Assembly: GCA_964629805.1 (NCBI GenBank)
Contig: CAZVTW010000001.1
Coordinates: forward strand, 1 to 51,786
Source of the DNA: an uncultured Bacteroidales bacterium
Lineage (GTDB): Bacteria; Bacteroidota; Bacteroidia; Bacteroidales; CAZVTW01
Direction of reading: 5' to 3'
Length of the DNA stretch: 51,786 bases
The translations under genes were made by a program, and so were the position numbers. This document shows, one piece after another, positions 1 to 51,786 of this stretch (position 1 is its first letter; every line of letters starts with the position of its first letter). Below the pieces are notes generated by a model. That model saw only the letters and a list, made by a program, of their open reading frames with translations, searched no databases and had not been told where the DNA came from.

Positions 1-64
1 AGCACATTTCAGTGTTTCGTTACGATTTCATTTTAGAAATTTAGGTATAATTTAACTATACATT

Positions 65-1507
65 TTATTCAGCAATTTGCCATGAAAACAAATCCGCTTT
101 TTCCTTATCATAATCGGGATTTATCAAGGGCATTTGCGCTGCAACTTTTTTCTTCCATGTTTCAAGGTCATTGATTAATGAATCCCTTATTTCTGTTTCG
201 GAATCCGCAAGGTTATTCAGTTCGCCAATGTCCTTTTTAAGATTATACAATTCATACACACTATCCTGTATATTGTGTATCAATCTCCAGTCTCCCTTCC
301 TAATGGCAGAATAAGGTACTGCTCCTTCAGTATGGTAATGAGGGTAGTGCCAAAAAATGGCACCACGACTAATTGTTCCTTCTGCTTTAAGCAGAGGAGC
401 AATGCTTACGCCATCAAATCCATTTTTTACCTGTTCGTCACATTCAATACCTGCAAGTTCCATAAGGGTTGGGAAATAGTCGGGTGAAATGATGGGTTCT
501 TGGCATTCTTGTCCGGGAGTGGCTATTCCCGGGGCAACAATAAATGCAGGAACACGTACCCCGCCCTCGTATATCGATCCCTTACCTGAGCGAAGTGGCA
601 AATTGCTTGTGACTTGATACTTAGGGTTGGCGCCAACCAAGCCCCCATTATCCGATGTAAAAACAATGGTGGTGTTTTCCATTAAGCCTTGTTTTTCAAG
701 CTCGGCAATTACCTTACCTACGGTATCGTCGGTATGCTCTACCATTGCTGCATAAGTGGGATTTCGTTGCATATAACTTGAATCAACCAATGATTTGTAT
801 TTTTCGATAGTCTCCGCTTTTGCCTGAAGAGGTGTATGCACATTAAAAAACCAAAGGTTCAGAAAAAAGGTTGTATCTTTGTTTTGATTGATAAACTCGC
901 AGGCTTCATTTGCCAACCGGTCGGTAAGATATTCACCGTCGGGTCCATCATCTAATCGCGGATTTTTATATGGAGAGAAATAGCTGTTCGGTTGTCCTTT
1001 TTTCCAACCTCCGATATTTATATCAAATCCTTGATTTTCGGGCCAGTATTTTTCTTCATCTCCACAATGAAATTTGCCTATATGTGCTTTTTTGTAGCCC
1101 GCATTTTTAAATGCTTCGGCCATGGTATATTCTGCTGTATCCAAATACATTGTCCAATCGGGTACTTTTAATTTGGCATACGGTTTTACATGGCCTGTAA
1201 TCCAATCGGTGCAATTGATGGTGGCCGGATACTTACCTGTGAGCACGCTTGCCCTTGTTGGTGAACTAACAGTGCAGGCAGAGTATGCATTTGTAAAGGC
1301 AACTCCCTCTTTTGCAAGGCTGTCAATGTGGGGTGTTTGATAGTATTTGCTCCCCGTATATCCTAAATCTGTCCATCCTAAGTCATCGACCAAAATGAAA
1401 ACCACGTTGGGCTTTTTCTTTTTCGATTTTATTTCGGTACAAGATGTAAGTGCATCAATAACAATAAATAAAAAGCATAGCTTTAAAAAAATATGTGTCT
1501 GTTTCAT
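65..1507 (-). CDS. Sulfatase (S1 family), Ser-type formylglycine motif, lipoprotein-like signal
   Basis: ORF track 65..1543. It has the VVFILVDDLGWTD N-terminal block, VSSPTRASVLTGKY (S-x-P-x-R signature with Ser at the FGly position), and GKFHCG and FTSDNGG blocks. The start is moved to the internal Met at 1507 (MKQTHIFLKLCFLFIVIDALTSC), which gives a signal peptide and removes the overlap with the GH3 stop. Confidence 0.85.
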   Translation of the reverse strand: MKQTHIFLKLCFLFIVIDALTSCTEIKSKKKKPNVVFILVDDLGWTDLGYTGSKYYQTPHIDSLAKEGVAFTNAYSACTVSSPTRASVLTGKYPATINCTDWITGHVKPYAKLKVPDWTMYLDTAEYTMAEAFKNAGYKKAHIGKFHCGDEEKYWPENQGFDINIGGWKKGQPNSYFSPYKNPRLDDGPDGEYLTDRLANEACEFINQNKDTTFFLNLWFFNVHTPLQAKAETIEKYKSLVDSSYMQRNPTYAAMVEHTDDTVGKVIAELEKQGLMENTTIVFTSDNGGLVGANPKYQVTSNLPLRSGKGSIYEGGVRVPAFIVAPGIATPGQECQEPIISPDYFPTLMELAGIECDEQVKNGFDGVSIAPLLKAEGTISRGAIFWHYPHYHTEGAVPYSAIRKGDWRLIHNIQDSVYELYNLKKDIGELNNLADSETEIRDSLINDLETWKKKVAAQMPLINPDYDKEKADLFSWQIAE

Positions 1508-1514
1508 ATAATTA

Positions 1515-3704
1515 TTATTTAAGTACAAATTTTGTTTCTGCAAGTGCTGGAGCTCCCAATTTTATGCTTTGGTTTAAAGGACTGCTACCTCCTATGTAAA
1601 CTTTAAACTCACCCTGCTCAATGAATACGTTTCCTTTGTCATCAAATATTTCCAGCATGGTTGGTTTTATGTTAAAGGTAATTGTTTTGCTTTCTCCCGG
1701 AGCCAATTTAATTCGTTGAAATCCTTTTAATGAATACAAAGGTACTCTAACGGATGCTTCAACATCTGACAGATACATTTGTACTACTTCTTCTGCTTTA
1801 TATTTCCCGGTATTTGTAACTTTTGCTGACACAGTCAGGGATTCTCCTTTTTTAATTTTTGATTTGCTCAGTGAAATATCATCGTATTCAAAAGTTGTAT
1901 AACTTAACCCAAACCCAAAAGGAAACATGGGTTCATCTCTCATAAACCGGTATGTACGTCCTTCCATTGAATAATCTGTAAATTCAGGTAGCTGATTTGT
2001 TGATTTTGGAAAAGTAACAGGTAATTTTCCTGAGGGTGATACATCTCCAAAAATAATATCAGCAACAGCTTGCCCGCCCATCTCACCAGGATACCAGGCA
2101 AATAAGATAGCGTCGGCATAATCATATATTTCATCAAGTAAAATAGGACTTCCTGCAGTTAGTATTAATATTACAGCTTTTCCGGCTTTTTCGCATTTTG
2201 TCTTTAGTGTTTTTAAATACTTTACTTGGTTTTGTGGTAAATTTAAATCAAGCCTGTCGCCATTTTTTGATGCAAAGGCCAATACCTCTTCGTTTTCATA
2301 CAAAGAATTATAGCCCAATGCAACAATTACTGCTTCGGTAGCTTTGGCCACATGCAAATTAACATTTTGGGAGTATTCATTTACAGGCTCGCTAAAGGGC
2401 ATGGTGCCAATAGCATATCGTAGCCTCGTGGTTTTATCAACTTTTGAAGTAATACCTTCAAGAATTGTATGGAATTCAGGGCTATAGCCGTGATAATTGC
2501 CCATTAACGCATGAATATCTGCAGCCATTGGACCTGTTACAAAGATTGATTTTATGTCTTTTTTTATAGGAAGGGTTTTATTATCATTTTTAAGCAAAAC
2601 AATTGATTTTTTGGCAGCTTCTTTGGCCACAGAGAGGTGAGCACTACACCTGACTGTATCAAGTAAATAATTTGAAAATGGGATAAGGCTGTCCGGATCA
2701 AACATACCCAGCTTAAATAGTGTCCTGTAATTATAGAACAAGGCCCTGTCAATTGTCTCTTCACTTATAAACCCTTTTTCATAAGCACTTTTTATGTGCA
2801 GAGAGGCATCGCCACTATTCAGAGTAAGACCGTTGTTAAAACCAAGACCAACTGATTCTTCAACCGATGTTGTTACTTTATGCCCCCCGTGCATATCCAT
2901 AAGTGCCCAGGAGTCTGACACGATATACCCGTTAAATCCCCATTCGTTTCTTAACTTTTCCTGCAATAAAAAATCGCTTCCACAACAAGGTATTCCGTTT
3001 AAACTGTTATAGGCACACATAAAACCTGCCACTCCGGCATTGGCCAATGCTTCAAAAGCAGGAAAATAACTTTCGTTAAGGTCTTTTGCACCAGCTATTA
3101 CATTTTGCGAATGCCGATCGAGTTCAGGCCCCGAATGAGCTGCAAAGTGTTTTGCCGCAGCAGCAGCTTTCAGGTATTTCGGGTGATTTCCCTGAATACC
3201 ATTTACAAAATTCACCCCCATTTTTGAGGTTAAAAAAGGGTCTTCACCATAGGTCTCCTGTCCCCTCCCCCAACGTGGATCACGAAACAAGTTGACATTT
3301 GGCGACCAATAGGTTAAACCGGTATTAAAATCAATGATCCCTTTTTTTAAGGCAGCATGATGTTTTGCCCTCCCTTCTGTTGAGATAACATCTCCAACCT
3401 GCAACATAAGATCGGCATCAAAAGTAGCCGCCATGCCAATTGCCTGGGGAAATACGGTTGCCTCACCAAACCTTGCCAGGCCATGCAGAGCCTCACCAGA
3501 CCAAACGTACGGAGGAATTCCTAAACGGGGCACCCCCGGATTTTTATGCCGTAATAATTTAAATTTTTCCTCCAGTGTAAGGTGCGAAATCAAATCTTTT
3601 GCACGTTCGTCAAATGACAGGTCGGTATTTTGCCATTTTTGATTTTGGGATATTGCCGAAATCCCTATAAATAGAAAAGTGTAAAAAAGTAGTAAGTGTT
3701 TCAT
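1515..3704 (-). CDS. Glycoside hydrolase family 3 (beta-glucosidase/beta-xylosidase type)
   Basis: 729-aa ORF with signal peptide MKHLLLFYTFLFIGISAISQ. GH3 blocks are present: RDPRWGRGQETYGEDP, KHFAAHSGPE, and GFNGYIVSDSWA (nucleophile Asp context). The C-terminal part is Fn3-like. Confidence 0.9.
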   Translation of the reverse strand: MKHLLLFYTFLFIGISAISQNQKWQNTDLSFDERAKDLISHLTLEEKFKLLRHKNPGVPRLGIPPYVWSGEALHGLARFGEATVFPQAIGMAATFDADLMLQVGDVISTEGRAKHHAALKKGIIDFNTGLTYWSPNVNLFRDPRWGRGQETYGEDPFLTSKMGVNFVNGIQGNHPKYLKAAAAAKHFAAHSGPELDRHSQNVIAGAKDLNESYFPAFEALANAGVAGFMCAYNSLNGIPCCGSDFLLQEKLRNEWGFNGYIVSDSWALMDMHGGHKVTTSVEESVGLGFNNGLTLNSGDASLHIKSAYEKGFISEETIDRALFYNYRTLFKLGMFDPDSLIPFSNYLLDTVRCSAHLSVAKEAAKKSIVLLKNDNKTLPIKKDIKSIFVTGPMAADIHALMGNYHGYSPEFHTILEGITSKVDKTTRLRYAIGTMPFSEPVNEYSQNVNLHVAKATEAVIVALGYNSLYENEEVLAFASKNGDRLDLNLPQNQVKYLKTLKTKCEKAGKAVILILTAGSPILLDEIYDYADAILFAWYPGEMGGQAVADIIFGDVSPSGKLPVTFPKSTNQLPEFTDYSMEGRTYRFMRDEPMFPFGFGLSYTTFEYDDISLSKSKIKKGESLTVSAKVTNTGKYKAEEVVQMYLSDVEASVRVPLYSLKGFQRIKLAPGESKTITFNIKPTMLEIFDDKGNVFIEQGEFKVYIGGSSPLNQSIKLGAPALAETKFVLK

Positions 3705-3786
3705 AATAAATTAATAATATTATTCAGGTTACAAATAAAAGTAAAAATGAATAGCTAAACAAATTCGGTTACGTTAATCAAATAAG

Positions 3787-5937
3787 CTATTCTACTCCAA
3801 ACAATACAATTACTGCATTATTCTTTTTCAATATACAATTAATTTTGCACAAACCATTTTCGTCATAATTGATTTCTATATCTTGTGATGCCCAATATCT
3901 GTTGCTACATGGTAAATTGGTGCAATAAGAATACTCTGCATCTTCGTTACTGAAAATTACAACTACTCCATTGCCGGTTAAGGGATTTATTTTTTCATAT
4001 ACTTCAATTGCATCACCAGGTTCTCCGGTTATTTTGATAGTAGCCAGTGTAATATCTTCTTTTACCTGTTTATATTTCGAAAGGATTTTGTTGAATTGTT
4101 GTATATTTTCATTAGGGATATTTAATATGTCGCCCCAAATTCCATTTTGACCTAAAATTAATGAGCCAATATTAATATTTACCGATTTTTCATCGCCATC
4201 GGGCTGGTAATGGGTAAGGAACAAAGTAGACGGAATCCATTGGTCGTAATCCAGCACAGTACGTGCAATCCATCCGCGTGCAGGCCCCGGATTGACAAAA
4301 ATATTGCTACAACCATTGGTTAAAGGGGTCTGATACTTTTCGGCCAAATCGTAGTTATGAAAATACGGGCCATTGTTCATGGCAAAATATTTGCCGACAG
4401 ACAAGAAGCTTAATCCTAAGGCACGAGTAGCTTCTGTAACATCAAAATCGAAAATGGCATCGGGTATTTCTTCCTGTATGCGTTGGGCAATCTTTGTCAT
4501 GTAAATTGGCATCAAAAAGCCATAACTTTCTTCGCGTTCTTTTGGGGTGTTGTTTTCGTTTCCATGATGATGATTTGGATCGTTGCAAATATCAAAATCC
4601 AGCCCGTCCCATTTAAAGTATTTGCTTCCGGTTAACTTTGAGAGCGCTATCATCTGGTCGGCATGATATTTCCAATAGTCGCTCACCATACACACATTTA
4701 TACTTTTCTCGGTTTCCCACACTCCAAAAGGGCCACGTATGTTCCCGTCTTTTCGTACCAACCAGTCTTCGTGCTCCTGTGCAATTTTGCTTGTCACTGC
4801 TGTTATTGACGGGTTATACCATAACCCTAACTTCATGCCTTTGCTTTCAAGCAATTGATTAATTTGCTTTAGCGTGTCAGGAAACGAAGTGGTGTTGACC
4901 TTCCAGTCGCCGGCTTTATTGAACCAGCCAACATCAATCACAAAAACATCTACACCCATTTGGTGTGCTATTTCTATTTCTTTTTCAATCACAGGTTTGG
5001 TTATTGAACCCTGATACGATTCACCTCTCCATTTCTCACGTTCCTGCCTTCCCCAGGTGTTGTAATAAATGTATGGCTTACGCGATTCGGTATTGGGCGA
5101 TTGGTAGTTTAAAATAAATGAACGATATTCCTTCGCCAATTCTCTTTGTTTCCCAGCTACCGAACCAATCTGAAACCAAATACTCTCAAAAGGTTTGTTT
5201 TTAGTTATGGCCTGGTTATTAAGATAGTTGCCTTTTTTTGCTTTTAGGGTTACCTTTTTGTCGGCATCCAGCTCATAATTCAGGAAAGCATTGGGATACT
5301 GCGATCCGTGTTCATAGGCTATTAAAAAACTTTGAGCGGGTTTCTCCCCGATAAATACCGGTCCCATTACTGCATCGTTGTTGCTAAACTGGCTCTCTTT
5401 TAATTCCAGTAAACGGGGCACATAACAATGGTTCTTATGGCTGTAATCGGATAACCGTAGCTCGTTTGCTTTTGCAAAGTCTGATGCAGAAAACGACAGG
5501 TACGTTATATCATCTTTCCCATCCTTTTTGGTCAGCTTATGACCGGCATCGGAATACAGTTCATACTTAAACCGCACAAAAGGCGTATTTTCAGTACTAT
5601 GAAAGATAATTTTCAGATGAAGGGCCGTGTCTGCCTTTAACTTGCCCTGCACGGTAAATTCGGTTAAATTTCGGGCATCATTTATTTTTGTGCTGTCGGT
5701 TTCAATGTTTTGAAGAACAGCTTTCACTATTTGCCCGTTTACTTCAAACTCTGGCGGGGTAATGGCAATTTCTTTAGCGCTTTGGTTTGCTTTGTACTTC
5801 CAGAGGCATTCATCCGTGTTTGTGATCCGGATCTGCCTGAATGAAAGTTTTGATTCAGTGCTTTTTGTAGGGTGTGTTGAGCATCCAAAACATAATGCTA
5901 TTACACCAATTACTGATAGATAAATTCCTTTTTTCAT
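3787..5937 (-). CDS. GH36-like (clan GH-D, alpha-galactosidase-type) glycoside hydrolase, lipoprotein
   Basis: 716-aa ORF with lipobox LCFGCS. GVDVFVIDVGWF, GMKLGLWYNPS and YFKWDGLDF resemble the G-x-E-x-F-x-x-DDGWF, FGLW and KWD blocks of GH36/GH27. This is a distant match judged by eye only. Confidence 0.55.
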   Translation of the reverse strand: MKKGIYLSVIGVIALCFGCSTHPTKSTESKLSFRQIRITNTDECLWKYKANQSAKEIAITPPEFEVNGQIVKAVLQNIETDSTKINDARNLTEFTVQGKLKADTALHLKIIFHSTENTPFVRFKYELYSDAGHKLTKKDGKDDITYLSFSASDFAKANELRLSDYSHKNHCYVPRLLELKESQFSNNDAVMGPVFIGEKPAQSFLIAYEHGSQYPNAFLNYELDADKKVTLKAKKGNYLNNQAITKNKPFESIWFQIGSVAGKQRELAKEYRSFILNYQSPNTESRKPYIYYNTWGRQEREKWRGESYQGSITKPVIEKEIEIAHQMGVDVFVIDVGWFNKAGDWKVNTTSFPDTLKQINQLLESKGMKLGLWYNPSITAVTSKIAQEHEDWLVRKDGNIRGPFGVWETEKSINVCMVSDYWKYHADQMIALSKLTGSKYFKWDGLDFDICNDPNHHHGNENNTPKEREESYGFLMPIYMTKIAQRIQEEIPDAIFDFDVTEATRALGLSFLSVGKYFAMNNGPYFHNYDLAEKYQTPLTNGCSNIFVNPGPARGWIARTVLDYDQWIPSTLFLTHYQPDGDEKSVNINIGSLILGQNGIWGDILNIPNENIQQFNKILSKYKQVKEDITLATIKITGEPGDAIEVYEKINPLTGNGVVVIFSNEDAEYSYCTNLPCSNRYWASQDIEINYDENGLCKINCILKKNNAVIVLFGVE

Positions 5938-5968
5938 GTTTTAATATGTATTTGTTAAGTATTATTCA

Positions 5969-8010
5969 TTATTCATTATTCATTTTCCACATACGTATTA
6001 CAAATCCACCATTCGCCGGGAGGTTCATTACCAAAGAACTGTCACGCGCTATTTTTACTTCCTCTATTTCCACTCCGTCATGGTTATCATCTTTATAAAT
6101 ATCTCCCTTAAAATTTCCTTTACCAATAAAATCAAAATCAATGCTTACAGACCTATCGCCTGAAGCATTTATGGCAGCAACATACCAATCGTTACCTTTT
6201 CTGCGTGCCAAACAGCAAAATTTACCCGGGTATCCATCTATAAATTGAATCTCGTCCCAGGCAGCAGGGAGGTTTTTGAAAAATTCCTTTGCCGGGGATT
6301 TGCGGAATTCTTCAGGTTTGTCGGCCATACATACCCAGCCCGATTCGTATACAAAGGGCAGGGCCATTTCGTGGACATACGTCGTTTTCCGGTCTTTTGC
6401 CGAAAAACTTACCGGGGTATAATCCATTGGACCGCTAATATTTCTTGTAAAAGGAAGGGTTACATTGTGAACCGGTGTGGGCATATTGGGTTTGTAACCA
6501 AATTTGTAATATTCAGCACCGCGCACCCCCTCGTAGGTCATAATATTAGGAAAAGTGCGTTGCAAGCCTCTTGGGGTTATTGAACCGTGAAAACTGACCA
6601 TGAGACTGTATTTCGCTGCATGTGCCGTAACCTCTTCGTACCATTTCATGGCTGGTTGTTTGTCGCTGTTCACAAAATCGAGTTTTATGCCCGAAACACC
6701 CCATTTTTGGTAAATGGAAAATATATTATCTCTTTTTTCAGGTGTATCCAGGTTTCTTCGTTCGTCCCAACCAATTACTTTTATTCCTTTAGATAAAGCA
6801 TAATTTATTACTTCGGGGATATAGTCTATATCGCGCCAAAAATCAGCAGCAAGGCCACCATTGTTGCCAATTAGTCCAATGTCAAATTCCACGTAATCCC
6901 AATTCATTTCGGCAGCAAAATCAATGTACTCTTTCATCACTTTCGGGTCGTCATTGGCCAGGCTGTTTCCCCACCAGGGGAATGTGGCTATACTTCAATT
7001 GGTTAATTATTTAATTTGAAAATTTGAAAATAAATTGACAATCAGCAATTAAGGAACGATTAAAGTTAAGATTTAAACCGTTTAAAGTATATACCAGGTG
7101 CTATCCAGTCTGTGTTTTGTATTTTTGAAGGTTTGTTAAGCGAGGTGATGAAGTCAGATTCCACAATATCTGCAAGTTTATTGCCAATAATCATGCATCG
7201 CCATGGTGTTTGCATGTTTGGGTATGCAGTGATTTCCACAGACTCTTTACTCACATATACTTCCCATTCTCCTTTTGTCGGGTTTTCAATGGTTTGGTCA
7301 GGCAAATGAATGCCAAGTTTTCCGTCTCCGTTATGTATGAGTTGTGCTGCCACGTATTGGCTGTCAATGTCGGCATCGCTTATGAAAAGCCAGTTGTTGC
7401 CGGGAGTTTGTACAAGGGCAGGTATATAATAAGCCGGTTTGCTCATGGTATCGACCAACCGTTCCACATAAAAATTTTCATAATCGTTGGAGTAATTGTT
7501 AAATTCCTGTATCCAGGCAACAGAACCTTTTGGGAGGTTGAATGCACTGATTTCTCTGTTAACCTGACTTTTATCGGGGTTGTAAAGTTTATATCTAAAA
7601 GCTACTACGTTATTACTTACCTGAAAAATCAAAGCCATTTTGTTTCCCCGTGAATTCTTCAAATAAAAGGTTTTTTGATTGGCATGGTATATATGTTTCA
7701 ATCTTTTTCCGGTGGTTGTTGTAAAACTATCACGAACCACAGCTTGCGAAATAGAAATAATTTTAAGGCCTGAACTAAAATGAAAAGCTGAGTCAATTAA
7801 TTGAATACCTAATTGAGAAAAGCCCAAAACTTCTTTATTCTTTAGGTATACCTTATAAAAAGGCGTTCCGGAACTGTCAATTTTAATCCTTGCACATATT
7901 GATGAATCAGGGGAAAACATATCTGTTTTGTTAAGCACATTATTTTGTGAGCAGGAAAGCGTTGCAAAAACAGATAACAATAGAGTAACTAATTTTATCA
8001 ATTTATTCAT
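5969..8010 (-). pseudogene. GH97 glycoside hydrolase gene split into two out-of-frame ORFs by a 96-nt insertion
   Basis: ORF 7066..8010 is a lipoprotein signal (LSVFATLSC) plus a GH97 N-terminal-type domain, ending ...NTDWIAPGIY followed by 6 unrelated codons and a stop. ORF 5969..6940 is the catalytic part (YIDFAAEMNW, GIKLDFVNSDKQ, VSFHG, YEGVRGAEY). Its frame is open upstream as far as TGA at 6995..6997. Confidence 0.8.
6989..7094 (-). mobile_element. 96-nt AT-rich insertion (6994..7089) bounded by 5-bp direct repeats TATAC (6989..6993 and 7090..7094)
   Basis: Removing 6989..7089 (101 nt) joins the two GH97 ORFs in frame, giving ...DWIAPGI-ATFPWWGNS.... The insert contains the palindrome TTTAAAC-G-GTTTAAA (minus strand) and a tandem AATTTGAA. 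No terminal inverted repeats were seen. Confidence 0.6.
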
Positions 8011-9671
8011 TTTATTTCATTATTATTTAATCTTTCGTGCCATGTCATTCCATTGAGCGGGAAAACATGGTTATTTTTCGCCCATTTATTCCAATACTGC
8101 TTTAATTCTTCCGCTTTTTCCGGATATTTTTTTACAAGGTTGTTTATTTCTGTGGGGTCTTCAGCCAAATTATACAATTCCCATTCTCCCTCATAATCAG
8201 GTGCTTCTCCGGCAAGTGCAACCAGTTTCCAGTCGCCTATGCGAACTGCCCTGCATGCTTCATGTTCCCAATACAAAGGCTCACGTTCAAAGATTTCTCC
8301 TTCAATGGCAGGTAGTAAGCTTTTTCCTTTTATTGGATATATCGGGTTGCCGTTAAAAGTTTGGGGATATTCTAATTCGGCTAATTCAAAAAACGTAGGC
8401 ATAAAGTCATTTATGTGTCCAACCTGATGAATAATATCCGGTTTTTCTATTTTATCTGGCCATGAGATGATAAGCGGTGTTCTAATTCCCCCTTCATATT
8501 CGGTTTTTTTGTAAAACCGAAATGGTGTATTACTAAAATGAGCCCATGGTTTACGGTAGGTCTCAAAAGATTTTTGAGTTCCCATGTCTTCCCATTCTTT
8601 TGATTTCGCAAGGTCAGGAACTGCCTCATCACAAGCGCCGTTATCTGATAGGAAAACGATAAGGGTATTTTCAAACTGGCCGGTATTTTTAAGCGTTTCA
8701 ATAATCCGCCCTATTCCCTGGTCCATGCAATCAATTTGCGCTGCATATATAGCCATTCTCATGTCCCACCATTTTTTATCTTCATCGGAATACGAATCCC
8801 AGGACTGAACGGCAGGGTCTCTTTGGGGTAGTACTGTAGTGGAATCAAGAATACCCTGTTTTATCATATTTTTGAACCTTTTTTCCCTCAGCTTGTCCCA
8901 GCCTTCCATATAAGTACCCTGATATTTTTTTATGTCTTCCGGTTTGGCATGCAATGGCCAGTGAGGAGCTGTGTAGGCTACATACATAAAAAAGGGTAAG
9001 ACAGGATTTTCAGTTTTATGCTTTTTAATGTATTGCACTGTTGTATCGCTGACAGCATCTGTGTAATAAAAATTTTCAGGGGATTCAATATGCTGGTTAT
9101 CAATAGTTAGAGAGGGAGGATCAAAGTAATCGCCCCCGCCTTTTAATGTGCCAAAAAATTTATCAAATCCTCGTTGTATTGGCCAGTTGTGTTTTGGTCC
9201 GTCTTCACCTGTATACTTTTCGTAGGTTACATGCCATTTACCCGCCATGTAGTTTTGATAACCGGCTTTTTTTAGCAGTTGAGGTATGGTTACACACCGG
9301 TTGTTTATGCCGCCGGTATATCCTTCCTCTCCAAGATCGGCAGCGGTCATCCAACCCATTCCGGTATTATGCGAATATAATCCTGTCAACAGAGAAGCCC
9401 TTGACGGACAGCATCTTGAAGAGTTGTAAAATTGTGTGAACCGTATCCCGTTTTCTGCCAGTTGGTCAATATGAGGAGTATTAATTTCGCTGCCATAACA
9501 CCTCAAATCCGAAAAGCCCATATCATCGGCCAGGATTACCAAAATATTTGTTTTATCATTTTTATTGTTTTTTATTAGAACCTCCGAACTTTTTTCTGAA
9601 GTTTCTGTAAAACAGCCATTAATTGCCATTGGCAATATTCCTAGTGCTAATATTTTATTTATCTGTTTCAT
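8007..9671 (-). CDS. Sulfatase (S1 family), Cys-type, lipoprotein
   Basis: 554-aa ORF with lipobox AINGC. It has ILVILADDMGFSD, SSRCCPSRASLLTGLY (C-x-P-x-R), AGKWHV and FLSDNGA. Its stop overlaps the GH97 start (ATGA), which suggests an operon. Confidence 0.9.
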   Translation of the reverse strand: MKQINKILALGILPMAINGCFTETSEKSSEVLIKNNKNDKTNILVILADDMGFSDLRCYGSEINTPHIDQLAENGIRFTQFYNSSRCCPSRASLLTGLYSHNTGMGWMTAADLGEEGYTGGINNRCVTIPQLLKKAGYQNYMAGKWHVTYEKYTGEDGPKHNWPIQRGFDKFFGTLKGGGDYFDPPSLTIDNQHIESPENFYYTDAVSDTTVQYIKKHKTENPVLPFFMYVAYTAPHWPLHAKPEDIKKYQGTYMEGWDKLREKRFKNMIKQGILDSTTVLPQRDPAVQSWDSYSDEDKKWWDMRMAIYAAQIDCMDQGIGRIIETLKNTGQFENTLIVFLSDNGACDEAVPDLAKSKEWEDMGTQKSFETYRKPWAHFSNTPFRFYKKTEYEGGIRTPLIISWPDKIEKPDIIHQVGHINDFMPTFFELAELEYPQTFNGNPIYPIKGKSLLPAIEGEIFEREPLYWEHEACRAVRIGDWKLVALAGEAPDYEGEWELYNLAEDPTEINNLVKKYPEKAEELKQYWNKWAKNNHVFPLNGMTWHERLNNNEIK

Positions 9672-9683
9672 AATTTATTATTC

Positions 9684-11177
9684 CTATATCTTTTCAACAA
9701 TCCGCAATGCAACCATTGTATCAAATGTTGGTAAATCCATTTTATAATATGAGGGACTTGCGCTATTTATGATTATTGTACCTTTTTTTACTACCTTGCC
9801 TGAAAAAGGAGAAATAAACTCGTATAAATATTCATTTTCAGGGAGTTTTAATTTAATCCATTCAGCGCTGTATCCGTTGAAAACAATAGCATATTGCCTG
9901 CCGGGTTCAGACAAAGCCTGCCACTCTAATCCGGGAGAGTGGTATACAACATTAAAATCAGGACTTGTTTTAACGAAATCAAAGGAATTAATAAAAGAAG
10001 TCAGGTATTGTAACTGCTTTCTTAATTGGGTACTTCCGCCACCCGGGGCATTGTTTTCTCCGGTACCGTCTTCTTTTCCCACATAGAAAGAATAATCCAG
10101 GTTGTTGAATACAGCACCGCCAGCCATGATAAACTGCCATGCCTGCCTGAGATAGGTTGTATCAGAACTTCCGTCGAAACCTGATTCATCAAAACTTGCG
10201 GGACGTTCCCAGCCGTAATTCATCCACACCGCTTCGGGCCATGCATAATGAAAATTAATAACAGAAATATAATTTTCTACATGAGGAATTGCATGTTTAA
10301 AGTTAACATAGTTTTGAGCAATTAAATGCTTTTTAGGAAGATTTTCTTCTGTTGTGGTAATAACGGCTGCCAATTGCTTCTGCCACTCGAGCGCTGCTTT
10401 TGATGTTGTTTGTGTGTATTTAAACCACCGGTCTTTTTCCAGCTCGGCATCAATTGTTTTCAGCAGTCTTATATCCTTATCCGGGTTATCTGTCCAGGGT
10501 TCGTTCTGTATTTCAAAAATTATATTGTTAAAAGCATTTACTTCTTTAACAATTTTTTCCACTAATTTCTGCTGAAATATATTGACTATTTCATTGCCGG
10601 GAAGATTGCAGTGCTGCCAGGTTTTAATTTCAGGAAAATCGTTTATATTATTTCCCGGGTTAAAGGGGTTTCGCTGCCAGTTTTCTTTATTATATATTGA
10701 ACTGAAAAAAGTTATTTCAACAATAATATCAAGTTTTTCGGCTAATGCGATAAAATCTTTTAATCTTTTAAAATAGTCAAGATTCCATGTTGAAAGATCA
10801 AGCTTATTTTCGCCGGGGTAAAGAGATTTTTCATTCACTCTTTTCCAGGGAGCCAGGAAGTAACCGGTTTCCGGTGCAAGGGTGTTGTTTTCCATATTAA
10901 AAACCCCGGGCTTCTCAACGTAAGCACCTGACAATATCCGTGTATAATTCATTCCTTCTGCATGTAGGGTATTCAGGTATTTTACATAATCAAATTCAGT
11001 ATTAATAACAGCCCCGTAGTGTTCGGCAGAGGAGATAAGTACAACAGGCTTATCTTTGTAAATAAAATAACGGGGATTTTCAGGATGCTTGCTAATAGGT
11101 TGTGCATTCATAAAATAGGTTGATATTAAGAATATAAGAAAAAAAATAATTTTCATAGTGGTAACAAATCTATTCAT
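9684..11177 (-). CDS. Clan GH-A-like (beta/alpha)8 glycoside hydrolase (GH5/GH140-like), family unassigned
   Basis: 497-aa ORF. The likely true start is Met8 (MKIIFFLIFLISTYFMNAQ, 11156). IIFEIQNEPW is an NEP acid/base-type motif typical of clan GH-A. The N-terminal HPENPRYFIYKDKPVVLISSAEHYG block is of the kind seen in uncharacterised GH-A relatives. Confidence 0.5.
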   Translation of the reverse strand: MNRFVTTMKIIFFLIFLISTYFMNAQPISKHPENPRYFIYKDKPVVLISSAEHYGAVINTEFDYVKYLNTLHAEGMNYTRILSGAYVEKPGVFNMENNTLAPETGYFLAPWKRVNEKSLYPGENKLDLSTWNLDYFKRLKDFIALAEKLDIIVEITFFSSIYNKENWQRNPFNPGNNINDFPEIKTWQHCNLPGNEIVNIFQQKLVEKIVKEVNAFNNIIFEIQNEPWTDNPDKDIRLLKTIDAELEKDRWFKYTQTTSKAALEWQKQLAAVITTTEENLPKKHLIAQNYVNFKHAIPHVENYISVINFHYAWPEAVWMNYGWERPASFDESGFDGSSDTTYLRQAWQFIMAGGAVFNNLDYSFYVGKEDGTGENNAPGGGSTQLRKQLQYLTSFINSFDFVKTSPDFNVVYHSPGLEWQALSEPGRQYAIVFNGYSAEWIKLKLPENEYLYEFISPFSGKVVKKGTIIINSASPSYYKMDLPTFDTMVALRIVEKI

Positions 11178-11209
11178 TTTAAATTACATTTAAAGAATTA
11201 TGTACTTGC

Positions 11210-13225
11210 TTATTCTTTTAAGTTATAAAGCAAAATCTTAGCTGAATATGGTTCCAATCTTAGGTTTCCTTTAATGTTTTCACCCTGAAGGGTTTTATAT
11301 TCCTTATTGCTTTCCAAGTCAATTGATTTATCCGTGTCCCCGTCGTTTACAAAATATTCGTATTGGGTGCCTGATGGGATGTTGATAAATGTTGAATGTG
11401 CATCGAATTGCGATGCTTTCTGCCATGCTTCCAGGGTATATTGCCTGATGTTTTTGCAGCCCTCCTGTATGGTTGTGTAATAGATATGATACACTTCCAT
11501 TGGGCTGGCATACAGGTTACTATCAATTATTCCAGGGTTAAATTCCGGCGCATAAGTATGTTGAAGACGCAGGGTTGGGTGCATATTTAAGGTATTAAAT
11601 ACTAAATTGTTCGTGCAAATGTTATTCTCACATTCGGTTTCAAAACGGCCGTTACCCCACTGTGCAAAGGATATCCCGGTATTGTTTCCGAATACTGTAT
11701 TACCTGTAATCGTATTATTGTACGAACCGGCGTTTGTATGAATACCACTTCCGGCGCCACTAATATAATTGTTTGTCACCCTAATATGATGCGCACCGTT
11801 ATCAAGATAAATACCATTGTTCATTTTATGATCGGATGTTGTACCAAAAGTATTGCCAACAACATTTTGGATAACATTATTCCGAATAACGTTATGGTGT
11901 GTGAATGAGGTATCGCGCGCCCAGGTATATATTGCAGCACCATCGTTTAGCGTTAGCATAGTATTATTTATGGAGTTGTACTCGCAGGTATTATAGCTCC
12001 CGTCAATACGTATGCCGATATAGCCGATGCTGTCAATATGGTTATGACTAATAAGGTTTTGGTTTGAAATGATTTGTTCTTCCCCCGATACCCGTTCCCT
12101 GTTCGATATGAGTATGCCAATAGCGCCATTAAGTCCGCTAATACCGTAAGCCGGTTGCATGCCTATGCGGTTCAATTTATTTTTACTAATTTCGCAATTC
12201 CATGATTCCAGCAAAGAGATACCCCTTCCATATACATCAGCAAAGTGATTGTTTTGAATACGCAGCCCGGAACCATGCATTTCGCAACTTAAACCATTTC
12301 GGTGTAGGCTGTGAAAAGCACAATTTGCAATCCGGATGTTTTTGTTTTCGCCCTTAAATACCATTCCATCTAAACTATAATAGGAGATTTGCAAGCCGTC
12401 TATCACCACATTCGAGACTTCCTTTTGGAGAATAAGACCGTTATCAATAAATGAAGCAAAAAACGTTTGGTTTTCTTGTAAAGGCTCGTTTTGGTACAAC
12501 AGCACCTTGTTCGATGACGCATCGAAAATCCATTCGTTGGGTGCATCAAGGAATTCTTTTTTGTTATCAAGGAAGTAAGACCAGCCCGGACTGCATACCC
12601 CCTGATAATTTGCATTATGAAACATCACTGATTCGAAATGTAGTTTTGATCCTTCTACTTTGGCTATTTTTCGGTAATCATAAATCCAGTTGATGGGGCG
12701 CAATCTGGCGGTGGCGCCAACCAATACTTCATCCGAAAAAGGTTTGTTTTCTTCTATCAGATATTGTTTGTCTCCACCCTCCATGGTTAAAACCTCTTTG
12801 TTCGGATAGCGGGCAATGGTCATGATTTGGTTGTTGCAGTACAGGTGTTTAATGGTTTCATCCACTTTGGCTGCATATATGTTTTCCGGTTCAGGTTGGA
12901 AATTATCAATTTTGTATGCTCCGGAAATGATAGCCTTTGGGCCATCCCCATAAGTTGAAAAAACAATGGGTTTCTTAATTGTGCCCGATTGGCTCACCTG
13001 AATGGTACCGATAAACGATTGGCCGGCATGAAACAACACAGAATCGCCGGGTTTTAAATTTGCTTTATTTAGTCGGGCAATGGTTTTCCAACTTTGTTTT
13101 CCCGATGTGCCCTGATTATTGTCGTTACCGCTGTTCGACAGGTAATACGTTGTTGCATGAACATGCAAGCTGCATAGCATGGTTGCTAAAAATAAAATAG
13201 TTTGTACTTTTTTCATCTTTCTCAT
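11210..13225 (-). CDS. Right-handed parallel beta-helix repeat protein (pectate-lyase fold), secreted
   Basis: 671-aa ORF with a signal peptide. The N-terminus YYLSNSGNDNNQGTSGKQSWKTIARLN..KPGDSVLFHAGQSF is typical of beta-helix enzymes. Many N-x-I/V-x-N and H-N coil repeats follow (NNVIQN, VTNNYISG, ITGNTVFGNN). Confidence 0.75.
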   Translation of the reverse strand: MRKMKKVQTILFLATMLCSLHVHATTYYLSNSGNDNNQGTSGKQSWKTIARLNKANLKPGDSVLFHAGQSFIGTIQVSQSGTIKKPIVFSTYGDGPKAIISGAYKIDNFQPEPENIYAAKVDETIKHLYCNNQIMTIARYPNKEVLTMEGGDKQYLIEENKPFSDEVLVGATARLRPINWIYDYRKIAKVEGSKLHFESVMFHNANYQGVCSPGWSYFLDNKKEFLDAPNEWIFDASSNKVLLYQNEPLQENQTFFASFIDNGLILQKEVSNVVIDGLQISYYSLDGMVFKGENKNIRIANCAFHSLHRNGLSCEMHGSGLRIQNNHFADVYGRGISLLESWNCEISKNKLNRIGMQPAYGISGLNGAIGILISNRERVSGEEQIISNQNLISHNHIDSIGYIGIRIDGSYNTCEYNSINNTMLTLNDGAAIYTWARDTSFTHHNVIRNNVIQNVVGNTFGTTSDHKMNNGIYLDNGAHHIRVTNNYISGAGSGIHTNAGSYNNTITGNTVFGNNTGISFAQWGNGRFETECENNICTNNLVFNTLNMHPTLRLQHTYAPEFNPGIIDSNLYASPMEVYHIYYTTIQEGCKNIRQYTLEAWQKASQFDAHSTFINIPSGTQYEYFVNDGDTDKSIDLESNKEYKTLQGENIKGNLRLEPYSAKILLYNLKE

Positions 13226-13275
13226 TATTATTTTTATTACATGTTTAAAAGTTTATTTCAATCCAATGTGTGTGC

Positions 13276-13283
13276 CAAAAATA
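13276..13283 (-). promoter_or_regulatory. Candidate Bacteroidota -7 box (TATTTTTG on the minus strand) for the 13225->65 operon
   Basis: Plus-strand CAAAAATA is the reverse complement of TAnnTTTG, about 50 nt upstream of the ATG at 13225. Confidence 0.3.
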
Positions 13284-13456
13284 TAAAAATATTGTTGTAC
13301 AGCAATCTAAAAAGAACTTCTTTCCGATATTGTCAAATATTTTGACACGTTGTGTGAAAAAATCATACAACGAAGTGGCGAAAAAGTATCTGTAAATCAG
13401 TCGCATAATGTGATTAACAAAAAATATCAATGCAGTTACACAAAATTGCAATCTTT

Positions 13457-13870
13457 TTAAGGTTTGAACTTTAGGCGGAAACTGAAAAAGGCTAATGCCC
13501 GCCATAGCCATTCCAACGGGCCATAGTGAAACCGCTTAAACCAATGGTAGCAGAAAATTACCTGTAAAAACAAAAAAAACGAAGGCGAATATCAGTCCCC
13601 TGGTATGCCCCAAATAGCGGTAGATGCCCAAACCATACCCATATAAGAAAAATGTACCTAAAATGGTTTGGTCAAGGTAATTTGGAAAGGCTTATCCTGC
13701 CATAAGAGGTGAGTTACTCAAATATTTTCCGGTTGCATCAAACGGTGATAAACCAAAATAAAAGCCGTTACTAAAGCAGCGAATAACTCTGGTATGTTTC
13801 CCTGAAATTGATTATCAAACAGCATATAAGCCGGGTCTTGAACGCAGCCCGGGCAAAACAGTAAATTGTC
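13457..13870 (-). pseudogene. Decayed C-terminal remnant of a DUF418 (YeiB-like) membrane protein
   Basis: Minus-strand translation gives ...IFCYHWFKRFHYGPLEWLWRALAFFSF...* (stop at 13457..13459). This is the GPLEWLWR C-terminal signature of DUF418. Upstream hydrophobic segments are broken by several stops and frame changes, and there is no start. Confidence 0.6.
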
Positions 13871-13934
13871 AGAATATAACTGATTTTTATCACATTGTAT
13901 TTAACAGGTCAAGTGTTAAAACTACACATTTTCT

Positions 13935-16352
13935 CTACTTGTCCCTTAAGGCTTCCACCGGGTTTTTGCCGGCAATTTTCCAGGAGCCGAGAGCCACTGT
14001 AACATATATGATGGTTGCGATAAAGATAGCTGTTATGAGATAAATGATAAAAGATAGCTCAATTTTATAGGCAAAATTTTTCAGCCAGTTGTTCATGATA
14101 ATTACAGAAACAGGTACAGCCACCATTATGGCAGCGAGAAACAGGGTAAAATAATCTTTCACCATCATAAAAATAACCTGACTTGTTTTAGCGCCGTTTA
14201 CTTTTCTTACACCTACCTCCTTTGAGCGTGTATTGATCATAAACATGGCCAGTGAGAACAACCCCAGGCTGATGATGATAATGGTGAAGGCCGAAAAGAA
14301 ACCGAAGTAGCGGCTAAAACGCATTTCTTCTTTATATTGCTCATTAAAAAAGTCGTCTAAGAAGAAGTATTCAAATGGCTCCAATGGAAAAAATCTTTTC
14401 CATATTTTTTCTGTGGTTTGTATGGTTGCCTGGATGTTTTCGGTTGAAACCGGAATGGTGTAATAATCAATTCTTCTCCATCGCCAGCACTTTTTCCAGT
14501 ACAAATAAACGGTTGGTTGTACCTCGTTTTGGAGCGATAGATGATGGATGTTTTCAACAATGCCCACTATCGTTTTTATACCCCCACCACCTAACACAAT
14601 TTGCTTGCCGAGGGCATCTTCAGTAGAAGCGAATCCAAGTGTTTTTGCCGCTTTCTCGTTTAATATACATGTTTCCTGTTCATTAAAGGCATCGAGGTTA
14701 AAGTCGCGGCCACTAAGGATATTGACATCATAAAGCGCGAAAAAGTTTTTGTCAATGTCGTTCGTCGGAATATCAATCTTTTTTTCTTCAGAAAATGATT
14801 TCCCCCTGCAAAATGACAAAACGGTTGAGAGTTCTTCGCCGGGCACTGAACCTGAAACGGTAATTTTTTCCAGGTTCAATGCCCTTTCAAGCTCTTGCCG
14901 AAAAGTTTTCTGCAATTCAGCATCTTCAAATATTTCATCAGCGTTGGGTCCCATCAATACAAGTTTTTGCTCAATATTCATCCCTAAATCCTGGCTTTGC
15001 ATGTAATGCACTTGTTTGGTTACAACAAGGTAGCCTGCAATAAGAATAACAGATACTACCAATTGCAAACCAATCAGCAATTTCCGTGTAAGGTGTTTGC
15101 TTGTACCACCTTGGGTTAATGAATTATTCGTAAAAAGTTTACTGCCCGAACGGTAAACAAAAAACGGGTACACCGAGCATATAGTAATCCCTGACAAGAC
15201 AACAGGACCAATCAATACAAGGTCTTGGGGCGCATTAAAGATTAAGAAATCGATACCGCTTATGTTTTTTTTAATATAAGGGTAAGATATGTAAATAAAA
15301 AGTAGAGCCAATATAAATGCAAAAAAATGTAGGAAACCTATTTGTAGAAAAAACCGGGTAAAAATTCCGCGCATTTTAGCCCCGATTGAAATAAATTTTA
15401 TGATATCGGTTGATTGTTCGGCAAATTTAGCCGCGAACAGGTTGGCACTGTTCAGCCAGGCTAAAATCAACAGGGAATAAGCAATAATAACCAAAATATT
15501 GATGTTGCCTCCCACACCTCTGGAACCATAACCCGAATCAACTTCAGACTGGAGGTGGATATCCACTACTGGTTCCAACAACGCAACATCCTGATACTTT
15601 TTATCGTTGTGAGAAGGAACGTTCTTTTCAATCAGTTGATTGATTTTTTTTGCCAGCGCTGCAGTATTTGTTTTTCCTGGTACTTTTATATACGTATGCA
15701 CACCAATACACCCCCACCATTTGTTCATACCATTCCATTTTTCATCAATTATGGCCCAGGAAGCAAGAATTTCTGGTTTTAGATGCGAATTTTCAGGTAT
15801 ATCTTTGAACACCCCGGTAATGGTTAATAAATGGTTACCACTTAAAAGCAAGGTTTCACCTACCGGGTTTTTATCGCCAAATATCCTCTCGGCAATACTT
15901 TTCGAAATAATTATAGTATGAGACTTTTCCAGGGCAGTTTCAGGATCGCCATAAATTAAATGAAACTTAAAAACCTCTATTATCTCAGGGTCAATATAAT
16001 CAAATTTTAACCTGAAACTTCTCTTGTCTTGCGTGGTTAACACCCCCTGCTCGGGATGGCTGCGGGCAGAAAATTCAATTTCGGGGATTTCATCATCCAA
16101 AGCCAATTTTAGCGGGCAATATGATAAAGCATTTTTATCAATGCTGCCATCTTCATTCGTACGTTCAATAATAATGCGGTAAATATTTTCAGCATCATCA
16201 TGAAACCGATCATAACTTTTTTCGAACTTTACATATTGACTAATCAATATAAAAGCCGTAAATGCAAGTGTAAGGCCGATGAGGTTGATAACAGCAGCGC
16301 TTTTATCCCGCCAGAGAGAGCGAAGGGCGATTAAAAAATTATATTTATTCAT
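13935..16352 (-). CDS. FtsX/MacB-type ABC transporter permease (no ATPase partner in the window)
   Basis: 805-aa ORF with the N-terminus LRSLWRDKSAAVINLIGLTLAF. It has two FtsX-like 4-TM bundles separated by large extracytoplasmic domains. Confidence 0.85.
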   Translation of the reverse strand: MNKYNFLIALRSLWRDKSAAVINLIGLTLAFTAFILISQYVKFEKSYDRFHDDAENIYRIIIERTNEDGSIDKNALSYCPLKLALDDEIPEIEFSARSHPEQGVLTTQDKRSFRLKFDYIDPEIIEVFKFHLIYGDPETALEKSHTIIISKSIAERIFGDKNPVGETLLLSGNHLLTITGVFKDIPENSHLKPEILASWAIIDEKWNGMNKWWGCIGVHTYIKVPGKTNTAALAKKINQLIEKNVPSHNDKKYQDVALLEPVVDIHLQSEVDSGYGSRGVGGNINILVIIAYSLLILAWLNSANLFAAKFAEQSTDIIKFISIGAKMRGIFTRFFLQIGFLHFFAFILALLFIYISYPYIKKNISGIDFLIFNAPQDLVLIGPVVLSGITICSVYPFFVYRSGSKLFTNNSLTQGGTSKHLTRKLLIGLQLVVSVILIAGYLVVTKQVHYMQSQDLGMNIEQKLVLMGPNADEIFEDAELQKTFRQELERALNLEKITVSGSVPGEELSTVLSFCRGKSFSEEKKIDIPTNDIDKNFFALYDVNILSGRDFNLDAFNEQETCILNEKAAKTLGFASTEDALGKQIVLGGGGIKTIVGIVENIHHLSLQNEVQPTVYLYWKKCWRWRRIDYYTIPVSTENIQATIQTTEKIWKRFFPLEPFEYFFLDDFFNEQYKEEMRFSRYFGFFSAFTIIIISLGLFSLAMFMINTRSKEVGVRKVNGAKTSQVIFMMVKDYFTLFLAAIMVAVPVSVIIMNNWLKNFAYKIELSFIIYLITAIFIATIIYVTVALGSWKIAGKNPVEALRDK

Positions 16353-16736
16353 TTTAATAAGGTCTTTTTTATTTGTTATTTTTCAAGATGTATGCCATAC
16401 ATCGTAACATCCTGTTTTACAGCATGAGGCGAGTTGTATTTCCATACTTAGGTGTCAAAATTTTTAACATATCTGTAAAAAAATTTAACACATTGTGGTT
16501 TGCAATACATTGTAAATATTCGGGATAGTGATTACCACAAAGCGGCATTTTTTTGTTAAAACTAAAAAAAAATGTTTAGGTTTCATTCCTAAAATCAATT
16601 ATTATTGTCAGAAAAAATTTCACAATGCTTTCAGGTAAAGGTACACCTGCCGGTTTTGTGATCAAACCTACATCCTAAAAAAAGTTCATCTTTTCCGGTT
16701 AGTCCGGGCTTGGGTATGATAAATTCTCTATTATAG

Positions 16737-16951
16737 ATGAGTCCACTCCTGAGAAACGCAATAACTCCTGCGATTTTTTTTTGACAAGTTGACGAAACAG
16801 AATTCTGTTTCCTTGGCAGTACTATCTTTGTCAAAATCGAGTCATTTGTCTCGACTGAGTTAACGTCATTTGACACTGAAAGTGTCCAGCTGACTTTATC
16901 TGAATTTCTGTCATATACCTGATAATCAATGCCATTTTTTTTGACATTCAT
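16737..16951 (+). repeat. MITE-like repeat, copy A (degenerate right end)
   Basis: It starts ATGAGTCCACTCCTGAGAAAC. The first ~125 nt align with copy B, including GACGAAACAGAAT and TTTGTCTCGACT. It ends ...TTTTTTTTGACATTCAT. Confidence 0.6.
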
Positions 16952-17339
16952 ATGGCACAAACTATAGTTGAGACAAAAAGCCTTGATTTTGTCGTTTTCT
17001 TTGGGGTACGATTTAATTCATTTGTAATCGCACGACAACCAAGGTTACTTCTCCTTTTTCCTCCTTAATATATTCTTTATTCACCACCTCTTCACCCCGT
17101 TTGTCAATAACAGCATTCAGGGTTTCATTGGCTTCCGGGAATCGTCCTTTAGCATCTGTTTCAGTAAACCATGCGTTCACTCACCAAAAAACCACTTTAT
17201 TGCCTGACATTTCACTATTTGCCATGACATACTATGTTAGGGGGGCAGGCTCACATGTTGTTGTTTGATTGAAAATTAAAATAAGCGATATCCTTTGTTT
17301 CCCGGGTCAACCGCAGCAGGACGTTGAGAGATTTCTAAA

Positions 17340-18335
17340 TCACAAGGAGTCACGTATGATCAGTCCGGATGGATTTATGATCTTTTTTTCTTTATTTTCA
17401 TTTATCAGTTTCACTAAATTCAATCCCATGCTGTAAAAATCTGTTGATATTGTCGCTAATCCATTCAGTATTATTTCTTTTAATGGCGATTCATTATATG
17501 ATATGATGCCTGTATCTTTTCCGGGCTGCAGTTTTTGTGCATTCAGTTTTTTAACAATGTAGATAAGGTCAGCCGTGTCAACCGTGATAAAAAGCCTGTT
17601 TTTTGTTACCTCGCAGTTATCGGCGTTCTGAATAATATGCCCTTTTATATAGAAATCATCACAAAATCGCTTAAATCCTTTTTTTAGACCTTCAATGATA
17701 TAGCTGGATGTCCTGAATACAAAAAATGTTTCTGTATACTGCCTTATTCGATCCAATCCGTCAACAAGAGCAGTATATATATCGTTCTCAAAATCCTGGT
17801 ATACCCCCGGATATGTGTTCATGATTTCAGTGGGTGCATGATCAATGATATAGACTTTCTTGTGTTTAAGAAGGGCAATATCTTTATCCGCGTTTTTATA
17901 AAGCGGCAGAACCAGGATGAAGTACGGATAGTTATCTTTATTATCTGTGATGAATCTTCTGAATACACTGGGGTTGTGATGATGAAAAACCACATCAAAG
18001 GTTGCGAGGTTCATTAATTGTCCGGTTATGGCACTCAGGAGGGTTTGTTTATAATCGCTTAACTCATCAAATATTACTAATATCCGGCGTTTGACTTCGG
18101 TGGCCGAACTCACAACATAGAATCCTTTACCAGGACTGGAAGCAATCAATCCTCTATTTTTTAGCTCATTATAAGCCTTAATGACCGTATCCCGCGAAAA
18201 TGCATGTTTTTTGACCATCTCATTTACCGACGGGAGTTTGTCTCCTGATACCAGTTCGGCTTTCTGAACCGATTCTTCTATGGCAGAAACAATTTGTTTA
18301 TATTTTGCCAGCCCCTGCCTGATTATGATTTTCAT
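17340..18335 (-). CDS. GntR-family transcriptional regulator with LacI/periplasmic-binding-type sugar-sensing domain
   Basis: 331-aa ORF. It has a winged HTH (LPSVNEMVKKHAFSRDTVIKAYNELKNRGLIASSPGKGFYV) followed by a ~250-aa alpha/beta ligand-binding domain. Confidence 0.8.
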   Translation of the reverse strand: MKIIIRQGLAKYKQIVSAIEESVQKAELVSGDKLPSVNEMVKKHAFSRDTVIKAYNELKNRGLIASSPGKGFYVVSSATEVKRRILVIFDELSDYKQTLLSAITGQLMNLATFDVVFHHHNPSVFRRFITDNKDNYPYFILVLPLYKNADKDIALLKHKKVYIIDHAPTEIMNTYPGVYQDFENDIYTALVDGLDRIRQYTETFFVFRTSSYIIEGLKKGFKRFCDDFYIKGHIIQNADNCEVTKNRLFITVDTADLIYIVKKLNAQKLQPGKDTGIISYNESPLKEIILNGLATISTDFYSMGLNLVKLINENKEKKIINPSGLIIRDSL

Positions 18336-18344
18336 CTGTTTAAA

Positions 18345-18398
18345 TTTTTGTCTGCGAAAATTTTTTTGTCCGCGAAATACACGAATTACGCGAATTAA
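18345..18398. promoter_or_regulatory. Tandem direct repeats in the GntR/MFS divergent region (candidate operator)
   Basis: TTTTTGTCTGCGAAAA (18345..18360) and TTTTTGTCCGCGAAAT (18363..18378) match at 14/16 positions with an 18-nt period. They are followed by CGAATTA-CG-CGAATTA (18382..18397). The repeats lie 10-60 nt upstream of the GntR ATG. Confidence 0.4.
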
Positions 18399-18411
18399 TT
18401 AACTATCAATT

Positions 18412-18571
18412 AACTTTTAAAAACCCTCTTGTTCTGAAATCGGCGATACGAGGATACCGCACCAAAGGTCAATATGCCACAACTTGTCTCTCGACTAAGT
18501 TGATAGAAGGCTTTCTGGCCTGGCAGGTGAAGCTTATATACCGGAAAGCCTGCCGCAAAAGGTTTTTTCAT
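18412..18571. repeat. MITE-like repeat, degenerate copy G
   Basis: It contains CTTGTCTCTCGACTAAGT (core), GAAGCTTATATACCGGAAAGCCTGCC (compare copy F AAGGCTTATCTTACCGGA and AAGCCTGCC) and AAAAGGTTTTTTCAT (truncated right terminus). The boundaries are approximate. Confidence 0.45.
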
Positions 18572-18655
18572 ATCAGTTTAGCTACGAAGGTACAAATAAA
18601 ATATGATTTTTTAAAAAATATTTACCAACAGGTAGGTACTGTCATGTTATTTTTG

Positions 18656-18663
18656 TATATTTG
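18656..18663 (+). promoter_or_regulatory. Candidate -7 box TATATTTG for the MFS transporter gene
   Basis: It matches TAnnTTTG and ends 38 nt upstream of the ATG at 18701. Confidence 0.35.
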
Positions 18664-18700
18664 CGTCATATCCATGACTCATTTATCATCATTAAACACT

Positions 18701-20053
18701 ATGCAATACAATAAAACATTTACTATCCTGATTTCTCTGGTTGTTGCACTGGGCGGTTTTTTGCTAGGTTTTGACAGCGCGGTCATAAGCGGGGCCATAC
18801 CATTTATGTCTGACTATTTTCAACTCAATGAATTGCAAACCGGCTGGACTGTCAGTTGCTTTATCATAGGTGTGATAATAGGAAATGGCTTTTCCGGACC
18901 TTTAAGCGACCGTTACGGCAGAAAACGGGTGCTGTTAGCAACAGCAGTATTTTTTGCCATATCGGCAGTAACTTCTGCTTTGGCCAACGAATTTTGGTTT
19001 CTTGTCATTGCCCGTATGATTGGCGGGCTTGGTGTAGGGGGGGCATTGTTAATTGCCCCTGTGTATATAGCTGAAATTTCTCCACCGGCAGAGAGAGGAA
19101 AGTTGGTGTCATTCAATCAGTTAAATATTGTTGTTGGTATCTCGGCAGCATATTTTTCCAATTATTTTCTCTTGAATACCGGCGAAAATAACTGGCGCTG
19201 GATGCTGGGCGTAGAGCTTATTCCTGCTGTTCTTTATTTTCTTTTTTTGTTTTTTGTTCCCAACAGTCCCCGGTGGTTGATAAGCAAAGACAGGACAGAG
19301 GAGGCTTTTTCTGTCCTTAAGAAAATTGGCAATGAAATGTATGCCCGGGCACAGCTTGACGAAATAATGACGTCTGTAACGGCCGGCAAAACCGAAAAAT
19401 TATTTTCCCTTTTGTCCGGTCTGTTTAGCCGTAAAATGTCGTACATACTGTTATTAGCGCTTATAATTAGTTTCCTTCAGCAAATAACCGGTATTAATGC
19501 CGTTTTGTATTACGCACCAATCATATTTGAGAAAACCGGAATTGGGAAAGATGCCGCATTTATGCAGGCCGCAGTGGTAGGCCTGACGAACCTTGCATTT
19601 ACCCTCGTGGCAATGGCCATTATTGACCGTATTGGAAGGAAAGCGCTGTTGATACTTGGCAGTGCAGGATTAACAATTTCATTACTTGCCCTTACATTGT
19701 TTTCTTATTTAGACAGGTTTTCGGGCTATGGCGTGCTTATTGCTGTTATGATTTACGTGGCTTCATTTGCCGTTTCCCTCGGTCCTGTACTTTGGGTGTT
19801 TCTCTCAGAAGTCTTCCCAAATAAATATCGTGGCATAGGAATATCAATGGCTGGACTTTGGGCCTCTGTTATTGGTTTTGGTGTGACTTTTATTTTTCCC
19901 TGGGAAATAGAATTTCTGGGTAAAACGGTAACATTCGTATCTTATGCTTTCTTTGCAGTTATAACCCTTCTTTTCTCCATCTTTATTTTTCCCGAAACAA
20001 AAGGCGTTTCGCTTGAGCAACTGGAGAAAAGACTTATAAGGCAGGAAAAATAG
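18701..20053 (+). CDS. MFS sugar porter (sugar:H+ symporter family)
   Basis: ORF track 18500..20053. Sugar-porter motifs are present: GFDSAVISGA, SDRYGRKRVLL, PNSPRWLI and PETKGVSLEQLE, with 12 predicted TM segments. The start is set at MQYNKTF (18701), because the upstream 67 codons lie in repeat G and carry no MFS sequence. Confidence 0.9.
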   Translation: MQYNKTFTILISLVVALGGFLLGFDSAVISGAIPFMSDYFQLNELQTGWTVSCFIIGVIIGNGFSGPLSDRYGRKRVLLATAVFFAISAVTSALANEFWFLVIARMIGGLGVGGALLIAPVYIAEISPPAERGKLVSFNQLNIVVGISAAYFSNYFLLNTGENNWRWMLGVELIPAVLYFLFLFFVPNSPRWLISKDRTEEAFSVLKKIGNEMYARAQLDEIMTSVTAGKTEKLFSLLSGLFSRKMSYILLLALIISFLQQITGINAVLYYAPIIFEKTGIGKDAAFMQAAVVGLTNLAFTLVAMAIIDRIGRKALLILGSAGLTISLLALTLFSYLDRFSGYGVLIAVMIYVASFAVSLGPVLWVFLSEVFPNKYRGIGISMAGLWASVIGFGVTFIFPWEIEFLGKTVTFVSYAFFAVITLLFSIFIFPETKGVSLEQLEKRLIRQEK

Positions 20054-20063
20054 TTTTACATCA

Positions 20064-20200
20064 ATGAGTCAGCTCCTAAAAGCCTCTTTGTTGCCAAAAG
20101 CTTCGTTATTTTGGCCTGGTTCAGTCGGGATAAAACCTCATCCCGACTGAGTCTCTCTGATAAGTCCGTACAAAAATAGTGTTTTCAGGAGTTGACTCAT
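20064..20200. repeat. MITE-like repeat, copy D (137 nt, best-preserved inverted termini)
   Basis: The left end is ATGAGTCAGCTCCTAAAA and the reverse complement of the right end is ATGAGTCAACTCCTGAAA (16/18 identical). There is an internal hairpin CAGTCGGGAT-N8-ATCCCGACTG. TCAA flanks both sides if the element is taken as TGAGTC...GACTCA. Confidence 0.8.
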
Positions 20201-20218
20201 CAATAAAATAATGATAAT

Positions 20219-21310
20219 ATGATAATTGAACATTTAGACCCTGTAAAAGAACAATTCTTAAAGTTCTGGGAACTTAAAAATGACACCCCTTTAGTGTCTG
20301 TTAAAGCATATAGAGACAAGCAGGGATATATTGACTATCAAGAGCGAACGAAACAGGATAAGAGATATTCAGATGCTTTCCACATGAAGGTTGATCCGCA
20401 GATTAAAATACAAAATCAACTGGAAGTTTTTAAATATATGTATTTTACCGGTGAAACATTGCCTGTTTTAACAACTGCTATCGGGCCTGGTATTTGTTCG
20501 GCGTTTCTGGGCAGTATTGTTGATCTGAAAAAATGTGATGAACCCACCTGGTTTTATGAGAATTTGGAGGACTGGGATACTTTCGACCTGACCTTTGATG
20601 AACGAAACATATGGTGGCATATTCAGAAATATGTTGTTGAATGTGCTGCACGGGCAGCGCGGGAATTCAACATCCTGTCCGAAATTCCGGTGGATATTTT
20701 TCATGGCATAGATACGCTGATGCTTTTGCGGGGAAGTGAAAAACTGGCAATGGACCTGGTGATGATTCCTGATACTATTAAGGAAGCGAACAGGAAAATA
20801 CTGGAATACTGGAAATACTGGACTGATGAATTGTTTACAGTCCAGAGAAAGCATGTGGAAGGAAACGGGACGGCCTGGCTGAATCTTTGGGGGCCAGGCA
20901 GGACTTATTGCCTACAGTCAGACTATATGACAATGATATCAGCAGAAATGTATGAGGAATTTATATTAGAGGATGTCAAAGCCATGTGTAATGAGTTAGA
21001 CAGGGTGATGTTCCACTTTGACGGCCCGGATGAAATAATAAGGCACCTTGACTTTCTGCTTAAAATACCAAATTTGCATGGTATTCAGTGGAACCCGGAA
21101 ACAAATTGCGAAAATATCCGTCATATACCAAGCCTGAAAAAGATTCAGGATGCTGGTAAATGCCTGGTTTTAAATATTGCTTCCGGAGAGATTGAAACCC
21201 TTGTAAAAGAATTATCTCCCCAGGGCCTGTTGTTAAATGTTGATCCTTTTGATGAACCGTATGAAACCTCGCAGGAGGCTGATGACATTGTTAACCGGGT
21301 AAAATCCTGA
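20219..21310 (+). CDS. Hypothetical protein, possibly URO-D-like (uroporphyrinogen decarboxylase/MtaA-type TIM barrel) fold
   Basis: 363-aa ORF with no signal peptide. Segments GIDTLMLLRGSEKLAMDLVMIPDTIKE and SDYMTMISAEMYEEFILEDVKAM...MFHFDG resemble the spacing and pattern of URO-D family proteins. This is a weak assignment from memory. Confidence 0.35.
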   Translation: MIIEHLDPVKEQFLKFWELKNDTPLVSVKAYRDKQGYIDYQERTKQDKRYSDAFHMKVDPQIKIQNQLEVFKYMYFTGETLPVLTTAIGPGICSAFLGSIVDLKKCDEPTWFYENLEDWDTFDLTFDERNIWWHIQKYVVECAARAAREFNILSEIPVDIFHGIDTLMLLRGSEKLAMDLVMIPDTIKEANRKILEYWKYWTDELFTVQRKHVEGNGTAWLNLWGPGRTYCLQSDYMTMISAEMYEEFILEDVKAMCNELDRVMFHFDGPDEIIRHLDFLLKIPNLHGIQWNPETNCENIRHIPSLKKIQDAGKCLVLNIASGEIETLVKELSPQGLLLNVDPFDEPYETSQEADDIVNRVKS

Positions 21311-21326
21311 ATGCAGTTTTAGGACC

Positions 21327-21373
21327 TGAAACGAAATATAAACTTTGATATTCTGACAATTTATTTCGCATCA
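21327..21373. repeat. Hairpin repeat family 2, copy 1 (possible bidirectional terminator)
   Basis: TGAAACGAAATA-N23-TATTTCGCATCA. It lies 17 nt after the stop of 20219..21310 and shares ACGAAATA, ATTCTG.ACA and TTTATTTCGCATCAA with 43088..43144. Confidence 0.5.
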
Positions 21374-21486
21374 AACTCTTAATAATGAACCAACCTGATT
21401 CTTGTTGCCAGGTATCTGCAAAAAACTTTATGGACATCCACTATTTACTGACGGGCAACTTTGCATTCGTAGCTGAGAGGTGTTCA

Positions 21487-22074
21487 TTAATCTGACGATG
21501 TAATGAATCCGTAATATTCGGAAATTTCGTCGTATGCCTGATCTGTCGGGTAATGCCCTTTTTCACCGAGGTGCCATTTACCGATGTGAGCAGTTATATA
21601 GCCCTCTTCTTTCAGATATCCGGCAATGGTTTTCTCTTTGAGGGGAAGAAAATTTTGGTTGAAAGGTGTTTTGAGTTTTTTACCTTCATTCTCCTCATAC
21701 TCCGGCGGATTACTGTAATCAATGGTTGAGTCTTTTTGAAATGAAGTCCTAATCCAGTCAGTAATACCCAGCCGGGAAGTATATTTTCCTGTTTAGACGG
21801 AGGCTCTTGAGGGGGATGATATTGCACCCGGAGCGTAAGCATTTGTGAATTTCATACCCTGTCCGCATAATTTATCAATGTTTGGTGTTTCATAATAATC
21901 GCTGCCAAAACAGCCAGCGTCAGTCCATCCCAAATCATCGACATGAAAAATGACAACATTGGGGTGTTTCGATCTATTCGTTTCAATAGATTTATCTTCG
22001 CTTTTTTCAACTGTTGTATTACAGCCGGTTAAAATAGCGAGAATACTGCCAAGTGAAAGGTATTTCTGTTTAAT
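21487..22074 (-). pseudogene. Sulfatase (Ser-type) remnant: no ATG, in-frame TAA, C-terminal ~60% missing
   Basis: Minus-strand translation gives (ATT)KQKYLSLGSILAILTGCN...NVVIFHVDDLGWTDAGCFGSDYYETPNIDKL..FTNAYAPGAISSPSRASV*TGKYTSRLGITDWI...AHIGKWHLGEKG...GFITSSD*. The in-frame stop is at 21793..21795. ATT at 22072..22074 sits where the ATG is expected. Confidence 0.8.
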
Positions 22075-22078
22075 GTGT

Positions 22079-23419
22079 TTATTTTATATACTCGACATTC
22101 TCCAGTTTAACAACCACCGGATTTTTCCAGGCTTTGTAGGTCCTGTGGCTTCGTATGGCATGAACAAATATGCCCTGGTCTGTGACAGAAAAAAGTGGTT
22201 TTGGCGATGTTTCTGTCTGATATTCCATTGTATGATTATTTTGCCCCAGTATGGAGACATTTGTTTTATCAGACCCTTTTAACGTCCGGATGAAGAATGT
22301 TCTGTAATCACCGACTCCCCAGTTGAGCGATGGTAAGAAGGCATAGACAGCATTCGAACTGGCGGATTTTGTAAACCAGATATTCCGCTCCTGTTCATCA
22401 TAGTGCCAGTTTGAACGTGTTTTTTCATGCGTTATATCGAAGGGGACAATATTATCAACAGCTTCGCGGTTAGACATATACCACAAAGCTATTTCCCGCA
22501 GCCTGGCCTCCTGTATACCGGGAATTTCTCCATGACTGTCAGGACTGACATTTAGAAGTAAGTTGCCGCCTTTGGCACGTGTTTCTATCAACATGTTAAT
22601 AAGCTCATTTCCTGTTTTTGCTTCTTCATTGGCAACATATCCCCAGTGATTACCAATTGTTACACAAGCCTCCCAGGGGCCTGGTATGGATTCGGCAGGG
22701 AGTTTTTGTTCGGGGGTTTCCATTCCGCCCCTGGTAATAATTAAATCCGGATCGATTGTCCAGCAATAATCTGCAACTAAGGTATTGGCATAGTCATAAT
22801 ATTCATCAATAAACAAAATGTCGATTTTGCCATAATCTGTCAGCAATTCATTAATTTGTTTTTTTTCAGTCTCCCACATTTTTTTATTCTTATCCGGATT
22901 TGCCTCAGGCAAATTTCTGCTTGGTGGTATTCCCTGTTTGTAATTGAGATAAAAGTCATCAGGCGAATAATATAATCCAATGGCTATATCGTATTTTCTG
23001 AATGCATCAATGATTTCTTTCAAAATGTTTTTTTTGTATGGTGTATTTGTAATCTTAAAATCAACAGTTTCGGTGTCCCACATACAAAAGCCATTATGAT
23101 GTTTTGCTGTAAATACCATATATTTCATCCCTGCAAGTTTTGCGAGTTTTGCCCATTCATACGGGTCAAACATTTTCGGATGAAAAAATTTGGGGAGTTC
23201 ACCAAAATACCGGTCCTGGTAGTCTTTTGAGCTGGCAGCCACATTATGACTAATTATTGCACCTAACTGTACATCAACACTCCAGTGGATAAACATTCCA
23301 AAGCCAAGGTCCCGGAACCATTTTATGCGTTCAGGTTTGTTTTTGTCGATTGTTATTTTTTGTGCGAAAGAACACGAAAAAAAAGATAAGATCAGAAGAA
23401 GCAGAGAAATTTGTTTCAT
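22079..23419 (-). CDS. GH29 alpha-L-fucosidase
   Basis: 446-aa ORF with a signal peptide. It has WFRDLGFGMFIHW, YMVFTAKHHNGFCMWDT and LFIDEYY blocks typical of GH29. Confidence 0.85.
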   Translation of the reverse strand: MKQISLLLLILSFFSCSFAQKITIDKNKPERIKWFRDLGFGMFIHWSVDVQLGAIISHNVAASSKDYQDRYFGELPKFFHPKMFDPYEWAKLAKLAGMKYMVFTAKHHNGFCMWDTETVDFKITNTPYKKNILKEIIDAFRKYDIAIGLYYSPDDFYLNYKQGIPPSRNLPEANPDKNKKMWETEKKQINELLTDYGKIDILFIDEYYDYANTLVADYCWTIDPDLIITRGGMETPEQKLPAESIPGPWEACVTIGNHWGYVANEEAKTGNELINMLIETRAKGGNLLLNVSPDSHGEIPGIQEARLREIALWYMSNREAVDNIVPFDITHEKTRSNWHYDEQERNIWFTKSASSNAVYAFLPSLNWGVGDYRTFFIRTLKGSDKTNVSILGQNNHTMEYQTETSPKPLFSVTDQGIFVHAIRSHRTYKAWKNPVVVKLENVEYIK

Positions 23420-23516
23420 AATTGTATAACATTAACACATGAGCAGATTTTTAATTACTTTGACACAGCTTTTTGATATATCATTTGATAATCGTTTTGA
23501 TTATTGACATGTATGA

Positions 23517-23694
23517 ATGAGTCCACTCCTAAGAAACTCTGTAACTCCCTCGGGGATTATTTGGACAAATTGACGAAACAGAATATTGTTTACTTGGCTG
23601 TCCATTTGTCACCAATCTCTACGTTATTTGTCTCGACTCAGTCGAGACAAATTCCTCAATTTTGACAAAATAGTACTTTTAGAAGTTGATTCAT
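23517..23694 (+). repeat. MITE-like repeat, copy B (178 nt)
   Basis: The left terminus is ATGAGTCCACTCCTAAGAA and the reverse complement of the right terminus is ATGAATCAACTTCTAAAAG. The central perfect palindrome is TTTGTCTCGAC-TCA-GTCGAGACAAA (about 23627..23651). Confidence 0.8.
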
Positions 23695-23904
23695 AAATTC
23701 AGTAAAACTATCAAAAAAAATTGACTATCCCAATTTTAAAAGCATTTAAATGAAAAATGCCGAAACCTTCTTTAAAAAACATGAATTTTGAGAATTATTC
23801 TATATATTTGGGATAGCTTTAGAAATAGGAGAAAAACATAATGGATGAGTCACTTAAAATGAAGCATATGCGTTTCATCAGACATGTTTTAAGCTGAACT
23901 TGTT

Positions 23905-26900
23905 ATGAGCAATTATATGAAAAAAGAAAGATTATTTAGGCGGGTTACATATTTCCTTATCTTTATTGTCAAATTATCTCACAGCTTCGGTCAACCTCAA
24001 ACATTTCGTTTTGATAATCTCAGCATGGAAGAAGGACTTTCGGAAAACTGGGTTACAAAAGTCTATAGGGACAGCCGGGGCTTATTATGGATTGGTACAC
24101 GCTACGGGTTAAATGTTTACAATGGCTACCAGGTAAAAAATTATTTTTACAATGATGGCAATCAACACTCTATACCAGATAATTATATCACCACAATTTA
24201 TGAAGACAATGACAGCACAATATGGATAGGCTCAACAAGGGGTTTGTTTAGATATAACAAAGAAATTGATGGTTTTGAAACGATAAAACTATCCACACAT
24301 CCTGATAATCAACAACAAAGCATTGAAATACGTGAAATAGTCCGGTATGATAATTACTTATACCTGGCAACCTGGAAATATGGACTGATCAGGTACAATC
24401 CGGAAAACGGAAATTGCAATTTTTTTAGGTATCAGAAAACATATGCACACTCGATTTCAAGTGATAATATCAATGACATTGTCATAAGGGGAGATTACCT
24501 CTGGCTTGGTACCAGCGGAGGATATATTAATAAATTTGACATATTGCACCGTACAAGCCAAAGAATACCAATGGGAAAGATCAGTCAAAAACCTATAACA
24601 AAAACGAATAATGATAAAAAGACCCTGCAATTTGATAATGACGGGAATTTATGGATTGGCAGTAGTGAATATGGCATCTGGAAATACAATCATAGTACCT
24701 ATAAATTCAAACATTTCTCAAAATCAAAGCTTAATGGTCTTAGTCACAATATTGTTTTCGACTTAGAATTAATAGACGACAAAATATGGGTAGCAACAGA
24801 CAATGGAGGTATAAACATCATAGATCCCGAAACTGATACTTTCCAATATCTTAATTCAAACTTATACGATCCGTTGTCACTTTCAAGCGATGGTATATGG
24901 GATATCTTTACTGACAAATTCGGGAACATTTTTGTAGGCACCTTTGATGCCGGCGTTGATTATTATAGTCCTGCGAAGAATATTTTTGAATTATACTATA
25001 ATGTGCCAAATGATTCAGGTACAGTATCCCACAGTAATGTCAACAGAATAGTTCAGACAATTGACGGGACTATCTGGGTAGGCACCAACGGAGGAGGCCT
25101 TAATGTTTTTGATCCGCAAACAAACACATTTAGCAGATTTTTTTCAGGAAAACCGGAATACTCAATAAATGCGCCTTATATCAGCGATTTATACGCTGAC
25201 AGTGCCGGAAATTTGATTGTATCTGCCTATGACGAGGGTTTTTCTATATATAATATAAGAACAAAAACTATCAGAAATTTCACACACACACCAAATTGCA
25301 CCAATTGTCCGGCATCCAACAATAATTTTGGATTTTACAAAGACTCAAAAGGTGTTTTTTGGTATAGCTCACTTAATAAAGGTATTGAAACCTATAATCC
25401 TGTTGAAAAGTTGTTTACTCTGTACAAAATTGATATTGATGACCCTAATTCTCCAGAGGATGCCATTTCATATGATATAGCAGAGGACGATAACGGAAAT
25501 TTATGGTTTGTGACTGAGAAAAGCGGATTAACAATGTTCTCGACAGAGGAAAATAAATTTTACAGGTATAAAAAGGATGTAAATCATAAAATACTAAGCA
25601 GCAACAAATTAAAGGGCCTAAAAAAGGATAAAAAAGGCAATATCTGGATTTGCAGTGAAAACGGACTCAATTACTTTAATCCCGATAAAAAAACTTCCAG
25701 GGTTTACACCACTGAAGATGGTTTGCCCTCTAATCATATTCTTAATGTCCTGATTGATAAAAATTCTAACCTGTGGATTAGTACCTTTAACGGAATTTCT
25801 TTTTTTAACACTGAAAAAGAGACATTTCGTAATTTTAAAAAATATTTCGGATTGACTAACAATCCCTTTAATAACAACTCGGGATTTATAGATAATCAGG
25901 GATTTGTATATTTCGGCGGGCAATCAGGCCTCATTCGTTTTGAACCCGGTTCACTGATATCAAAACCCGAAAAACACAAGATCGTCCTCTCCGAATTCAA
26001 AATAAATAACAAACCAGCTTTGATTAACGATAATGGCATTCGCAAACACATTGATTGTTTAAACGCTGTAGATTTGTATAAAAATGACAAGATTTTCTCT
26101 GTTGAATTTGCCTGTCCGGATATCATTTTCCCGGACCAGATAAAATATCGGTATAAATTGGAAGGATTTGATGAAGACTGGTATATAACCTCCGGCAGAA
26201 ATAGAAAGATAGCATATTCAAGTCTGAGGGGTGGTAACTATGTATTAAAAATACAGTCTACTAACAGTTCCGGAACATGGTTAGATAATACAAGAGAATT
26301 AGAAATTGTTGTTCATCCGCCATTTTACAAGACATCCCTGTTCATAATATTATTGATTACAGGTTTTGTTGGTTTTCTGATTTTTGGTTACAAAATTCGA
26401 CTTAACTATATGAAAAAACAAAGTGAGATGTTGCGCTCCCAGGTTGCAGAAAGAACACGTGAACTTGAAGACCGGAATGCTGAGATTACAGAACAAAACC
26501 AGGAAATCATTCAACAACGGGATTTAGCTAATTCACAAAAAGAAATCATTGAAAAACAAAAAAAAGAAATTGAGGCCCATAAAAACAATCTTGAGAAACA
26601 GGTCAATGAAAGAACCCAGGAGCTGCTTATTGCCAAGGAGAAGGCAGAAGAATCTGATCGCCTGAAAACATCATTCCTGAAAAATATGAGCCACGAAATA
26701 AGGACTCCCATGAATGCTATTCTCGGATTCCTCGAGTTGGTTTTTGACCCGACATACAAAAAACAGGAAAAACAAACATATAAATCATATATTTATGAGA
26801 GCGCTAACTCTTTATTGACTGTTATTGAAGATATACTGGACCTTGCAAAAATAGAAACCGGCCAGTTAAAATTTGCTTTTCACTCTTTTCATATAAACGA

Positions 26901-27774
26901 TTTGCTTTACAGACTGGAAGTTTACTTCAAAGAGTATGTCAGTCAGCATCATTCATCAATAAATGTGAAATTTACAGGTCCGTTCAAAGATTTTAAACTA
27001 ACAACCGATGAAAAAAGATTAAACCAGGTACTCAGCAACCTTATAAACAATGCAGTAAAATTCACACCAGAAGGAGAAGTTCTATTTGGTTATGAATTGG
27101 CAGACAGGTTTGTGAGATTCTATGTTTCTGACACAGGTATAGGCATAAAAAAAGAATATCATCATTTGATATTTGAACATTTTACCAAAATTGAAGATAG
27201 CAAAGAAAAATTATTCAGAGGAACCGGTCTGGGTCTTTCTATTTGCAAAAGTATGGTTGAAGAATTAGGCGGGACAATATGGGTCGAATCAACTGTTGAT
27301 AAAGGATCAACTTTCTATTTTACAATACCTTATGAGCAAAAAAATAAAATAAGCTCTCACGAGGAGAAGGAAACAAGTGATAAGAAAAACAATTTTGATA
27401 TTAAGGATATAACAATTCTTGTGGCAGAAGATGATGATCTAAATTATTTTTATATCTCCAAAATACTGGAAAGATGGCAAACAAAACATCTGAGGACAAA
27501 AAACGGGCTGGAAACCTTACACTTAATTGAAGTAAACAGTAATGTTGATATAATACTGATGGACATAAAAATGCCATTGCTCGACGGACTGGAAGCAACA
27601 AAAAAAATAAGGGAACAGGGCAAAAATATTCCAATAATTGCCCTGACTGCTTATTCCAGACCTGAAGATAAGGAGGACTTTCTTAAAAACGGTTGTGATG
27701 ATTTTATTTGCAAACCTATTGATAGTGTTGTTTTACGAGAAACAATCTACAAATATACCAAAAAGCAGAAATGA
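23905..27774 (+). CDS. Hybrid sensor histidine kinase/response regulator with periplasmic beta-propeller + Y_Y_Y sensor, no DNA-binding domain
   Basis: 1289-aa ORF with repeated two-component propeller motifs (LWIGT..GL..Y). It has one TM segment (LFIILLITGFVGFLIFGY), a long coiled coil, HisKA (MSHEIRTPMNAILGF), HATPase (GTGLGLSICKSMVE) and REC (ILVAEDDD...ILMDIKMPLLDG). The protein ends about 15 aa after REC. Confidence 0.9.
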   Translation: MSNYMKKERLFRRVTYFLIFIVKLSHSFGQPQTFRFDNLSMEEGLSENWVTKVYRDSRGLLWIGTRYGLNVYNGYQVKNYFYNDGNQHSIPDNYITTIYEDNDSTIWIGSTRGLFRYNKEIDGFETIKLSTHPDNQQQSIEIREIVRYDNYLYLATWKYGLIRYNPENGNCNFFRYQKTYAHSISSDNINDIVIRGDYLWLGTSGGYINKFDILHRTSQRIPMGKISQKPITKTNNDKKTLQFDNDGNLWIGSSEYGIWKYNHSTYKFKHFSKSKLNGLSHNIVFDLELIDDKIWVATDNGGINIIDPETDTFQYLNSNLYDPLSLSSDGIWDIFTDKFGNIFVGTFDAGVDYYSPAKNIFELYYNVPNDSGTVSHSNVNRIVQTIDGTIWVGTNGGGLNVFDPQTNTFSRFFSGKPEYSINAPYISDLYADSAGNLIVSAYDEGFSIYNIRTKTIRNFTHTPNCTNCPASNNNFGFYKDSKGVFWYSSLNKGIETYNPVEKLFTLYKIDIDDPNSPEDAISYDIAEDDNGNLWFVTEKSGLTMFSTEENKFYRYKKDVNHKILSSNKLKGLKKDKKGNIWICSENGLNYFNPDKKTSRVYTTEDGLPSNHILNVLIDKNSNLWISTFNGISFFNTEKETFRNFKKYFGLTNNPFNNNSGFIDNQGFVYFGGQSGLIRFEPGSLISKPEKHKIVLSEFKINNKPALINDNGIRKHIDCLNAVDLYKNDKIFSVEFACPDIIFPDQIKYRYKLEGFDEDWYITSGRNRKIAYSSLRGGNYVLKIQSTNSSGTWLDNTRELEIVVHPPFYKTSLFIILLITGFVGFLIFGYKIRLNYMKKQSEMLRSQVAERTRELEDRNAEITEQNQEIIQQRDLANSQKEIIEKQKKEIEAHKNNLEKQVNERTQELLIAKEKAEESDRLKTSFLKNMSHEIRTPMNAILGFLELVFDPTYKKQEKQTYKSYIYESANSLLTVIEDILDLAKIETGQLKFAFHSFHINDLLYRLEVYFKEYVSQHHSSINVKFTGPFKDFKLTTDEKRLNQVLSNLINNAVKFTPEGEVLFGYELADRFVRFYVSDTGIGIKKEYHHLIFEHFTKIEDSKEKLFRGTGLGLSICKSMVEELGGTIWVESTVDKGSTFYFTIPYEQKNKISSHEEKETSDKKNNFDIKDITILVAEDDDLNYFYISKILERWQTKHLRTKNGLETLHLIEVNSNVDIILMDIKMPLLDGLEATKKIREQGKNIPIIALTAYSRPEDKEDFLKNGCDDFICKPIDSVVLRETIYKYTKKQK

Positions 27775-27789
27775 CCTCTCTCCCTTGAG

Positions 27790-29397
27790 TTAATCAGTCA
27801 TACCCATCTTTCTGAAAGGAGGTGGTTCAAAACCTGGAATTTTTTTAAATATTATTGAATTATCTTTCAGACTAAAATCCTTTGTTATAAAGCAATTGCC
27901 TGATGCGGGGCATCGTGAATATAACAGTGCCTCACTTTGTTGCCAACGCCATAAATTTTGATTCCGGCACAATATGTTTTGTTTCTCCTGTTATATTTAA
28001 AAATCTCACAATTTTTAACAATATTATTACCCGGCTCAAGTGTTTTTCTTTTGCCACCACTTAAAACCATACCTCCGGAGCCCAGATGATACATTTTACA
28101 TCCGTAGATCGTGTGGTTTTTTCCGGCATTATTGCAGATCAGAATTTTCGTAGTTATGCGCCTTCAGGTTACCTATCCTTCGTGAGATGAGCTCTCCTGT
28201 CATTTCATGAATCGGATAATCAGGTTTACCGATCCCTTTTCCCATCATAAGTGCAATTGTACCGAAATTTCGCATTGTGCAATTATCAAAAGAAATATGA
28301 TGTCCGCCTTCGAGATAAACCCCCATACCACGACCACACTCAAAGATAAGGTTCTTAAACAGAATGTCTGATGTGTTTTCAACTGCCAGTAAAGGTTGTT
28401 CATTCATTGAAACTGTTATTTTGGCTCCCTCAAAGTTATCAGGAGGATACAGATACAGGATACCTGTTTCGTGATCAATATAATATTCACCGGGCATATC
28501 TATCTCTTCGGGGATATTATAGGCATAATAACCAATAATTCTGCCTGCCCATTCCTCATCAGGATCAGACTTTTTTATGCCAAACATTGAGGCTTGCTTT
28601 AACTTAATTGTTTTTTCTTTTAAATTAATATCCTCAACCCCCAGATTATCATCAGCATATCCGGCGCCAAAATATCCCCATAACCAAATATTGTCTGCAT
28701 GGTTCCAATATTTTGCCCTGTCATAGTCAAATCCAATTGTTCCGCCCCTCATAGAAAAATCATGTTCGTATGGTACAGAACCAGGGTCTAAGACATCTGT
28801 AACCGGAACAACACCCTTATTTGGCCATTTCGCAATTGTCATTGGTTTATTGTCAATAAACAATTCCATTTGGGCAGGAAGTATGGCAGTTGAGAATCCG
28901 TGCTGCTTAAATGTTCCGTAATCTGTTATTCCCATTGATCTTAAATCGGCTGTAAGGATTTTCGACCTTGCTTCCTTTTCTACAATCCTGTTAATTATTT
29001 CCTTATCTTGTAATGGCTTAAAATCAGATGGAGAAAGTTCATTCCCTCCTGATATAATGGCTTTTTCTCCGGGGAAAGCTGATATCACCAACGGATAATC
29101 GCCTGTTGCCGAGTCTTTTTCTGAAAATTCAATGGCCCCTGAAGTATAATATGTTCCCCCTCTAAGAATAATTCGCAACGTGTCATTCCCCAAAATATTT
29201 TGCTTTTTTCCGGTCCTGAACATGTCCCTGGCTTTTTCTATAGTAGCTAAGGGAGCCTGCATAGTCCCGGGATTTGAATCATCCCCGTTTGGAGATACAT
29301 AAAGTCGGGTCATATTGTGCTTTTGACAACTCACAGAAAGGATAAATAATACCGGAATAATTGAATTCAGGATTTTTTTCATTCTATTTGAAATCAT
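27790..29397 (-). pseudogene. Beta-helix protein gene, frameshifted and 3'-truncated
   Basis: Three consecutive frames are used. 28129..29397 carries a lipoprotein signal (LFILSVSC) and YVSPNGDDSNPGTMQAPLATIEKA. 27885..28094 is readable upstream as ..ICNNAGKNHTIYGCKMYHLGSGG...VRHCYIHDAPHQAIAL. 27790..27972 has no recognisable continuation. The frame switch lies within about 28095..28170. Confidence 0.7.
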
Positions 29398-29533
29398 ATT
29401 TTGAAGGTTTAATTATAATGCAATGAAAAACAATAATGAAAAAAGTGAAATTAATAAAATAAACATTAATATTTGCAGATTTCTGTATAATCTCAAATTG
29501 TTTTTATATTTTTTTTGATCGTCCATAATTCAG

Positions 29534-32047
29534 TCACTTATTGTTCAACATGAGAATATGTTCATTTTCTTTGCCAAATACGGGGATTTCAACATTTTCA
29601 AACTTGTTATTTTTTAAAACAGCCTGTATACTCGAACCGAAAATCATTCCGTATTTGCAATTCATATTGACATTACTTTCAAACGTCATCCCTATAAAAT
29701 CAAAAGGATTGATTTTTCGTTCTTCAGATGCTTTAACAGCCTGATCACACCATGTAACATCATATCCTGGATAATTAAAAGAACAATCATTTTCCAGATA
29801 GTTATTTCTGATGATATATCCCACATAATTTAAGGCTCCTCCTCCGGAGGCCCAGTCGCTTTCGCAACTGTAATGTGCACCTATCCCTCCGGCTTCGTAC
29901 CTGCCGCCCGGTTCGTGCTGGCCAACATTTAAACAGCGTCCTTCATTACAATAATTGTTAATTATCTGAAAAAAGTGACAGCCTCCTGCCACGCTGAAAG
30001 CATGATAAACAGTCCAGGCTCCAATAGGTCCGGTGCGGGTTGCCCGGTTACCGTCAATGACAATTTCATGGCTGTGTCCCCACAGAAACACAGCCGGACC
30101 AGCATCCTCCACAGTATTTTTTGCAAAGGTAATGTGACGAAAAGCAGGAGCATCATGTACAACCAGGAAAGATTCGGTGTTTAACGGTGTTCTGAAAGGC
30201 TTCTCAAAATAGATTGTATTACCTTTAACATCCGCAATTTTATTAACCTGCCCAAGTCCTTTACCCCTGAATACCTGCACTTCTTTGCCAATATATATTG
30301 AAAAATCATTCTGATCTGTCTTTTGTTTGTTAAAAGGAAAGTATTGAGCAAGCCTGCCAGTTTCTTTATTCATCTTTTCCCAGTAGGCATGCCACTTTTG
30401 ACTGTCAACTTCAATTCTGTCATCATACGTCTTTTTAATAAACAGTGGCAGTCTGTAACCCCACATATGACCAAGCAATCCCTCATTGTCACTAACCCAG
30501 AATTGTCTCACAACGTGATTATTATAAAAAAACATATTCTTTCCGCCATGCATCATCCATACCGAACCGTGATTGGTAGGCACTATTCCGTCCATTTCGT
30601 TGTTCTCAACAATGATTTTTTCATATCCGCTGCTCCCGTGCTGCAAAGCAATATTATTTGCTGCATTTCCGCTATGCATAATATTATCAGCAATACGACT
30701 GTATTTACTGTCGCACAAATAAACATTTGATTCTCTTGCCTGGAATTCAGAATGCGATATTTCAATATATTTCCCTTTTAATAAAACATTCACATGATTT
30801 TTCCTTTGAAAAAGACCAATTCGCGGATCATCCTTTCTCCTGTGATACAAATGGGTTCTGTTATCTAAAATACGACAATTTTTCACATACGAATAATTCG
30901 CATGCGCATTGGTATCATTATTATTCCAGGCAAAATCAATCCAGTTTTTCGGCAGTGTATCCCCAACAGGAGCTACCAATATCATTCCGGCGTATACAGA
31001 ATGAATACTGATGTTTTCCATTCCAACACTTCCCTCACCTGCAAATACAACATTAACCGAAGAATCCAGTGCATTCGTTCGGAAGCCGTCAGGAAGAAAT
31101 ATCCAGCTTCGCTCCCTGCTTTCACCTTTTATAATTGTTTTGTCAGGAAGACGAAATGTTTTATTCAAATGATATCCCCCGGCGGGAAAAAACAAAACAC
31201 CACCTCCGTTTTTCTTAATATCACCCAAAGCCTGTGTAACTGCTTTTGTGTCATCTGCAATGCCATTGCCTTCAGCTCCGTAATCCAAAATATTAAATAC
31301 CTTATCGGGCCATTCCTGAGGCTTTGAGATATGCATTATTTGTGGTTCGGACCAACCTAATTTCCCGCCTGTACCGGCATGCACATACACTTTTGCTTTT
31401 CCGGGAGCCAGGCTGCCAGGCAGAATAAAATGAATATCATATGCTGACATTTTAATGACTTCAGCTTTGTGAAAAATATTTTTACTATCCAGTATGCAAA
31501 CTCTGGCTTTGCCGCTAATATAATTTGAATAACTCACAGGTAGCCCCATACTGTCCTTGTCCGGATATAAAGATAAATTTACCAGGCCTTTTCCAAGGGC
31601 TCTTATCGTGTCTCCGGGCCATCCTTCATCAGTTGAGAGCCATTGCAAGTCAGGTTTATTGATAATCAGACTTTTGTTCATTTGGCGGGACTCATCCAAC
31701 AATAGCAACGCCATTCCATAATCAGCCACAGGTAATTCTATTGTCAAAACATTCTCATATCTCTGCAGGATGGTCACTTTCTCACCATTACGCGATAAAT
31801 AATTTTTATAATCAGGATTTTTAACAGGAAAGCCAACATCATCATTTTCAATAAAAATACATCGTAAATCACTTGAAAGGCTGAACCCATAACCTGTTAC
31901 GTAAGTCAATTTCCCAAAGGGCACCGGGCTTTCTGTCTTTGTCAGACCACTATCAGCTTTTACATGAAAAGACTGAATACTTAGTATGGACAAGATTAGA
32001 AATAGTACATTATTAAAATGTCTAATACAACAATTATTTTTTATCAT
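29534..32047 (-). CDS. Pectate_lyase_3-type right-handed beta-helix protein (GH28/GH55/tailspike-like fold), family unassigned
   Basis: 837-aa ORF with a signal peptide. It has VFNILDYGAEGNGIADDTKAVTQALGDIKKNGGGVLFFPAGGYHL, the hallmark N-cap of the Pectate_lyase_3 superfamily. Multiple N-N/H-x-x coil repeats follow. Confidence 0.75.
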   Translation of the reverse strand: MIKNNCCIRHFNNVLFLILSILSIQSFHVKADSGLTKTESPVPFGKLTYVTGYGFSLSSDLRCIFIENDDVGFPVKNPDYKNYLSRNGEKVTILQRYENVLTIELPVADYGMALLLLDESRQMNKSLIINKPDLQWLSTDEGWPGDTIRALGKGLVNLSLYPDKDSMGLPVSYSNYISGKARVCILDSKNIFHKAEVIKMSAYDIHFILPGSLAPGKAKVYVHAGTGGKLGWSEPQIMHISKPQEWPDKVFNILDYGAEGNGIADDTKAVTQALGDIKKNGGGVLFFPAGGYHLNKTFRLPDKTIIKGESRERSWIFLPDGFRTNALDSSVNVVFAGEGSVGMENISIHSVYAGMILVAPVGDTLPKNWIDFAWNNNDTNAHANYSYVKNCRILDNRTHLYHRRKDDPRIGLFQRKNHVNVLLKGKYIEISHSEFQARESNVYLCDSKYSRIADNIMHSGNAANNIALQHGSSGYEKIIVENNEMDGIVPTNHGSVWMMHGGKNMFFYNNHVVRQFWVSDNEGLLGHMWGYRLPLFIKKTYDDRIEVDSQKWHAYWEKMNKETGRLAQYFPFNKQKTDQNDFSIYIGKEVQVFRGKGLGQVNKIADVKGNTIYFEKPFRTPLNTESFLVVHDAPAFRHITFAKNTVEDAGPAVFLWGHSHEIVIDGNRATRTGPIGAWTVYHAFSVAGGCHFFQIINNYCNEGRCLNVGQHEPGGRYEAGGIGAHYSCESDWASGGGALNYVGYIIRNNYLENDCSFNYPGYDVTWCDQAVKASEERKINPFDFIGMTFESNVNMNCKYGMIFGSSIQAVLKNNKFENVEIPVFGKENEHILMLNNK

Positions 32048-32088
32048 GCGGCATTAATCTTTAAATCTGTTACTACAAAATTTCAATT

Positions 32089-32112
32089 ACGAAATAAGAG
32101 AATTATTTCGCA
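32089..32112. promoter_or_regulatory. Palindrome ACGAAATAA-N5-TTATTTCGCA (short member of hairpin family 2)
   Basis: Perfect 8-bp arms CGAAATAA/TTATTTCG lie 42-65 nt upstream of the ATG at 32047 (minus-strand gene), in the divergent region shared with the HTCS gene. Confidence 0.4.
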
Positions 32113-32350
32113 ATTCCCCTTCACCATATAGTAAATTAACAGCACAAAAAGTTATTCTTTGTAGAAAGTATCAATTCATCAGCAAAAAATGAGGTGAAAA
32201 AGAATTATAATTGATTTATAAAGTATATTTTAAAATAAAAAAGATTAGTGCTATTTCAATTAATATAAATGCTACTATTTTATATGAAAAAAATATATCT
32301 TGCAATAGCACTATTATTTCATTATTTTTATTGATATTTATCTTTGTTAT

Positions 32351-35300
32351 ATGAAAAAATATATGTTTTTAATCTGTCTGTTTTGTAACCTTCAATATGC
32401 AGATGCCTCAGAAAATATCCAATTCACTACCATAGACCAAAGAAGCGGTTTACCCTCAAACAATATCATCAGTATCTATAAAGATTCCAAAGGTTTTATG
32501 TGGTTTGGTTCTGTTCATGGTTTAATAAGATATGACAGCAGGGATTTTATTGTTTATAAGTACAATCCCCATGATTCAAAAAGCATCAGCAATAATGAAA
32601 TAAAAGCAATTGCAGAGGATGCATCAGGCAATCTGTGGATAGGCACAGAAAATGGACTAAATCTATATAACTGGAATTCAGATGATTTTATAAAATTTAT
32701 CCCTGATTCATCAGACAACAAAAGTATCAGTAATCACAGGATCAGAAATTTTTTATTAGACAGCAAAGGCAGGTTCTGGATAACAACAAGAGAAGGACTA
32801 AACCTGCTCACTAAAACAGAAAATGGTTTTTCTTTCAGGAGCTATTATCCTCCACGCACTGATACTTCCCGGACAAGTGAATGGTCAATTGTAACGATAA
32901 TTGAAGATCAGGACGGAGATATATGGGTTGGAACCTGGGGAAGAGGCTTATGCCAATTTGATCCGGTATCCGGAAAATTTATTTCTTACATGAAGGAGCC
33001 TGAAAACCCGTTTTCAATAGCCGGAAACATTGTTGAGGAACTGGAACAACTACCCAATGGTTTAATTATCGTTGGATTTTCAGGGGAAAACTTACAGCTT
33101 TTTGATAAAACCACCAGGCGTTTTCATTCTGCAAATTCATTACCCGAATATAGGGAATTATTTAAGATTAAAGGACCTTATTACTGCTTTGAGACCGAAA
33201 AACCCGACAGATTATGGATAGGGAATTTTAAAGGATTACAGGTATTCGATCTGAATAAAAAAAAGATAATCTATGATAACACATTGAAGCCGAGGAAAGA
33301 AAACCAGGGCCGGCCCAGGTTAACGGGCAAAGATCAGGCAAGAGTCGTATATAAGGATTACACCGGAATCATCTGGGTAGGATATGGCGGATTAGGCATT
33401 GACAAATATGATCCGAATAAGGACAAATTTTCAAAATATTTTGTATCATTAAAAACTTCAGAAATATCCCAGGACTATATCAGTGATTTTTTATATATAA
33501 ACAAAAATGAAATTTGGGTAACGACTAACAACGGTATCATTAAAACCAACACATCGGGAACGGAATTACAGCGCATTACAATTGATAAGAAAAAAGAAAA
33601 CACAGGCTATAATACTATTATTCAGGATGTAACAGGTCATCTATGGATTGGGACAAATCAGGGGCTTGTAAAGCTCAATCCTGCGACAGGAAATGTAGTA
33701 AAACGAATTCGCAACCATAATAATGAAATTGTATTAACACATAATAGTATCATAAACCTTGACCATGATGATGACGGAAGGTTTTGGATATTAACACAGG
33801 AAGGTTTGCATAATTATGATCCTGCAGAAGAAAGATTTATTGAAAATAATATCACCAGAAAATTTGGCAACACAAAAATATCATGTGTGTTTCGGGACAG
33901 GGATAATGACTACTGGATAGGTACAACAAACGGATTATATGTATATGATACTATTACACAAAATTTCAGATTGTTTCTGCCGAAAAAAAATAACGAAAAC
34001 AGTTTGATTAACAGAATGATTAGTTCGGTCATTCAGGATTCCGGAGGAAATATCTGGATTGCCACCAGGGGAGGAATATCAAAATACGATAAGCGAAAAA
34101 ATAGTTTTGAAAATTTTCATGAAAAGGATGGTCTGCCAAACACCTTAATTAACCGGCTGGCAGAAGATAATGAAGGAAATATCTGGTTTAGTTCATTTGG
34201 AATCAGTAAGATTGATGTAAAAACCAAACTCCTAACAAATTACACGGAAGATGACGGACTGGCACCAAAAACGCACAACCTGTTAACATTAAAAAACGGA
34301 CAATTTGTAACGCTCAATGAAAAGGGCTTTCATATCTTTTATCCGGATAGTATCCGGTCTTATCACAAAACACCACAACTCTATTTAACAGGTTTGTCAA
34401 TTGCAGGCAGAACAATTACCCCGGGTTCACCAATTTTACAAGGCTATTCTCTTATCGAGGCAAAGAACATCAGGCTGAATTATTCACAGCGGGTGATAAA
34501 TTTTCAATTTTCTGCTCTGAATTACACACTTCCTTCCAAAACAAAGTATAAATACATACTTGAGGGTTATGATGAAAAATGGAATAATCCGGGAACAAAG
34601 AATAACTTTACTTTAATGAACCTGTCACCCGGAAAATATACACTCAAAGTCAGGGCCTCGAATAGCGACGGCGTGTGGAGCAAACACGACACCCAATTAA
34701 ATATTACAGTTGATCCGCCGTACTACCTTACCTGGTGGGCATACATTGTTTATATTATGATTTTTTGCACGATATTTTTTCTGTACAGGTATTACACCAT
34801 AAAGATGGAAAGAGTAAAAAGTCAGTTGAAATTTGAAAAATTAAATGCCCAAAAAGAGCATGAACTTGATCAGTTAAAACTAAAATTCTTTATTAATATT
34901 TCACATGAGTTCAAAACACCTTTAACATTAATTCTCGGATTGTTGTCGCATACCTTAAAAAGTAAATCAGAAAAAACAATGCGGAGTAATATCCAAACAG
35001 CAATCAGAAACGCTTTAAGATTAAAGAAACTCATAAACCAGCTTCTTGATTTAAGAAAGTTAGATACCGGAAAAATAAAACCCGAAATAAGAACAGGGGA
35101 TATAAAAAAGTTCTCTGAGAAAATATGTTCTGTATTTAACTCGTTAGCGGCAATGCAGGAACAAAAGTTTGAATTCTTTGCTGAAGAAAAGGATATGACT
35201 GTTTTTTTCGATCCGGATAAAACTGAAAAGATAATCTCAAATCTTTTAGCAAATGCTTTTAAACACACAAAAAAAGGGGGTGAAATTTCTCTTTCTGTCA

Positions 35301-36565
35301 CAAGGGTATTGGTTTCCGGACCGCATCCGGAAAATGAGCTTATCAAAATGAACAGTGATTCGGTTTTAATTAACTCATATGTCTATAATGACATTAAAGA
35401 CGGATTATTTATCCATATGAAGGTAAAAGATGAAGGTATTGGTGTATCTGAAGAAAACATAAAAAATATTTTTGAACGATTTCATCAAATTGAAAATTCT
35501 AAAAATGCAAAGTCGGAAGGCACAGGAATTGGTTTATCCCTGGTAAATGAACTTGTTAAAATCCTGAAGGGGATGCTTTTTATAAAATCACAAACCGGTA
35601 AAGGGACTGAAATAAGCGTATATTTGCCTGCAGAAAAACAATTCTATTACAAAGATGAAATTATTAAGCACCCAATCCCATTAGACTATAGTGATCCGGA
35701 AAAAGAAGAAGATGTAATGATGCTTTATACTCAACCGGAGCGGCAACAGGAATTGTTGGAGGATGATAAGGCAGATAGTAGCAATAATTATCCTTTAGTG
35801 GTTGTTATAGAAGACAATAGAGAACTCCTGGATTTTATCGGAAATTTATTAAAAGAGAATAATTACCGCGTTAAAAAAGCTGTTGACGGCAAGGAAGGAT
35901 TCGAAAAAATCAGGAAATTTATACCAGACCTGATAATTTCAGATATTATGATGCCCAGAATGAACGGCATAGACCTTTGTAATAATTTAAAAAAAGATAA
36001 AAACCTCAATCTGATTCCTGTTATTTTATTAACCGCAAAAAATAGTATCGAAAGCGTAAAAGAAGGCTACGAGCAGGGAGCTGACGATTACATTGTCAAA
36101 CCCTTTAATAATGAATTACTTCTAACAAGAATTGATAACCTGATTCAAAGCAGGAAAAAACTCAGGGACAGCCTGAAAAGTGACATAAAAATGCCTTTTC
36201 ATGACGGTGAATTATTAAATAAAGATGAGCAGTTCTTATCATCTGCCTACAAAATTATACAGGATAACCTCACGAATCCTGATTTCACCCAGAGTGAATT
36301 TTGTGAGCACATGAATATGAGTAAATCCCAGTTGTATAAACGATTAAAAGCGCTTACCAATGAATCAATAAATGAGTTTGTCAGAAACATCAGACTGAAA
36401 AAAGCAGAACAAATATTCAGAAAAGTCGAAAACATACCTATATCAGAGGTGGCTTACCTGGTCGGTTTTTCTGATCCGAACTACTTTACCAGGGTATTTC
36501 GTCAATATTTTGGAGAGTCTCCAAAAAAATATATTGAGAATTTAAATAAGGATGAAACAGATTGA
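32351..36565 (+). CDS. Hybrid two-component system (HTCS) sensor kinase/response regulator with AraC-type HTH output
   Basis: 1404-aa ORF with propeller repeats and Y_Y_Y. It has a TM segment (WWAYIVYIMIFCTIFFLY), HisKA (ISHEFKTPLTLILG), HATPase (GTGIGLSLVNE), REC (VVVIEDNREL...IISDIMMPRMNG) and an AraC HTH (VAYLVGFSDPNYFTRVFRQYFGESPKKY). Confidence 0.92.
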   Translation: MKKYMFLICLFCNLQYADASENIQFTTIDQRSGLPSNNIISIYKDSKGFMWFGSVHGLIRYDSRDFIVYKYNPHDSKSISNNEIKAIAEDASGNLWIGTENGLNLYNWNSDDFIKFIPDSSDNKSISNHRIRNFLLDSKGRFWITTREGLNLLTKTENGFSFRSYYPPRTDTSRTSEWSIVTIIEDQDGDIWVGTWGRGLCQFDPVSGKFISYMKEPENPFSIAGNIVEELEQLPNGLIIVGFSGENLQLFDKTTRRFHSANSLPEYRELFKIKGPYYCFETEKPDRLWIGNFKGLQVFDLNKKKIIYDNTLKPRKENQGRPRLTGKDQARVVYKDYTGIIWVGYGGLGIDKYDPNKDKFSKYFVSLKTSEISQDYISDFLYINKNEIWVTTNNGIIKTNTSGTELQRITIDKKKENTGYNTIIQDVTGHLWIGTNQGLVKLNPATGNVVKRIRNHNNEIVLTHNSIINLDHDDDGRFWILTQEGLHNYDPAEERFIENNITRKFGNTKISCVFRDRDNDYWIGTTNGLYVYDTITQNFRLFLPKKNNENSLINRMISSVIQDSGGNIWIATRGGISKYDKRKNSFENFHEKDGLPNTLINRLAEDNEGNIWFSSFGISKIDVKTKLLTNYTEDDGLAPKTHNLLTLKNGQFVTLNEKGFHIFYPDSIRSYHKTPQLYLTGLSIAGRTITPGSPILQGYSLIEAKNIRLNYSQRVINFQFSALNYTLPSKTKYKYILEGYDEKWNNPGTKNNFTLMNLSPGKYTLKVRASNSDGVWSKHDTQLNITVDPPYYLTWWAYIVYIMIFCTIFFLYRYYTIKMERVKSQLKFEKLNAQKEHELDQLKLKFFINISHEFKTPLTLILGLLSHTLKSKSEKTMRSNIQTAIRNALRLKKLINQLLDLRKLDTGKIKPEIRTGDIKKFSEKICSVFNSLAAMQEQKFEFFAEEKDMTVFFDPDKTEKIISNLLANAFKHTKKGGEISLSVTRVLVSGPHPENELIKMNSDSVLINSYVYNDIKDGLFIHMKVKDEGIGVSEENIKNIFERFHQIENSKNAKSEGTGIGLSLVNELVKILKGMLFIKSQTGKGTEISVYLPAEKQFYYKDEIIKHPIPLDYSDPEKEEDVMMLYTQPERQQELLEDDKADSSNNYPLVVVIEDNRELLDFIGNLLKENNYRVKKAVDGKEGFEKIRKFIPDLIISDIMMPRMNGIDLCNNLKKDKNLNLIPVILLTAKNSIESVKEGYEQGADDYIVKPFNNELLLTRIDNLIQSRKKLRDSLKSDIKMPFHDGELLNKDEQFLSSAYKIIQDNLTNPDFTQSEFCEHMNMSKSQLYKRLKALTNESINEFVRNIRLKKAEQIFRKVENIPISEVAYLVGFSDPNYFTRVFRQYFGESPKKYIENLNKDETD

Positions 36566-36607
36566 GAAATATTTCAATAAAGCCCACTCGCAATTATGTT
36601 TGATTAA

Positions 36608-36677
36608 ATGAGTCCACTCCGGTGAGTCCATTTGTCGCCAAATTCTTCGTTATAACATTTCTTAGAAGTTGGCTCAT
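36608..36677 (+). repeat. MITE-like repeat, mini copy C (70 nt)
   Basis: ATGAGTCCACTCC...CATTTGTCGCCAAATTCTTCGTTAT...TTCTTAGAAGTTGGCTCAT. The termini match at 10/13 positions. The interior matches the CATTTGTCACCAA..ACGTTAT segment of copy B. The right terminus contains the TGA stop of CDS 36674..39214. Confidence 0.7.
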
Positions 36678-39214
36678 TTTATTTTTAAAAATTTAGCGAT
36701 TCTTTGATGCTTCCGGCTCATTGTCTTAACCAGATATAAACCATTTCGAAGCCCCGAAACATCAATTCTTTCACCCGGCATTATCATCCTGATGTTGAAT
36801 TCAGAAACAACTTCTCCATGTACATTTACAATTTGAATCAACTCTGTGTCTTTATTATCTATTGAGATAAATTCAATTGCCGGATTTGGGAACACTTTTA
36901 GTCGGGGGATGGATTTTTCGCTTGTTTCAAAAACAGAACTGGCAGTATCTGTTTTGTTTTCATTAATTTTTACAGTTGCATATCTTATGATCTTATTGTC
37001 ATTACTGACTTTAATTATTGCTTCTTCAACAGGTTCTGAAGCTACAAATTTACCCGCTTCAAAAAACTCACCGCCTGCACTAACTTCCCAGTCAAGATCA
37101 GGCATTGTTTCCAATTTATTAAAAATATTTTCATACACGTCTACATCAAAAATGAGTGTGTCGCCAACTTCAATCTCAGCACTTTCAGGACTGATTTCAA
37201 TTCGGGTTATTGTGTTCGCGGGACCGGCAATCCAGGGGTCTGAACCAAATTCATAAGAGCCAATATCCGGTGTACCAATTACAACAGAATCATTGTAATC
37301 ATGACTGACTCCTTTGTCAATAAGTATTTTTGCACTTTCCTTTAAACGAAAATCATGATTATCAGGATCCATGTAAAGATCATATAGTTCTTTTTTTTCA
37401 GAAACAAATTCACAACTGTCAATTTCAGCCAGGTTAAGTTTTCCTCCCCAGCCGGCAGAAACAATATTATTCTTTAAATAAATTTGATCACCATTATCAT
37501 TTCTAAATGCACTTCCAAACCCCGGGCGGGATAAGTTTGAATTCAATGCAAGATTATTGTAGACTAAATGTTTTCCTATCACCTCATGGTATCTGTTTAA
37601 AACAATCGGCCCATCTACATTACTGATAATATTATGATCAATGATTGTGTTACCGCCAAAATCGAAATAAATACCATTGGCTAATTTGTTTGTACCATTT
37701 AAAATAATATTGTGATCAACCCTTATGTTGGTCCAGTCACGTCCGGCGCTGGCATTCAGTGCTCCGCCATCATGGGATCGTAGCATAAAACCATCCACAA
37801 TATTATGATGAATCCTTGCTTTACCAGGGTGTTTTTCTGGTTCAGTGTTATAAATGCTATTGATACTTATAGCCATATGCGGTGTATTATAAAAATAGTT
37901 GTAGGAAATTTCCGGGTCCCTGAGCCTGCATTTCCTGCCAGAATTAATCACACCAGCTTCGGAAACCAGGTAATTAATATGATAAAATGAGTTCCCAATG
38001 ATTTTCATATTATCTCCAATCGGAGAAATTGCAGAAGCTGCACTGTAATCAAATTCACAATTACTAACAGTATGACCAACACCGCTTAAAACCAGACCAG
38101 AACGCTGAGCAAAAATATTCGCGGAAAGATTCTCGTTCTTATTTGTTGCATGGTAGATATATTTGAATTTGATGCTGTCAATTAAAAAATTATAACAATC
38201 CTCAGCAGCAGATTCCCTGTTTTCAAACCCCAATTCAGTGCAAATGCTTGCAGCAAATATTTCAAATCCTTTTATAGTGATGCCATGGTAATTTTGTCCG
38301 GTTTCGGCAGGTGCAAAAGCCCATACACGCTTCTTAACCTCTATTAGATTAGTCTCATCAATAGTTTCTGCCGGAGCTTCTCCGTCTGGCAATCTTACAA
38401 ACAAAGTATCGCCGTTTTTCCACCATTCGCCCCTTGACAGAATTTGTTGAGGGCCTCCGGTTTCGTATACTCCATCGGCCGAAGGATTACAAAGGTAAAA
38501 CTCGGTACCCGGGCCAAGCCCAAAATTTCCATTATTCACCTTTAAATCAGTCCATCCGCTTTCGTCAACTACCTTAATTTTGTTTTGCGATTGCGAAATA
38601 AATGTAACATCTCCTGTCCAGCCTGAACCATCATGTCCGTTACGGGCAATATTAAGCCATACTTTTGAATCTGTCCAACGTGCTGCCGGTTCATCAAAAT
38701 CACTTTCTATAAGATAAACCCCGGTTGTACCAATATCTTCTACTTTGTCTGCTTTTGCGACAACCGGATTGGCAACAAAATCATCACTGGTTTCATCTGG
38801 CCAGCGGGCTACATGCAGCATTTTGCCGTCAACAAACACCTGATTGTCCTGGTTGTTTTCGGTTACATCCCAGGGTACAGTAGCTTTATACACTTCATTC
38901 CCCACTTCCTGCCAGTTGAAAACCGGTTCTGAACCACTAATGACCACATTGTCGTCTTCATAAGGCTCAAATGTTATTCCGTTGGCCGAAAATTCAACTT
39001 TTTCACGGTAGGTACCTTCATGAACAAGAATTTTATCACCTTCTGATGCAAAATTTACTGCTTCACGGATAGTTTTGAAAGGGTGCTCTGTGGAGCCGTC
39101 ACGATGCTCACTTTCGCTGTGTTTATCAACATGAATAGTTTGGGCATGAAGACAAACCGTGGTATTTACAAAAATATAAATGATAACTGCTTTTAGTATT
39201 CTAAAATTCATCAT
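36674..39214 (-). CDS. Secreted right-handed beta-helix protein with Big_2-like domain and T9SS C-terminal sorting domain
   Basis: 846-aa ORF with a signal peptide. It has HPFKTIREAVNFASEGDKILVHEGTYRE (beta-helix N-cap) and coil repeats (HHNIVDG, DHNIILNG, DHNIISN). An Ig-like segment (ITRIEISPESAEIEVGDTLIF) precedes the C-terminus LKVFPNPAIEFISI...GLYLVKT (T9SS type-A pattern). Confidence 0.8.
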   Translation of the reverse strand: MMNFRILKAVIIYIFVNTTVCLHAQTIHVDKHSESEHRDGSTEHPFKTIREAVNFASEGDKILVHEGTYREKVEFSANGITFEPYEDDNVVISGSEPVFNWQEVGNEVYKATVPWDVTENNQDNQVFVDGKMLHVARWPDETSDDFVANPVVAKADKVEDIGTTGVYLIESDFDEPAARWTDSKVWLNIARNGHDGSGWTGDVTFISQSQNKIKVVDESGWTDLKVNNGNFGLGPGTEFYLCNPSADGVYETGGPQQILSRGEWWKNGDTLFVRLPDGEAPAETIDETNLIEVKKRVWAFAPAETGQNYHGITIKGFEIFAASICTELGFENRESAAEDCYNFLIDSIKFKYIYHATNKNENLSANIFAQRSGLVLSGVGHTVSNCEFDYSAASAISPIGDNMKIIGNSFYHINYLVSEAGVINSGRKCRLRDPEISYNYFYNTPHMAISINSIYNTEPEKHPGKARIHHNIVDGFMLRSHDGGALNASAGRDWTNIRVDHNIILNGTNKLANGIYFDFGGNTIIDHNIISNVDGPIVLNRYHEVIGKHLVYNNLALNSNLSRPGFGSAFRNDNGDQIYLKNNIVSAGWGGKLNLAEIDSCEFVSEKKELYDLYMDPDNHDFRLKESAKILIDKGVSHDYNDSVVIGTPDIGSYEFGSDPWIAGPANTITRIEISPESAEIEVGDTLIFDVDVYENIFNKLETMPDLDWEVSAGGEFFEAGKFVASEPVEEAIIKVSNDNKIIRYATVKINENKTDTASSVFETSEKSIPRLKVFPNPAIEFISIDNKDTELIQIVNVHGEVVSEFNIRMIMPGERIDVSGLRNGLYLVKTMSRKHQRIAKFLKIK

Positions 39215-39282
39215 GTAATAGATTTTTTACGGTTTAATTCAAAGGGGCCGACCCGTTTAATTTTCTATCAGGAATCAATCTT

Positions 39283-39317
39283 AAAAAATTTCCCCGGGGA
39301 ACGCTCCCCGGGGAAAT
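39283..39317 (-). terminator. Rho-independent terminator after the 1255-aa cargo gene
   Basis: The minus strand reads ATTTCCCCGGGGA-GCGT-TCCCCGGGGAAAT followed by TTTTT. This is a perfect 13-bp GC-rich stem with a 4-nt loop and a T-run, 57 nt after the stop at 39374. Confidence 0.8.
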
Positions 39318-39373
39318 GATAATTGATTACTACTAATATATATCTAACTACTAAAACTATGAAGATTTATCTT

Positions 39374-42300
39374 TTACTTTTTCACGAACCTTGAAACAGA
39401 AAGATTTTTGCCATCATTAATAACCAGAATATAGATGCCGCTTTGAAGGTCTGAAACATTCATTTCACAAGGATTGGTGTTGTTACCGAAATGTTTTTCC
39501 ATTATGAGGATCCGTCCGTCAACTCCGTAAATTGAAATTGAATCTACAGGATTTCCCCTGACAACAAGAATATCACCGGTTGGATTAGGATAAATATCAA
39601 ATACGGCATTCGCATCCATCCTGCTTATACCAACTGTAACAGAAGCGCTTACCTCATTACCTGCAGCAGACTGAATATCATCAGCCGTATAGGCAATAAC
39701 CGAATACGTATAATCACCTGTTGTTAAGCCTGTAACAGCATATGATGTTTCTTCAGTTGTGCCAATCTCTTCTCCACCCTGGAGAATTATGTAACCTGCG
39801 GCATTATCTACAGCGCTCCAGGTTAGAGTAACTGATCCTTCATTCACATCAGCAGCTAAATCATTAACAGGAGAAATTGAAACCTGAGAATCAGTAATTT
39901 CGACATCCACAGCCTCACTGACAGGTGACCAAACTTCACCCTCTCCTAATGCAACAAGTTTAAATTCATATAAATCCTCTTCCAGATCATTTATAGTTGC
40001 TGAAGTTTCTGTCGTTTTAACAGCCATTTCTCCATCCTGTAAAAGTAGATATCCAACAGCATCGGTTACCGCATCCCATGTTACAGAAACGCTGTTTCCG
40101 TTTACATTCACATCAATTACAGGTTGTTCCGGACGGAAATTATATGCTTCAACCGATCCGTCTTCCATCAATTTTATTGAACCAAACCGGTAGGGATCTC
40201 TCCACAATAAATCATTGTCATCATTAAATGCCAGGAAATCACGTGATTCGGAGTTGTCCCGGTCATTTATAATAATGTCAAAACCTAATAGCATTCCTGC
40301 TTCCGGGTTTACATTAATAGAATCGAAGGGAACAGTCCATAGAGTTGTATAACCGGTTCCGGGATTAAGGCTTTCAGTCGGGAATATTTGTGGAGGTTTG
40401 TATGCACCGCTTCCTGCCGGAGCGCCGCCTTGCCATCCCCAAATAACATCTTCGGTGTAACCATGCCCGAAATTATACTGTTCTAAGGTGTACTCGTTCC
40501 CTTTGGCATTTGTGGCATCAATGTATATGTTTGTATTGTCCCTGGCATAATTTGGTGCATCTTCAGATACATCCAGAATATCATCTTTTACATCTATCAG
40601 AACATAAAGATTATCTTCGTCCCACTTCAGTTTAAACCTTCCGCTCAGGTCATCCGGTCCGGTAACTGTTTCGTCAGAAATAACTCTTGAAATATCATAC
40701 CATGTATAATCTTCCCATCCTGCGAATTGATCAGTGGCGATCTCAATGGTTACAGGTTCACTTGCTTCTGATTGAACATTGCCCGTTGCATAAGCCACCA
40801 GGCTAAATTCGTAAACTCCTTTATCAAGGCTAATGGAATACATTGTTTCTTTCGTATCTTCTATGATCTCACCATCTTTAAGAATATAGTAACCTGCCGC
40901 ATTATCAACAGCGTCCCATGTACAGGTAACGCTATTATTTTCTGTTGTTACAGTCAATACAGGTTTCGCAGGTGGATTATTATAAACTTCAACAGCTCCT
41001 CCTTCAACTAATTTAATGGCACCCCAGCGGAATGGATCTCTCCATGCAAGGTCTTGGTTCCCTGTCCATCCCAACATATCTCTGAGTTCTTCACCGTCTC
41101 TGTCGTTAATAATCAATTCTAACCCGATAATTTTACCCTCTTTGACATCAGTAAGGTTCACTTTGTCATAAGGAATAGCAAACTCAACCACATATCCTAC
41201 ACCCTCTTCAACAGTCGAAGCAACAGGAATTTCAGGAGGAAGTGTTTGTCCTCCTTCAGTATTTCCCTGCCATCCTGTTATTACATCACCTATGGTATAC
41301 CGAAAGAAATAACATCCTTCTTCAAACTTTGAAAATTTATCGTTATTCACATCAAGAAATATTTCCACAATATCGTTCAGGAATACAGTTTCTGAACTAA
41401 TATCTAAAATATCATCCTCAACATCGAAAAGAACATACAGAGCTTCATCACCCCAGACAATTTTAGCCTGTCCGCTCAGGTCCTTTTCATTGTCAACGCC
41501 GTCCACATCAATTTCTTTTGCAACAGGTAACCATTCAAAATTATCCCAAAGATTCTCAATTACTCCGTCAATCGTAATACCACTCAAATCAGCTTCCAGT
41601 TCTTCTCCTGTAAAATTAAACGTCCCTGTCGTTCCGGTTTCCCAGGCAGCAGTTTCCCAGGCATGACCACCGGAAACAGAACCGGCCTGTCCGTCTAATG
41701 ACCAGTATGCACGGGTGCGCGGGTTGACTTCGGCAAGGTCTGTGTTATCATTATCATGCACATGAAGTTCAAAACCGAAAGGCACATCTCCTGAAGGATC
41801 AAATACGACTCCGCTTTCGTCTGTTAATCCGGCAAAAGCAACATAGAGTTCGGCCATATATCCGTCATCTGTCAGTGTGATATTCCAGTCAGCATTTCCG
41901 GCCTGCATGTCTTTACACTCCTGTGCAACACCAAATTCATGATCGTCTTTCTTCACCAGCGGGAACGAGTACTGGAAGAAACCATTCATACAGTCATCAG
42001 CAATATCGCCTGGTGTGGCAGTGCCATTACCAATTTTAAAATACGCCTCCAGGACATCATGATACCATGAGGGTTCATCAGGTTGCTGAACGACATCATC
42101 TTTGACATTCACCAGCAGGTAAATACCATCATCATCATAGGTTGCTTTCCATGTGGCTGTTAAATCTTCAGCACTTTCAGGTGCTGCGAGGTTCTCATTT
42201 CCTTCTTTCAGATTGTATTTTGTATTGGTCTGTTCTTCAAAACCACTGAGAGCATTCCAGTCTGATGCATCACCATCAATGGTTATGGAGGTTCCGGCAG

Positions 42301-43054
42301 GAATTTTTTTCAGGGCAAGAGTTTTTGCATTTGCAGCTCCTGAACCTGATGTTGCAAGTACAGCTACATCGTCAGCACTTAAAGCAGCAGAATAAATTCT
42401 TGCATCATCAATTTTCCCGTCAAAATAACCTGAACCACCAAAAGCATCGCTCCAGTTGTACCCTCCTATTGTTGCAGAGTCTCCGTGAGGACCAACAGCG
42501 CTAACATCAGCGTTGGTTTGCTGATCGGCCTGTTCTCCGTTCACATATAAGGTCATGGTACCGGCATTGAAAACCAAAGCCACATGTGTCCAGTCCGTTG
42601 ATGTGAAATCAGTTGAAACAGAAAGTGTAAAACCACCATCCTGATTAGCCTGACCCTGTATTTTATTTTCATTGAGCCTGAGTGCAATACCTTTTGCAGT
42701 TCCTCCTTCTTCAATCAATATCTGGTCCGCTGAAGGATCGGTGGCCCTGAACCACAGAGCCAGGGTACGTTCAGTAAATTCAGCTTTTAATGCATCATAT
42801 TCAACATCAACACGTTGACTACTTGAAGAACTGAGTACCAGGGAATAACTTCCCTCTTTATAATCAGAATTATCAAATACAGGATTCCCTGAAAGGACAC
42901 CATTGTGATTATTCCCACTTTCATCAGCGGCATTGTTTTCAAACTTCCACCAGCCAATCATATTCTCCTGGGCTGATGAATAATAACCTGCAAGCAAAAA
43001 AATGAAGACTGACAGGTATACTTTAAGACAATTTTTTTTCATAATGTTATTCAT
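39374..43054 (-). CDS. Giant T9SS cargo protein: LamG (ConA-like) + CBM9-like module + 2x(CBM9-like + Fn3-like) + Fn3-like + T9SS CTD
   Basis: ORF track 39374..43141 (TTG start). The probable start is MNNIMKKNCLKVYLSVFIFLLAGYYSSAQ (43054 or 43042). A LamG pattern is present (WWKFENN...TLALWFRA...DDARIYSAAL). CBM9-like blocks are present (WKATYDDDGIYLLVNVKDD, VEIFLD, IINDRD..WRDP.R.G.IKL). The C-terminus is FDIYPNPTGD...GIYILVI. Confidence 0.8.
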   Translation of the reverse strand: MNNIMKKNCLKVYLSVFIFLLAGYYSSAQENMIGWWKFENNAADESGNNHNGVLSGNPVFDNSDYKEGSYSLVLSSSSSQRVDVEYDALKAEFTERTLALWFRATDPSADQILIEEGGTAKGIALRLNENKIQGQANQDGGFTLSVSTDFTSTDWTHVALVFNAGTMTLYVNGEQADQQTNADVSAVGPHGDSATIGGYNWSDAFGGSGYFDGKIDDARIYSAALSADDVAVLATSGSGAANAKTLALKKIPAGTSITIDGDASDWNALSGFEEQTNTKYNLKEGNENLAAPESAEDLTATWKATYDDDGIYLLVNVKDDVVQQPDEPSWYHDVLEAYFKIGNGTATPGDIADDCMNGFFQYSFPLVKKDDHEFGVAQECKDMQAGNADWNITLTDDGYMAELYVAFAGLTDESGVVFDPSGDVPFGFELHVHDNDNTDLAEVNPRTRAYWSLDGQAGSVSGGHAWETAAWETGTTGTFNFTGEELEADLSGITIDGVIENLWDNFEWLPVAKEIDVDGVDNEKDLSGQAKIVWGDEALYVLFDVEDDILDISSETVFLNDIVEIFLDVNNDKFSKFEEGCYFFRYTIGDVITGWQGNTEGGQTLPPEIPVASTVEEGVGYVVEFAIPYDKVNLTDVKEGKIIGLELIINDRDGEELRDMLGWTGNQDLAWRDPFRWGAIKLVEGGAVEVYNNPPAKPVLTVTTENNSVTCTWDAVDNAAGYYILKDGEIIEDTKETMYSISLDKGVYEFSLVAYATGNVQSEASEPVTIEIATDQFAGWEDYTWYDISRVISDETVTGPDDLSGRFKLKWDEDNLYVLIDVKDDILDVSEDAPNYARDNTNIYIDATNAKGNEYTLEQYNFGHGYTEDVIWGWQGGAPAGSGAYKPPQIFPTESLNPGTGYTTLWTVPFDSINVNPEAGMLLGFDIIINDRDNSESRDFLAFNDDNDLLWRDPYRFGSIKLMEDGSVEAYNFRPEQPVIDVNVNGNSVSVTWDAVTDAVGYLLLQDGEMAVKTTETSATINDLEEDLYEFKLVALGEGEVWSPVSEAVDVEITDSQVSISPVNDLAADVNEGSVTLTWSAVDNAAGYIILQGGEEIGTTEETSYAVTGLTTGDYTYSVIAYTADDIQSAAGNEVSASVTVGISRMDANAVFDIYPNPTGDILVVRGNPVDSISIYGVDGRILIMEKHFGNNTNPCEMNVSDLQSGIYILVINDGKNLSVSRFVKK

Positions 43055-43087
43055 TTTAATATAAGGTAATAGTAGTTTATAGTAACG

Positions 43088-43144
43088 GCTTGAAACGAAA
43101 TAACCTGTACCTTTTATTCTGTACAGTTTATTTCGCATCAAGCC
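43088..43144 (-). repeat. Hairpin repeat family 2, copy 2 (long imperfect stem-loop between two cargo genes)
   Basis: GGCTTGA-AA-CGAAATAA-C-CTGTAC (loop CTTTTATTCT) GTACAG-T-TTATTTCG-CA-TCAAGCC. 21 of 24 stem positions pair. It lies between the stop at 43163 and the start at 43054. Confidence 0.6.
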
Positions 43145-43162
43145 CTAAGTAGAAATGATGTA

Positions 43163-44233
43163 TTACAGTTTTATTATTTTAGTTGTGCTATCTAATTCAT
43201 TATCTTGATATAAACCAAGAATATATATTCCTTTTTCATATCCTGATATATCAACTTGCTTTTTCCCTTGTACTTCAAAATCATCTATTAGTTTGCCGAG
43301 GATATCATATACCCTGATATGAGAAATATCACCTTTAATATTAAGCATATTAATAACGGGATTAGGATATACCCCTGTATTACTGGCAGTAACAGCAGGA
43401 ATACCTACCAGGGCAGAATTATTAAGTTCGGTTGCAGAAAATGTAATTGTACCAATATTTCCTGTTCTCCAGGCATCAGCTTCCCAGGCATGGCCTCCTG
43501 TAGCGCTTCCGGGTTGACCATCAAGCGACCAATACGATCTTGTTCTGGGATTTACCTCGGCATAGTCGGTATTATCATTATCATGAATGTGAGGCTCAAA
43601 CCAAACTGTGGCATTATCTTCAGGGACAAATGCTTCTCCGTTTTCATCTTTTAATCCTTCAAAAGAGATATACCATTCAATCATGTAGTTGTCAATATCA
43701 ATGGCAGATCCCCAACCTGCACTCCCGGTTTGTATGTCTTTGCAGATTTCGTTAAGGCCCCATGTATATCCCTCAACAACATTCACCGGAAAATCATACT
43801 GATAAATACCATTTGAACAATCATCAGAAATATCACCTTCAATGCCGGCAGGATCGAAATTTCCAATTTTAAAATACATTTCAATCTTATCATGGTACCA
43901 TGAAACATCTGCACCAGGCTCCTGTATCTCATCATCCTGCACAGTAAAGAATCCAAAAATCGCAGTATCATTATACGCTAAATTCCATGAGCTTGAAAGA
44001 TCATAGTTGTCCGTTGGTGCAACAAGGTTTTCATTACCTTCTTTGGTATGATAAATGGTGTTTGACTGGTCCTCATCAAAACCGCTACTTGTACTCCAGA
44101 AGTCATCTTTGCTTCCGTCAATATTAATAGTACTGCCTTCTGGTATTTTATACACTGTCAGGCTTCTTTGTGCCAACAAAACATTGGACACCATAAAAAA
44201 AACAACAGAACTGAGTAAAAAAAATTTTTTCAT
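43163..44233 (-). CDS. CBM9-like sugar-binding protein with T9SS C-terminal sorting domain
   Basis: 356-aa ORF with signal peptide MKKFFLLSSVVFFMVSNVLLAQ. It is paralogous to aa ~275-515 of the 1255-aa protein (SWYHDKIEMYFKIGN; HIHDNDNTDYAEVNPRTRSYWSLDGQPGSATGGHAWEADAW). The C-terminus is GVYPNPVINMLNI...GIYILGL. Confidence 0.8.
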   Translation of the reverse strand: MKKFFLLSSVVFFMVSNVLLAQRSLTVYKIPEGSTINIDGSKDDFWSTSSGFDEDQSNTIYHTKEGNENLVAPTDNYDLSSSWNLAYNDTAIFGFFTVQDDEIQEPGADVSWYHDKIEMYFKIGNFDPAGIEGDISDDCSNGIYQYDFPVNVVEGYTWGLNEICKDIQTGSAGWGSAIDIDNYMIEWYISFEGLKDENGEAFVPEDNATVWFEPHIHDNDNTDYAEVNPRTRSYWSLDGQPGSATGGHAWEADAWRTGNIGTITFSATELNNSALVGIPAVTASNTGVYPNPVINMLNIKGDISHIRVYDILGKLIDDFEVQGKKQVDISGYEKGIYILGLYQDNELDSTTKIIKL

Positions 44234-44320
44234 AATTACATGTTTTTAGTTATTAGACTTAAAGTTAGTGAAAGAATTTCGCTATTAAATTGAAAAGTTT
44301 AGATTTAACCCGTTTATATT

Positions 44321-44473
44321 ATGAGTCTGCTCCGAAAAATCCTGTTTTTGTCTCTGAGCAGAGCTTAAAGCCTGCCCTGTATATAAAAATGTCAGGTGCA
44401 TTCATCATGCAACCTGAGTCTTAACAAATAACCAAGCAGGCACAAGCAAAAAGGTTTTCAGGAGCAGACTCAT
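44321..44473. repeat. MITE-like repeat, copy E (153 nt)
   Basis: The left end ATGAGTCTGCTCC-GAAAA and the reverse complement of the right end ATGAGTCTGCTCCTGAAAA share their first 13 nt exactly. The interior has TTTGTCTCTGAGCAGAG and AAGCCTGCCC, shared with copies F and G. It sits between susD and the first cargo gene. Confidence 0.8.
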
Positions 44474-44483
44474 AAGTGTTGTA

Positions 44484-46046
44484 TTAATAATTCGGATTTT
44501 GTTTCAAATTCGGATTCAGGTCAATGTCATTTCGTGGTATGGGTAAATACTCGTTTTGATTTTCTGTAAAATATTTCCCCACCTTTTCAAAAGACTCTTT
44601 CAGTTTGCCCTGTCTTTTGATATCATAGAAGCGCACTGCTTCTCCGCATAGTTCCACCCTTCGTTCGTGCCATATGGCTTGTAACAGTTCCTGTCCTGAG
44701 GCTGTGACATCAGGCAACACATCAGGATTACCCTGTCGTGCACGTTCTCTGACCATATTGAGCGATTCACGGGCAATGTCTTCTTTATTGGTGTAATAGG
44801 CGGCTTCAGCATTATACAGGATTAAATCAGAATACCTGAAAATTTTAGCATTTAACTCAGTGCCAAAACCTCCCGGTTGTTTGTTGAGCCAGTATTTCTT
44901 CATATAATATCCTGTCGGGGTATCATCCAGCCAGACAGGTAAGCTGTCATTCTCAGGATCTTTAGATGTACCAAGTGGGACGATATCGCCTTCACGCCAT
45001 ATTGAGTATTGCAGGCGGGGGTCTTCCCAACTGTCAGTTGTTTCAAATTCATCTGCCAAATCCTGGGTGGGACAGTTAAGACCCCAGCCCCAGCCACCTC
45101 CCCTGGAGCCGTCGGGAAGGGTAACAAAACGGGGATAAGTATAGGTAACAAAGGAATTTGACTCACTTGTCTCGCCTATATAAACAACTTCAAATATTGT
45201 TTCTTCGTTAAAATCATTCCCTTCCATCCAGATTTCATTATAATTCTGCAACAGCTTATATTCACCGGCATATTCTCCTCTTATCAGTGTATTTGAAAGT
45301 TCAAAGGCCTCCTGCCAGTTGGGATGACCGGCATCTGTGCCGGCTTCAAATACCAGCACATTGGTGAGCAAATACATGGCTGTTCCTCTTTTGGCCCGAC
45401 CAATGTCAGTACCGTCATTCAGCGGTAAATCCGGAATTATACTGCGCAGTTCATCTTTGATGAATTTAAACACCTCTTCTTCTGTTGATTTGGCCATTTT
45501 ATATTCTTCCGGTGAAAGTACATGATCTACCAGAGGTACTGCACCCCAGTTCTTAACCAAAAATGAATAATGATAAGCCCTTAAAAATTTGGCTTCGGCA
45601 ATCATACGTTTCTTTACATCCACCGTTGAGAATTTTTCATCTTCAATGGCTTCTATTTTTTCAATGGCCTGGTTGGCACGCCATATGCCGGCATAATAGA
45701 ATTCCCAATAATCATCAATATTGGGATTATCAGGAGATAAATCATTGATTGTCACCTGCTCACGTTCAACCTGTTCACTGCCGTCAGGATTTCCTCCCAT
45801 AAAAGCATCATCTGAACGCATGTCGCCTAAGGTGTGATGAACATCCCAGAAATTAATTGGCCAGCCGGCATGAAATATATCATAACAGGCAGTTAATATT
45901 TTGTTGGCCCGTTCTTCCGTATTGTAATACGATACATCTGTATAAGTGGCCTCTTCCTGAAGATCAAGATAATCTTCACAGGAAAAAAGAAAAACGGCCA
46001 CACAAAAAATCATGATATGTATTAATCTGCTTTTCATTTTGATCAT
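44484..46046 (-). CDS. SusD/RagB-family nutrient-binding outer-membrane lipoprotein
   Basis: 520-aa ORF with lipobox FLFSC (the start may be Met4 at 46037). It has SusD-like blocks (RAYHYSFLVKNWGAVPL, ERRVELCGEAVRFYDIKR) and lies 34 nt downstream of the susC homologue. Confidence 0.9.
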   Translation of the reverse strand: MIKMKSRLIHIMIFCVAVFLFSCEDYLDLQEEATYTDVSYYNTEERANKILTACYDIFHAGWPINFWDVHHTLGDMRSDDAFMGGNPDGSEQVEREQVTINDLSPDNPNIDDYWEFYYAGIWRANQAIEKIEAIEDEKFSTVDVKKRMIAEAKFLRAYHYSFLVKNWGAVPLVDHVLSPEEYKMAKSTEEEVFKFIKDELRSIIPDLPLNDGTDIGRAKRGTAMYLLTNVLVFEAGTDAGHPNWQEAFELSNTLIRGEYAGEYKLLQNYNEIWMEGNDFNEETIFEVVYIGETSESNSFVTYTYPRFVTLPDGSRGGGWGWGLNCPTQDLADEFETTDSWEDPRLQYSIWREGDIVPLGTSKDPENDSLPVWLDDTPTGYYMKKYWLNKQPGGFGTELNAKIFRYSDLILYNAEAAYYTNKEDIARESLNMVRERARQGNPDVLPDVTASGQELLQAIWHERRVELCGEAVRFYDIKRQGKLKESFEKVGKYFTENQNEYLPIPRNDIDLNPNLKQNPNY

Positions 46047-46080
46047 ATTTTAATTTTTAACTTTTTTTTGTTTTTTTTTA

Positions 46081-49000
46081 CTACAATGAGATATTCAGAC
46101 CCAGAATATAAGTGCGCGGATGTGGATATGTGGCTGCATCTACACCAAAATCAAGCGGATGTGGATTCCACCCGACAGAACTTCCGACTTCAGGCTCTAA
46201 CCCGGTGTATTTTGTAAAGGTATACAGGTTTTCTATGGTCGCATACAACCTGATTCGTTTCATTTTTATCCGGTTTAATATATTATCACCAAAGCTGTAT
46301 CCAATGGTCAGATTGCGTATTCTCAAATATGAGGCATCTTCGATATAAAAATCAGAAAAACGATCAAGATTTTTACTCTTGTTTTTCCCGATACGCGGAT
46401 ATGAGGCATCGCGGTTATCTTCGGTCCAATAATTGAAATCTGCTGAACGGTTGACATATAAAATATCATTATATAAATAATACTTCATTTTGTTCATCAC
46501 ATCTATTCCCTGTACACCACTTAAGCTCATAAACATATCAAATCCTTTGTAATCAAGATTAAGATTGAATCCATAGGTAAAATCAGGTAAAGGACTTCCT
46601 ATAAAGGTTTTGTCATCATCATTAATTTCTCCGTCTCCGTTAATATCCCTGTATTTAAAATCTCCGGGTGCTGTATATTTGAGGGGATTAGGTTCAAGGC
46701 TCCGGTCGTCTGTATACGGGTCCTCTGTACCCTGGTCGGCATGAGCGGCTATTTCATCATAATCCTGAAAAATTCCTTCTGTGATGTATCCGTAAAAACC
46801 GGCTACTGATTCGCCTTCCTTTGTATAGGACATGTACCCGAACTTGCTGTCATTGTTTGAGGGAAGTATTGTATTTTCTCCCGGCAGGTCTACAACTTCA
46901 TTTTTAACAACAGATATATTTCCGCCAAGGTTAAATCGAACCGGACCTATTGATGATTTATAATCAAGCTTCATCTCAAGACCTTTATTGTTCAGGTCAG
47001 CAATGTTTGCAAAAGCAGATGGCTGAGCCCCCCCGACACGTTCAAGATTATGTACACCGGTGAACTTGGGTACAGGCATTTGCATTAATAAATCGCTGGT
47101 CAGTTTATCAAACACATCAACAGAACCTGACAGTTTCGAACCCCATAGCCCGAAGTCTAATCCAACATTGGTCTGTTTGGTGGATTCCCATTTTATGTAT
47201 TGATTGCTTACCCCGTTCGGTAACAATCCGACTAATACTTCGCGATTGGGTCCAAAGCCGTAGTTGTTACCCTGGCTATACAAAGAAGTTGAGTATTGAT
47301 ACGGCGGAATAGACTGATTTCCCAGTTTTCCCCAGCCGGCACGAACTTTTAAGAAATCGACAAAACCGATATTTTTTATAAAATCCTCTTCTGACAACTT
47401 GTAGCCTGCTGAAAATGAAGGGAAAACACCCCACCTGTTTTCCGGCCCGAATTTTGACGAGCCATCGCGGCGGATACTGGCTGTCAGGTGTATTTTGCCA
47501 TCATAATTATAGATGACACGACCTAACTGGGATAATAATGAATAAGCCATTGGAGAACTTTCAGGCGGACTCACTCCGTCAATAGTCGGCACATTGGGAT
47601 AGCGCATAAATTCCTCATCATACGGAAATGGCTTGAAATGCAAACGCATATCAACAAATGTCTCTTTTTGCGCTGTAACAGCTCCCATGACCGTCAAATC
47701 ATGACTGCCGAATGTTTTTTGATAAGTAAGTATATTCTCAACATCCCAGTTAATCCATCTTTCATGACGCTTATAAAATTCATTCTGGTCACGCCTGTCA
47801 ACAGGGTTTATCTGGTAACGGGGATTAAATTGTTCCATATCGCCGTTGGTTATATCAATACCTACGATACTCCTGAAATTTAAAAACGGGAACAACTGAA
47901 AATCAACAAAGGCATTACCAAAATAATGGTAACTTTCATAATTATAAATATCAAGGTCTATGGTAGCAACCGGATTTCGCACATTTGAGGTACGATACAA
48001 ATCAGTCCATATCTGGGTAGTATCGTTTAAATAGGATAATGTAGCAGGGTCTGTGATGTCTGCTACATAGGGTTCAATACTGGGGTCTGCAAGAAGAGCA
48101 CCAGAGACCACATTCCCCAAACCTGCGCCTTCCATAACACGTTTCCTGTTTGAACGGGTGACAATAAACTGTTCCCCGAATTTTATCTTGTTGCTTAATT
48201 TATGCTCGCCGTTAAAACGGATCGAAAATTTATCATAACCGGAGGATTTTACCAGACCTTCCTGTTTAAAATAGGAAGCACTGAACAGATATGTATTTTT
48301 CTCACTTCCGCCAGATATCGTAAATTTGTATTTCTCCTTGTCGGCAGGCGTGAACACTTCTTCCTGCCAGTTGGTCTCACTAAGCGCAGTCCCGGGCTCA
48401 AAACCGGCAAAAGTGTCACGCCCCAGGATACCCTGTAACTCATTGGAAAAATCACGATACCGACCAGCGGACATCATATCAAGTTCTCGTGCCTGGGTTT
48501 GAACACCTTTATATATGTTAATATCTACTCGTGCCTTCCCTGCTTTACCTTTTTTTGTGGTGATTAAAACTACCCCGTTGGCTCCGCGTGCGCCATAGAT
48601 GGCTGCAGCTGAGGCGTCTTTGAGGACTTCAATGGACTCTATGTCATTGGGGTCAAGAAACGATATCCCGGATTTGTTATCGGGAATGTTGCCGTCTTTC
48701 TTGCCAAAACTTTGATCACCCATAATGATACCATCGACAACATACAAAGGCATTGTACCCGAATTCAGTGTCGCCATACCCCTGATGCGTACAGTCATGG
48801 AGGAACCGGGCGATCCTGTATTGTTGATCACTTCAACCCCGGCAGCACGACCTTTTAATGCATCATCAACGCCAAGGGCAGCTATGTCCTTAAAATCTTC
48901 ATTTGAAACCGAAGCCAGTGCACCGGTTAAATCAGACTTTTTTGTCGTTCCGTAACCAATCACAACAACTTCCTGGATATCCTGAACTTCTTCATCAAGC

Positions 49001-49290
49001 TTCAGGTTAATAACAGGGCGGGAATCAACAGGAACTTCCTGTTTCCTATAACCTACACTGGTGAAAACAAGGATGGCATCCTTGCTACTGACGGTAATAG
49101 TATAATTACCGTCAAGATCCGTAATTGTGCCGTCGCCGGTTCCCTTTTCTATGATGTTGACCCCGGGGATGGGCCAGTCGTTTTTAGATTCCGAAACATT
49201 CCCGGTTACTGTGAACCCGTCCTGGCTATAACCCGTCATATGTTGTAAAAAAAACGCTGCAAAGAATAGTAATGTTAGATGTATTTTCAT
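46081..49290 (-). CDS. SusC/RagA-family TonB-dependent outer-membrane transporter
   Basis: 1069-aa ORF. It has a CarboxypepD_reg-like N-domain (GNVSESKNDWPIPGVNIIEKGT), a plug (VVVIGYGTTKKSDLTGA) and a large beta-barrel. There is no STN domain, which fits HTCS rather than ECF/anti-sigma control. Confidence 0.92.
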   Translation of the reverse strand: MKIHLTLLFFAAFFLQHMTGYSQDGFTVTGNVSESKNDWPIPGVNIIEKGTGDGTITDLDGNYTITVSSKDAILVFTSVGYRKQEVPVDSRPVINLKLDEEVQDIQEVVVIGYGTTKKSDLTGALASVSNEDFKDIAALGVDDALKGRAAGVEVINNTGSPGSSMTVRIRGMATLNSGTMPLYVVDGIIMGDQSFGKKDGNIPDNKSGISFLDPNDIESIEVLKDASAAAIYGARGANGVVLITTKKGKAGKARVDINIYKGVQTQARELDMMSAGRYRDFSNELQGILGRDTFAGFEPGTALSETNWQEEVFTPADKEKYKFTISGGSEKNTYLFSASYFKQEGLVKSSGYDKFSIRFNGEHKLSNKIKFGEQFIVTRSNRKRVMEGAGLGNVVSGALLADPSIEPYVADITDPATLSYLNDTTQIWTDLYRTSNVRNPVATIDLDIYNYESYHYFGNAFVDFQLFPFLNFRSIVGIDITNGDMEQFNPRYQINPVDRRDQNEFYKRHERWINWDVENILTYQKTFGSHDLTVMGAVTAQKETFVDMRLHFKPFPYDEEFMRYPNVPTIDGVSPPESSPMAYSLLSQLGRVIYNYDGKIHLTASIRRDGSSKFGPENRWGVFPSFSAGYKLSEEDFIKNIGFVDFLKVRAGWGKLGNQSIPPYQYSTSLYSQGNNYGFGPNREVLVGLLPNGVSNQYIKWESTKQTNVGLDFGLWGSKLSGSVDVFDKLTSDLLMQMPVPKFTGVHNLERVGGAQPSAFANIADLNNKGLEMKLDYKSSIGPVRFNLGGNISVVKNEVVDLPGENTILPSNNDSKFGYMSYTKEGESVAGFYGYITEGIFQDYDEIAAHADQGTEDPYTDDRSLEPNPLKYTAPGDFKYRDINGDGEINDDDKTFIGSPLPDFTYGFNLNLDYKGFDMFMSLSGVQGIDVMNKMKYYLYNDILYVNRSADFNYWTEDNRDASYPRIGKNKSKNLDRFSDFYIEDASYLRIRNLTIGYSFGDNILNRIKMKRIRLYATIENLYTFTKYTGLEPEVGSSVGWNPHPLDFGVDAATYPHPRTYILGLNISL

Positions 49291-49690
49291 AATATGTTAA
49301 AATTAGAAATTAAAATTTCGTGATTCCACTATACAAAGAAAAACAGAGCTTAGGGAATTTATACATGCTATTTCTTATTATGTTAGCAGTTATCCTTTTT
49401 ATAATTATATGTGCTATCTTTTGAACTTATTATGCTGCTGTTTAATCATTTTTATTCACCAAAGCCCCCTTTTTAATATTAAAACTCATATTTTGGCTTT
49501 ACAAGAACACGAGAATAAGATATGAAAAAGTGTTAAATGGATCTTTTTGTAAAAGACGCTGTTTTGCAACTATTTTATCATGCCCGGAATAAGACGCTGA
49601 ACTATCCGCAGAAAAGATATGAACTCCTTATCGAAAAATCCCCTTCTGAATCAGCTATCACCAGTAACAGTAAAAATGAAAACAATTTCA

Positions 49691-49933
49691 CAGGGTTTAC
49701 TCCGTGAAATAACTTCTTTGGAGATTATTTTGAATAATTGTCGAAACAGAGCACTGTTTTCTTAGCAGTAAAATTTTCGTCTCGACTCAGTCGAGATCAA
49801 GCCTGCCCCGTGCAGAGAATTGCGGGGGGCCTTAAGGCTTATCTTACCGGAGTTAACTGTCTGTTAATGACAATTGAAAAATTCTTACCAACGCAGAGTT
49901 TGGCGATAAATGTACATCTATAAGCGAACTCAT
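49691..49933. repeat. MITE-like repeat, degenerate copy F (clear core 49774..49851)
   Basis: The core is TTTTCGTCTCGACTCAGTCGAGATCAAGCCTGCCCCGTGCAGAGAATTGCGGGGGGCCTTAAGGCTTATCTTACCGGAG. The putative degenerate termini are CAGGGTTTACTCCGTGAAA and ..AAGCGAACTCAT. The boundaries are uncertain. Confidence 0.45.
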
Positions 49934-50293
49934 AGATGTTCCACAAAAAAATAACCCAAATAACGCATGATTACTCCAAATTAAGCAGAGTACATTCAGG
50001 AAATTCTTAGTAGAATTGTACACCTTACTTGATTTTAACCTTATTATTTACCGCAAACATATTGATAAAATAAATTATTATCTTCAACCCATTAATATGC
50101 AATAAACAATAGAAATTTAGTAATTTAGAATATTTTAAATGCTTTTTTGTATTTAATATTTTAAATAGCCATTATTTCTAACATAACTTTTGGGACAGGG
50201 TACTAGTAGACTCATTTATATCAAACCAGGACCAATTTTTTCATAAAAAAATAAAACTTACACGTAATAATTATATATTACAATTTTTTTATT

Positions 50294-51140
50294 ATGAAAA
50301 AGTTTATCACATTCTTATTACTGTCACTACTCACACTATGCAAAGCTGTATCCCAGACAGACACTGAATTTTGGTTTGCGGCACCGGAAGTATCATCCGC
50401 ACATGGCGATGAGCCAATCTATTTAAGGATTTCAACGACAAGCCGGCCTGCTGAGGTTTCCGTTTCAATGCCTGCAAATTCAGCTTTTTCCAATATCACA
50501 AAAAAAGTAACAGCTAATTCAACCGTATCAATTGCTTTGACAAAATTCAAAGATGAAATTGAGGGCAGTCCTGCTAATAAAGTATTGAACAAAGGGCTTA
50601 ATATAAAAAGCACATCAGAAATATCATGCTATTATAAAGTGGCAAATGTCTGGAATCCGGCGATTTACCCCTTAAAAGGGAATGTTTGTATTTGTATCAG
50701 CGTCAGATTTACTGCCGGTTGATGCTCTGCAAATGAATTCACACCCCGGATTCGACCGCTTAAGAAGGTATTATGTTTTAACCGAATATAAAATACTAAA
50801 ACAGGAGCAAAATTCCCTGGCAACACTGGTTGGTGGTGATTTTGACTTTGAGCGGGATAATCAGTTCCATATAAGTTTGTTATATAATTATTTATCAACA
50901 ACAGAGAACAAATATGGCCTGGGCCTGTCATACAGGCACACAAATTATAAAAATATACACACCGCTAACAGCGCCATCGTACTTTTACATTTGCAATTCC
51001 AAAATCTGTTACTTGTCTGTCAATACCATATTCACCTTACCAGAGTCCGGCAATATAATTCAGGGACGCATGAAATAAATGTTGGTTTCCGTATTTGTAA
51101 AAAGGCTCATAGCCCCGTTCCGTGCCGGGTTTATTACTAA
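50294..51140 (+). pseudogene. Composite remnant: N-terminal ~125 aa of a large adhesin-like protein joined out of frame to the C-terminal ~150 aa of a PorP/SprF-like protein
   Basis: ORF 50294..50722 has a signal peptide plus TEFWFAAPEVSSAHGDEPIYLRIST...NKGLNIKSTSEISCYY, the N-terminal pattern of big Bacteroidota surface proteins. ORF 50682..51140 in another frame ends ...GLGLSYRHTNY...NSGTHEINVGFRI, a PorP/SprF-type C-terminus. Confidence 0.45.
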
Positions 51141-51210
51141 TCTGGCAAGTGAGAATTCTTAAAATTACACAGTTTCATGCCATTTGTTTTATAAGTATTG
51201 TATCTTTGTG

Positions 51211-51218
51211 AAAAAACA
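51211..51218 (+). promoter_or_regulatory. Candidate -7 box TATCTTTG
   Basis: It matches TAnnTTTG and ends 16 nt upstream of the ATG at 51234. Confidence 0.3.
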
Positions 51219-51233
51219 AAGTATACAAATACA

Positions 51234-51786
51234 ATGGCACGAAAATTTAATTCATTAGGGCCGGTCGATAAAAGGCACCATTACTATGTCCCGCGGGAAA
51301 AATTAATTGATTATGCACACAATCAACTTATTGGGGAATATCCGGAAGAAGGCGGGCATTACATTACTGTCTGGGCTCCGCGCCAAACCGGAAAAACATG
51401 GGTATTGCAGGAGGTTGAACAAAATATAAAGAAAGAAAAAGATTTTGATGTACTTATTTTCCCGGTGAGCCGCCTGAAGGAAGAAACCAAATCCGATGAA
51501 GTTTTAAAGGGATTTGTTCATCTTATGGAAATATGGAGCCGTCAGAGGCTCCCCAAAACAAAAGACTGGAGAGATTTACCGGAGATATTTACTTCAAAAT
51601 ATTTTTCAAAACCATTGATTCTTATCCTGGATGAATTTGATGCTTTAAAAGAAGATTTTATCAATCAGTTCGCCAATGTTTTTAGAGATATATATGTAAG
51701 TCGTAATAACCAGAAGGACAAAAAGACCCATGAAAAACAATATATGCTTCATGGCCTGGCTCTTATCGGGGTCAGGAGTGTGCTGG
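51234..51786 (+). CDS. P-loop NTPase, AAA_35-like (partial, runs off the window)
   Basis: This ORF is open from the ATG at 51234 to the window end and is absent from the track because it has no stop. It reads MARKFNSLGPVDKRHHYYVPREKLIDYAHNQL...GGHYITVWAPRQTGKTWVL (Walker A) and ...PLILILDEFD (Walker B). Confidence 0.65.
   Translation, partial: MARKFNSLGPVDKRHHYYVPREKLIDYAHNQLIGEYPEEGGHYITVWAPRQTGKTWVLQEVEQNIKKEKDFDVLIFPVSRLKEETKSDEVLKGFVHLMEIWSRQRLPKTKDWRDLPEIFTSKYFSKPLILILDEFDALKEDFINQFANVFRDIYVSRNNQKDKKTHEKQYMLHGLALIGVRSVL

Follow-up and report, generated by a model that had tools for sequence, protein, structure and literature searches.

MITEs in the genome of an uncultured Bacteroidales bacterium share their termini with an IS1182-like insertion sequence

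Results

Repeats in the window

The stretch of DNA analyzed here (the window; 51,786 nucleotides) is contig C1 of a 7.03-Mb metagenome-assembled genome of a microbial-mat Bacteroidota, which comprises 1121 contigs with 37% G+C and comes from a bin with 89% completeness and 6% contamination. An initial annotation of the window had described seven copies (A to G) of a MITE-like intergenic repeat; copies A to F proved to be real and to lie where they had been placed, while G is not a member of the family.

Copy D (20064..20200, plus strand) is a complete 137-bp element with its core at 20066-20198 (GAGTC...GACTC); the agreement of its termini at 16 of 18 positions had already been seen on reading the sequence. 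It is flanked by a 6-bp duplication, ATCAAT, at 20060-20065 and 20199-20204, and separates an MFS transporter gene from the next gene, a junction that would measure 26 nt without the element; four further assemblies of the same strain show an identical arrangement around it. Copy E (44321..44473, minus strand) is also complete (153 bp), and the first 13 nt of its termini are identical, as likewise read from the sequence. It is placed between susD and the following gene of a PUL operon, is approximately 70% identical to a 152-bp subfamily, and has no recognisable duplication in its flanks (TATTAT vs. ATAAGT). Copy B (23517..23694, plus strand), complete at 178 bp with 3 mismatches in the right terminus, is located in the divergent region between a fucosidase gene and a hybrid two-component regulator gene and is 88% identical over 178 nt to an element on another contig (C10:33421-33598). 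Copy C (36608..36677, plus strand) represents a 70-bp minimal form, in which the left subterminal module is joined to the right terminus, and matches positions 1-58 of the model of the 173-bp form described below. Within 36671-36681, the TGA stop codon of the minus-strand gene at 36674-39214 consists of the last two bases of copy C and the first flanking base; as this stop codon is built at the right junction of the element, the insertion sets the present C-terminus of that protein.

The two remaining copies are decayed to different degrees. Copy A (16737..17010, end approximate; minus strand) belongs to a subfamily of approximately 270 bp; its left terminus is intact (ATGAGTCCACTCC), whereas the right one has decayed. 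Its start had been correctly assigned in the initial annotation (16737..16951), but the copy runs to at least 16994, as the segment 16737-16994 aligns to positions 1-243 of a complete 271-bp element (C112:4457-4727). Copy F (49691..49933, minus strand), upstream of susC, is a composite of 243 bp in which both termini have decayed; it bears the conserved core TCATTAACAGACAGTTAACTCC at 49849-49870, and its segment 49933-49760 corresponds to positions 1-163 of the 173-bp-form model (E = 4e-24, nhmmer). Two unusually long intergenic regions of approximately 1 kb within the PUL (16352-17340 and 49290-50294) each contain one decayed composite MITE (A and F, respectively) together with further sequence.

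Two other repeat families were encountered in the window. The candidate G (18412..18571, no strand assigned) was rejected as a family member since it has no terminal repeat and since 18344-18470 is a different repeat; its likeness to the MITE family is limited to the hairpin TTGTCTCTCGACTAAGTTGA, which resembles one interior module. The repeat at 18344-18470 represents a third family with more than 25 loci, which in the copies examined adjoins a gene start and consists of two TTTTGTCCGCGAAA boxes, followed by CGAATTAATTAACTTTCAGTTAA and by one to three tandem units of approximately 45 nt (GTCCCGAAATCTTCGATTTCGAGGATACCCGACCAAAGGTCGGTAT), each with two small hairpins. This family may represent a shared regulatory region or another element. 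In addition, the insertion of approximately 100 nt that splits a GH97 gene (6985-7095) is itself a repeat, with five more copies at 91-98% identity over approximately 100 nt (C393, C1057, C156, C919 and C476) and shorter pieces on five further contigs; this repeat constitutes a second MITE-like family, which is younger and bears no relation to the GAGTC family.

Abundance and placement in the genome

The motif ATGAGTCNNCTCC occurs exactly 166 times in the 7.03-Mb assembly, as compared to approximately 1.8 occurrences expected from base composition. Pairing of inverted termini genome-wide yielded 82 complete elements, which range from 64 to 424 bp in length and peak sharply at 173 bp, and a profile of the 173-bp form gave 235 genome matches (nhmmer), including 81 that are matched end to end. 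With all complete elements used as BLAST queries, sequence of the family was found at approximately 275 loci, spread over more than 200 contigs and amounting to 33 kb, or 0.48% of the assembly. The genome-wide count that the initial annotation had suggested thus gave a result clearly opposite to the one it had named as fatal to a repeat family, i.e., failure to find further copies elsewhere.

The 82 complete elements are short (below the limit of approximately 500 bp for MITEs) and non-coding, and no conserved open reading frame was found among the element copies. Only 4 of the approximately 275 loci lie inside open frames of at least 200 amino acids, which make up 80% of the genome. Insertions are located at a median distance of 43 nt from genes at 3' ends as compared to 155 nt at 5' ends. 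The sites are unrelated to each other; even near-identical pairs of copies (up to 98.9% identity) have unrelated flanks. As pairs with 98-99% identity in unrelated flanks occur in a family whose 173-bp copies show a mean pairwise identity of 83%, the sequences suggest that activity of the family has been long-standing and continued until fairly recently. Being small and non-coding, with inverted repeats and target duplications (see below) at approximately 275 unrelated and almost always intergenic sites, the repeats bear out their initial description as MITE-like.

Three family members of 300-424 bp (C690:1473-1771, C39:5769-6104 and C829:1368-1791) contain an unrelated insert of approximately 130 bp (ACCGACTGGTTATCATGCC...GGTAT) after the left subterminal module. 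This insert is probably a nested element of another family.

Termini and target-site duplication

The ends of the elements are inverted repeats of approximately 20 bp, i.e., GAGTC(C/T)ACTCC(T/G)AAAAGT ... ACTTTT(A/C)GGAGT(G/A)GACTC, and the helix that they form (positions 1-20/155-174) is paired in 89% of cells across 18 copies. Logos of the flanks read AT-NN-[ATGAGTC ... GACTCAT]-NN-AT. The 6-mer before GAGTC is the same as the 6-mer after GACTC in 37 of the 82 elements, with the consensus ATNNAT, and the inner NN is equal on both sides in 47 of the 82 elements (approximately 5 expected). This identity across the flanks indicates that the true ends are GAGTC...GACTC and that the family has a target-site duplication of fixed length (6 bp, mostly ATNNAT). 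The AT that the initial annotation had included in the terminus therefore belongs to the duplication. The candidate duplication TCAA reported at copy D is real and constitutes the inner part of ATCAAT, but it is not unique to D, as had been claimed, given the 37 exact cases among 82; the 6-bp duplication together with the GAGTC...GACTC ends also argues against the view that the transposition mechanism is unclear.

Two other models of target use were considered and rejected. A 2-bp duplication with AT inside the inverted repeat does not fit the whole duplication of non-palindromic 6-mers, i.e., ATAGCT in this genome, ATATCT in another genome (G287) and AAGGGT at a full insertion sequence. Targeting of hairpins or palindromes as in IS1272 was rejected on the basis of 36 reconstructed targets, in which bases outside the duplication were not complementary more often than expected. 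None of 36 exact duplications had a self-complementary dinucleotide at the NN of ATNNAT; relative to element orientation, this dinucleotide was GA more often than TC (9 vs. 2-3). A possible correlation between the two ends at terminus positions 14-16 was dropped as weak (same triplet in 34 elements vs. 26 expected).

No empty site was found: the four other assemblies that contain a window locus represent the same strain with the same insertions, as seen in an exact-protein look-up, the related genomes compared all come from other families, and neither a metagenome search for orthologous loci with the neighboring protein nor a second look-up gave any hit.

An insertion sequence with the same termini

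The initial annotation had noted that no transposase is present in the window and had proposed a search for an autonomous element with the same termini. The window indeed encodes nothing homologous to the partner transposase, but such an element was found elsewhere in the assembly, on contig C917 (2013 bp). This contig harbors a 1858-bp element (positions 93-1950) with matching inverted repeats, namely TTGAGTCCCCTCCTAAAAG at one end and ATGAGTCCACTCCGAAAAGTC, read as reverse complement, at the other; of 21 positions in the latter, 20 agree with the MITE consensus. A single uninterrupted open reading frame of 546 amino acids lies within the element, and the protein matches the Pfam families DUF772 (39.7 bits) and DDE_Tnp_1 (25.5 bits), both above the gathering scores. 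The best NCBIfam model for this transposase is IS1182 (NF033551; E = 4e-32, model positions 29-487 of 488), with a score of 111.6 bits that is below the cut-off of 270 bits for that model; other models, including IS5 and ISNCY, score lower (54.1 bits for ISNCY). The nearest annotated relatives, located on plasmids and in some cases labelled IS1182 family, are at most 30% identical to it, and its closest named relatives are labelled Bacteroidales. As the score is below the curated cut-off, and as a 6-bp duplication and no hairpin targeting (vs. IS1272) are observed, we therefore call the partner element IS1182-like and not an IS1182 family member.

Only one copy of the transposase gene is present in the whole assembly, and the flanks of the C917 element (AATATT and ATAGTT) show no duplication. 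Because this single copy is located on a 2-kb contig and the bin has a contamination of 6%, it cannot be assigned to this organism with certainty.

The same termini were also observed in other genomes and in metagenomes. More than 2900 homologues of the C917 transposase were found, with lengths of 558-563 amino acids and mostly on contigs of approximately 2 kb, as is expected for repeats. Full elements with the same ends are present at five other loci (L011, in a "Chitinophaga sp." MAG, and L028, L031, L048 and L085), and full elements outside this genome have exact 6-bp duplications, i.e., AAAGTT, AAAATT, AATATT, AAGATT and AAGGGT. Full insertion sequences elsewhere mostly duplicate AANNTT, whereas the MITEs in this genome duplicate ATNNAT. 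The terminus GAGTCNACTCCNAAAAG was found on at least 120 metagenome contigs, many of which carry MITEs of 130-190 bp with interiors that have nothing in common with the local ones. Among the loci fetched, 38 of 83 bounded elements have exact 6-bp duplications; 6 of these 83 entries represent window copies D and B again, from four loci of the same strain. Related insertion sequences and MITEs that combine these termini with 6-bp duplications also occur in other families of the order. A shared terminus combined with unrelated interiors is what is expected if the transposase recognises the ends only, and the superfamily is defined by its terminus and not by its interior.

Interiors of the elements

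At least ten subfamilies with common termini are present in this genome, with interiors built from a limited set of parts, and the shared interior modules listed in the initial annotation are real, as they were recovered by repeat finding. These parts comprise a left subterminal module (GTCCATTTGTYGCCAAACTCTTCGTTAT), a right subterminal module (GATTTTGACRAAAATCTTAC) and several hairpin modules, i.e., GTCTCGAC-N3-GTCGAGAC and variants, CCGCCAGCTGGCGG, TTAAC-N5-GTTAA, GCCTGCCCTCG-N12-CGGGGGC and GAAACAG-N4-CTGTTTC. The possibility that the hairpin modules represent an independent high-copy repeat was rejected, as there are only 18-34 copies, many of them within bounded elements.

The 173-bp consensus, folded as single-stranded DNA, has a z-score of -9.8. 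Across 18 copies, a 16-bp internal stem (columns 45-60/89-104) shows compensatory double changes in 7 of its 16 pairs; no shuffle out of 500 reached the overall covariation score, which also lies above all slid controls, even though related sequences may yield such covariation without any structure. A lineage of approximately 142 bp, homologous to the local 146-bp and 173-bp forms, was found on one metagenome contig and in genomes from no fewer than four other families of the order. Whereas the termini of this lineage have diverged (e.g., GAGTCGAGTCTAAAAAG and GAGCACCTCTAAAAACTCG), a 31-nt core, AATCCTCATTAAC-N5-GTTAACTCCGGTT, is nearly invariant across it; this conservation partly reflects ascertainment, since most foreign copies were found by a search with the core and the G021 matches alone came from an unbiased BLAST search with whole elements. 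The core is carried by 20 of the 82 complete local elements, with most local subfamilies having none, and none of the nine full insertion sequences checked contains it.

The compensatory changes in the stem and the occurrence of the core in several families hint at a constraint on the interior that would be unlike pure junk DNA. We regard it as rather doubtful that the interior of the lineage of approximately 142-173 bp (i.e., the core within the covarying 16-bp stem) is under selection. If it were, the core would act as a sequence-specific site, such as a transposition enhancer to which the transposase or a host protein binds, or a site appropriated by the host, and the interchangeable hairpin modules would be functional cassettes instead of filler.

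Discussion

Probable movement in trans by an IS1182-like transposase

Overall, it is highly probable that the repeats are MITEs mobilised in trans by the transposase of the IS1182-like element. Having no transposase of their own, they would be moved by the DDE transposase of the insertion sequence of approximately 1.86 kb, which would bind both ends and make 6-bp staggered cuts in an A+T-rich target (A-W-N-N-W-T, in this genome mostly ATNNAT); repair of the staggered cuts would then duplicate the 6 bp on both sides of the element. The reaction may follow cut-and-paste or copy-paste chemistry. The interiors would be dispensable for recognition and would have diversified into mosaics of hairpin-forming modules, and copies would build up between genes, chiefly just past gene 3' ends, because insertions are tolerated there. 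Observed directly were, in this genome, the number of copies, their inverted repeats and 6-bp duplications, their bias toward intergenic positions and the matching ends of the partner, and, in other genomes, full insertion sequences and MITEs that have these ends and duplications; the C917 transposase would be, in our interpretation, the likely mover of the MITEs.

It is quite unlikely that the MITEs were moved by a different transposase, with the C917 element representing a contaminant or a relative of a lost driver and the family possibly being extinct in this genome. Such an origin would be consistent with the lone transposase copy on a 2013-bp contig in a bin with 6% contamination, with the unduplicated flanks of that copy, with the average identity of only 83% among the 173-bp copies and with the difference between the targets of the MITEs (ATNNAT) and those of most full insertion sequences (AANNTT). 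A lone copy is, however, what a short-read bin would normally give, since the copies of an insertion sequence are merged there into one short contig, and the copy pairs with 98-99% identity imply fairly recent movement. Moreover, the termini of the C917 element and the MITEs agree at 20 of 21 positions, and the same pairing of terminus and transposase clade recurs in independent genomes and metagenomes.

Possible functions of the elements

Analyses of the neighborhood and of the canonical copy gave no evidence of a host function. The orientation of the elements relative to co-directional neighboring genes is unbiased (12 vs. 13), Rfam yielded no match at the gathering score in the window and a best E value of 0.14 for the canonical copy, and the canonical copy has no terminator-like site; a role as promoter or terminator was rejected on the basis of the unbiased orientation and the missing terminator-like site. 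These results also bear on the proposal that the repeats, or a subset with the core and the stem, are functional host elements spread by transposition, such as a protein-binding site, an element for RNA stability or processing, or a small RNA. We consider this proposal very improbable. The covariation of the stem (7 of 16 compensatory pairs, 0 of 500 shuffles), the folding z-score of -9.8, the near-invariance of the core across at least four other families with differing termini and the location of copies D and E within PUL operons would all be compatible with a host function, but just 20 of 82 complete elements have the core, its conservation is in part a matter of ascertainment and kinship alone can beat column shuffles. 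The most parsimonious interpretation is selfish DNA whose presence between genes is tolerated, and the elements would be expected to have only incidental effects on neighboring genes; given their positions, copies D, E and C may possibly exert such effects.

A third proposal, i.e., that the repeats are REP-like palindromes spread by a RAYT (Y1/HUH) transposase or immobile conserved regulatory DNA, would account for interiors rich in short palindromes (e.g., TTTGTCTCGAC-TCA-GTCGAGACAAA) and for the exclusively intergenic location of the copies, but can be dismissed with near certainty, as REP elements are 20-40-bp palindromes tied to a Y1 transposase and without the terminal inverted repeats (here approximately 20 bp) and target duplications (here 6 bp) of this family, as the palindromes are few (18 for the strict core) and mostly inside bounded elements, and as the family occupies approximately 275 unrelated sites and has ends that match a DDE insertion sequence.

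Implications

In annotation of this genome, the MITE family accounts for approximately 275 intergenic repeats and for much of the fragmentation of the assembly, as well as for oddities of the PUL, i.e., an element in a 26-nt operon junction, an element after susD and a stop codon supplied by an insertion. The analysis also documents in Bacteroidota a widespread IS1182-like clade with the terminus GAGTCCACTCCNAAAAG and a regular 6-bp AWNNWT duplication, accompanied by a large retinue of MITEs with unrelated interiors. While these data change no concept, they can be used for repeat libraries and for the study of the origin of MITE interiors.

Comparison with known systems

The family, although well documented, is selfish DNA of an ordinary kind, and this classification is well supported; only the modular hairpin interiors and the conserved core are mildly unusual. 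MITEs of the same kind include the Correia elements of Neisseria and, in Streptococcus pneumoniae, the RUP and BOX elements, and like other bacterial MITEs the elements described here are small, non-coding, present in high copy number and intergenic, with inverted repeats, target duplications, extended hairpins and a transposase that would act in trans. Their modular interior is reminiscent of BOX elements with their boxA-boxB-boxC arrangement. Conversely, the terminus GAGTCCACTCCNAAAAG, the IS1182-like partner and the presence of at least ten interior subfamilies under one terminus in one genome set the family apart from the known bacterial MITEs named here, and Correia elements duplicate TA, whereas the present family duplicates 6 bp (AWNNWT). 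MITEs have already been documented in Bacteroidota (PMC4596501, PMC5771137, bioRxiv 10.1101/2024.01.18.576219), including those of Porphyromonas gingivalis, whose similarity to a DDE insertion sequence is confined to the inverted repeats (PMC4596501, PMC5771137).

The partner element behaves as a DDE insertion sequence of the IS1182/IS5 type. It resembles the IS1182 family in that it has a single-ORF transposase with DUF772 and DDE_Tnp_1, a length of approximately 1.86 kb and short inverted repeats. It differs from annotated IS1182 transposases in its identity to them (at most 30%) and in its score (111.6 bits vs. the 270-bit cut-off). IS1272 of Staphylococcus, a member of the IS1182 family, inserts into hairpins and makes no duplication (PMC4923244, PMC5678879); unlike IS1272, the clade described here has no palindrome around its targets and makes a regular 6-bp duplication.

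Follow-up and report, generated by a model that had tools for sequence, protein, structure and literature searches.

Results

Organization of the locus

The window, by which we mean the whole 51.8-kb contig analyzed here (51,786 nucleotides), derives from an uncultured Bacteroidota bacterium of a microbial mat. On its minus strand lie five genes in the order susC, susD, ORF-A, ORF-B and ORF-C, flanked by a regulator gene and a T9SS gene remnant on the plus strand:

50682..51140, plus strand: PorP/SprF-family T9SS membrane protein gene, C-terminal half, remnant (PF11751)
46081..49290, minus strand: susC-like TonB-dependent transporter, 1069 aa (TIGR04056, TIGR04057, Plug, CarbopepD_reg_2)
44484..46046, minus strand: susD-like lipoprotein, 520 aa, lipobox LFSC (PF07980, PF14322; N-terminus read from the translation)
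44319..44475, no strand assigned: 28-nt imperfect inverted repeat in the susD/ORF-A gap (fold z -1.8, not significant)
43163..44233, minus strand: ORF-A, 356 aa, with signal peptide, divergent single CBM9 (aa 23-262) and sorting domain (profile matches)
43166-43372, minus strand: ORF-A sorting domain, aa 288-356 (PF18962 46.5 bits, TIGR04183 43.9 bits)
43076..43155, minus strand: hairpin in the ORF-A/ORF-B gap (35-nt arms, -30.5 kcal/mol, z -5.8, no U-tract)
39374..43054, minus strand: ORF-B, ~1226 aa from the probable start M30 (profile matches)
39377-39595, minus strand: ORF-B sorting domain, aa 1183-1255 numbered from TTG (PF18962 44.6 bits, TIGR04183 44.3 bits)
39288..39317, minus strand: terminator-like hairpin in the ORF-B/ORF-C gap (perfect 13-bp stem with 8 G-C pairs, then six U)
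36674..39214, minus strand: ORF-C, 846 aa, with signal peptide, beta-helix with inserted beta-sandwich, Ig-like domain and sorting domain (profiles and predicted model)
36677-36895, minus strand: ORF-C sorting domain, aa 774-846 (PF18962 42.9 bits, TIGR04183 30.5 bits)
32351..36565, plus strand: hybrid two-component sensor/regulator with AraC-type HTH (HTCS; Pfam), convergent with ORF-C

The susC product scores 873 bits on TIGR04056 in addition to its matches to TIGR04057, Plug and CarbopepD_reg_2, and the susD product scores 130 bits on PF07980 and also matches PF14322; both the coordinates and the gene order given in a first-pass annotation of this DNA are correct. The two genes are separated by 34 nt and form the adjacent susC/susD pair expected of a PUL, and no lipoprotein gene follows susD in this window. 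The association with CAZymes and a regulator that marks a PUL is also present, in the form of CBM9 proteins, GH29, GH3, GH97, sulfatases, beta-helix proteins and the HTCS, the last of which is likely the regulator of the locus. Everything that the first-pass annotation had listed for the neighborhood was recovered: a pair of sulfatases and the truncated remains of another (21523-22077), a fucosidase of family GH29, and three further beta-helix genes. GH3, GH97 and GH36/31-like enzymes are encoded there as well. The GH97 gene is split in two and a beta-helix lipoprotein (28129-29397) is truncated relative to relatives of 741-743 aa. The PorP/SprF fragment, located ~1.4 kb upstream of susC, is the sole T9SS-related gene on the contig; it matches profile positions 155-273 of 273 in PF11751 with 33.2 bits (cut-off 22.3) and reaches 38.9 bits on TIGR03519, which is under the cut-off of 90.55.

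ORF-A and ORF-B are CBM9-rich proteins

ORF-A alone scores 17.7 bits against the CBM9 Pfam model, which is under the threshold of 23.4. A profile built from its relatives matches the CBM9 structure of T. maritima Xyn10A (1i82) with an E-value of 4e-27, PF06452 is matched by all of the relatives (29/29), and ORF-A shares 51% identity with residues 273-501 of ORF-B; by these profile and sequence matches, ORF-A is a divergent CBM9 protein. The larger ORF-B matches PF06452 (CBM9_1) with 253.7 bits across 3 stretches and, in the numbering from TTG, is composed of a signal peptide, LamG (122-260), CBM9a (272-510), CBM9b (520-715), Fn3 (733-801), CBM9c (809-1010), two additional Fn3 modules (1011-1083 and 1091-1172) and the sorting domain. 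Comparison with its close relative P0070 places the most likely start at 43054 (M30); the start at TTG 43141 chosen by the ORF tool is disfavored, and the extra 5' stretch that it would add corresponds to the intergenic hairpin. The predicted LamG, CBM9-like and Fn3-like modules are therefore present, those of ORF-B directly and the CBM9 of ORF-A through the profile of its relatives, and the module content of both proteins agrees with their description as non-catalytic-looking and CBM-rich. Encoded next to susD, they occupy the position of SGBP-type proteins. The combination of modules in ORF-A recurs widely: of the 149 best matches related to the ORF-A module, 109 carry a sorting domain by a custom HMM, and the Pfam sorting domain was found in 23 of 30 short proteins scanned, ORF-A included. 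This signal peptide, CBM9 and sorting domain architecture of ~330 aa constitutes an uncharacterized family that can be tested in the laboratory.

ORF-C is a candidate beta-helix enzyme

The predicted model of ORF-C is confident (pLDDT 89.6) and bears out the expectation of a beta-helix enzyme candidate with an Ig-like domain: a right-handed beta-helix with an inserted beta-sandwich spans residues ~26-660 and is followed by the Ig-like domain at 669-751. Its top fold matches are the GH141 enzyme BT_1002 (PDB 5mqp; E 4e-16, TM 0.56-0.59 normalized to the target) and GH120 XylC (PDB 3vst; E 1.5e-13). Both known enzymes share with ORF-C a beta-helix that is interrupted by a beta-sandwich insert, and in the case of XylC the sequence alignment shows the same interrupted-helix layout and an N-terminal cap that is clearly homologous (profile E 3e-27 over residues 24-115). 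However, the TM-scores against GH141 and GH120 structures are moderate (0.39-0.59), sequence likeness does not extend beyond the first ~100 residues and a single short stretch elsewhere, and ORF-C is at most a putative member of either CAZy family. Four acidic residues are invariant in the ORF-C family (E263, E292, D482 and D650) and two are nearly so (D518 and D526). Since the fold search also matches PL6, PL9 and a capsule lyase, the modeled ORF-C may be either a hydrolase or a lyase. Its family is large, GH120/GH141-like and spread over several phyla, and it too is uncharacterized and open to laboratory study. Within this family the sorting domain is restricted to Bacteroidota, in whose loci 17 of 27 ORF-C homologues have it, versus 0 of 45 in other phyla.

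Sorting domains and signal peptides

The first-pass annotation had proposed that all three proteins end in T9SS type-A sorting domains, and the HMM searches place each C-terminus above the curated cut-offs of PF18962 (27 bits) and TIGR04183 (23 bits), with every match ending no more than 4 residues from the stop codon. In the Pfam scan PF18962 was absent from 19 other ORFs of the window, and a custom sorting-domain HMM matched no window ORF of at least 90 aa except ORF-A, ORF-B and ORF-C; because sorting domains are confined to three neighboring ORFs, their run is not a chance occurrence. The fold of the domain was judged from the ORF-C model only, the ORF-A model having a pLDDT of 30. In ORF-C, residues 782-844 of the tail form a six-stranded beta-sandwich for which Foldseek returns the RgpB CTD (5ag8), consistent with the Ig-like fold of sorting domains, and the profile of the ORF-C family matches the CTD structures 8glk and 8glj.

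Signal peptides were judged by eye, without a predictor. As anticipated, all three proteins following SusD show a Sec signal without a lipobox, with signal peptidase I sites (cleavage at the arrow) that read LLA↓Q in ORF-A, SSA↓Q in ORF-B and LHA↓Q in ORF-C. By the same inspection, the leader of ORF-A has no Cys, the sole Cys of the ORF-B leader precedes the hydrophobic core, and the ORF-C leader reads ...TTVC-LHA↓Q. Most ORF-C homologues preserve the pattern ...A↓Q-x-x-[HY]V and there is no Cys that they have in common, as would be expected for cleavage by signal peptidase I. The lipidation of SGBPs therefore has no counterpart here, as neither ORF-A nor ORF-B has a lipobox in its leader.

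Intergenic regions

No ORF lies in the 250 nt that separate susD from ORF-A, and the Bacteroidetes -7 promoter motif TAnnTTTG was not found in the internal gaps of the five-gene run. The hairpin between ORF-B and ORF-C is stable (-28.9 kcal/mol, z -5.4 for the folded 66-nt stretch 39270-39335) and resembles a strong intrinsic terminator, so ORF-C may be transcribed separately from susCD.

Related loci

The same gene set is found in shuffled order on other contigs of uncultured Bacteroidales, often beside SusC/D and an HTCS. L006 encodes an HTCS, a protein with multiple CBM9 modules and a CTD (CBM9xN-CTD), CBM9-CTD, ORF-C-like-CTD, SusC, SusD, a small lipoprotein and a second CBM9-CTD protein; L003 encodes two ORF-C-like-CTD proteins, a homologue of the 837-aa beta-helix protein, SusC and SusD; L013 encodes ORF-C-like-CTD, HTCS, CBM9-CTD and SusC; and L084 encodes an ORF-C-like-CTD protein between two CBM9-CTD proteins. 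In L008, an ORF-C-like CTD protein adjoins SusC/D and there is no CBM9 gene. The ORF-C homologues of the SusC/D-linked loci (L003, L006, L013 and L008) are 34-70% identical to that of the window. L006 and L008 have a conserved ~150-aa lipoprotein directly after susD, in L006 together with CTD proteins; the notion that CTD proteins replace the SGBP set consequently overstates the case family-wide, although in the window susD is followed by no lipoprotein. No SusC/D is present within 10 kb of the cassette in L089, which encodes seven CTD proteins in a row beside an HTCS, or in L085, and the link to SusC/D is thus frequent rather than obligatory. Among 23 related loci of Bacteroidota, 7 have an HTCS adjoining the cassette, as does L089. 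Adjacent sulfatase or GH29 genes are only occasional in the related loci, which weakens any guess at the substrate.

Discussion

In Bacteroides PULs, the genes directly following susD encode SusE/SusF and SGBP-B, non-catalytic proteins built of multiple beta-sandwich or CBM-like domains and lipid-anchored at their N-terminal Cys. Both ORF-A and ORF-B share their position and their non-catalytic CBM/beta-sandwich type, but bear signal peptidase I signals and sorting domains and have no sequence relationship to SusE/F. By analogy, they plausibly play an SGBP-like role in glycan capture.

The first-pass annotation was right in its structural picture, i.e. SusC/D followed by Sec- and CTD-bearing proteins with no lipoprotein after susD, and wrong in regarding the arrangement as undescribed. 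The name hybrid PUL was given by McKee et al. 2021 to PULs containing CAZymes with type-A CTDs (citation and definition taken from PMC10792170), and the window qualifies by having CAZy-classified modules joined to type-A CTDs in a SusC/D locus (ORF-B and ORF-A). The arrangement is already known, and this locus is a further example. In PUL CGC19 of Tunicatimonas pelagia, CBM13-only and CBM32-only CTD proteins are encoded next to CTD-bearing enzymes (GH9 and PL6), as CBM-only CTD proteins are here (Table 2, PMC10792170); however, that locus belongs to the Cytophagales, has a predicted alginate target (PL6), carries CBM13/CBM32 and is a genomic prediction only (PMC10792170). Another parallel is PUL52 of Bacteroides salyersiae, in which T9SS signals are present on GH76, on GH38 and on Bs04081 and Bs04072, both of them large, multi-modular and non-catalytic (bioRxiv 10.1101/2022.07.15.500217). 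Like the window, it encodes SusC/D and an HTCS together with key endo-/exo-glycosidases (here an enzyme candidate) and non-catalytic proteins that have a signal peptidase I signal and a T9SS domain without a lipobox (bioRxiv 10.1101/2022.07.15.500217). Its modules are Big_2, GH76 and GH38, whereas ours are CBM9, LamG, Fn3 and a GH141/120-like beta-helix; moreover, PUL52 has a yeast mannan substrate, with binding by both Bs04081 and Bs04072 (ITC or affinity gels) and vesicle association measured, whereas the present locus is known from sequence alone in an uncultured mat host. The chitin locus of Flavobacterium johnsoniae is likewise a SusC/D locus whose essential depolymerase, ChiA, is exported by the T9SS, but only the enzyme is described as T9SS cargo there, with no CBM-only T9SS proteins described (PMC5127042).

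We consider it probable (roughly 0.7) that the window contains a hybrid PUL in which a SusC/SusD importer is encoded with three non-lipidated proteins predicted to be exported by the T9SS. In favor of it stand the scores of the sorting domains, the signal peptidase I site conserved among ORF-C homologues, the recurrence of the gene set, the PorP/SprF remnant near susC and the published precedents; the terminator-like hairpin before ORF-C, the cassettes lacking a nearby SusC/D and the decayed genes of the window speak against it. The observations are sequence features, from which we infer the following steps. ORF-A, ORF-B and ORF-C would cross the inner membrane via Sec and lose their signal peptides to signal peptidase I at ...A↓Q, after which their type-A sorting domains would steer them through the T9SS translocon and then be removed. 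Once exported, the CBM9-rich pair of ORF-A and ORF-B would bind a glycan that is polymeric and probably held in a matrix, ORF-C with its GH141/GH120-like beta-helix would cleave it, and SusC/D would import the resulting oligosaccharides. Breakdown would be finished by lipoprotein or periplasmic enzymes encoded nearby (the GH29 fucosidase, S1 sulfatases, GH3, GH97, the GH36/31-like enzyme and beta-helix proteins), with expression governed by the adjacent HTCS. The substrate might plausibly be a sulfated, fucose-containing heteropolysaccharide of the microbial mat, although this is a weak guess.

The final location of the cargo bears on how the hybrid PUL would work. Surface delivery of the three proteins is suggested by their sorting domains, but type-A cargo may be anchored or released, and nothing in the sequence tells one from the other. 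The PUL could therefore function with CBM9 proteins that are released, in soluble form or on vesicles, and act remotely on an insoluble substrate instead of serving as surface equivalents of SGBPs. We view this variant as a serious, if tentative, possibility: the PUL-encoded ChiA of F. johnsoniae is released entirely as a soluble protein (PMC5127042) and Bs04081 was associated with outer-membrane vesicles in the culture supernatant, whereas type-A cargo of P. gingivalis is attached to surface A-LPS (both in bioRxiv 10.1101/2022.07.15.500217), and a single CBM9 of ~27 kDa (ORF-A) that diffuses off would have no obvious use. The opposite extension appears unlikely; here ORF-A and ORF-B would be covalently retained at the surface and cooperate with SusC/D as true SGBP replacements, ORF-C would found a new beta-helix glycanase family, distant to GH120/GH141 and specific for sulfated mat exopolysaccharide, and the cassette would be a conserved mobile "capture-and-cut" T9SS set pluggable into different SusC/D systems.

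It is also conceivable that the three CTD genes are an independent T9SS cassette that happens to lie beside susCD, a PUL-free set for binding and degradation or for adhesion and biofilm formation that is uncoupled from the importer. The cassettes of L089 and L085 without nearby SusC/D, the shuffled gene order among loci, and the terminator-like hairpin before ORF-C together with the gap after susD fit this idea. Yet the cassette adjoins SusC/D in the window, L003, L006 and L013 (and its ORF-C-like member does so in L008) across the wide range of ORF-C identities noted above, the HTCS is repeatedly adjacent, and the five window genes share one strand with no -7 motif in their internal gaps, so we regard independence as distinctly improbable. 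Finally, the split GH97, the truncated beta-helix lipoprotein and the sulfatase remnant raise the possibility of a partial loss of function or of an imperfect assembly, and the PorP/SprF remnant could be read in the same way. That the arrangement is a decaying or mis-assembled one without present function is nevertheless very improbable, as none of the five core ORFs is broken and all are long (up to ~1226 aa), their products are also encoded on independently made assemblies (ENA, Logan, JGI and NCBI), and homologues retain both the sorting domains and the motifs of the catalytic region.

A hybrid PUL in the window leaves the general picture of PULs and the T9SS unchanged. It adds an environmental case, from an uncultured mat lineage, to the few PULs whose T9SS cargo comprises both binding proteins and enzymes, and the combination of CTD cargo is conserved across divergent Bacteroidales MAGs.

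Sorting domains downstream of susCD

The window, a 51,786-bp microbial-mat metagenome contig, has five long ORFs in tandem on its minus strand; proteins of the window also occur on contigs of ENA ERZ922773 (PRJEB25599) and Logan ERR1878617.

Genes of the susCD locus
46081-49290, minus strand: susC, 1069 aa (TIGR04056, 873 bits)
44484-46046, minus strand: susD, 520 aa (PF07980; lipobox LFSC)
43163-44233, minus strand: ORF-A, 356 aa; divergent CBM9 and sorting domain
39374-43141 as listed, minus strand: ORF-B, ~1226 aa from M30; LamG, three CBM9, three Fn3 and sorting domain
36674-39214, minus strand: ORF-C, 846 aa; beta-helix, Ig-like domain and sorting domain

In both Pfam and NCBIfam searches, ORF-A, ORF-B and ORF-C each end in a type-A T9SS sorting domain, with PF18962 scores of 46.5, 44.6 and 42.9 bits, respectively (cut-off 27), and TIGR04183 scores of 43.9, 44.3 and 30.5 bits (cut-off 23). 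The Pfam scan found the domain in 0/19 other window ORFs, and a custom sorting-domain HMM, run on every window ORF of 90 aa or more, was positive for these three only. Because both models score above their cut-offs and the tails are confined to these ORFs, the first-pass annotation, which had assigned sorting domains to the three ORFs following susCD, is confirmed; the feature is genuine, clearly bounded and conserved.

Approximately 1.4 kb upstream of susC, a PorP/SprF-family gene is represented by its C-terminal half (50682-51140, plus strand), which scores above the cut-off of PF11751 (33.2 bits) and, since the gene is a fragment, under that of TIGR03519 (38.9 bits). Together with the three well-conserved sorting domains, this fragment makes it likely, short of proof, that the host carries a T9SS, as judged from one contig. 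At 50294-51140 (plus strand), a 142-aa ORF with a signal peptide and no family match overlaps the fragment from its upstream side, and this region looks like a deletion remnant.

ORF-A and ORF-B contain CBM9 modules

ORF-A consists of a signal peptide (MKKFFLLSSVVFFMVSNVLLA|Q), a single ~240-aa module and the sorting domain. The module is 51% identical across 234 aa to residues 273-501 of ORF-B, indicating that ORF-A is a local paralogue. Alone, ORF-A scores 17.7 bits against the Pfam CBM9 model, under the threshold of 23.4. An exhaustive HMMER search returned 320 representative relatives, of which just 6 are close (E <=1e-30). PF06452 is matched by all 29 short relatives and PF18962 by 23 of the 30 short proteins scanned (ORF-A counted in), the profile of the relatives matches the founding CBM9 structure, T. 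maritima Xyn10A (1i82, E 4e-27), and the custom HMM detects the tail in 109 of the 149 best relatives. Thus, the combination of signal peptide, CBM9 and sorting domain in ~330 aa is a widespread architecture. Word-index searches with ORF-A or a six-sequence module alignment yielded almost nothing besides ORF-A, exact-match look-ups of ORF-A and of the protein P0005 gave no record, and a metagenome scan with the six-sequence alignment recovered 5 loci only. The AlphaFold model of ORF-A, built from a single sequence, was unusable (pLDDT 30).

The start of ORF-B is most likely M30 (nt 43054), as the upstream stretch of the listed ORF folds into a hairpin (-30.5 kcal/mol) and P0070, a close relative, begins at the equivalent methionine. 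Numbered from the listed TTG start, its modules are LamG (122-260), CBM9 (272-510), CBM9 (520-715), Fn3 (733-801), CBM9 (809-1010), Fn3 (1011-1083), Fn3 (1091-1172) and the sorting domain (1183-1255).

ORF-C is a candidate beta-helix enzyme

ORF-C was modeled with AlphaFold using an alignment of 30 homologues, and the model is confident (pLDDT 89.6, pTM 0.86). It contains a right-handed beta-helix (residues ~26-660) with an interrupting beta-sandwich insert; C-terminal to it are an Ig-like domain (669-751) and then the sandwich of the sorting domain. The best Foldseek match is the GH141 enzyme BT_1002 (5mqp; E 4e-16, target-normalised TM 0.56-0.59), followed by GH120 XylC (3vst; E 1.5e-13), with a capsule lyase, GH110, PL6 and PL9 ranking lower. 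Only the N-terminal cap (residues 24-115, profile E 3e-27) and one post-insert segment show strong sequence likeness to XylC. ORF-C is a candidate enzyme, which may be a hydrolase or a lyase. PDB entry 9rx2, a 'parallel beta-helix repeat protein', matches residues 397-630 (E 4e-18); a literature search for a paper on this entry found none.

The cleavage context ...A|Q-x-x-[HY]V is common to ORF-C homologues, which argues for processing by signal peptidase I and against a lipobox at Cys21. Lipidation of ORF-C at Cys21 was accordingly rejected, as TTVC departs from a canonical lipobox and the homologues keep the ...A|Q site.

Transcription of the locus

The susC-susD, susD-ORF-A, ORF-A-ORF-B and ORF-B-ORF-C gaps measure 34, 250, ~108 and 159 nt, respectively. 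The last of these contains a hairpin (39288-39317) whose perfect 13-bp stem is rich in G+C, with six U after it, and the 66-nt stretch around it folds at -28.9 kcal/mol (z -5.4); this terminator-like element has the textbook form of an intrinsic terminator. The Bacteroidetes -7 motif TAnnTTTG does not occur in the internal gaps and is not enriched window-wide (73 matches versus 67 expected); a sigma-70 promoter scan is uninformative for Bacteroidota. ORF-A and ORF-B are plausibly co-transcribed with susCD, while co-transcription of ORF-C is uncertain.

Much of the susD-ORF-A gap is taken up by a 28-nt imperfect inverted repeat (44319-44346 and 44448-44475, 82% complementary, arms 101 nt apart), whose fold is not significant against shuffles. 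The ~1 kb upstream of susC (49291-50293) lacks a long ORF and has a hairpin at 49685-49710; its sole minus-strand TAnnTTTG motif lies ~765 nt upstream of the susC start.

Conservation in related loci

Relatives of ORF-C were collected from species-representative genomes, metagenome contigs and exact look-up, and their loci were annotated with phmmer and the custom sorting-domain HMM. As annotated in this way, the gene arrangement is conserved.

Gene content of related loci
L006 (Bacteroidaceae MAG, 42% identity): hybrid two-component sensor (HTCS), 1585-aa CBM9 repeat-CTD, 526-aa CBM9-CTD, ORF-C-like-CTD, SusC, SusD, 144-aa lipoprotein, 324-aa CBM9-CTD, beta-helix lipoprotein
L003 (70% identity): beta-helix lipoprotein, ORF-C-like-CTD, second ORF-C-like-CTD, homologue of the window's 837-aa beta-helix protein, SusC, SusD
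L013: ORF-C-like-CTD, HTCS, CBM9-CTD, SusC
L084: CBM9-CTD, ORF-C-like-CTD, 330-aa CBM9-CTD
L089 (ENA ERZ1757541 contig_6606, 947 kb; locus 4245-18876): HTCS, then seven one-strand CTD proteins with a few untagged genes between them

The CTD proteins of L089 include CBM9-Fn3, CBM9, ORF-C-like, DUF362, Reg_prop and Fn3-F5/8-typeC proteins, and SusC/D are absent within 10 kb of this locus. Across loci, the tagged genes are often, not always, beside SusC/D and an HTCS. In our survey the tail is present on 17/27 ORF-C homologues in Bacteroidota loci and on none of the 45 in Verrucomicrobiota, Planctomycetota, Abditibacteriota, Armatimonadota, cyanobacteria and others. The lineage has therefore added T9SS tags to CBM9 modules and to a beta-helix enzyme of wide distribution.

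Outside the Bacteroidota (L018-L083) the ORF-C family is widespread, filamentous cyanobacteria included, never bears the sorting domain and often adjoins paralogous beta-helix genes. Relatives of the window's 422-aa beta-helix protein occur in 21/56 of the non-Bacteroidota loci, and those of its 671-aa one in 16/56.

The first-pass annotation had also described the lipoprotein partners of SusD as replaced by T9SS cargo. Replacement is complete in the window locus, which has neither gene nor remnant of the small post-susD lipoprotein, but incomplete in the family, since L006 and L008 retain a conserved ~150-aa lipoprotein directly after susD (L006 17900-18334; L008 3636-4121 and 9366-9854; ~145-160 aa, mutual E down to 4e-21).

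A probable hybrid PUL and its predicted function

PULs containing type-A-CTD CAZymes have been named 'hybrid PULs' (McKee et al. 2021, as cited in PMC10792170), and the best-supported explanation of the window locus, to which we assign a probability of roughly 0.7, is that it belongs to this category. In one such PUL, CBM13-only and CBM32-only CTD proteins occur beside CTD-bearing GH9 and PL6 enzymes (PMC10792170). In the B. salyersiae mannan PUL, T9SS signals are present on GH76, GH38 and two large non-catalytic proteins; the latter two, among them Bs04081, bound mannan by ITC or in affinity gels, and the authors explicitly set them against SusE/F-type lipoproteins (bioRxiv 10.1101/2022.07.15.500217). 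For a single T9SS-exported enzyme, the classic example is the F. johnsoniae chitin locus (PMC5127042). Given these precedents, the central claim of the first-pass annotation, that replacement of a whole SGBP set by T9SS-tagged proteins seemed to be undescribed, is not supported. What is new in the window locus is its module composition and lineage; it points to two uncharacterised, testable protein families and documents the hybrid-PUL pattern in uncultured mat Bacteroidales.

The features observed here are those of sequence, and from precedent we infer the following steps. ORF-A, ORF-B and ORF-C would be exported first through Sec and next through the T9SS. Outside the cell, the CBM9 proteins would bind a polymer, which the beta-helix enzyme would cut. 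SusC/D would import the fragments, neighbouring lipoprotein and periplasmic enzymes would complete breakdown, and the adjacent HTCS would regulate the system; the neighbouring enzymes are GH29, two S1 sulfatases, GH3, GH97, a GH36/31-like enzyme and further beta-helix proteins. The cargo may stay on the cell or be released, either soluble, like F. johnsoniae ChiA (PMC5127042), or on vesicles, like B. salyersiae Bs04081, which is found with outer-membrane vesicles; we consider release the less probable fate, and type-A cargo of P. gingivalis is, in contrast, anchored to A-LPS (bioRxiv 10.1101/2022.07.15.500217).

Inferring the substrate of the locus from neighbouring genes was rejected. A sulfatase or GH29 lies beside ORF-C homologues in L005, L011, L012, L034, L085 and L091, and L090 has FGE-sulfatase-domain genes in this position, but the survey adjacency rates (sulfatase 3/23 loci, GH29 1/23 loci) are too weak to name one.

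Other genes in the window

The decayed third sulfatase reported in the first-pass annotation was recovered at 21523-22077 (minus strand) as the N-terminal ~175 aa of an S1 sulfatase, with 41% identity to the sulfatase at 65-1543. GH97 coding sequence is broken into a pair of minus-strand ORFs ~125 nt apart (5969-6940 and 7066-8010), one encoding GH97_N with a lipoprotein signal and the other the catalytic and C-terminal domains; the probable cause is pseudogene formation or a frameshift in the assembly. The Pel9A-like beta-helix lipoprotein at 28129-29397 (minus strand) is truncated to 422 aa, compared with 741-743 aa for its relatives in L003 and L006 and 687 aa on a sibling contig, and an out-of-frame continuation lies downstream (27885-28094, minus strand). 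A second HTCS-like sensor (23905-27774, plus strand) comprises Reg_prop, Y_Y_Y, HisKA, HATPase and receiver domains and lacks a DNA-binding domain, unlike the HTCS at 32351-36565, which is AraC-type.
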